Positions 1 through 32,000 are shown, counted from the stretch's first letter. The stretch is 32,000 nt of DNA from an uncultured Chloroflexia bacterium (GCA_963718915.1 CAVRAI010000007.1:180001-212000), one strand, 5' to 3'. Numbers and translations are program-made. Notes: generated from the letters alone by a model not told the origin.

Positions 1-1
1 C

Positions 2-151
2 GGTATCACCGAGGGCCACAAAGAACTGCTTGCCATGATTGACCGGTGGCTGGTTCGCCTCGAAGCGGCAAAGGCGGCGAGCGTCGAGCAGGCAGAGCAG
101 ATCGAGCCAACCAACGGGGAGGGTGCGAACGATGAGGGCCAGATATCCTGA
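2..151 (+). CDS. 3' end of an upstream gene (last ~49 codons, product unknown)
   Basis: The frame is open from the window edge and reads ...GITEGHKELLAMIDRWLVRLEAAKAASVEQAEQIEPTNGEGANDEGQIS, ending at TGA 149-151. The peptide looks like a natural helical sequence. It overlaps the ATG at 132 of the next gene. By contrast, the alternative extension of the next ORF (39-131) is Arg/Ser-rich nonsense. Confidence 0.3.
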   Translation, partial: GITEGHKELLAMIDRWLVRLEAAKAASVEQAEQIEPTNGEGANDEGQIS

Positions 152-2285
152 TACGGAAGGCTATGTCGAGCGCGACGGTGTGCGCATTTTCTACGAAGTC
201 TTTGGCGAGGGGGAGCCTACCGTTCTCCTGCTTCCCAGCTGGTCAATCATCCACTCACGCTTCTGGAAGGCGCAGGTACCCTATCTCGCGCGCCACTGTC
301 GCGTCATCACCTTCGACGGGCGTGGCAACGGCAAATCGAGTCGCCCGCTCGCTCCAGCGGCCCACTCCACCGAGGAATTCGTCGCGGATGCTCTGGCGGT
401 GCTGGATGCGACCGCAACGCAGCGGGCTATGCTGGTCTCGCTTTCGATGGGCGCGCAGTGGGCGCTTCGCCTCGCCGCTGAGCATGCGGATCGTGTCGCG
501 GGAGCCGTGTTCATCGGCGCGTCGCTGCCGATTCCGCCGCGCATCGAGGCGCGCGTGGTCAACTCATTCGACGATGTGCTCGCGACCGATGAGGGCTGGG
601 CCAAGTATAACCGCCACTACTGGTTGAAGGACTATCGCGGATTTCTGGAGTTCTTCTTCGCGCAATGCTTCAACGAGCCGCATTCCACAAAACAGATCGA
701 GGACTGCGTTGGATGGGGGCTTGAGACGACGCCCGAACTGCTCATCGCCATCGAAGACGCCCCGTCACGGCGAGCGATCAACCTGGCGCACGGAGACGAG
801 AAATATGTGTATGAACTGGCGGGGCAGGTGCGCTGTCCTGTCCTCGTGATTCATGGCGATTGCGATGCCATAACTCCGCACGCGCGGGGCGTGGCGCTCG
901 CCAGGATGACTGGTGGGCGGCTGGCAACCCTCGAAGGCAGCGGGCATATCCCACTTGCGCGCGACCCGGTGAAGGTCAACCTGCTGCTGCGTGACTTCGT
1001 GGATGAGGTGCGCGCTACCTCCAGCGATTTGCTCGCGCCGTCGGAGCCGCCACGCACCATCACCTGGAAACGCGGGCGCAACCGGCAGAAACGCGCCCTC
1101 TATCTCTCGTCGCCGATTGGCCTCGGCCATGCCCAGCGAGATGTCGCCATCGCGCGGGAGCTACGGCGGCTGCACCCAGACCTTCAGATAGACTGGCTTG
1201 CGCAGGATCCGGTGACGCGCGTGCTGGAGGCGCACAGCGAGCGCATCCACCCTGCCAGCGCGTTGCTCGCCAGTGAGTCGAGCCACATCGAGAGCGAGTC
1301 CGCCGAACATGACCTGCATGCCTTCCAGGCATTGCGGCGAATGGACGAGATTCTGGTCGCCAACTATATGCTCTTCCACGACGTGGTGAGCGATGGCTCG
1401 TACGATCTGGTGGTCGGCGATGAGGCGTGGGATGTGGACTACTTCATCCACGAGAATCCCGATGAGAAGCGCACGGCCTATGTCTGGCTGACCGACTTCG
1501 TGGGCTACCTGCCGATGTCCGACGGCGGCGCGCGGGAGTCGTTCCTCACCACCGACTATAACGCCGAGATGATCGAGCATATCGAGCGCTTCCCACGGCT
1601 GCGCGACCGTTCTATCTTCGTCGGCAACCCTGACGATATCGTGCCTGACACGTTCGGCTATAATCTGCCCGAGATTCGCGCCTGGACGGAGCGCCACTAC
1701 GACTTCAGCGGCTATATCACCGGCTTCGATCCGCGCGACTTCGCCGACCGCGAGGCCCTGCGCCAGCAGCTCGGCTACCAACCCGACGAGCAGGTTTGCA
1801 TCGTCACCGTCGGCGGCTCCGGCGTTGGCCAGCATCTGCTCCGCCGTGTGATTGGCGCGTTCCCGGAGGCAAAGCGCCGCGTGCCCAATCTCCGCATGAT
1901 CGTCGTGACTGGCCCGCGCATCGAGCCAGCCTCGCTCCCCAGCGCCGATGGATTGGAAATTCGGGCGTATGTGCATGAGCTGTATCGCCACCTTGCCGCC
2001 TGCGATCTGGCGGTTGTTCAGGGCGGGCTGACAACCTGTATGGAACTGACGGCGAACAGGCGCCCATTTCTCTATTTCCCACTGCGCCACCATTTCGAGC
2101 AGAACTTCCATGTACGTCATCGCCTGGAGCGCTATAATGCCGGGCGCTGCATGGACTATGCGACGGCGACGCCTGACATGATCGCTGCGGCGATTGCGGA
2201 GGAGATCTGCCGCCCAGTGCGCTATCGCGAGGTCGAGACGGATGGCGCGGCCCGTGCGGCGGCGCGCATCGCCGAACTTATCTGA
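132..2285 (+). CDS. Fusion protein: N-terminal alpha/beta-fold hydrolase plus C-terminal GT-B (GT1/GT28, MurG-like) glycosyltransferase
   Basis: ATG at 132 is preceded by GGGGAGGG. The N-terminal half has hydrolase hallmarks (VLLLPSW oxyanion region, nucleophile elbow VSLSMGA, C-terminal GSGHIP). The C-terminal half reads YLSSPIGLGHAQRD...VTVGGSGVG...VVQGGLTTCMEL, typical of a GT-B nucleotide-sugar transferase. It is a single uninterrupted frame. Confidence 0.8.
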   Translation: MRARYPDTEGYVERDGVRIFYEVFGEGEPTVLLLPSWSIIHSRFWKAQVPYLARHCRVITFDGRGNGKSSRPLAPAAHSTEEFVADALAVLDATATQRAMLVSLSMGAQWALRLAAEHADRVAGAVFIGASLPIPPRIEARVVNSFDDVLATDEGWAKYNRHYWLKDYRGFLEFFFAQCFNEPHSTKQIEDCVGWGLETTPELLIAIEDAPSRRAINLAHGDEKYVYELAGQVRCPVLVIHGDCDAITPHARGVALARMTGGRLATLEGSGHIPLARDPVKVNLLLRDFVDEVRATSSDLLAPSEPPRTITWKRGRNRQKRALYLSSPIGLGHAQRDVAIARELRRLHPDLQIDWLAQDPVTRVLEAHSERIHPASALLASESSHIESESAEHDLHAFQALRRMDEILVANYMLFHDVVSDGSYDLVVGDEAWDVDYFIHENPDEKRTAYVWLTDFVGYLPMSDGGARESFLTTDYNAEMIEHIERFPRLRDRSIFVGNPDDIVPDTFGYNLPEIRAWTERHYDFSGYITGFDPRDFADREALRQQLGYQPDEQVCIVTVGGSGVGQHLLRRVIGAFPEAKRRVPNLRMIVVTGPRIEPASLPSADGLEIRAYVHELYRHLAACDLAVVQGGLTTCMELTANRRPFLYFPLRHHFEQNFHVRHRLERYNAGRCMDYATATPDMIAAAIAEEICRPVRYREVETDGAARAAARIAELI

Positions 2286-2517
2286 TTCATCTTCTGACGC
2301 TTCTGTTGTAGGGCGTCCTCCCGCCATCGCGGGGCGGGTGGACAGTTTGCGCGGGAGGAAGTGGCCCTGGCCAGACCGCATCTCCCCGCCGTTCCCGCAC
2401 TACTTCAACCAGGGGGGCGCGATACAAACGTGCATCGCGCCAGGGTGCGCCTGCGTCCTATCCGCAAAGCGACATGGGCAAGCGCACCGAGAACAGAGCG
2501 AAAAAGGAGAAGTACCA

Positions 2518-3138
2518 ATGGCAACCGCGGCGCCTACAACCTATTCGATGGATGGCACATTGCTGGAGGCGTGCTCTTGCGCGGCGCCTTGTCCCTGCTG
2601 GATTGGCGACGACCCGGATGGCGGTACCTGCGACGCCTTCATCGCCTATCACGTTGATCGCGGCCAGGTTCGTGGCATAGATGTTTCAGGGCTTTCGGTG
2701 GTGCTGGTCAATCAGATTCCCGGCAACGTGCTGGCTGGCAACTGGCGCACGGTCATCTACACTGATGACAGGGCGACTCCTGAGCAGCAGCAGGCGCTAC
2801 TCGACGCCTTTGGCGGCAAGCTCGGTGGCGCTCCCGCCCAGTTCGCCGCGCTGATTAGCGAGATCGTGGCCGTCCATCCCGTCCCAATCGAGCACCAGGT
2901 CGAGGGCGGCAAGGGCACGATTCGCGTCGGCCAGGTGGTCTACTCGGAGATGGCGCCCTATACCGACGCGCAGGGGCGGGCGACCTCGCTACACGAGAGT
3001 GTCTTCAGCACCATCCCAGGCTCGCCTGCCTACGTGTCGAAAGCCTCAACCCATCAGGTCAATATCCCCGAACACGGCATGACCTGGGAGTTCTCGAACC
3101 GTAATGCTATCCAGGGCGGATTCCACTTCGAAGCCTGA
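2518..3138 (+). CDS. DUF1326 family protein (Cys-rich, CSCxxPCPC motif)
   Basis: ATG at 2518 follows AAGGAGA (2503-2509). The N-terminus EACSCAAPCPCW matches the DUF1326 motif as I remember it. The ORF-track extension back to 2194 has no coding character. Confidence 0.75.
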   Translation: MATAAPTTYSMDGTLLEACSCAAPCPCWIGDDPDGGTCDAFIAYHVDRGQVRGIDVSGLSVVLVNQIPGNVLAGNWRTVIYTDDRATPEQQQALLDAFGGKLGGAPAQFAALISEIVAVHPVPIEHQVEGGKGTIRVGQVVYSEMAPYTDAQGRATSLHESVFSTIPGSPAYVSKASTHQVNIPEHGMTWEFSNRNAIQGGFHFEA

Positions 3139-3166
3139 GGCAAGACGTACGCAAAGGGGGCGCTCG

Positions 3167-3973
3167 ATGACTACCGCACAGCTCTCTGACCGACCGGCCA
3201 GTGTCAAAGCGCGCCGTCGAGCGCCTGTCCGCTGGCCCTGGGTGGTGGCCGCGCTCGCGTGGGTGGTGGCGCTGCTAGCCACCCTGCTGCGCCTGCGCTT
3301 TCTGATCGATCACCACTGGCTGATCGAGGCGAGTGGGCTGCCATGGCTGCTCGCCGCGCTGGTCTTCCTGGCATGCTGGCAGGTGATGACGCTGGCGATG
3401 ATGCTGCCCTCCAGCATGCCGATGATGAAGATGATGACCTACGCCGCGCGCAAGCAATCGCGCACCTACGCGATTATCGGCGCGTTTGTGGCGGGCTACG
3501 CGGCGATCTGGACAGCCTTCGCGCTCGTCGCCTTCACGGGCGATACATTCATCCACCGGGCGGTGGACACTTGGCCCTGGTTGGCGGCGCATTACTCTCT
3601 GATTGGCGCGGCGACGTTTACCATCGCGGGCGTCTTCCAATTCACGCCACTCAAGGAACGGTGCCTCGCCGCCTGTCGCAGCCCGCTCTCGTTCTTCATG
3701 CGCTACTATCGCGCGGGTGTTGCGCCCGCATGGCGGCTGGGCCTGCGCCACGGCCTCTTCTGCCTGGGCTGTTGCTGGGCGTTGATGCTGGTCATGTTCG
3801 GTGTTGGTATCGGCAGTCTGGCCTGGATGGCGGCGCTGGCGGGCATCATGACCATCGAGAAGGCGGTTCCGGGCGGGCGCTGGATCGGGCCGCTGGTCGG
3901 CATTGCGATGCTGGCGCTGGCGGCGCTCTGGCTCGCCCAACCCGCGTGGCTGGTCATCAGCGTCGCGGGGTGA
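3167..3973 (+). CDS. DUF2182 family predicted metal-binding integral membrane protein
   Basis: ATG at 3167 follows AAAGGGGG. The protein has multiple TM helices and the family-typical WQVMTLAMMLPSSMP motif. It sits directly downstream of DUF1326, which is the usual pairing. Confidence 0.75.
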   Translation: MTTAQLSDRPASVKARRRAPVRWPWVVAALAWVVALLATLLRLRFLIDHHWLIEASGLPWLLAALVFLACWQVMTLAMMLPSSMPMMKMMTYAARKQSRTYAIIGAFVAGYAAIWTAFALVAFTGDTFIHRAVDTWPWLAAHYSLIGAATFTIAGVFQFTPLKERCLAACRSPLSFFMRYYRAGVAPAWRLGLRHGLFCLGCCWALMLVMFGVGIGSLAWMAALAGIMTIEKAVPGGRWIGPLVGIAMLALAALWLAQPAWLVISVAG

Positions 3974-4012
3974 ATCGCATGCTCGGCCCGAACTCTTCAG
4001 CGGGGTAGCGCT

Positions 4013-4282
4013 ATGTGGAGCGCCATTGGCCGATATTTGACCTATTGCCTGGAGCGTGACACGCTGTTGCGCTCCTGTAAGACGGCGCTGGTCGTTGGCT
4101 CCATTCTGGCCGTCATCAACCACGGCCAGGAAATGCTATCTGGCCAGCTCTCGCCTCGCTGGATTGTTCCGATGCTCGTGACCTATCTCGTGCCCTTCTC
4201 GGTCGCGACCTTCGGCCAGGTTCAGGGCAAGCGCCAGCGCGACCGTGCATACTCCGAGACGCTGCCAAGAGCGAAAGAGTGA
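4013..4282 (+). CDS. NrtS-like small membrane protein (putative nitrate/nitrite transporter family)
   Basis: The 89-aa product reads ...TALVVGSILAVINHGQEML...MLVTYLVPFSVATFGQV, which resembles the NrtS family consensus as I recall it. It has two predicted TM segments. Confidence 0.55.
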   Translation: MWSAIGRYLTYCLERDTLLRSCKTALVVGSILAVINHGQEMLSGQLSPRWIVPMLVTYLVPFSVATFGQVQGKRQRDRAYSETLPRAKE

Positions 4283-4538
4283 GGACGTCGCGTAGCGCAA
4301 CGACGAGGTAATTTCATTAGGGGGACATGGTCTGCCATTGCCTTTTGTCACTTTTTGTCATGACGGAGGGGAATACGCCGCTGCCCTTTATCGACACAAC
4401 CAGGCTTCTGGCGCACAAGGCGCTAGAGCATGCCCTGCAAGAGGATACCGAATAATCTGTGGGGACGATCACCTGCACGCATCAGCGGCAGTAGCGTCGT
4501 CCCCCTGCGGCAACAACAAGACGAAGCTCAGGGCGCTA

Positions 4539-4754
4539 TCAGGAGCCGCCCTCATACTTGAACGAGACTTCGAGCTTGATACGGTAGGTCAGCGGCTGAC
4601 CTTCCTCGACGTGAATGTCCTGTTCGATGACACGTCCCACGCGCAGATCGCGCAGGCTGTGCTTTGCCATCGTGAGCGCGGCGTTCGCAGCTTTCTCCCA
4701 CGACTCTGTACTCGTCCCAACGAGCGTTATGACCTTATAGACGCTTTCTGCCAT
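4539..4754 (-). CDS. Dodecin family flavin-binding protein
   Basis: The product MAESVYKVITLVGTSTESWEKAANAALTMAKHSLRDLRVGRVIEQDIHVEEGQPLTYRIKLEVSFKYE is a classic dodecin sequence. ATG at 4754 is preceded by AAGGAGA. The longer start at 4787 is less likely. Confidence 0.85.
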   Translation of the reverse strand: MAESVYKVITLVGTSTESWEKAANAALTMAKHSLRDLRVGRVIEQDIHVEEGQPLTYRIKLEVSFKYEGGS

Positions 4755-4869
4755 GTGCTTCTCCTTTGGCCCGGCGCGTGCGCTCACACGCTTTGCCCGG
4801 CGTCACCTAAACACACGCGAGAACTGCCGACACCTCCCTTCCGTGCTGAAGTTGATTGGTCGCATGCCA

Positions 4870-5343
4870 TCATGATGGTTGTCCTAGCAGCATCGCCAGC
4901 GTATCGGCGACCAGCGCGGGCTTCTCCTCGCCCTCGATCTCGACGGTGTGGCGCGAGGTCACCAGCACGCGCCCGCCGCCTTTATCTTCGACGTTGACGA
5001 GCGTGATGTGGTCGCGGATGCGCGCGCCCGCCTTCACTGGCGCGATGAAGCGCACGCGGTCGGCGCCATAGTTGAGGCCCGCGGTGACCCCATCGGGCAG
5101 CGTGCCCACCTGGAACTGCATCATCGGCAGCAGTGACAATGTCAGGTAGCCATGGGCAATCGTGCCGCCGAACGGACTCTCGCGTGTGGCGCGCTCGACA
5201 TCCACATGGATCCACTGGTGGTCGCCAGTGCAGTCGGCGAAGTCGTTGATGCGCTGCTGGTCCACCGTGACCCAGTCCGAGACGCCAAGCTCTTTGCCCA
5301 CGAAATCGCGAATGGTTGCGAGCGTATAGCCTTCCAGTGCCAC
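4870..5343 (-). CDS. MaoC-like (R)-specific enoyl-CoA hydratase / dehydratase
   Basis: The hot-dog fold motif DHQWIHVDVERATRESPFGGTIAHGYLTLSL is present. GTG at 5343 is preceded by CAGGAGAG at 7-nt spacing. The ORF-track start at 5364 (GTG) has no RBS. Confidence 0.85.
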   Translation of the reverse strand: MALEGYTLATIRDFVGKELGVSDWVTVDQQRINDFADCTGDHQWIHVDVERATRESPFGGTIAHGYLTLSLLPMMQFQVGTLPDGVTAGLNYGADRVRFIAPVKAGARIRDHITLVNVEDKGGGRVLVTSRHTVEIEGEEKPALVADTLAMLLGQPS

Positions 5344-5538
5344 GTTGCCACTCTCCTGTTTCACTTGGATGCCCGGCGCGTAAACGCGCGGCTAAGGGCC
5401 TTCTCTCGAAGTCCGCAAAGGCCGCCTTCGCGGACTCCAGAGCGCGTGGTTTCTGGGTAATCCCTGGAGCCTGCGCAGGCAGGCTTCGCGGACGCGCACG
5501 CGCGTCCCTTAGGCACGGCTTTAGCCGCCAGCCGTCTG

Positions 5539-6777
5539 CTACACAAAAGCGCTGAAGCCGGTGACGGCCCGCCCGACGATCAGCGTATTCATCTCGCGGG
5601 TGCCCTCATACGAGTAGATCGCCTCGGCGTCGGCCACGAAGCGCCCCACCTGATTTTCCAGCAGGATGCCGTTGCCGCCCAGTAGCTCGCGCGCGAAGCC
5701 GACCGTCTCGCGACACTTGCTTGTGCAAAACGCCTTCGCCAGTGAGGCGTGTTCGTCGTTCATCACGCCCGCGTCCTGCATCTGCGAGAGCCGCAGCACC
5801 ATGCACTGTGACGCGGTGATGTTGCCCAGCATGCCCACCAGCAAGTCCTGCACGAGCTGGAAACTGGCGATGGGTTTGCCAAACTGTTTGCGCTTCTGCG
5901 CGTAGGCCAGCGCGTGCTCGTACGCGCCCATCGCGCAGCCGACCGCCTGCCACGCGACCCCCGCCCGCGTCATCCGCAGCACGGCCGCCGTATCGCGGAA
6001 CGAGCGCGCATTTTGCAGGCGATTCGCCTCCGTGACGCGGCAGTCTTTAAGCGTAATCAGCGCGTTCTGGACGACCCGCAGCGCCATCTTGTCTTCCATC
6101 TTCGTGGCGGTGAAGCCGGGCGTCCCCTTCTCGACCAGGAAGCCCTTCACCTGATTGTCGGCCTCATCGCGCGCCCAGATGATCGTGACATCGGCGAAGG
6201 TGGCGTTGCCGATCCACTTCTTCTGCCCATTGAGCACCCATTCGTCGCCCTCGCGGCGCGCCGTGGTCGTCAGGCCGCCCGATGCCCCTGAGCCAACGTC
6301 TGGCTCCGTCAGCCCGAAGGCGCCAATCTTCTCCATCCGCCGCATCACCGGGAGCCATTGCTGCTTCTGCTCTTCGGAGCCGCAGAGATAGATGCTGCCC
6401 ATCGCCAGACCGCTGTGGACGCCGAAGAACGTGGCAATCGAGGGGTCAATCCGCGCCATCTCAACGGCGATCAGGCCGTCCAGCACTGTCGTCTTCCCCG
6501 CGCAGCCGTAGCCTGTGTAGGAGATGCCCGCAATGTCGAGCGCGGCCATCCTGGGAATCAGCTCGAAGGGGAAGGCGGCGCGTATCCAGTAGTCGTTGAT
6601 GATTGGCGCGACCTCGGCCTCCATGAAGGCGCGCACCCGCGCCAGGATCGCCTTATCGTCCTCGCTCACAGTAGTGGCGATACTGTAGAAATCACCGGTA
6701 ACGGCTGGCAGTTGCCGCTGGGCATGCGCATCTGGGCGCGGCGCTGTGTCTGGCTTCTTGACTCTGGTTGTACCCAC
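5539..6777 (-). CDS. Acyl-CoA dehydrogenase (glutaryl-CoA dehydrogenase-like)
   Basis: ACAD motifs are present: GLTEPDVGSGASG, WIGNATFADV, QFGKPIASFQLVQ and YEGTREMNTLIVGRAVTG. GTG at 6777 is preceded by AAGGAG at 7-nt spacing. The ATG at 6873 would add a non-homologous 32-aa leader. Confidence 0.85.
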   Translation of the reverse strand: MGTTRVKKPDTAPRPDAHAQRQLPAVTGDFYSIATTVSEDDKAILARVRAFMEAEVAPIINDYWIRAAFPFELIPRMAALDIAGISYTGYGCAGKTTVLDGLIAVEMARIDPSIATFFGVHSGLAMGSIYLCGSEEQKQQWLPVMRRMEKIGAFGLTEPDVGSGASGGLTTTARREGDEWVLNGQKKWIGNATFADVTIIWARDEADNQVKGFLVEKGTPGFTATKMEDKMALRVVQNALITLKDCRVTEANRLQNARSFRDTAAVLRMTRAGVAWQAVGCAMGAYEHALAYAQKRKQFGKPIASFQLVQDLLVGMLGNITASQCMVLRLSQMQDAGVMNDEHASLAKAFCTSKCRETVGFARELLGGNGILLENQVGRFVADAEAIYSYEGTREMNTLIVGRAVTGFSAFV

Positions 6778-6893
6778 CCGCGCAGCTCCTTTCAACGGTT
6801 GACGTAGCTGAAAAGTGAACACACTGTCAGCATACGACACAGAGGCGGCTGTCGTCCCGCCGGAGCACGACATGCGGAGCGAGGCCTCCGAAA

Positions 6894-8885
6894 TCAGAAG
6901 GCGCCGCGTCCCGTGAGCACAATCTTGATCGTCATCAGCAGTATCTTGATATCGAGCCAGAGGGAATAATTGCGCACGTAGAAGATGTCATCCTGGGTGT
7001 GCAGATGCAGCACGCGGTTGCTGCGGCCATTGACCTGCCACCAGCCGGTCAGCCCCTGTGGCACCAGTAGCCGCCGATACTGCCAGGCGCGATAGCGTTC
7101 CACGATCCACGGCAGCTCCGGGCGCGGGCCGACGACCGACATGTCGCCCTTCAGGATGTTGAGCAACTGCGGCAGCTCATCCAGGCTGGTGCGCCGCAGG
7201 AAAGCGCCCACCCGCGTGATGTTGGGGTTATCGCGGCGTTTGTGCGCCAGGTCTTTAGTGGCCGTCCGCTCGGCCACCTCTTTCATGCGCCGCTCGGTAT
7301 CCACCCGCATGGTGCGGAACTTGAGCATGACGAAGCGGCGGTTGTGCTGGCCGATGCGCTCCTGCTTGAAGAGCGCCGGGCCGGGTGAATCCAGGCGAAC
7401 CAGCAACGCGATGAGGAGCATCAGCGGCGTGGCGAGGATAAGGCATGGTATGCAGATTGCCAGATCCATCAGCCGCTTGACGCGCGCGTTCCATCCTGAA
7501 ATCGCCGACTCCGTCAGGCCAATCACCGGGATGCCATCAATCTCGTCCACGGCGATCTTGGCGGTCTCCGTTACTACATCGGGCAGTACATAGAGTTGTA
7601 CTGGCAGATTCGCCAGGCTGCTGATGAGCCAGCTTGCCTCATACCGCTCGCGTGGGGAAAGGGCGATCAGCACCAGGTCAACCTGTTTCTCGCGAATGAC
7701 GCGCGGCGCATCACGCAGGTCCCCCAGCCGCCAGCTTATCCAGCGGTGGTAGAGGGCTTCCTGCCAGTGGCTTGGCATATCCGGCTCAGGGTGGAACTCT
7801 CGGCGCGGACCGACGACGCCGATAATTTCGAGGCCAATTGCGCTGCGCGCCGAGACCGCACGCGCGGCATCGATGGCCAGGCGTCCGGTGCCGATGATGA
7901 GAATCCGCCGCCGGGGAGCGCCCAAACGCGCCAGCGGCCGCAAGACGACCCGCGCCAGCGCCAGCAGCACAGCGTCCACAATGACAAACGTCAGCCAGAA
8001 GATACGCATGCGGTCGAGCACCAGAAAATAGAGGATGCCGCTGACGGCTAGTCCGGCAAGTCCAACCGCGATGAAAGCCCGCAGCGGGGCGAAGATATTG
8101 TTGACCCAACTGGAGCGATACACCCCAAGCAACGAAAAGACGACGGGCCAGACGACTGCGACGATTGCCGCAAAGATGAGCGCGTCAGAAGTCTTGAGAT
8201 AGCGAATCTGCGGAACGAGGCTCGCAATGGCGCCGCTGAAGTGTTCGATCAGGACGATCAGCAGCACCGAAAGGCCCGCGTCTACCAGGAGCATCATCTC
8301 ACTCAGACGGGCACGGGCGCGCCGACGATTGGCCAGCAGCCGCTCAATCTCGCGATACTCGGGATTGCGGGAGAGTCGGGCCATGCGGGTCGTGGTGCTA
8401 AATCCCATGTCTTCGTCGTCGGAATCGTCAATAGGCGCTGCCGCTGGCGATCCAGGCGCATGCGCCATCGGTGCGCGCCCAGCGGCAGGATCGCCCTGGC
8501 CATGTTGGCCATACTGGCCATATTGGCCATTGTCGGGGCCAGAGGCGCGTAGCGGATACGAAAGATCAGGGTGTCCGCCGCCGTTCATCGGCGGCGGCGA
8601 GGGAGGCGCCTGAGGCTCGCGTGGGGGCTGATAGGGCGTATAGGTCTGGTTGGGCGCGCCAGAAGCCCCATCGGGCCACGCGCCCTGTCCGTAGTTCTGG
8701 CTAGTGTGCTGCCCGCTGTGCTGCCCGTTGTTCTGCCCGTTGTTCTGCCCTTGATTCAGGCCATTGTGCTGAGTGCTGTGGTCGGACTGCCAGGGATACG
8801 GAGGCTGCGGGGATTGCGGGGACGGCGGGCGCTGATCATCAGGCTCGTGTCCCCCATTGTTCTGCCATCCATGGTGCGTTGTCAT
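6894..8885 (-). CDS. Polyprenyl-phosphate sugar phosphotransferase (bacterial sugar transferase, WbaP/EpsB-like) with a ~190-aa Q/N/G/P-rich N-terminal extension
   Basis: The C-terminal domain reads KRLMDLAICIPCLILATPLMLLIALLVRLDSPGPALFKQERIG...FRTM...DELPQLLNILKGDMSVVGPRP. TM helices and a Rossmann-like central region lie upstream of it. ATG at 8885 is preceded by GGGAGGGG. Confidence 0.85.
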   Translation of the reverse strand: MTTHHGWQNNGGHEPDDQRPPSPQSPQPPYPWQSDHSTQHNGLNQGQNNGQNNGQHSGQHTSQNYGQGAWPDGASGAPNQTYTPYQPPREPQAPPSPPPMNGGGHPDLSYPLRASGPDNGQYGQYGQHGQGDPAAGRAPMAHAPGSPAAAPIDDSDDEDMGFSTTTRMARLSRNPEYREIERLLANRRRARARLSEMMLLVDAGLSVLLIVLIEHFSGAIASLVPQIRYLKTSDALIFAAIVAVVWPVVFSLLGVYRSSWVNNIFAPLRAFIAVGLAGLAVSGILYFLVLDRMRIFWLTFVIVDAVLLALARVVLRPLARLGAPRRRILIIGTGRLAIDAARAVSARSAIGLEIIGVVGPRREFHPEPDMPSHWQEALYHRWISWRLGDLRDAPRVIREKQVDLVLIALSPRERYEASWLISSLANLPVQLYVLPDVVTETAKIAVDEIDGIPVIGLTESAISGWNARVKRLMDLAICIPCLILATPLMLLIALLVRLDSPGPALFKQERIGQHNRRFVMLKFRTMRVDTERRMKEVAERTATKDLAHKRRDNPNITRVGAFLRRTSLDELPQLLNILKGDMSVVGPRPELPWIVERYRAWQYRRLLVPQGLTGWWQVNGRSNRVLHLHTQDDIFYVRNYSLWLDIKILLMTIKIVLTGRGAF
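8496..8531. repeat. Coding 9-bp tandem repeat x4 (YTGGCCATN)
   Basis: The four units are ctggccatg / ttggccata / ctggccata / ttggccatt. On the minus strand they encode GQYGQYGQHGQ inside the sugar-transferase N-terminal extension. Confidence 0.9.
8706..8753. repeat. Coding 12-bp tandem repeat x4 (GTKCTGCCCGYT)
   Basis: The four units are gtgctgcccgct / gtgctgcccgtt / gttctgcccgtt / gttctgcccttg. On the minus strand they encode QGQNNGQNNGQHSGQH. Confidence 0.9.
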
Positions 8886-8980
8886 CTGGTCCGCCCCTCC
8901 CTCAGTTCCTCCACCATGCTGCCGGGATCATCCAGGCCGAATCTGAGGCCACACCGCCTCATTCACAATATCACGTTGCT

Positions 8981-9002
8981 GGGTATTGATTGGGTATTGA
9001 TA
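8981..9002. repeat. 11-bp tandem duplication (gggtattgatt / gggtattgata)
   Basis: Read directly from the sequence. It lies in the ~650-bp intergenic region, about 100 bp upstream of the sugar-transferase start. Confidence 0.9.
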
Positions 9003-9109
9003 GCGCAGACCGTGCCACCATCCTGGCTTTCGCCCGGGATTCTCAACCCACGCATGAGTACTACAACGACAGAGCAGCAAGCAGGTCACCGTTTCCGGGA
9101 TCATTGTTG

Positions 9110-9131
9110 CCAGCTCTCAGCCAGCTCTCAG
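9110..9131. repeat. Perfect 11-bp tandem duplication (ccagctctcag x2)
   Basis: Read directly from the sequence, in the same intergenic region. Confidence 0.9.
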
Positions 9132-9435
9132 TCTGCCAACTGACTTACCATGCGTTGTGTTCGCGCGGAGCCAGCGAGCCATACGTGGCGCGTTTTTCCG
9201 TTCAAGTCTACTCTATCCCATCCCCACTGTCTATGAATATGACGCGAGTGGCGCTGATGATATCCCTCATGTTGTCAGGATCACACATAACTTCACAACC
9301 GATAGTACTGCTCATTTAGCCCGATTTGTGATTCACGACAGCTCTTGTGTATTATCTCCCTCGTGCCTTCGACAAGGCGCAACTCTGATCTCTGGACACC
9401 TGACGGCAGCAAGAATCTGTCGTCGCTGAGAAGAC

Positions 9436-9459
9436 CGCGCGCAGGTACGCGCGTGTTTT
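9436..9459 (+). terminator. Terminator-like or attenuator-like hairpin in the leader of the CHAP-like gene
   Basis: CGCGCG (9436-9441) pairs with CGCGCG (9448-9453) around a 6-nt loop, followed by TGTTTT. The hairpin sits about 75 nt upstream of the TTG start at 9532. The stem is short and the T-tract is short. Confidence 0.25.
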
Positions 9460-9531
9460 CTAGGAGGGCTAACAATCGCGGTAACGCAGCCGCGAACAGG
9501 CTCCCACGGGAGCCTCGAGAGGGGTACTATC

Positions 9532-10299
9532 TTGGCGCATTTTCCTACTGTACTGACTGGCCGTCTGTCCCGCGCGCGCATGCTGTTTGGAGCAGCGCTT
9601 CTGGGAGCGGCGTTCGTAGCGGCACTCGGAGCCAGTGGCTCGATGCCTACGGCTGATGCGGCGAGCAGCCTGCACTATCAGCGCGGTTACTACGTCGTGA
9701 ATGGCATGCTCTGCTACGGCTGGGCAAACGGAACCTATCACTGCACCGGACACTGGCATCGCAGCGGCAGCCAGCTCGTTTCTGATAACCCTTCGTGGGT
9801 CCCCAATGCAGCCTCGACCGGCGGAACCTCCAGCGCCGCCAGCAGGCCCAGCACGTCGGCTGCGAAAGTTACCGGCAGCAACACCGCCGGCCAGCCATGT
9901 CGCAGCTCCTACATGTTCCCGGCGCACATCAGCCAGTGGACGACGCCTGTGAGCTGCTATGCGGGCGTATATCGCGTGAATCCTGCCAACTATGTCTATC
10001 GCTCCGGCTTTGGCTGGTGCAACTGGTGGCCTGAGGTGCTCCATCCACGACAGGCTGACATTCTGTGGGGTCGCGAATATCGCCACTCGTCCGCGCCAAC
10101 ACCCGGCGCGGTGGTCCACTTCAATGGTGGCGTTCAGGGGGCGAGCAGGGATGGTCACTGGGCACAGGTGGTTGCGGTAGCGCCCGATCACTACTGGGTG
10201 CTCGTTACCGAGATGAACTTCACCTGGCGTGGCGCTGGTTGGCAGAAGGTCAACTATCGCTATATCCACGTCGGAGCTGGAGTCACCTTCATTTCGTAG
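9532..10299 (+). CDS. Secreted CHAP-like cysteine peptidase/amidase (cell-wall hydrolase candidate)
   Basis: TTG at 9532 is preceded by GAGAGGGG. The N-terminus is signal-peptide-like (RLSRARMLFGAALLGAAFVAALGASG...ADA). The C-terminus carries FGWCNWWPEV (Cys motif) and DGHWAQVVAV (His motif), which resemble the CHAP catalytic pair. Confidence 0.6.
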   Translation: MAHFPTVLTGRLSRARMLFGAALLGAAFVAALGASGSMPTADAASSLHYQRGYYVVNGMLCYGWANGTYHCTGHWHRSGSQLVSDNPSWVPNAASTGGTSSAASRPSTSAAKVTGSNTAGQPCRSSYMFPAHISQWTTPVSCYAGVYRVNPANYVYRSGFGWCNWWPEVLHPRQADILWGREYRHSSAPTPGAVVHFNGGVQGASRDGHWAQVVAVAPDHYWVLVTEMNFTWRGAGWQKVNYRYIHVGAGVTFIS

Positions 10300-10660
10300 C
10301 TGGCGAGCTACCGGTCCAGGTCAGAGCGTATGGGGGCGTGCTTCATGAGGAGGCGCGCCTCTTGTCGTTTCCATGGGATTGTCCGGCGGCGCGGCGTGCT
10401 GCTCCACACACGCTGCCGGTGGAGGAGTAGCAATGTAGAGTGCCAATCGGATGGTGGCGTTTGCAGTGAGGCGAGCATGCCGCAGGCTGAAGACCTGCGG
10501 CTAATCCCTGCCGCAGCACATCCGCTCACCTCCCAGTGGAAACCGAATGGCCAGGATTAACCGGGGCGCTTCAGGCCACGGCGAGCGAACCCCTGCTCGT
10601 ATCGTGCCCTGTGGTTCCCATTCGCATCGTTTCCCCTTCCCACAATCGCCCGCTCTCGCG

Positions 10661-10666
10661 TATACT
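10661..10666 (+). promoter_or_regulatory. Candidate -10 box TATACT upstream of the TIR-TPR gene
   Basis: TATACT lies 56 nt upstream of ATG 10722. The only -35 candidate is weak (TTCCCA, 10637-10642, 18-nt spacer). Confidence 0.3.
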
Positions 10667-10721
10667 ACGCCTATATCGTGCGTTGCTCGCTTCACCCGAT
10701 GCTCTTTGAGGAGGCTGCCCG

Positions 10722-11915
10722 ATGGCCAACGCCCTGCCGATCTTTGTCAGCCACAGCCACGAGGATAGCGCGTTCTGCCAGGCGCTGGTGACGGCGCTCC
10801 GTGGCGCGGGCGCGGATGTCTGGTTCGACGAGCACAATCTGGGCGCGGGCCATCTGATGGACGTGATCCAGCAGGAGCTGGGGCGGCGCAAAATCTTTAT
10901 CGTCATCCTCTCGAAGCACGCCTTCGCCTCCAAGTGGGTGCGTCGCGAGACGGGCTGGGCGTACTCGCTCTACGACCGCGACCCCACCCGCGTCATCCTG
11001 CCGGTGACGGCCAGCGCCATCGAGCGCGACGACTTCAGCCCCGAAAATAGCTGGCTCTTTCTTGAAGACTTCAAGCGGATCGAGGCGCTGGGGTTCCAGT
11101 CGTATCCGCTGGCCGAGGCGGTGGGCCGCGTGCTGCATGCCCTCGCGCTGACCCCCGCAGGTGAGGCGCCTGCCCCGATGGCCCCACAGCCGACCGAGAG
11201 TGTGGGCGATCTCATCACCCGTGGCAAGGCGCTCCAGCAACAGGGCAAGCATGTCGAAGCGCTGACCCTCTTCGAGCGCGCCACCCAGCTTGATCCCAAT
11301 TCAGATGATGCCTGGTTCAATGTCGGCTACTCGCTCGATGCGTTGGGTCGCTATGAACAGGCGCTAGCTGCCTGTGACCGCGCTCTCAGCCTCAATCGTA
11401 GCGATGCTGTTGTCTGGAATAATAAAGGCAAAGCGCTCCTCGACTTGCAGCGCTACGGTGAGGCACTGGCGGCGTATGAACAGTCTCTGGCCCTCGACCC
11501 TAAATATGTACTCGCCTGGAATGGCAAGGGCAATGCGCTCCTAGGCTTGCAGCGCTACGACGAAGCATTGGTAGCTTATGAGCAGGTGCTTTCCCTCGAC
11601 CTCAAATACACATTCGCATGGAACGGCAAGGGCAACGCGCTCCAGGATGGGTTGGGTCGCTCCCAGGAGGCGCTCACGGCCTTCGAGCAGGCGCTGGCCC
11701 TCGACCCGAGAATGAAGGAGGCCTGGCTTGGCAAGGGCAATGCGCTATATAGCCTCAAGAGGCACGAAGAGGAGATAGCGGCCTACCGGCAAGCGGTTGC
11801 CATTGATCCTACAATAGTAAAAGCATGGAGCTATATGGCCAGTACACTGCGTTCACTGGGGCGCACGCAAGAGGCGGAGGAGGCGGAGGCGCGGGCAAAG
11901 GCGCTCGGCGGGTAG
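10722..11915 (+). CDS. TIR domain protein fused to seven tetratricopeptide (TPR) repeats
   Basis: ATG at 10722 is preceded by GAGGAGG. The N-terminal TIR_2-like domain reads IFVSHSHEDSAFCQAL...VWFDEHNLGAGH...IFIVILSKHAFASKWVRRE, with a Glu at the position of the NADase catalytic Glu. From about aa 165 there are seven 34-aa repeats of the form W-N-KG-AL--L-RY-EAL-AYEQ-L-LDP. Confidence 0.85.
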   Translation: MANALPIFVSHSHEDSAFCQALVTALRGAGADVWFDEHNLGAGHLMDVIQQELGRRKIFIVILSKHAFASKWVRRETGWAYSLYDRDPTRVILPVTASAIERDDFSPENSWLFLEDFKRIEALGFQSYPLAEAVGRVLHALALTPAGEAPAPMAPQPTESVGDLITRGKALQQQGKHVEALTLFERATQLDPNSDDAWFNVGYSLDALGRYEQALAACDRALSLNRSDAVVWNNKGKALLDLQRYGEALAAYEQSLALDPKYVLAWNGKGNALLGLQRYDEALVAYEQVLSLDLKYTFAWNGKGNALQDGLGRSQEALTAFEQALALDPRMKEAWLGKGNALYSLKRHEEEIAAYRQAVAIDPTIVKAWSYMASTLRSLGRTQEAEEAEARAKALGG

Positions 11916-11968
11916 AGCGCGGGTAATGCTGTTGGGGCGAGCGCGGTAGTGGGGAACGCGGGCGGTTA

Positions 11969-12140
11969 ATGTAGTTTCACTTTTTCTACCGAACACCGCG
12001 CGTTGTGGCGGGCGAGGCAGACCGTAGCATAAATGCTACGGCGAATTTCCGCCTCTCAGGCCCATTCGCCGTAGCGTGAGCGCTACGGCTTGCTCGCCCT
12101 ACCACACCGCCGTTGTCCGTCGCACATGCTATAACGACAT
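11969..12140. repeat. Copy A of a ~175-bp nested-palindrome (MITE-like) intergenic repeat
   Basis: The core 12015-12096 is near-identical to 15599-15686 in copy B. It contains hairpins ccgtagcat/atgctacgg, ggcgaat/attcgcc and ccgtagcg/cgctacgg, plus complementary outer arms. The termini are diverged relative to copy B (20 of 27 positions match at the left end). Confidence 0.85.
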
Positions 12141-12187
12141 AAACCGCGCCTGAACGGCCTCACTTTGTTCTGCCACGAAACCCGCCT

Positions 12188-14008
12188 TCACGTCACGCGC
12201 GCTGACCTGGCTGATTTGGCCAGTGCGGGCGTCGGGCGCGCGGGGGGCTTCCGCCGTCGTGACGCGGACGAGTTGGGGGTAGAGTCGGCGGCGCGCGGGA
12301 CGGACACCGTGAAACAGGAACCGTTGCCCAGCGTGCTCTCGACCGAGACGCTGCCGCCCATCGCCTCCGTCAGTTCCTTCACCAGCGCCAGCCCCAGACC
12401 CGATCCGCTGGCCGACTGCATCCGCGCGCGGTCGCTGCGGTAGAAGCGCTCCCAGATGTGCGGCAGGTCGTCCGCTGCGATGCCCTCGCCGGTATCCTTC
12501 ACCTGAAGCAGCACGCGCTCCGCATCAGCCGACGCCGAAATCGCCACGATTCCACCGGGCGGTGTGTGGCGGATGCCGTTGTGCAGTAGGTTCTGCAACA
12601 CCTGATTGAGCCGGTTACTATCCACCAGCGCCAGCGGCAACCCCGGCGCGACCTCCGCGACGACCTCCACCCGCCCCGACTGCCACGCCAGCGGCGCCAC
12701 CATCTCGGCGATCCGCCGCACCTCGTCGCCGACATCCGACGGGACGCAGCGCAGTTCGAGCTTGTTCACCGCGGCGCGGGCAAGCGTAAACAGGTCTTCG
12801 ATCAATGTCTGCAGGCGCCGTGTCTCGTGCTCCATGATGTCCAGATCGTGGCGGAGCGAGGCAGGCGGCGCGTCCTTCTCGTCCCAGCGCGCGCGCGCCG
12901 ACTCCAGATAGCCGCGCAGAGTACTCACGGGCGTGCGTAGCTCGTGCGAGACGCTCGCCACCAGCTCGCGCCGCGCACCCAGCAGGTGCGAGACGGTGTC
13001 GCGCTCGGCCTCCAGATCGCGCACCGCCGCCGACAGGTCCGTCGCCATCGCGTTGAAGTTCGCCTGAAGCTGTGCCACCTCGTCCGCGCCCTCAACCAGC
13101 ACGCGCACGCTATAGTCGCCCTCGCGGAGCGCGTTCGTGGCAGTGGTCAGTTTGCGCAGGCGACGGGTGGTGCGGCGGGCGAAGATATAGGAGAAGAGCA
13201 GCGACGGCGGTAAGACAACCAGTACGGCAATCACGGTCAGAATGCCCATGAGGACCAGGATTGGCAGAATCTGCGGCTCGATACTGTGGGTGAAGGAGAC
13301 TTCCGTGAGCACGATGAACCCAAAGAGCGCGCCAGAGCCGATAACCACCACCAGCAGATGCGCATTGGTCAGCGACCAGACCAGACTGCGGCGGCGCAGG
13401 CGATTCCACCAGACCAATAGCGAGATACCCGTCCGCACGAAGAGAAATGCCCCGGCCAGCACGAGCAGCCAGAGCAGCGAGTAGCGGGAAAGCAAAAAGT
13501 CGACGGCTGTGCTTCGTGCGGACACCTCCCTGATTTGTGCGGGCGACACCCCAGAGATTTCCGTGTGTACCAGCAGCGAGAGAATGATCGTTGGCGCGAT
13601 AGCCAGCACGAATGCGGCGGCGAGGTTGATCAGGAGGCGACACCACCAGCGCTCAGCCAGCCGCATCCGAAAGGCGGCCCAGAGCAAGCTGGCGACGCCA
13701 CTGATGAAAACCGCGACGATGATTCGTCCATAGACCGGCCCGACACCGCCTCCGAATTGTGACGTCATGATGACGAGAGACCAGACCAGCGCAAGCGCCT
13801 GTGGTACCAGCGCCTCGGCAACGGCCTGTATCGGGTGCGCGTGCAGCCAGAGCGTTTTCCATCGCTCTCGAATGAATCGCCACAACATCGCGATCTGTGG
13901 GCGCAGACGCATCCACTCGTCGCGCCACCATATCCCACCCTGTGTTAGCCATACCCGTAACTGGTCCGCAAGATTCGCGGCCTGTCTCATGGGTCTGAAT
14001 GGTCTCAT
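12188..14008 (-). CDS. Sensor histidine kinase (multi-TM N-terminus, HAMP, HisKA, HATPase_c)
   Basis: The H-box is SHELRTPVSTLRGYLE, the N-box is LLHNGIRHTPPGG, and the G-boxes are DTGEGI and GSGLGLALV. About 6-7 hydrophobic helices lie upstream of these. The start at 14008 overlaps the response-regulator stop in an ATGA arrangement. Confidence 0.9.
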   Translation of the reverse strand: MRPFRPMRQAANLADQLRVWLTQGGIWWRDEWMRLRPQIAMLWRFIRERWKTLWLHAHPIQAVAEALVPQALALVWSLVIMTSQFGGGVGPVYGRIIVAVFISGVASLLWAAFRMRLAERWWCRLLINLAAAFVLAIAPTIILSLLVHTEISGVSPAQIREVSARSTAVDFLLSRYSLLWLLVLAGAFLFVRTGISLLVWWNRLRRRSLVWSLTNAHLLVVVIGSGALFGFIVLTEVSFTHSIEPQILPILVLMGILTVIAVLVVLPPSLLFSYIFARRTTRRLRKLTTATNALREGDYSVRVLVEGADEVAQLQANFNAMATDLSAAVRDLEAERDTVSHLLGARRELVASVSHELRTPVSTLRGYLESARARWDEKDAPPASLRHDLDIMEHETRRLQTLIEDLFTLARAAVNKLELRCVPSDVGDEVRRIAEMVAPLAWQSGRVEVVAEVAPGLPLALVDSNRLNQVLQNLLHNGIRHTPPGGIVAISASADAERVLLQVKDTGEGIAADDLPHIWERFYRSDRARMQSASGSGLGLALVKELTEAMGGSVSVESTLGNGSCFTVSVPRAADSTPNSSASRRRKPPARPTPALAKSARSARVT

Positions 14009-14715
14009 AGGGCGCCTTCCTGTTCGGGTCGGAGCCGATAGCCGATGGACCAGACGGTTTCAATCTCCTCGCCCAGCGCGCCGAGTTTCTTCCGCAGCCG
14101 CAGCACGACGTTATCCACTGAACGGTCGCCGCCGATGTAGGACTCGCGCCAGATCGTTTCGAGCAGGTAGGTGCGGCTGAAGGCGCGTCCCGGGCTGCGC
14201 ATGAGCAGGTGCAGCAGGGCGAACTCGGTCGGGCTGAGATCGAGCGAATCGCCCTCCAGTGTCGCCAGGTGCGAGGCGGCATCCAGCCGCAGCGATCCGC
14301 GTGTCAGCGTCTCAGACGCGCCATCGCGATCCGCCGCCAGCATCTGCCGCAGAAGCTCCTGTCTCCGGAGCAGCGCCCGGACGCGGGCGATCAATTCGCG
14401 CATGCTGAATGGCTTGGTCAGGTAGTCGTCGGCGCCAACCTCCAGCCCGACGACGCGATCAGTCTCCTCGCTGCGCGCCGTCAGCATCAGCACAGGCGTC
14501 GGGGCCATCTGGCGAATCTGCCTCAGCACCTCCAGGCCATCCATGCCCGGCAGCATCCAGTCGAGGATGACGAGATCGGGCGAGACGCTGACATGCGCGG
14601 CCAGCGCGGCGCGACCATCGGCCACATGCCGCACACGATAGCCCGCCGCCTCAAGCTCGCGCACCACCACGGTGGCCAGTTCGCGCGCGTCCTCCACCAG
14701 CAGAATTGTCGCCAT
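14005..14715 (-). CDS. OmpR/PhoB-family response regulator (receiver plus winged-helix)
   Basis: ATG at 14715 begins MATILLVEDARELA. The receiver contains DLVILDWMLPGMDG and YLTKPF. The C-terminal trans_reg_C region reads LSPTEFALLHLLM...VDNVVLRLRKKL...IETVWSIGYRL. The ORF-track extension to 14871 is non-homologous. Confidence 0.9.
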   Translation of the reverse strand: MATILLVEDARELATVVVRELEAAGYRVRHVADGRAALAAHVSVSPDLVILDWMLPGMDGLEVLRQIRQMAPTPVLMLTARSEETDRVVGLEVGADDYLTKPFSMRELIARVRALLRRQELLRQMLAADRDGASETLTRGSLRLDAASHLATLEGDSLDLSPTEFALLHLLMRSPGRAFSRTYLLETIWRESYIGGDRSVDNVVLRLRKKLGALGEEIETVWSIGYRLRPEQEGAL

Positions 14716-14811
14716 GATCGCTACCCTCGCACCACGTTCGTTCGTAGACCTTTCGACATTATATGCATGAGAGTAGGTAAAAGAAGCTCTCGACATGGCC
14801 ACACCGCCACA

Positions 14812-14841
14812 TTGCGACAGACTTGCGACACTTTGACGATA
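14812..14841. promoter_or_regulatory. Direct-repeat box TTGCGACA-gac-TTGCGACA-N6-CGATA (candidate response-regulator operator)
   Basis: Two perfect 8-mers at 14812-14819 and 14823-14830 have an 11-bp period. The box lies in the divergent intergenic region between the response regulator (start 14715, minus strand) and the NUDIX gene (start 14947, plus strand). The same architecture recurs at 15884-15913. Confidence 0.5.
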
Positions 14842-14885
14842 GCCCGGTGACAGCGCCGTCATACGTTGCATATACCAGTGTCGAT

Positions 14886-14923
14886 CATCTATGAGGAGTA
14901 ATGTCGTCCATCTATGAGGAGTA
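14886..14923. repeat. Perfect 15-bp direct repeat catctatgaggagta x2, 23-bp period
   Basis: The two copies are at 14886-14900 and 14909-14923, read directly. They lie immediately upstream of the NUDIX start. Confidence 0.9.
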
Positions 14924-14946
14924 GCGCGCCCAATTCAGGAGCCAGC

Positions 14947-15528
14947 ATGATCAACGCACCAGATACATCATCACAGCAACAGATGCCACCGTCTTCAGCC
15001 CAACCAGCGACACATCACGAGTCATCGGCCCCACCCATAGTACCGCTACGCGCCCGGATGAGGCGGATGGCGCTTGGCCGACTTGTGGGGCTTTGGCGGG
15101 TGCTTCCTGGCTGGCTTGCGAAGCTGGCGCTGCGGATGCGGATGACGCGCGTCTCGGTGGGCGTCTGCGCGCTGGCGCAGGATGAGCAGGGACGGCTGCT
15201 GGTGGCGCATCATACCTATCGCAAATATCCCTGGGGTCTGCCCGGCGGCTTGATCGGCAAGGGCGAGCATCCAGAGGCGGCGCTGGTGCGCGAGTTGCGC
15301 GAAGAACTGGGCGTCGAGGCGTCTATCGGCTCGCTGGTGCATGCCGAGACGTGGCCGCCGGGGCAACACCTGACGCTCTATTACACCGCCACCCTGCATG
15401 GCGCGCCGGTCGTCGACGGTATCGAGATCGACGGTTTCCGCTATGTGACTCTGGATGAGGCTCGTCTCTTGCTTGGCCCCGCAGCGGATCGCTGGCTGGC
15501 GGCGCTCTCCGCGCGGCGGGCGTCGTAA
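14947..15528 (+). CDS. NUDIX hydrolase
   Basis: The Nudix box is GGLIGKGEHPEAALVRELREELGV (GX5EX7REUXEEXGU). ATG at 14947 is preceded by CAGGAG at 5-nt spacing. An alternative ATG at 14914 lies inside the direct repeat. Confidence 0.8.
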   Translation: MINAPDTSSQQQMPPSSAQPATHHESSAPPIVPLRARMRRMALGRLVGLWRVLPGWLAKLALRMRMTRVSVGVCALAQDEQGRLLVAHHTYRKYPWGLPGGLIGKGEHPEAALVRELREELGVEASIGSLVHAETWPPGQHLTLYYTATLHGAPVVDGIEIDGFRYVTLDEARLLLGPAADRWLAALSARRAS

Positions 15529-15554
15529 GAGCGTGGACGGTTTTCTCGGCCATA

Positions 15555-15734
15555 ATGAACGTTCACGTATTCCGCCGAACATCATACGTCGTGGTGTGCG
15601 AGGCAGACCGTAGCATACGCATCAATGCTACGGCGAATTTCCCGCATCCCCAGCCCATTCGCCGTAGCGTTCACGCTACAGCTTGCCTCCCCCGCCACGG
15701 CGCGCGGTGTTCGGAGGAATACGTGAACGTTCAT
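15555..15734. mobile_element. Copy B of the nested-palindrome repeat: MITE-like, 27-bp terminal inverted repeats, no coding capacity
   Basis: Left end ATGAACGTTCACGTATTCCGCCGAACA (15555-15581) matches the reverse complement of 15708-15734 (ATGAACGTTCACGTATTCCTCCGAACA) at 26 of 27 positions. The arms remain about 80% complementary over 50 nt. The internal core is shared with copy A. Confidence 0.7.
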
Positions 15735-15883
15735 ACTGGACGGTACTATCCCCTATAACCTCCTAAAAAAAAGAGAACGACATCAGGCCAGTAACGCCTC
15801 TACGAAAGAACGCGTCACCGATCCTATCTGGAACCCCTCCTCACCATCCCTCCATTCCGATGCGCTTCACTTTCACCGATTGA

Positions 15884-15913
15884 CTGCGACAAAGTTGCGA
15901 CAGGTGCGCGATA
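15884..15913. promoter_or_regulatory. Direct-repeat box CTGCGACA-aag-TTGCGACA-N6-CGATA (candidate response-regulator operator upstream of the ABC operon)
   Basis: It has the same 11-bp period, orientation and CGATA tail as the box at 14812-14841. It lies about 145 bp upstream of the ABC ATPase region. Confidence 0.5.
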
Positions 15914-16050
15914 CGGTCAAGACAACTGCGCGTTACCATGAAGGTGAGCGAGGAAGAACCCACGCATCACTCGCACGACGCGAATAGTGTCAAATCATTT
16001 CACACTATGACATCACTGGAAAGGGCATGACTCCATGGTTAATACCATGA

Positions 16051-17010
16051 GCGCAACAACTCCACGGGCGACAGGCGCGCAGCGGCGACGTCGCGATCCG
16101 CACGCACGGCCTGACCAAGCAGTATGGCGAGCGGCTGGCCGTCAACACACTCAATCTTGAGGTCTATCGCGGCGACATCTTCGGCTTCCTGGGGCCGAAT
16201 GGCGCGGGCAAGACCACCACCATCCGCATGATGCTCCACCTGATAACGCCGACCAGCGGCAGCGTCGAGGTCCTCGGCCACGATATTGCCACCGCTAGCG
16301 CGGAGGTTCTGCCCCGGGTGGGCGCGCTGGTCGAGACTCCGGCGCTCTACCTCTATATGTCCGGGCGCGACAACCTGCGCGCGGTCGGTTCGGTGCTGGG
16401 CGGCGTGCCAGAGTCGCGCATTGACGAGGTGCTGGAGCTGGTACGGCTGAAGGGTCGCGAGCGGGATAAGGTCAAGACCTACTCGCTGGGCATGAAGCAG
16501 CGCCTCGGCGTGGCGATGGCCCTGCTGCAAGACCCCGACCTGCTGGTGTTGGACGAGCCAGCCAACGGACTCGATCCGGCGGGCATCGTCGAGATGCGCG
16601 ACCTGCTGCGGACGCTATCCGCCGCGGGCAAGACCATCTTCATCTCCAGCCACGTGCTTACAGAGGTGCGCCAGATATGCACGCGCGTCGCCATCCTCGA
16701 TCAGGGCAGGCTCGTGACCGAGACGACGATTGAGGAGCTGGTCAAAGGACATGGCGAGTTTGCGGTGCAGCTGGAACCCGCCCACACACGCGAGGCGCTG
16801 GCGCTCGTGCGCGCGCAGCCGTGGGGACACGACGCCCGGATGGATGAGCAGGGCGTGCTGATTACCGCCGCGCCAGATGGCCACGGACGCGACCTCAATC
16901 TCTTTCTGGTTCACGCTGGCTTCGCGCCAGAAGCGATTGCCCCGCAGGCGCAAGACCTGGAGCAAATCTTCCTGCGCCTGACCAACTCCAATTCAGGAGA
17001 TGCGCAATGA
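16051..17010 (+). CDS. ABC transporter ATP-binding protein (start unresolved; possible frameshift)
   Basis: Walker A is GPNGAGKTT (about 16192-16218), the signature is YSLGMKQRLG and Walker B is LLVLDEP. The homologous N-terminus VAIRTHGLTKQYGERLAVNTLNLEVYRGDIFGFLGPNGAGKTT lies upstream of the first in-frame ATG, GTG or TTG (16228). The frame opens at 16051, right after a TGA. Confidence 0.8.
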   Translation, partial: AQQLHGRQARSGDVAIRTHGLTKQYGERLAVNTLNLEVYRGDIFGFLGPNGAGKTTTIRMMLHLITPTSGSVEVLGHDIATASAEVLPRVGALVETPALYLYMSGRDNLRAVGSVLGGVPESRIDEVLELVRLKGRERDKVKTYSLGMKQRLGVAMALLQDPDLLVLDEPANGLDPAGIVEMRDLLRTLSAAGKTIFISSHVLTEVRQICTRVAILDQGRLVTETTIEELVKGHGEFAVQLEPAHTREALALVRAQPWGHDARMDEQGVLITAAPDGHGRDLNLFLVHAGFAPEAIAPQAQDLEQIFLRLTNSNSGDAQ

Positions 17011-17936
17011 GTACCGCTGTTACCGTTACCCCGCCCGCGCCCACTGCGACGCGGTTGCATAGCGCACGGCCCAGTTTTGTCGGCATCGTGCGTGGCGAAC
17101 TCTTCAAAGTCTCACGGCAAATCAGCACCTGGGTGCTCGTCGTGCTCTACCTTGGCGCCATCTGCCTGCCCTATCTCGTGCTGCTGTCAAGTGGCCGCAC
17201 AAAGACTCAGGTGCGCGACGACCCGATGAGCGCGCTCTACTCCGTCCTTGGCGTGGATATGATGGTGCTCAAGGTCTTTGGCGGCGCCCTCATCATCGTC
17301 GTGACGGCGCGCCTCATCGGCATGGAGTACACTGGCGGAACGATCCGCGTGCTGCTCTCACGCGGCGTCGGGCGGCTGCAACTACTCTTCGGTAAGCTGA
17401 CCTCGCTGGCCCTCATCGCGCTGGGCATTGTCGTCGTGACGCTGCTGCTCGACCTGTTGCTGACGGTGGTTCTGCTATTGGCCACGGTCGGCAATCTGGA
17501 CATCTTCAAATCCGCGGCCAGCAGCTACTGGTCAGACGCCTGGACGTATCTGCTGCTGGCGCTGGTGAGCCTCGGCGTCACCATCCTCATGGCGACGGCG
17601 GTGACGGTGGTCGGACGCTCGCTGGCCTTCGGAGTTGCTATTTCGTTGCTGTGGTATCCCGCCGAGAACATCTCCGTATTGTTCCTGTTCCTGGGCTACC
17701 GGCTGACGGAGAGTGACTTCTGGCGACTGATCTCCGGCGATTTCCTGGGGTTGAACCTCAACGCGATGGCGGCAGCCATTCTGCCACCACGGGCCGCGCA
17801 AGCAGCGGAGATCAACTTCCAGACGCCGCTGGTTCCGGTGGATGGCGGCCACACACTGCTGGTGACGGCGCTCTTCGCCATCGTCTTCGCGGCAGTCGCG
17901 ATTGTGCTGACCGCCCGGCGCGATGTGAAGGAATAG
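17007..17936 (+). CDS. ABC-2 type transporter permease (paralog 1)
   Basis: The start overlaps the ATPase stop in an ATGA arrangement. The protein is a six-TM hydrophobic protein, and the N-terminal RGELFKVSRQ motif is typical of ABC-2 permeases. Confidence 0.8.
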   Translation: MSTAVTVTPPAPTATRLHSARPSFVGIVRGELFKVSRQISTWVLVVLYLGAICLPYLVLLSSGRTKTQVRDDPMSALYSVLGVDMMVLKVFGGALIIVVTARLIGMEYTGGTIRVLLSRGVGRLQLLFGKLTSLALIALGIVVVTLLLDLLLTVVLLLATVGNLDIFKSAASSYWSDAWTYLLLALVSLGVTILMATAVTVVGRSLAFGVAISLLWYPAENISVLFLFLGYRLTESDFWRLISGDFLGLNLNAMAAAILPPRAAQAAEINFQTPLVPVDGGHTLLVTALFAIVFAAVAIVLTARRDVKE

Positions 17937-18023
17937 CCAGGCTGACCTCACCTTCAACCCCCTCTCCCACAAGGCGAGGGGGTTGCTATGCCATATCACG
18001 TTTTCTTAGTCTCAGGAGGTTCG

Positions 18024-18950
18024 ATGAGCGCCTTGGTTTCCGCTTCCACGTCGGCGTCAACCGCGACGCGGCACGATACCGCGCGGCCCAGCTTTGCGGG
18101 CATCGTGCGCGGTGAGCTTTTCAAAGTCTCGCGCCAGCTCAGCACTTGGGTGCTTGGTGTGTTGCTGCTAGGGGCCATCTGCCTGCCCTACCTCGTCGAA
18201 CTGTCAAGCAACTTCAAGGAAGGTATGCAGCAGAGTCCCACCTGGGCGATCTATAAAACACTTGGCACGGATATGTTGGTGCTCAAGGTCTTTGGTGGCG
18301 CCTTCATGATTATCGTCACGGCACGGCTGATTGGCATGGAGTACTCCGGCGGGACGATTCGCGTGCTGCTCGGACGTGGCGTTGGGCGGCTGCAGTTGCT
18401 CTTTGGCAAGCTGACCGCGCTGACGCTCATCGCGCTGGGTGTCGTGATCGTGACGCTTGCGGTCGATCTGCTGCTGGCGGTAGTTCTCTCGCTCCTCGCC
18501 GCTGGCAATATGGATCTGTTTAAATCGGCGACGAGCGCGTTCTGGTCCGACGCCGGGACATATCTCTTGCTGGCGTTGCTCAGCCTGGGCGTCACCATCC
18601 TGATGGCGACGGCAGTGACGGTCGTCGGACGCTCGCTGGTTATCGGCCTGAGTGTGGGGATGCTCTGGTATCCCGCCGAGAACTTCTCGACCATCTTTCT
18701 GATACTGGGCCAGCGACTGACCAAAACCGACTTCTGGTACCTGCTCTCCGGCAATTTCCTGGGCCTCAATCTTAATGCGATGCCAGCGGTTATCCTGCCA
18801 GAGCGGGCAATACCAGCGACAAACTTCAGCTTCCGCACCCCGCTGGTGCCGGTGGATGGCGGGCATACTCTGCTGGTGGTGGCGCTCTTCGCGGCGGTAT
18901 TTGCCGTCGTTGCCATTGTGCTGACTGCCAGGAGAGATGTGAAGGAATAG
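18024..18950 (+). CDS. ABC-2 type transporter permease (paralog 2)
   Basis: ATG at 18024 is preceded by AGGAGG (18014-18019). By eye it is roughly three-quarters identical to paralog 1 along its full length, and both end in the identical IVLTARRDVKE. Confidence 0.8.
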   Translation: MSALVSASTSASTATRHDTARPSFAGIVRGELFKVSRQLSTWVLGVLLLGAICLPYLVELSSNFKEGMQQSPTWAIYKTLGTDMLVLKVFGGAFMIIVTARLIGMEYSGGTIRVLLGRGVGRLQLLFGKLTALTLIALGVVIVTLAVDLLLAVVLSLLAAGNMDLFKSATSAFWSDAGTYLLLALLSLGVTILMATAVTVVGRSLVIGLSVGMLWYPAENFSTIFLILGQRLTKTDFWYLLSGNFLGLNLNAMPAVILPERAIPATNFSFRTPLVPVDGGHTLLVVALFAAVFAVVAIVLTARRDVKE

Positions 18951-18961
18951 GTCCGCATAAA

Positions 18962-19005
18962 ACACCAATGCCCGACCACGATTACTGGTGGCCGGGCATT
19001 GGTGT
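18962..19005 (-). terminator. Intrinsic terminator (18-bp stem) between convergent genes
   Basis: ACACCAATGCCCGACCAC (18962-18979) pairs with GTGGCCGGGCATTGGTGT (18988-19005) with one mismatch and an 8-nt loop. On the minus strand it is followed by TTTTAT, so it fits termination of the FTR1 gene and may act in both directions. Confidence 0.7.
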
Positions 19006-19035
19006 AGGTGTTGCGCGTCTATGCAACCAGTTCGC

Positions 19036-19890
19036 TTACTGGGCGGTGCTCGAAACGGGCGTTGGCGCGCCGCTGGCAGGCTGCGCGATAGGCGCGTGTT
19101 TGCGTGTCTCGCGCCAGAAGAGGCCGCCCGCGACTACCAGATAGAGGGTGTAGGCGATGGCCTGGAGTACCGTCGGATTATCGCTATAGCCCAGCAGGCC
19201 GTGCAGCAACCCGCCAACCGTGCTCTCGTCGCTCAGGACCGCCCGCAGATCCCAGAGATGCGCCGTACCGAACGGCAGCCAGCCCAGCGTCTGCATCTGG
19301 CCGACGGCGCTGCCCAGCAGACCCGCCGCGAAGAAGATCAGCACAATGCCCATCACACGGAAGAAGATGCGGAAGTCGAGCCGATAGCCGAGGCGATAGA
19401 TGAGTACGCAGAGACCGATAGCCGCCAGCAGTCCCAGCAGCGCACCCAGCACGACGAGCACCGCGTCGCCCTGGAAGGCGGTGGCCAGCGTGAAGACCGC
19501 CGTCTCCACGGCCTCGCGGCCTACGGTGGTGAAGGCGAGCAGGCCAAGCGCCAGCCCAGACCCCGCCGCGCTCGCCTTCTGGGTGATCTCGCTTTTCAGG
19601 GTACGGCTGTGGCGTTGCATCCAGAATGTCACCGAGGTCAACAGGACAACCGCGACCAGGAACGTGATGGCCTCGAAGACCGCCGCGAAGGTCGTGTCCT
19701 CATATTCGTGGATGGTCGCGTAGACCACGATCCCACCGCCAAGCGCCGCCACAATCGCCAGCGCCGCGCCAGCCCACACCGCGCGCATCTGCGACGTCTG
19801 TCCCATCTGGCGAAGCGCCGCCAGCAACATGCCAATCACCAGAGCGGCTTCCAGGCCCTCGCGCAGGAATAGCACAAACGTTGTGACCAC
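19036..19890 (-). CDS. FTR1/EfeU-family high-affinity iron permease
   Basis: The N-terminal REGLEAAL (REGLE) motif is present, with a second related RE..E motif (GREAVETAV) and seven hydrophobic helices. The start codon is GTG at 19890. Confidence 0.8.
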   Translation of the reverse strand: MVTTFVLFLREGLEAALVIGMLLAALRQMGQTSQMRAVWAGAALAIVAALGGGIVVYATIHEYEDTTFAAVFEAITFLVAVVLLTSVTFWMQRHSRTLKSEITQKASAAGSGLALGLLAFTTVGREAVETAVFTLATAFQGDAVLVVLGALLGLLAAIGLCVLIYRLGYRLDFRIFFRVMGIVLIFFAAGLLGSAVGQMQTLGWLPFGTAHLWDLRAVLSDESTVGGLLHGLLGYSDNPTVLQAIAYTLYLVVAGGLFWRETRKHAPIAQPASGAPTPVSSTAQ

Positions 19891-19922
19891 GCTACACTCT
19901 TTTCTAAGGCTTGCTGTCCATC

Positions 19923-19949
19923 GCTGTATCGGCTGTATCGGCTGTATCG
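19923..19949. repeat. Perfect 9-bp tandem repeat gctgtatcg x3
   Basis: Read directly from the sequence. It lies 33-59 bp upstream of the FTR1 start, in the FTR1/panB divergent region. Confidence 0.9.
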
Positions 19950-20207
19950 CATGAATGCGCCATGCATCCGCGTGTCTCGGAGAAAGCGCTGGGCTAAATC
20001 AGAGTTATCTACTCGGATATTAGCATGGCCTAACAAGACGAGTCAACTAATGACCCGGTCGTGACCCATATGTGAGCGAAACGCGGGAGTGAAATTGGCG
20101 GCAATTCGCCTGCGCATAGCCGCTTGTTGTGGGATACAATCAGGGTGCGCTGGCGTCATCACAGGGGACATTCACCAGGCAGGTAGCAAACAATTGGAGG
20201 GATTTCC

Positions 20208-21152
20208 ATGTCGCGCGTCACACCCGATCAACTTCGCGAGATGAAGACACGTGGTGAGCGCATCGCCATGTTGACGGCTTACGACTATCCCACCGCGCAG
20301 ATTCTGGATGCCGCCGGGCTGCACATCCTGCTGGTCGGCGACAGCATGGGCATGGTGGTGCTCGGCCATCCGACGACGCTCCCCGTCACGATAGATGACA
20401 TCATTCGCCACACGCAGGCGGTCGTGCGCGGGACCGAACATGCGCTCATCGTGGGCGATCTCCCGTTCGGCTCATTTCAGGTCTCGACTGAAGAGACGAT
20501 GCGCGCGGCTATCCGCATTATGAAAGAAGCCGCGCCACAGGCCGTCAAACTGGAGGGCGGCCGCCGTGTGGCCGCGAGCGTGCGGGCGCTGACCGAGGCG
20601 GGCATCCCCGTCATGGGCCATGTTGGCCTCACGCCGCAGTCGGTCAATGTCACCGGCGGCTTCAAGGTGCAGGGCAAGACCGAGCGGGCGGCGCGGCTCT
20701 TGCTGGACGATGTGGCGGCGCTGGAAGAGGCGGGGGCGTTCGCCGTCGTGCTGGAGCTGGTTCCAGCGGAGCTGGCGCGGCTGGTGACGGAGCGTACCAG
20801 TATTCCTACCATCGGTATCGGCGCTGGCCCGTATTGCGATGGTGAGGTGCAGGTGGTGCACGATATCATGGGGCTTTTCCCGGATTTCACGCCACGCCAC
20901 ACCCGGCGTTTCGCGGAGTTGGGCGCGGCCATGCGCGAGGCGGCGCAGGCATACGTCGCCGAGGTGCGCGAGCGCACATTCCCAGCGGCGGCACAGAGCG
21001 CCAAGATGAATGCAGAGGTCATCGCCGCGCTGCGTGCCGAGGATGCTCAGGCCACCGCGCCCGACGCCCCCAGCCAGGAGGAGCCGCCCGCCGATGGTCA
21101 GGCTGAGAGTCAAGCCGATGGCTACGCGCCACCAAAGCCCACCAGAAAATAG
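20208..21152 (+). CDS. panB: 3-methyl-2-oxobutanoate hydroxymethyltransferase (ketopantoate hydroxymethyltransferase)
   Basis: PanB motifs are present: MLTAYDYPTAQILDAAG...LLVGDSMGMVVLGH...VGDLPFGS...VKLEGG...GHVGLTPQS. ATG at 20208 is preceded by GGAGGG. The protein has a ~45-aa acidic, Pro-rich C-terminal tail. Confidence 0.9.
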   Translation: MSRVTPDQLREMKTRGERIAMLTAYDYPTAQILDAAGLHILLVGDSMGMVVLGHPTTLPVTIDDIIRHTQAVVRGTEHALIVGDLPFGSFQVSTEETMRAAIRIMKEAAPQAVKLEGGRRVAASVRALTEAGIPVMGHVGLTPQSVNVTGGFKVQGKTERAARLLLDDVAALEEAGAFAVVLELVPAELARLVTERTSIPTIGIGAGPYCDGEVQVVHDIMGLFPDFTPRHTRRFAELGAAMREAAQAYVAEVRERTFPAAAQSAKMNAEVIAALRAEDAQATAPDAPSQEEPPADGQAESQADGYAPPKPTRK

Positions 21153-21263
21153 GCTTTTCGTCCATTGCAAGCGTGCGCGGGTGACTGTCGCAACGTTCCC
21201 TCGTCACAGTCACCAGAACAGCCAGAACGACGATGTCTGGCGGCCACGGTCAGGGGGATCACT

Positions 21264-22274
21264 TTGCGCTCACTCGTTGGACAGCAACTGGGCGACTATG
21301 TGCTGGAGGCCGAACTCGGCTCAGGCTCGATGGGAGCGGTCTATCGGGCGACCTATCTCCCCAAACGCGCCACCGTGGCGGTCAAGGTGCTGCTCGATGA
21401 GCTTGCCACCGATGTCTCGTTCATTACCCGCTTCATCCGCGAGGCGCGGGTTGTCTCGTCGCTCGATCACCCGAATATCGTGCGTGTCTATGACGCCGGA
21501 CGTCAGGGCGAGCATATCTACTTCGTGATGGAGTATTTTCCCGGCTCGACGGCTGGCCAGCTGCTCAAAGAGCGCCAGCGGCTGCCGCTGGAAACGGTGG
21601 TCGATATTGCCATGCAGACCGCCGATGCACTGGCCTACGCTCACCGCCAGGGGCGGCTCGTGCACCGCGATATCAAACCTGATAATCTGCTGGTGAATGA
21701 GCGTTGCCGTGTCAAGGTGCTGGATTTTGGCCTGGCGCGCATCGAGGGCGCCCGCAGCATCACCGTGGCGGGTACCGTTGTCGGCAGTCTCTATTACGTT
21801 GCGCCAGAACAACTGCTGGGGCACACGCTGGATGGCCGCGCCGATGTCTATGCGCTGGGCATCACGATGTATGAGATGCTCACCGGTCACCGCCCCTATC
21901 GTGGCCAGACACTCACCGAGATGAGTGACGCGATTCTTTCGGGGACGGCGAAGCCGCCGAGTCGGCTGGTAGCCTCGGTGCCGCCGGAACTGGAACAGAT
22001 CATTGGGCGCGCGATGGCGCGTGACCTGGGGTATCGCTATCACGACGCGGACGAGCTGCACCGCGACCTGCGCAACTTCCAGATGCAACTGTCCCATATC
22101 TCGACGGCGCCGCTGCCACTCCCCGCCAAACCGATACCGCCCACCGCGCCGCCACGCCTCTCGACGATGGGGCCGCCACACGCGCAGACGCACAATCCCG
22201 CACATAACCCATTGCGCACATCGTCACCAGACACAGGCTCGCCGCCGATTCGCCGCCAGCGCAACGACTGGTAA
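21264..22274 (+). CDS. Hanks-type Ser/Thr protein kinase, soluble, with a Pro-rich C-terminal tail
   Basis: The kinase motifs are GSGSMGAVY, VAVKVL, HRDIKPDNLL, DFGLAR and YVAPEQ. TTG at 21264 is preceded by AGGGGG at 6-nt spacing. The ORF-track ATG at 21165 adds 33 non-homologous residues. Confidence 0.8.
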   Translation: MRSLVGQQLGDYVLEAELGSGSMGAVYRATYLPKRATVAVKVLLDELATDVSFITRFIREARVVSSLDHPNIVRVYDAGRQGEHIYFVMEYFPGSTAGQLLKERQRLPLETVVDIAMQTADALAYAHRQGRLVHRDIKPDNLLVNERCRVKVLDFGLARIEGARSITVAGTVVGSLYYVAPEQLLGHTLDGRADVYALGITMYEMLTGHRPYRGQTLTEMSDAILSGTAKPPSRLVASVPPELEQIIGRAMARDLGYRYHDADELHRDLRNFQMQLSHISTAPLPLPAKPIPPTAPPRLSTMGPPHAQTHNPAHNPLRTSSPDTGSPPIRRQRNDW

Positions 22275-22488
22275 GCGTGGTACCGAGAGGAAACGCGGCA
22301 AACTGGCCATCGATGCGGCGCCAATGCGCGGCCAACGTAGTGTATACTGAGGGGTGAAGGCTTCGTGCGTGTGGATTGCTGGGCCGTCTTTATCGGCGGG
22401 CGACACGCATGGTGAGGCCACTTGGCATTTTCGTGTACACTCAATTTTTTCAGGAATGCGGCGCAGGCAGCGCGGAGGCAGGATCAGT

Positions 22489-23313
22489 ATGGCGCAGACG
22501 AAAGAACAGACACAACCAGCGGTAAAGTCGCCGCCAAAGGGGACGCAGCGAGCAACTGCGCCAACACCCACGACTCGACCGGCGACCTCACCCGCCCCGA
22601 AGGGCAACTGGCTGTCACGGCTGCGTCCACCGCTCACCACCGCGCCCACCGCGAACGGCAAGCCGCGTCAGCGTGCGGGCGGCACGATCTTCAAATCGTT
22701 CTTTGGCATCCTGATCTGGTTCATCGCGTCGCAGTTCATCATGTATCTGCTGTTGATTGTCGATGGCTGGCTGACCAGGCCCGGACAGAAACCTCCGCTC
22801 GAAACGCTCCATCTGTTGCCGCCCAACACCCCGCTGCTTGGCTGGATCACGCCCTTCCTGCTGCTCTATGGCGGCGCGGTCATCGGCCTGTGGTTCCTGC
22901 TGATTCGCTTCAACCTCATCCCGCGCGATTTCTTCGGCGCCCGCGCCCAGGCGCAGCAGCGCGCCCAGCGGCAGGCCGGAGGCGGCTCGACGGCGAATAA
23001 GACGGCGACCGGCGCGTCCACCGGACCGCGCAAGACGCGAGCCCAGCGTCGCTATACCGAGACGCAGGCGCAGATCCAGGCGCAGGCGAACGCCAAGGGC
23101 AGTAAGAATGGCGCAAAGCCCACTGCCACTGCCAAGGCCGCGCCCAAACCAGTAGCTAAAGGCCCAGTAGCTAAAGGCAGTGACACCGCAAAGAGCGCCA
23201 GCACGGCCAATGGGAAGAACGGCGCGCAGAGCTCTAGCGTCACGCACGACTCGGAATATGAGCGGGTACGCTCGGCGGATCGTCAGCGCCGCCGCCGCCA
23301 GGGCAAACGCTAA
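22489..23313 (+). CDS. Hypothetical membrane protein with basic low-complexity termini
   Basis: ATG at 22489 is preceded by GGAGGCAGG. There are two to three clear TM helices (FFGILIWFIASQFIMYLLLIV and WITPFLLLYGGAVIGLWFLLI). The C-terminal tail is K/A/Q-rich and contains a perfect 15-bp tandem duplication (23149-23178, PVAKG x2). I recognise no family. Confidence 0.55.
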   Translation: MAQTKEQTQPAVKSPPKGTQRATAPTPTTRPATSPAPKGNWLSRLRPPLTTAPTANGKPRQRAGGTIFKSFFGILIWFIASQFIMYLLLIVDGWLTRPGQKPPLETLHLLPPNTPLLGWITPFLLLYGGAVIGLWFLLIRFNLIPRDFFGARAQAQQRAQRQAGGGSTANKTATGASTGPRKTRAQRRYTETQAQIQAQANAKGSKNGAKPTATAKAAPKPVAKGPVAKGSDTAKSASTANGKNGAQSSSVTHDSEYERVRSADRQRRRRQGKR

Positions 23314-23469
23314 TCTCCAGCGGAGCGCCAGCGCCCATCATCCGTGTCATGAAGCCGCTGATGTGGCGCGGCGCTCTACCAGCATTGCAAATCTCGCCCT
23401 CTTCTCTGCCGTCCGCGCTCCGCAACGTGCCTGCTGTTACCACTCAATACCTCAAAGGATGAATGTTTG

Positions 23470-24531
23470 ATGGGCAAAGTATCCTCCCGCATACGTAACC
23501 ACCCCTTCCCCTATCACGATATCCTCTTTGGCGCGCGCCTGGTCGCCATTCGCGAAGAACCGTCCGCCAGCGGCGAGAACGCCATCGACATCCTCTTCGA
23601 CTTCGAGGAGCTTCGGCTGGTGAAGCCGCCACAGCCTTGTGGCTCGCCGCTCTGGCCAGAGGAGCGGGTGGAGGGAGAATACCATCCGCGAACGCTCCGC
23701 TTCACCGAAGCTGAATGGGTTCAGCGCAGCCCTGTTCTGGAACGACTCGATCAGATACCTTCAGAGCATGGGGTGCGTACGATCATGGGCGTGCTTCATT
23801 GGAGCGGGCCTGACCTGGGTAAGATCGTCCTCATCTTTACTCAGGAGTCGGCTGATTGCATGCTGCGGGCCAACGACTTCATGCTGGAAGACCGCACTGG
23901 CGAACCGCAACCAGCCATGTTCCTGCGGCGCTGGTCCAACGCGCCGCCGCATCCAGTAGGCCTGGTGCCCGAACGCCACAAGATACTGCATCGGTATAAC
24001 GGCGACCCGATCACCATTGCGCTGGGCAACCGCCGCTATCGCTACCGGCTCTTCATCGGTGGTCTGCGCTATCAGACCGATGTCCGCCCGGATGTTGACG
24101 CGGTCCTCAACCTGTGCGAGCTGGATAATCCCTGGGTCGCGCATACGGGTCGCCACCTGTGTGACCGCTTTGCCCGGAAGGGTGAGATGTCAATTGGCAT
24201 GGATATGAGCGACCTGCTGGCGGAGGCGCGCTGGGTGGTTGGGCGTCTGCGGGCGGGGCAGCGGGTGCTGGTGCATTGCTACGCGGGGGTGAATCGTTCT
24301 TCGACGGTCTGCTGCGCCGCACTGATGCTGCTGGAAGGAATCACCGCCAACGAGGCGCTGGCCAGAGCGCGCGAAAACCATCCCAGTTGTCGGCCTGACC
24401 CCTATAACTGGTTCCTGCTGGAGCATCTGCATGACGCGGTCGCCGCTGAAGAACTGGCCAACGAGGATACCCAGACGCTCCCGGCGGTGGATGCGGCCGC
24501 ACTCTTGCGGAGTGAGGCGACGGTGGGATAG
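23470..24531 (+). CDS. Protein with an unknown N-terminal domain and a C-terminal dual-specificity (Cys-based) protein phosphatase domain
   Basis: The P-loop VLVHCYAGVNRSSTV matches HCX5R(S/T). The ~230-aa N-terminus is unrecognised. The start is ATG at 23470. Confidence 0.7.
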   Translation: MGKVSSRIRNHPFPYHDILFGARLVAIREEPSASGENAIDILFDFEELRLVKPPQPCGSPLWPEERVEGEYHPRTLRFTEAEWVQRSPVLERLDQIPSEHGVRTIMGVLHWSGPDLGKIVLIFTQESADCMLRANDFMLEDRTGEPQPAMFLRRWSNAPPHPVGLVPERHKILHRYNGDPITIALGNRRYRYRLFIGGLRYQTDVRPDVDAVLNLCELDNPWVAHTGRHLCDRFARKGEMSIGMDMSDLLAEARWVVGRLRAGQRVLVHCYAGVNRSSTVCCAALMLLEGITANEALARARENHPSCRPDPYNWFLLEHLHDAVAAEELANEDTQTLPAVDAAALLRSEATVG

Positions 24532-24577
24532 AATCCGGGCACGCGCGCCCAGATAGCACATTCACCGGGGGAAGACT

Positions 24578-24958
24578 ATGATACACTACGATGCGGCGGC
24601 GATTCGCCAGCGACTCGAAGCGGATCGTCGGCGGCTGGAAGACGATATCTACCAGCGCACCGAGGGTGATGAGGCCGTCGTTCCATCCGACCCGATTAGC
24701 GATAGTGGCGGCACGCGCGGCCATTCCGCCGAGGAGGCCGACGCCATGGCGGATGCCGAACGCAGCAATCTGGTGCTGGGCAACTCGCGGACGCTGCTAG
24801 AGCAGGTGCGGGCGGCGTTGCAGCGGCTGGATGACGGCACGTATGGCTTCTGCCAGCGCTGTGGCAAGCCGATTGGCGAGCGGCGGCTCGAAGCGTTGCC
24901 CTCTGCCATCTATGATCTGGAATGTCAGGAGATCGTCGAACGCGAGACGACCCTGTGA
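24578..24958 (+). CDS. TraR/DksA-family C4 zinc-finger protein
   Basis: The zinc finger is CQRCGKPIGERRLEALPSAIYDLEC (CxxC-N17-C). A coiled-coil N-terminus precedes it. The RBS is GGGGGAAG. Confidence 0.8.
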   Translation: MIHYDAAAIRQRLEADRRRLEDDIYQRTEGDEAVVPSDPISDSGGTRGHSAEEADAMADAERSNLVLGNSRTLLEQVRAALQRLDDGTYGFCQRCGKPIGERRLEALPSAIYDLECQEIVERETTL

Positions 24959-24967
24959 GGAGAATTC

Positions 24968-25522
24968 ATGAGCCTTGCTCGACAACGTGATCTGGCGATG
25001 GTGGGCCTGGGCCTGCTGGTTATCGTACTTGACCAGTTGACCAAACACTGGGTTGTCTCCTATTTCAGCACAAAGCCCGAGGGCTATACCGTGCCCATTC
25101 TTGGCCAGATGCTCTCGCTGGAATATGTGCAGAATCAAGGTGTCGCCTTCAGCCTGCTCGAAGGCCAGACGGTGATGTTCCTCTTCATTGCCATCGCCAT
25201 CGGCGTCATCGGATATCTCTACTGGCGCTCGCGCGAGACCGGCTCGCTGGCGCTCAAGCTGACGTTCGGCCTGGTGCTGGGCGGCGCCATCGGCAACCTG
25301 ATCGACCGCTTCTCGCACAGCTACGTCGTCGACTTCATCCACTTCCAAATTCCAGCCATCCACTTCGACTTTGCCGTCTTTAACGTCGCCGACAGCGCTA
25401 TCTCCATCGGCGTCGTGCTGCTTGCCCTGATGATCTGGCGTATGGGCGCGGAGGGCGAGCGCGCTACCAGCAGCAGAAGCCTTGCGGCCAGCGAGACGGC
25501 GGAAACGCCAGCGGAGGACTAG
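24968..25522 (+). CDS. lspA: Lipoprotein signal peptidase (signal peptidase II)
   Basis: LspA motifs are present: DQLTKHWV, NQGVAFSLL, GGAIGNLIDR, VVDFI and FNVADSAISIG. ATG at 24968 is preceded by GAGGAG. Confidence 0.9.
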   Translation: MSLARQRDLAMVGLGLLVIVLDQLTKHWVVSYFSTKPEGYTVPILGQMLSLEYVQNQGVAFSLLEGQTVMFLFIAIAIGVIGYLYWRSRETGSLALKLTFGLVLGGAIGNLIDRFSHSYVVDFIHFQIPAIHFDFAVFNVADSAISIGVVLLALMIWRMGAEGERATSSRSLAASETAETPAED

Positions 25523-26512
25523 GTGGCTGCCCGCACGAAGAAGTCCGCGCCAAAGCCGACGGACGACCACATACCCGCGCCCACGGTCATCGAAGTGACC
25601 GAGACCCTCGATGGCGAGCGGCTGGATCGCGCGTTGGCGCTGCTATTCCCTGAGCTATCACGCACACGGGCGCAGGCAGCCATCAAGGCGGGGGCGGTGC
25701 GCGTCAATGGGCGGTCGGTTCGTGTCAGCCATCAGCTAGAGATGGGCCAGCGGATCGAGATAGACGCGGGCGCGCTCAAGATTGCTGGCGTCGCGGGGGG
25801 AGAAGGCGGGTCGTTGCCACTGGCCGAGGCGATTCCGCTACGGGTGGTCTTTGAGGACGAGCACCTGCTGGTGGTGGATAAACCCTCCGGGCTGGTGGTG
25901 CATCCCGCGCCGGGCCACGCCACCGGCACACTGGTGAACGCGCTGCTGGCGCACCTGCCGGGACTGACGGCTGGCAGCGATGCGACGCGCCCAGGTATTG
26001 TCCATCGGCTGGATAAGGATACGTCCGGGCTGATCGTGATCGCGAAGGATGCGCCGACGCATACCGCGCTCGCCCAGCAGATGAAGGAGCATAGCACGGT
26101 CAAGCGCTATCTGGCGCTGGTGGAGGGGCGCATGCCCGCGCATGAGGGCGTGATCGATGCCCCCATCGGACGCGATCCTCGCCATCGCCAGCGGATGGCG
26201 CTGGTGAGCGAGGTCAACGGTGGACGCGAGGCGCGCACCCGCTTCAAGGTGCTGCGTGAGGTGCGTGGGCGCTCGCTGGTGGAGTTGCAGCTTGAGACTG
26301 GGCGCACCCACCAGATTCGCGTCCATCTCGCCTCTGTGGGGCATCCGGTCGTCGGCGACAGCGTCTATGGTCGGGCGCAGCTGCCGCTGCCGCCACGCCA
26401 GTTTCTGCACGCCACCCACCTGGAGTTCGTCCATCCGACGACCGGCGAATGGCTCATCTTCGACGCGCCACTGCCACCTGATCTCGCCGATTTTCTCGCC
26501 GCGCAGGAGTGA
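25523..26512 (+). CDS. rluD: RluA-family 23S rRNA pseudouridine synthase (RluD-like, with an S4 domain)
   Basis: The catalytic motif is HRLDKDTSGLIVIAKD, followed by GRTHQIRVHLA. There is an N-terminal S4-like region. GTG at 25523 directly abuts the lspA stop. Confidence 0.85.
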   Translation: MAARTKKSAPKPTDDHIPAPTVIEVTETLDGERLDRALALLFPELSRTRAQAAIKAGAVRVNGRSVRVSHQLEMGQRIEIDAGALKIAGVAGGEGGSLPLAEAIPLRVVFEDEHLLVVDKPSGLVVHPAPGHATGTLVNALLAHLPGLTAGSDATRPGIVHRLDKDTSGLIVIAKDAPTHTALAQQMKEHSTVKRYLALVEGRMPAHEGVIDAPIGRDPRHRQRMALVSEVNGGREARTRFKVLREVRGRSLVELQLETGRTHQIRVHLASVGHPVVGDSVYGRAQLPLPPRQFLHATHLEFVHPTTGEWLIFDAPLPPDLADFLAAQE

Positions 26513-26552
26513 GCGTGGGGTGACGCTTCGCGGCATGAATGCCGCGGCTAAT

Positions 26553-26963
26553 CTATCCGATGAAGACATCCGCAGGTACGCCGAATCGCTCGGCCAGTCG
26601 CGTGATGTGCGTGAGCGCCAGGTGGCGTTTGCCCGCCAGCACCTCGGAGACGATGGAGCGCGTGCCGAAGTCGGAGACGAGATCAGCCTGGGTCAGCCCG
26701 TTCTCTTCCATCAGGTAGCGGAGCAGATCGACTCCGGACACTGGCGGAATCACCACATGGGCATTTTCGTAGATCTCGACCAGATCGGTCAATGCCATCA
26801 AGTATTCTTCCTCTGCCTCCGACCGATCGGGGATATCGAGCAGCCGGTCAATCACCGCCAGCGCCTCGTCCAGATGGGCGTTGTTGTGAATCGAGACCAG
26901 GGGGAAGGCACGGACGAGAGCTAGATACTGCTCTTCGGTCGCTTTTTTCATTATCATCGCCAT
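26553..26963 (-). CDS. higA: HigA-family antitoxin (HTH, COG5499-like)
   Basis: The C-terminal HTH reads GLTQADLVSDFGTRSIVSEVLAGKRHLALTHITRLAERFGVPADVF. The gene starts 24 nt downstream of the higB stop. The RBS is GGAAGGGAAGG. Confidence 0.75.
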   Translation of the reverse strand: MAMIMKKATEEQYLALVRAFPLVSIHNNAHLDEALAVIDRLLDIPDRSEAEEEYLMALTDLVEIYENAHVVIPPVSGVDLLRYLMEENGLTQADLVSDFGTRSIVSEVLAGKRHLALTHITRLAERFGVPADVFIG

Positions 26964-26987
26964 CGTTATGCCTTCCCTTCCGGGGTC

Positions 26988-27296
26988 TCATGCTTTCCAG
27001 TCGCCTTTGTCGTACTCCGAATGTGTCAGCAAATGCTTAATATATATCCTCTGTCTTTCGTAGAGGATATGTACAACTAACCGATAGTCATTGCCTTTGA
27101 TGTTAAAGACGGTCTTGCCGCCCACAACGTCAGCCTGAGGGAACGCTTGACGCACTTCACTGAGGTTGTGCCAAGTTGCCTTGCTCGCGATGTTGTACCA
27201 AGCAATGACTTGGCTTTTACAATCTCCGTGCTTGTCGGCAAACTCCATCAAGCGACTCTTTGCGATAACATGCAATCCACGCTCCCTCACTGGCAT
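26988..27296 (-). CDS. higB: HigB-family type II toxin (RelE-fold mRNA interferase, PF09907-like)
   Basis: The sequence HVIAKSRLMEFADKH...AWYNIASKATWHNLSEVRQAFPQADVVGGKTVFNIKGNDYRLVVHILYERQRIYIKHLLTHSEYDK closely follows the HigB_toxin pattern. The toxin-first gene order is typical of higBA. A TTG at 27275 with AGGGAG 6 nt upstream is a probable alternative start. The gene is visibly lower in GC than its flanks. Confidence 0.8.
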   Translation of the reverse strand: MPVRERGLHVIAKSRLMEFADKHGDCKSQVIAWYNIASKATWHNLSEVRQAFPQADVVGGKTVFNIKGNDYRLVVHILYERQRIYIKHLLTHSEYDKGDWKA

Positions 27297-27316
27297 ACAA
27301 TATGTTGTGATTCAAT

Positions 27317-27333
27317 GTTCGCATATTGCGAAC
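27317..27333. promoter_or_regulatory. Perfect palindrome GTTCGCA-TAT-TGCGAAC (candidate HigA/HigBA operator)
   Basis: Read directly from the sequence. It lies 21-37 bp upstream of the higB ATG. A second, imperfect palindrome ACAATATGTTGT (27297-27308) is adjacent. Confidence 0.5.
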
Positions 27334-27701
27334 AAATTGTCAAGCCCACATCGGCGTCTTGTACAATCTTTACTTTTTACCCCATTCCAACGTATAGTTC
27401 TACGGCTGGGGGAATAGCGCCCCCACCGTGCGACTACATCGAGCCGCCTCCCGAACCGTCCTCACCCGGCGCTTCGCAGCATTCCACACCAAGGATAGAA
27501 GCTGTCTCAGGCAGGGAGCTTGATCGCAGTGAAAGGGACTCCATGAGTACCGATGGCAGCATGCACACCGAGCAACCAGCTCGCGGCATGCTTGTTGGCA
27601 CCTATCTCAGTTGGTACATCGGCTGCTTCCAGAGCGGAAACAGCTAGCGCCGCCCGCGCGTAGAATGCGCCGCGCCGCGCATTGTAGAGGAGATTCGCTA
27701 C

Positions 27702-29333
27702 GTGTTCGGACCCCACCTGATTATCGATGGTTCCCGTTGTAACATCCGCAAGCTCGCAGATCGCATCCTCGTCGAGCAAGTGTTGAATGACTATCCCGCC
27801 GCAATCGGCATGACCAAAATCGGCGGCCCCTATATGTTCGAGTACCAGGCGCCCGACCCCGCCTATTCCGGCGTCTCCGGCCTGGTCGTCATCGCCGAGA
27901 GCCACATCGCCATCCACACCTTCCCGGAGTTGGATTACTTCACGATGGACATCTTCTCGTGCAAGAACTTTGACCATGAGAAGGCCATCGAGTACATCCG
28001 CACCGCGTTCGACGTGGAGGAGATGGATCGGATGCTGGTGCAGCGCGGCCTCTCGTTCAAGGGGCCACACCACGGCAAAAACGGCGCGACCGATGAGCTG
28101 ATCGCCGCCGCCGAGGCCCGCCTGCGGGCTGGCATCATCAGCAAAGAGCCAGCCCTGCCCGATGTCACGCCTGACGACACGCCTGACGACACGCCTGGCG
28201 AGCAGCCCAGTGAGATGCTGAGCGATGAGCGCGCCGCCATCCTGGCAAGTCGCGCCGCCGCCGGGCAGGATGCCGCCGGTGGTCGGATGCTCTGGCCGCA
28301 GTATGGCGTGACGCCCGATGTTGGCACATATGGCGCCGCCACAACAGTTGACGCCTGCGAGCCGTGCGCGCGTGGCGGGGCCACTGTCGTCGCGCTGACC
28401 GGGGACCAGCACGCGCCGACCGACGCCAATGGCACGCCGCTACCCGTCGCCGAGCCGGTGCTGGTCAATCCGACCGCCTCGATGAGCGGCCTGCTGGATA
28501 AGATGGCGGCCACCGGCGGGCAGGCGCGCGCGCTGGGGCTGGCGCTGGCCGAGTGGGAGCGGCTGGTACGCGCCGAGAAGACGGCGATTGCGCTGACGCT
28601 TTCCGCGCCAGTCATTGCCGAGGGCATGCGCGAACTGCTGGTCTACGCCGTCGAACACGGCTACGTCGATAGCATTATCGCCAGCAGCGACAACCTGCTT
28701 GCGGATCTCTACGAGGCGCTTGGCCACGCGCATTTCGCCAGCGACGACGGCGCGATGGTGATGACCGACGAGGGCCGGGAGCACGCGCTGGCGGTCTTCC
28801 GCGACTTCCTAGCGGAGCAGCAGCCGGGTATCGCCGCGTCGGAACTGTGGCAGCGGCTGGGCGCAATCCTGCCGACGACGGCTCCACGCAAGGGGCTGCT
28901 TCAGGCGGCGGCGCAGACCGGAACGCCTATATATACGCCCGACCTCGGCGTCAGCGCGTTCGGGGCGGCGTTGTTGTCTCCACAGTCCGACGGAGCGGCC
29001 TTCGTGGTGGATGCTGGCGCCGATACACTGGCGCTGGCACGTCTGCTTGCGGCGCGCGATGCGTTCGGCGTTATCCAGTGTGGCGCGGGCGCGTCCGATG
29101 CGCTGCTGGCCCAGGCGCAGGCGGCCACGGGTCTGCTGGGCCTGCCGACTCCGGCGCTGGCGGGTGTCGTCGCGTTGGGCGCGCAGCCCTTCGCCACGGG
29201 CAGGCATGCCATCGCCGTCCGTGCGGACGCCTCGCTGGCGCTGCCACTGCTGGTCAGCGGGCTGGCCCAGCGCCACCCACAGACGCGAGCGCGAGCCGCC
29301 GCCAGCACAGCGAAAGCTCCCGCGCTGGCGTAA
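27702..29333 (+). CDS. Fusion: pyruvoyl-dependent S-adenosylmethionine decarboxylase proenzyme (SpeH/SpeD class 1) plus a divergent deoxyhypusine synthase-like domain
   Basis: GTG at 27702 is preceded by AGAGGAG. The N-terminus reads GLVVIAESHIAIHTFPELDYFTMDIFSC (the ES self-cleavage site is E66-S67). A repeat-encoded linker follows. The C-terminus reads ALTLSAPVIAEGMRELLVYAVEHGYVDSIIASSDN...TPIYTPDLGVSAFG...GAQPFATGRHAIAVRADASLALPLLVSGLAQ, which is DHS-family-like. Confidence 0.8.
   Translation: MFGPHLIIDGSRCNIRKLADRILVEQVLNDYPAAIGMTKIGGPYMFEYQAPDPAYSGVSGLVVIAESHIAIHTFPELDYFTMDIFSCKNFDHEKAIEYIRTAFDVEEMDRMLVQRGLSFKGPHHGKNGATDELIAAAEARLRAGIISKEPALPDVTPDDTPDDTPGEQPSEMLSDERAAILASRAAAGQDAAGGRMLWPQYGVTPDVGTYGAATTVDACEPCARGGATVVALTGDQHAPTDANGTPLPVAEPVLVNPTASMSGLLDKMAATGGQARALGLALAEWERLVRAEKTAIALTLSAPVIAEGMRELLVYAVEHGYVDSIIASSDNLLADLYEALGHAHFASDDGAMVMTDEGREHALAVFRDFLAEQQPGIAASELWQRLGAILPTTAPRKGLLQAAAQTGTPIYTPDLGVSAFGAALLSPQSDGAAFVVDAGADTLALARLLAARDAFGVIQCGAGASDALLAQAQAATGLLGLPTPALAGVVALGAQPFATGRHAIAVRADASLALPLLVSGLAQRHPQTRARAAASTAKAPALA
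28167..28202. repeat. Coding 12-bp tandem repeat (acgcctgacgac x2 plus a degenerate third unit)
   Basis: It encodes TPDD-TPDD-TPGE in the interdomain linker of the fusion protein. Confidence 0.9.
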
Positions 29334-29352
29334 TCTACCCTACAACGCGAAT

Positions 29353-29382
29353 GCCCCCTCTCTCGACTGAAGAAGAGGGGGC
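29353..29382 (+). terminator. Terminator hairpin between convergent genes
   Basis: GCCCCCTCT (29353-29361) pairs perfectly with AGAGGGGGC (29374-29382) around a 12-nt loop, followed by GTTACTTTG. It lies 20 nt after the fusion gene's stop. Confidence 0.55.
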
Positions 29383-29412
29383 GTTACTTTGCGTCTCGGC
29401 CTGCCAGTCAAA

Positions 29413-30174
29413 TCAGTGTTTTGCCAGCCAGTCGAGGATGGTCTGCGCAAACCATTCGGGACGGGCGTTGTGGACATCGTGTCCGGCGCCCTCTACCACG
29501 ATCGTCTCGCCATGAGGCAGGCGCGACGCTATCTTGTCGAGCAGCGCCCTGGGGACGAACATGTCGTGCTCGCCAACGATGAGCAGCACCGGGCAAGCGA
29601 TATCCCCCGCGTGCGCGGCACTGAGGTCGCCGCCAGCCGCGATGATGGCGCTGAGGGCGGTGACTTCGCTTTGCGTCATGGCGCGCGCGTTGGCCTCGCC
29701 ATACGTGGCAACAAGGTAGTCGCGATAACCCTGCAACGGCGGGATGGGATGATCGACGACGTTGTTCATCACTTCGCGCAACTGGCCCTCGGGATCGCTG
29801 ATCGTGCCACTTGCGCCCCAGGTCAGCACGGAGCGCACGAGATCCGGCGCCTGCTCAGCCATCAGCAGGGCAATCTCGCCGCCATCGCTGAAGCCGAGCA
29901 GATGCGTTGGCCCGGTGTTCAGCGTTCGCAGCAGGTCGGCGAACGAGCGTGCGTCATCGGCAAGATAGCTGGCGGTGTACTCGCGTGGCTGCGGCCCCGA
30001 GCGCCCTGAGCCAGGGAGATCGGCGGCGATGACCCGATTGCCGGGAACAAGCGCCCTTCGCAGCGCGGAGTGGCCCTCGATCCGGTCGCTGAATCCCGGC
30101 AGCAGCAGGACAGGCTCGCCAGCGCCACTCTCCTCATAGTAGATACGCGATGTACCATGCTCGAACCATGACAT
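29413..30174 (-). CDS. Alpha/beta-fold hydrolase
   Basis: The oxyanion region is VLLLPGFS, the nucleophile elbow is LGFSDGG, and the C-terminal catalytic His region is GAGHDVH. ATG at 30174 is preceded by AGAGGGAGAG. Confidence 0.85.
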   Translation of the reverse strand: MSWFEHGTSRIYYEESGAGEPVLLLPGFSDRIEGHSALRRALVPGNRVIAADLPGSGRSGPQPREYTASYLADDARSFADLLRTLNTGPTHLLGFSDGGEIALLMAEQAPDLVRSVLTWGASGTISDPEGQLREVMNNVVDHPIPPLQGYRDYLVATYGEANARAMTQSEVTALSAIIAAGGDLSAAHAGDIACPVLLIVGEHDMFVPRALLDKIASRLPHGETIVVEGAGHDVHNARPEWFAQTILDWLAKH

Positions 30175-30322
30175 CTTTGCTCTCCCTCTTTACTCCTCAT
30201 CGCGCCGTGACGACGCGCGTCATCCCTTCTCGATTACGGTATGGTATCCTGCAATGAAGCACCAGTTCAGGAATTGAACCGGTCGCTGGGGTTCGCCACT
30301 TTGAGACGCGGGAGGCCATCTC

Positions 30323-31036
30323 ATGTCGAAGTATGGACAATACTGTCCGGTCGCGAAGTCGCTGGATATCCTGGGGGATCACTGGACGCTGCTGATTGTG
30401 CGCGACATGCTGACTGGGACGCGCCATTTCAACGACCTGGAGCGGGGACTGCCCAGAATCTCTCGCGCGCTGCTGGCGAGCCGACTGAGGCAGTTGCAGC
30501 GGGCGGGTGTGATCGAAAAGCGGCTCACGAGGGCTGGGCGCAAGACGACTGAATATCAGCTTACCCAGGCAGGGCAGGAACTTTTCGGTGTCATTATGGC
30601 GTTACGGGGATGGGGCGAAAAGTGGGCGTTCGGCGATCCTGCGCCGGATGAACTCGATCCGGTGCTGCTCATGTGGTGGCTACACAATCGCGTCGATGTG
30701 GATCAACTGCCCGAACAGCGCGTCGTGGCGCAGTTCGACTTTCACGGCGCTGCGGCGGTGTCATTCTGGCTGGTACTGACACGCGCTGACGTCACGCTCT
30801 GCCTCACTGATCCTGGATACGAGATCAATCTGCTGGTGACAGCCGATCTGGCGACATTCTACAAAGTATGGGGAGGGCGGATCAGTTATCCAGAGGCGCT
30901 CAATAGATATGGCGTCACCGTCGAGGGCGTTCCCCGTCTGACGCGCGCTTTTCCACATTGGTTTGGCTGGGGCGCCGCCGAGCCTACGAGAGCGGAAACG
31001 CCCCTACCAGCTATCCAATCCGCTCCAGCACGATGA
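30323..31036 (+). CDS. HxlR-family winged-helix transcriptional regulator with a C-terminal extension domain
   Basis: The N-terminus CPVAKSLDILGDHWTLLIVRDMLTGTRHFNDLERGLPRISRALLASRLRQLQRAGVIEKR is a classic HxlR motif. The RBS is GGGAGG. The gene is divergent from the alpha/beta hydrolase. Confidence 0.85.
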   Translation: MSKYGQYCPVAKSLDILGDHWTLLIVRDMLTGTRHFNDLERGLPRISRALLASRLRQLQRAGVIEKRLTRAGRKTTEYQLTQAGQELFGVIMALRGWGEKWAFGDPAPDELDPVLLMWWLHNRVDVDQLPEQRVVAQFDFHGAAAVSFWLVLTRADVTLCLTDPGYEINLLVTADLATFYKVWGGRISYPEALNRYGVTVEGVPRLTRAFPHWFGWGAAEPTRAETPLPAIQSAPAR

Positions 31037-31418
31037 CGGGAATCTGCCGCGTGGTCTTCGTCCGATACTCGGCGAAGCCGGGCATCTGCGTCGCGTGCTG
31101 GGTGAAGAGCCGCTCGTACTCGTCCCCGGTGGCGGGGGTGGCGCGCGCCTGGAAGCGGTCGTCGCCCACCTCGACGGTCACGTTAGGGTTGGCGAGCAGG
31201 TTATAGTACCAGGCGGGATTGGTCGGCGCGCCGCCCTTGGACGCAAGGACGATGTAATGGTCGCCATCGCGGGAATAGGCGAGGGGGTTCGTCCGCGTCT
31301 CGCCGCTCTTCGCGCCCTTCGTAATCAGCAACAACAGGGGCAGCGGGTGATTGGTCTTGCCGCCGCTGGCGCGATACTGCTCGATGATTGCCTGATTGTA
31401 GTTGCCTGGGCCGCTCAT
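31011..31418 (-). CDS. Deazaflavin (F420)-dependent nitroreductase-family oxidoreductase (DDN/PF04075-like)
   Basis: The motifs are LLLLITKGAKSGETRTNPLAY...YIVLASKGGAPTNPAWYYNLLANPNVTVEVG...ERLF. ATG at 31418 is preceded by AGGAGG. The 3' end overlaps the convergent HxlR gene by 26 nt. Confidence 0.8.
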   Translation of the reverse strand: MSGPGNYNQAIIEQYRASGGKTNHPLPLLLLITKGAKSGETRTNPLAYSRDGDHYIVLASKGGAPTNPAWYYNLLANPNVTVEVGDDRFQARATPATGDEYERLFTQHATQMPGFAEYRTKTTRQIPVIVLERIG

Positions 31419-31610
31419 AGTTCCTCCTGTATGGGATGGGATAGAAAAGATAGTTACTTCAAACAGTGTACTGCTACTACCATACCCGGCGCACAACCCA
31501 AAAGCACGATGCTAGCCTATACGTTCGGGTAGGCAAAGCTGCATCAGATACGCCATGCCACTGGCTAATGACCCGCAACTCGTCGCGCTCACTCCACATC
31601 ATTCGCCATC

Positions 31611-31639
31611 TTGAATGCCATTGCCCCAGATGTTACACT
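31611..31639 (+). promoter_or_regulatory. Sigma70-like promoter TTGAAT-N17-TACACT upstream of the second TIR gene
   Basis: The hexamers and the 17-nt spacer were read directly. The -10 box ends 48 nt upstream of ATG 31688. Confidence 0.4.
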
Positions 31640-31687
31640 GGCAGGGCAGCCAGACGCTATAGCCCTCTAGTAAGCGAGTGAGCAACG

Positions 31688-32000
31688 ATGAGCGCGTTTC
31701 GTGCCACCTTCGTCAGTCATGCCCACGCCGATAATGACCTCTGCGACCGCTACGTCGCCGCGTTGCGGCCACGAGGCATTGATATCTGGTATGATCGCGA
31801 CAACGCGCAGAATGGCCATCTGCTCGGCTCAGAAATCCAGAAGGAGATACAGCAGCGCGCGGCCTTTGTGCTGCTCATGACGGAGAACGCGCTCGGCTCC
31901 TTCTGGGTGGATCTGGAGATGCAGAGTTATCTGGGGCTAATGGCGCAAGATCGTTCGCGACTGCTGCTGCCTGTGCGCATCGGTTCCTGCGCCGTGCCGC
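31688..32000 (+). CDS. TIR domain protein, 5' part (truncated by the window end)
   Basis: My translation from ATG 31688 is MSAFRATFVSHAHADNDLCDRYVAALRPRGIDIWYDRDNAQNGHLLGSEIQKEIQQRAAFVLLMTENALGSFWVDLEMQSY... It shows the same TIR_2 pattern as 10722-11915, including S-FWV-LE. It is absent from the ORF track because no stop codon occurs within the window. Confidence 0.7.
   Translation, partial: MSAFRATFVSHAHADNDLCDRYVAALRPRGIDIWYDRDNAQNGHLLGSEIQKEIQQRAAFVLLMTENALGSFWVDLEMQSYLGLMAQDRSRLLLPVRIGSCAVP

Follow-up and report, generated by a model that had tools for sequence, protein, structure and literature searches.

In an uncultured Chloroflexia bacterium, a single gene joins a pyruvoyl-dependent decarboxylase of the SpeD fold to a domain of the deoxyhypusine synthase (DHS)/SpeY fold that is predicted to be catalytically dead. 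We propose, with a probability of roughly 0.6, that the protein combines a SpeDA-type decarboxylase with a dead SpeY-fold domain, that it stems from a bifunctional ancestor, and that the second domain has been kept for a non-catalytic role. The gene occupies positions 27702-29333 (+ strand) of the 32,000-nucleotide stretch of DNA analysed (the window) and, according to the ORF call and the homologues, consists of 543 codons plus stop with a GTG start. A Shine-Dalgarno sequence, GAGGAG, can be read directly 8 nt before this start (27688-27693, +), and the N-terminus of the protein, MFGPHL, lines up with the N-termini of stand-alone homologues. The original prediction of a single frame joining two domains is borne out by this ORF and by Pfam matches to both halves. 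Relatives of the fusion across about 50 species extend down to 43% identity. No natural fusion of a SpeD-fold decarboxylase with a DHS homologue was found in the literature searched, including PMC10407285, PMC13625781 and PMC10981699, consistent with the earlier statement that no fusion between an adenosylmethionine decarboxylase (AdoMetDC) and a DHS-like protein was known, and the literature searched on Ktedonobacteria polyamines held nothing relevant.

The genomic surroundings of the fusion are poor in polyamine genes. Only the upstream genes lspA (24968-25522, +; Pfam Peptidase_A8) and rluD (25523-26512, +; Pfam PseudoU_synth_2) are conserved neighbours, syntenic in 15 fusion loci. Besides the fusion, no polyamine genes were found in the window, and a comparison of flanks showed that polyamine neighbours are absent at most fusion loci. 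No riboswitch or other RNA element was found upstream of the gene, and promoter and terminator scans around it stayed at chance level.

The N-terminal core (aa 1-116; 27702-28049, +), delimited by PF02675, the AF2 model, dN/dS and clade membership, is a complete pyruvoyl SpeD-fold module, as had been proposed. Pfam AdoMet_dc (PF02675) matches aa 5-116 over the whole profile (positions 1-107 of 107; E 1e-26; 94-97 bits vs a cut-off of 25), and the family profile matches PDB 1TLU with an E of 3e-12. While AF2 run on a shallow, near-invariant alignment gave the N-domain a pLDDT of 30-45, the mixed 140-sequence alignment used instead gave 88-98 for the core. S67, H72 (27915-27917, +) and C87 (27960-27962, +) align with T. 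maritima S63, H68 and C83, and are invariant in 27 family members; the processing Ser and the catalytic His and Cys of the SpeD fold have been described previously (PMC10407285). Based on the alignment to T. maritima S63, we infer that the protein is a proenzyme that self-cleaves between Glu66 and Ser67 (27897-27902, +). Of the two products of cleavage, the beta chain (aa 1-66) would be small, and the alpha chain would start with a pyruvoyl group derived from Ser67 and carry the remaining protein.

The C-terminal half contains a DHS/SpeY-fold domain (aa 254-525; 28461-29276, +), and both profile search and structure prediction agree with the family assignment made at the outset. Pfam DS (PF01916) matches aa 264-473 (E 5e-25; 89-91 bits vs 27), AF2 models the domain with a pLDDT of 91-99, and the top 50 Foldseek matches are all DHS (7CMC with E 7e-14 and TM 0.72-0.76 on the target). 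The Pfam match covers profile positions 2-228 of 288 and thus stops short of the region of the catalytic Lys. On the NCBIfam equivalogs for DHS and SpeY, including NF002006, NF001980 and NF002699, the domain scores 35-96 bits against cut-offs of 304-500, with a best score of 96-98 against 434.

Degenerate NAD motifs and the loss of the catalytic Lys had been predicted for this domain; both are confirmed, and the loss is wider than first seen. NAD motif 1 persists as the vestige LSAPVIAEGMR (aa 300-310; 28599-28631, +), compared with GLSGAMVPGGMR in intact SpeY and GYTSNLISSGIR in human DHS, and NAD/substrate motif 2 as ASSDNLLADLYE (aa 327-338; 28680-28715, +), compared with STGANLFHDVHE; the 14-aa segment that follows the latter (DVEL..DRxxD) is deleted. 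In the alignments the GGG-PKNF motif is reduced to CGAGASDALLAQ (aa 460-471; 29079-29114, +). Overall, GLSGAM/TSN has changed to LSAPVI, STGAN/TTAGG to ASSDN and GDSS/TDGS to GVSA, while GGG-PKNF/GGGVVKHH reads GAGASDAL in the window, so that His288 is lost. In a profile-to-PDB alignment with human DHS numbering, S105/N106/S109, T131-G134, E136/E137, D238, D243, G283, K287 and H288 are all replaced and the SWGK329 loop is absent. Human SNLIS (105-109), TAG (131-133), E137 and D238 correspond to APVIA, SSD, A and V in the window, and G283, K287 and H288 to A, D and A. The NAD-contact residues of human DHS follow UniProt P49366 and the DHS structures in this alignment. The motif loss is seen again in comparison with intact SpeY-type proteins and in 46 genomes.

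The remnant of the catalytic loop, AQPFATGRHAI (aa 494-504; 29181-29213, +), is hypervariable in the alignments. About 14-18 residues including SWGK are gone from it, and aa 474-505 hold no invariant column across the family and carry indels. The catalytic WGK had been read as replaced by TGR (T499-G500-R501), but the 'DGSD...EAVSWGK' loop is deleted rather than substituted, and the pairing is therefore no true positional substitution; at the position of R501, two close relatives have K, and all remaining ones E, Q, D or a gap. The requirement for the catalytic Lys has been shown for K299 of CdmS, equivalent to HsDHS K329 (PMC10981699). Since the NAD motifs, the His and the Lys loop are lost, the domain is predicted to be unable to perform the NAD-dependent homocoupling of agmatine by SpeY and, judged from its residues, is catalytically dead. 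A new polyamine-transfer enzyme coupling the production of decarboxylated SAM (dcSAM) to an aminoalkyl transfer, one of the two readings first offered, is not supported, as all NAD/substrate motifs are gone and the loop is hypervariable with indels. The alignment shows a variable C-terminal tail (29277-29333, +), which ends in ...APALA and the stop codon; PALA ends 19 of the 46 copies and LA 28 of them.

The two domains are connected by a segment in which conserved and disordered parts alternate. Directly after the decarboxylase core follows an extension (aa 117-153, GLSFKGPHHG..GATDELIAAAEARL; 28050-28160, +) with a mean majority-residue frequency of 0.90 and a dN/dS of 0.00-0.12, for which no Pfam match was found and which AF2 models with a pLDDT of 55-74. 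The 12-bp tandem repeat reported in the linker is present in three copies (CACGCCTGACGA; TRF score 65), encoding TPDD/TPDD/TPGE, although it lies at 28166-28201 (+), one base from where it had been placed. Among close relatives the copy number varies, with three in the window, two in P0001 and none or one in others. The alignment of fused sequences further reveals a near-invariant short motif, GRMLWPQYGVTPDVGTYG (aa 194-211; 28281-28334, +), kept in 47 of 47 sequences, including that with an intact SpeY domain (P0253), within a connector that is otherwise disordered (pLDDT <50).

A bifunctional fusion of an arginine decarboxylase with SpeY, belonging to the agmatine-to-homospermidine pathway, appears to be the ancestor of the family, because an intact form and intermediate decay stages exist. 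The metagenomic protein P0253 represents the same fusion with an intact SpeY domain: its N-domain is 77.5% identical, it has GLSGAM, STGAN, GDSS, GGGTPKNF and SWGK intact, it shares the WPQYG, NPTAS and LAQR motifs with the fused family, and it reaches 397 bits with the DHS model. Intermediate states of decay are found at four loci (L046, L047, L048 and L059), and L049-L055 carry additional deletions in the DS-like domain. The ancestral fusion would have converted arginine to agmatine and agmatine to N1,N9-bis(guanidino)homospermidine, and its SpeY half would then have turned, within the Ktedonobacterales, into a pseudoenzyme that is still maintained by selection. The intact, ancestor-like form is known from a single 6-kb metagenome contig. 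A CN_hydrolase gene beside it was considered as AguB and rejected, because it scores no more than 25 bits with the aguB model.

The dead DS-like domain is under purifying selection, and its fold is retained. In 14 pairs its dN/dS is 0.09-0.29 vs 0.01-0.10 for the decarboxylase core, and the mean pairwise identity within the family is 57% vs 91%. The confident DHS fold and the purifying selection point to a non-catalytic role, in line with the pseudoenzyme reading originally offered. We infer a scaffold or partner function for the domain: it may support oligomerisation or stability of the decarboxylase, or it may assist a live SpeY encoded elsewhere by docking to it or regulating it. A more specific version, which we put forward tentatively as a possibility, is that the domain is a 'prozyme', which would promote the activity or assembly of its own decarboxylase or dock on a live SpeY tetramer. 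Such docking, possibly via the invariant WPQYGxTPDxGTYG connector motif, would hand over agmatine or switch on homospermidine synthesis. Among the approximately 35 loci with flanks, SpeY adjoins the fusion in only one and agmatinase lies within 10 kb in two. At L043 the order is agmatinase (TIGR01230, 262 vs 174 bits), fusion and intact SpeY (537 vs 450 bits), with 28% identity between the dead domain and its live SpeY neighbour, which belong to different DS subfamilies.

The decarboxylase is most likely of the SpeDA type, which would convert L-arginine to agmatine rather than produce dcSAM, because it nests among stand-alone decarboxylases linked to agmatinase or SpeY and shares only 31-34% identity with validated AdoMetDCs, which fall outside its clade. 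Substrate specificity in the SpeD fold is not reliably readable from sequence, and a genomic link to agmatine consumers (SpeB/agmatinase, AguA/B, SpeY) has been used as the criterion for SpeDA (PMC10407285). Here, such links were found in the loci of the clade, in the SpeY-derived fusion partner and in the flanks of L043. The closest relatives of the N-domain are stand-alone proteins with 48-54% identity, for which agmatinase is the next gene in 42 of 69 loci. An Arginase-family/agmatinase gene also lies directly downstream in P0177 and P0197, and a SpeY gene is found downstream in L005 and L101, that of L005 being bona fide (NF001980, 537 vs 450 bits). The assumption that the stand-alone relatives usually stand beside speY was rejected, as an adjacent DS gene was seen in one of 80 metagenome loci. 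Their recurrent neighbour is agmatinase, still indicating agmatine. Spermidine synthase was absent among the recurrent neighbours of more than 80 relatives, and no speE was found in the window or in 737 kb of flanks of approximately 50 fusion loci. Agmatine is the substrate of every SpeY enzyme tested (PMC13625781), and also of CdmS from Thermus thermophilus (PMC10981699). To validated SpeDC domains the N-domain is 20-22% identical, and the diagnostic SpeDC residues, i.e., Gln, Thr, Phe and Tyr around the processing site (VQLIETS...GHFAN...AYxD; PMC10407285), are missing in the window (VVIAESH...IHTFPE...FTMD). A comparison of the accessions of relatives with experimentally validated SpeDA proteins gave no match.

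It is unlikely, in our view, that the N-terminal module acts as a bona fide AdoMetDC that the dead DHS-like domain regulates or stabilises; in one version of this reading, the domain would be what remains of an enzyme that used spermidine, and would link the supply of dcSAM to the polyamine status. The protein had initially been taken for a SAM decarboxylase, it carries the name AdoMetDC in public sources, it passes the NCBIfam AdoMetDC equivalog TIGR03330 (82-86 bits vs 75.65), and it retains E-S-H, HTFPE and C87 as in AdoMetDC. Besides, a SpeD beside an agmatinase-like gene is the layout expected for the N1-aminopropylagmatine route to spermidine, which involves a true AdoMetDC. However, TIGR03330 does not discriminate here, because relatives linked to agmatinase and SpeY score equal or higher, and the pass was rejected as evidence for AdoMetDC; this annotation problem of AdoMetDC models has been described (PMC10407285). 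The subclade adjoins agmatinase or SpeY genes and not speE, and the sister N-domain of P0253 is fused to an intact SpeY-type enzyme, which would use agmatine. The 'gamma proline' proposed to separate AdoMetDC from SpeDA (PMC10407285) was set aside as a diagnostic, as there are two candidate prolines and SpeY- and agmatinase-linked relatives keep HTFP; the HTxPE proline is kept in the window protein as in these relatives. Compared with class 1b AdoMetDC (Thermotoga maritima SpeD, PDB 1TLU/1VR7; TIGR03330), the fold, the Ser/His/Cys set and the ES|H cleavage motif are the same, but the protein has HTFP for HTWP, FSCK for FTCG and a 2-residue insertion before GVSG, and its genomic links indicate agmatine and not dcSAM with spermidine synthase. 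The loop before GVSG reads PDPAYSG in the fused family vs PEDWG in stand-alone relatives, a difference that might affect specificity.

Two further explanations concern the retention of the C-terminal domain. That it is functionless baggage, a decaying remnant kept only because the decarboxylase would be poorly expressed or misfolded if it were deleted, seems improbable. Its stepwise decay with the additional deletions in L049-L055, a dN/dS 2-10 times that of the decarboxylase and the interruption of some copies would fit this explanation, but the dN/dS lies well under the neutral value across the approximately 50 species down to 43% identity, 46 of 51 genomes keep the ORF open, AF2 predicts the fold with a pLDDT >90, and the interrupted copies come from indel-prone long-read assemblies. 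We give still less credence to a neofunctionalised enzyme or small-molecule binder with a new active site without NAD or Lys. Purifying selection would agree with such a function, as would the invariant polar residues D335, E338, H344, D414, D437, Q523, R524 and R529 and the family-specific motifs NPTASxSGLLDK and GLAQRxPxxR. However, most of the invariant residues either recur in canonical DS proteins or belong to the two ends of the domain, all motifs lining the DHS/SpeY active-site tunnel have been replaced, the domain lacks two segments, and its loop is hypervariable with indels. Moreover, successive lineages erode further with no new motif set fixed, and the pairwise identity is far under that of the catalytic N-domain.

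An assembly or gene-calling artefact from two adjacent genes is effectively refuted: although two adjacent genes are the ancestral layout in relatives (L005) and the halves are called as separate genes in L008, L045 and L056, the ORF is uninterrupted in 46 of 51 independent Ktedonobacterales/Ktedonobacteria MAG assemblies (one per species) from many studies and assemblers, the protein database holds more than 120 full-length homologues with 57-90% identity, conserved connector motifs cross the junction, and the split copies are abutting frameshifts in long-read assemblies with no intergenic spacer or second start, which rules them out as natural two-gene forms. The survey of other genomes thus settles the early concern about the junction in favour of a genuine fusion.

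The preferred reading, a SpeDA-type decarboxylase with a dead SpeY-fold domain, can be compared with several known systems. The agmatine-dependent homospermidine pathway encoded by SpeDA-SpeY(-SpeB) clusters (Li et al. JBC 2023, PMC10407285; JBC 2026, PMC13625781; CdmS of Thermus thermophilus, PMC10981699), present in Capsulimonas corticalis, Ca. Marinimicrobia and DPANN archaea, involves the same two families in the same order, and at L005 and L043 separate genes likewise stand beside or around homologues of the fusion. Unlike in these clusters, the two are here one polypeptide, and the SpeY half is without NAD binding, His and Lys. In trypanosomatids (DHSc/DHSp and AdoMetDC/prozyme; PMC3663545, PMC5201418; PDB 6DFT), DHSp is also a dead DHS-fold paralogue retained by selection in polyamine metabolism, and as in the DHSc/DHSp pair the dead copy at L043 occurs together with a live paralogue, here its neighbour. 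Sequence and structure searches with the DS-like domain also hit 6dft_B, the DHSp chain. In contrast to DHSp, the dead copy described here is fused in cis to a decarboxylase and occurs in bacteria. The Victivallis vadensis SpeD1-SpeD2 fusion with its degraded second domain (PMC10407285) also combines an intact N-terminal pyruvoyl enzyme with a C-terminal partner without key catalytic residues, and has intact bifunctional relatives, but there the partner is a SpeD-fold ODC and the retained activity is AdoMetDC.

These results bear on the polyamine metabolism of the Ktedonobacteria, an uncultured soil lineage. Annotations give the genes of approximately 50 species, and metagenome proteins in the hundreds, the name 'adenosylmethionine decarboxylase' or 'deoxyhypusine synthase family protein', and our analysis suggests that neither activity is present as named in the fusion proteins. 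As a natural 'Rosetta stone', the fusion connects a SpeD-derived decarboxylase with SpeY, and gives support, from genomics only, to the conclusion that the SpeY pathways of bacteria use agmatine. Members of the series range from separate neighbouring genes and the intact bifunctional fusion to forms with partial erosion and others that are fully dead; this unusually complete pseudoenzyme series is under measurable selection, and thus a tractable system for the change from enzyme to pseudoenzyme and for what keeps such a domain. Should the dead domain prove to be a regulator, bacteria would have a counterpart to the prozyme systems of trypanosomatids. If the prozyme reading holds true, it would represent the first pseudoenzyme-based control in bacterial polyamine biosynthesis, with an origin independent of trypanosomatid DHSp and the AdoMetDC prozyme and with its evolutionary intermediates still extant.

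The fusion gene is a single frame of 543 codons at window 27702–29333 (+), with a GTG start and the sequence GAGGAG 8 nt 5' of it. Its two halves gave separate Pfam matches well over threshold, AdoMet_dc (PF02675) at aa 5–116 over the full profile length (E 1e-26) and DS (PF01916) at aa 264–473 over profile positions 2–228 of 288 only (E 5e-25), and the connector carries three in-frame copies of a 12-bp tandem repeat (window 28166–28201). The original prediction of a single two-domain frame with a repeat in its connector thus described the sequence accurately. The length of the connector differs between relatives, and repeat slippage expands and contracts it. Among close relatives, the copy number of the repeat is 3 in the window, 2 in the database protein P0001 and 0–1 in the others.

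Searched against 5.8 billion proteins, the fusion protein matched more than 120 full-length sequences with the identical Pfam pair (57–90% identity), and every organism-named member among them comes from a Ktedonobacterales MAG. In a scan of GTDB species-representative genomes, the fusion gene was present in 51 species (43–90% identity), hosted without exception by Ktedonobacterales/Ktedonobacteria or Chloroflexia-labelled MAGs. The fusion is genuine and represents a family, and the suspicion of an assembly fusion is answered by an uninterrupted ORF of 470–586 aa in 46 of the 51 species. A few 'split' copies were considered as separate genes and rejected, as they are abutting frameshifts in long-read assemblies.

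The C-terminal DS-like domain has lost its active site. Aligning the fusion-family profile with DHS chains of known structure (human DHS numbering) showed that S105, N106 and S109 are replaced by A, P and A, T131-A132-G133-G134 by S-S-D-N, E136 and E137 by L and A, D238 by V, D243 by A, and G283, K287 and H288 by A, D and A, and that the loop 'DGSD...EAVSWGK329' has no counterpart in this profile. Direct alignment with intact SpeY-type proteins gave identical changes together with two deletions (~14 residues), and the Lys loop was found in 0 of 46 genomic fusion copies. Hence, the degenerate NAD motifs were correctly recognized in the original prediction, further NAD-site residues being replaced besides SSDN and CGAGASDA. 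The loss of the catalytic Lys also holds, as the loss of a whole loop, but its description as a positional substitution ('WGK reads TGR') does not; at the residue paired with the catalytic Lys, two near relatives have K and others have E, Q, D or a gap, and aa 474–505 contain no invariant column in the family alignment. The best DHS equivalog in NCBIfam gave the fusion protein 96 bits against a cut-off of 434, and the defining features of functional DHS/SpeY proteins, when tested, were absent from the DS-like domain. SpeY/CdmS chemistry is NAD-dependent and proceeds via a conserved Lys (PMC10981699). Since both sites are lost, SpeY/CdmS-type catalysis is excluded for this domain, which is very likely (probability about 0.9) a pseudoenzyme.

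The dead domain is predicted still to fold, as the AF2 model has pLDDT values of 91–99 over aa 240–530 and its top 50 Foldseek matches in the PDB are all DHS structures (7CMC, E 7e-14, TM 0.72–0.76). Purifying selection acts on it, with dN/dS of 0.09–0.29, compared with 0.01–0.10 for the decarboxylase and 0.10–0.36 for the connector (Nei–Gojobori, 14 pairs); mean pairwise identity is 57% in the DS-like domain and 91% in the decarboxylase. With the motifs lost and the fold kept, the earlier interpretation as a pseudoenzyme domain is retained, while the accompanying 'SAM decarboxylase' is not supported, the N-domain belonging to an agmatinase- and SpeY-linked clade.

The N-domain belongs to the SpeD fold and is complete for self-processing and catalytic residues in sequence alignment. 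Many 'SpeD' proteins are arginine (SpeDA) or ornithine (SpeDC) decarboxylases (Li et al., PMC10407285), association with agmatinase, AguA/B or SpeY identifies such proteins (PMC10407285), and diverse SpeY enzymes act on agmatine (Li et al. 2026, PMC13625781). The SpeDC signature is absent from the window N-domain. Its nearest stand-alone relatives (48–54% identical) occur in Sericytochromatia, Armatimonadota, Bacteroidota, Schekmanbacteria and DPANN archaea, a set of taxa shared in part with the validated 'third emergence' SpeDA clade. Of 80 metagenome loci for these relatives, 69 have room for a 3' neighbour, and in 42 of these the decarboxylase has 3' of it, in the same orientation, an Arginase-family gene passing the agmatinase equivalog TIGR01230. 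This arrangement is repeated in a second subclade (P0177, P0197), and a DS gene lies 3' of the stand-alone decarboxylase in L005 and L101. No spermidine synthase occurs in the 22 most recurrent neighbour clusters of the stand-alone relatives. With validated AdoMetDCs (T. maritima SpeD and both SpeD1 domains of Fig. S5) the N-domain shares 31–34% identity, and in an NJ tree they fall outside its clade, differing from it in HxWPE versus HTFP, FTCG versus FSCK and a 2-residue insertion. Taken together, these observations make the N-domain a probable member of the SpeDA functional group, likely to decarboxylate arginine rather than SAM.

The less probable alternative, that the N-domain is an AdoMetDC, has as its sole evidence the marginal pass of the fusion protein with TIGR03330 ('adenosylmethionine decarboxylase', NCBIfam), a pass that does not separate the two activities, since relatives linked to agmatinase or SpeY reach 84–102 bits on this model. 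The main caveat on SpeDA is that an aminopropylagmatine route is also compatible with SpeD–agmatinase adjacency. That route requires a speE gene, and the search for one covered gene neighbourhoods.

In the window, the fusion follows lspA and rluD, a synteny found in 15 fusion loci; a higBA pair of higB (RelE-like toxin, PF09907) and an HTH antitoxin gene (window 26553–27296, −) is inserted between rluD and the fusion and interrupts this otherwise syntenic block. The downstream genes are unrelated, and no recurrent polyamine gene was found across the fusion-locus flanks. On one 1.1-Mb contig (L043), an agmatinase (6036–7058; TIGR01230 262 vs 174 bits) precedes a degenerate fusion (10001–11617), directly 3' of which lies an intact SpeY (11894–13000; NF001980 537 vs 450 bits; GGGSPKNF and TWGK present), so that dead and live DS paralogues stand side by side. 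Judged from sequence, L043 encodes a putative full enzyme set for arginine to agmatine, G44G and homospermidine. Its live SpeY shares 58% identity with the Armatimonadota SpeY but only 28% with the dead domain of the fusion. L026 carries an orthologue of the agmatinase (69% identity), 9 kb away from its own fusion.

Several other features of these loci were recorded. The two genes between the L043 agmatinase and fusion (7440–9458) resemble by eye LarC-type and LarB-type genes of nickel-pincer cofactor biosynthesis. Some stand-alone decarboxylases have 3' of them a 245–278-aa leucine-rich-repeat protein or Pfam-less proteins, not agmatinase (L006/L007 from Bacteroidota, L063, L068, L071, L074, L076, L091, L139). 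Elsewhere in the window, a 397-aa protein (10722–11915, +) joins an N-terminal TIR domain to multiple TPR repeats, an architecture typical of bacterial NADase or immune-type effectors. A 748-aa ORF (39–2285, +) shows an unusual fusion of an alpha/beta-hydrolase (aa 60–312) with a glycosyltransferase family 28 C-terminal domain (aa 588–741), and this long TTG-start ORF may be over-extended. The adjoining DUF1326 and PpoB2 (copper chaperone) genes (2194–3973, +) form a poorly characterised, probably metal-related pair.

The dead-domain profile defines a small family, with 31 matches below 1e-30 among 1.84 billion cluster representatives, including P0253 (581 aa), which is encoded on a 6-kb metagenome contig and is the sole intact fusion in the database. 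Its decarboxylase is 77.5% identical to the window N-domain, the shared motif WPQYGVTPDYGTYG recurs in its connector, as do NPTASISGLLDK and ALAQRFPGVR at its domain boundaries, and the canonical motifs of the DS core are all in place (GLSGAM, STGANLFHDVHE, GDSS, IGGGTPKNF, TTDAPYWGGLSGCTFSEAQSWGK; 397 bits on the DHS model). A 400-aa CN_hydrolase-family gene 5' of it (L009, 1747–2949), weakly matched by N-carbamoylputrescine amidase (25 bits), could represent a divergent carbamoyl-polyamine amidase or be unrelated. Four fusions (L046, L047, L048, L059) keep GLSG(A/P)(M/L), the H..HE pair (NLFHDLHE) and the 14-aa insert and lack GGG-PKNF and the Lys loop; their motif content points to an intermediate decay state. 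The main clade, to which the window copy belongs, retains none of the SpeY active-site motifs, and L049–L055 show further deletions. In the Armatimonadota locus L005, the decarboxylase adjoins a separate bona fide SpeY (NF001980 537 vs 450 bits) in the order of the fused domains. The simplest history would run from adjacent genes via an intact bifunctional fusion to stepwise loss of the SpeY active site, and descent from a bifunctional ADC–SpeY fusion is likely.

We propose that the proenzyme cleaves itself at E66|S67, which would leave an alpha chain that starts with a pyruvoyl group at residue 67 and has the connector and dead domain attached. The decarboxylase would produce agmatine, and the dead domain would have lost agmatine condensation and kept a non-catalytic role. 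The two most plausible roles, each specific assignment being tentative, are an oligomerisation or stability scaffold, plausible given that DHS-fold proteins form tetramers and class 1b SpeD enzymes form dimers, and docking onto or regulation of a separate SpeY, for which trypanosomatid DHSc/DHSp (PMC3663545) would be an analogue. An 18-residue connector motif, GRMLWPQYGVTPDVGTYG (aa 194–211, window 28281–28334), is near-invariant in 47 of 47 fused sequences, intact P0253 included, does not occur in stand-alone decarboxylases or SpeY proteins, and exceeds the DS-like domain in conservation; the connector around it is hypervariable and disordered in the AF2 model. This motif may be a docking peptide. 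The last residues of the variable C-terminal tail (window 29277–29330) are (E)PALA in 19 of 46 copies and ..LA in 28 of 46; this ending may serve as a tag for recognition or for degradation, or act as an intramolecular mimic. A similar stretch, 'SKEPALPD', occurs 3' of the decarboxylase extension (aa 147–154, window 28140–28163).

SpeD-fold decarboxylases, SpeDA neofunctionalisation, SpeY/CdmS, degraded-domain fusions such as V. vadensis SpeD1–SpeD2, and dead DHS paralogues, already known in trypanosomatids, are all known parts. No report of a natural SpeD/SpeDA–DHS/SpeY fusion or a bacterial dead-SpeY domain was found in the literature searched. These results correct how a whole gene family is annotated, link SpeD-derived decarboxylases to SpeY by independent genomic evidence, and provide a well-sampled series of pseudoenzyme decay.
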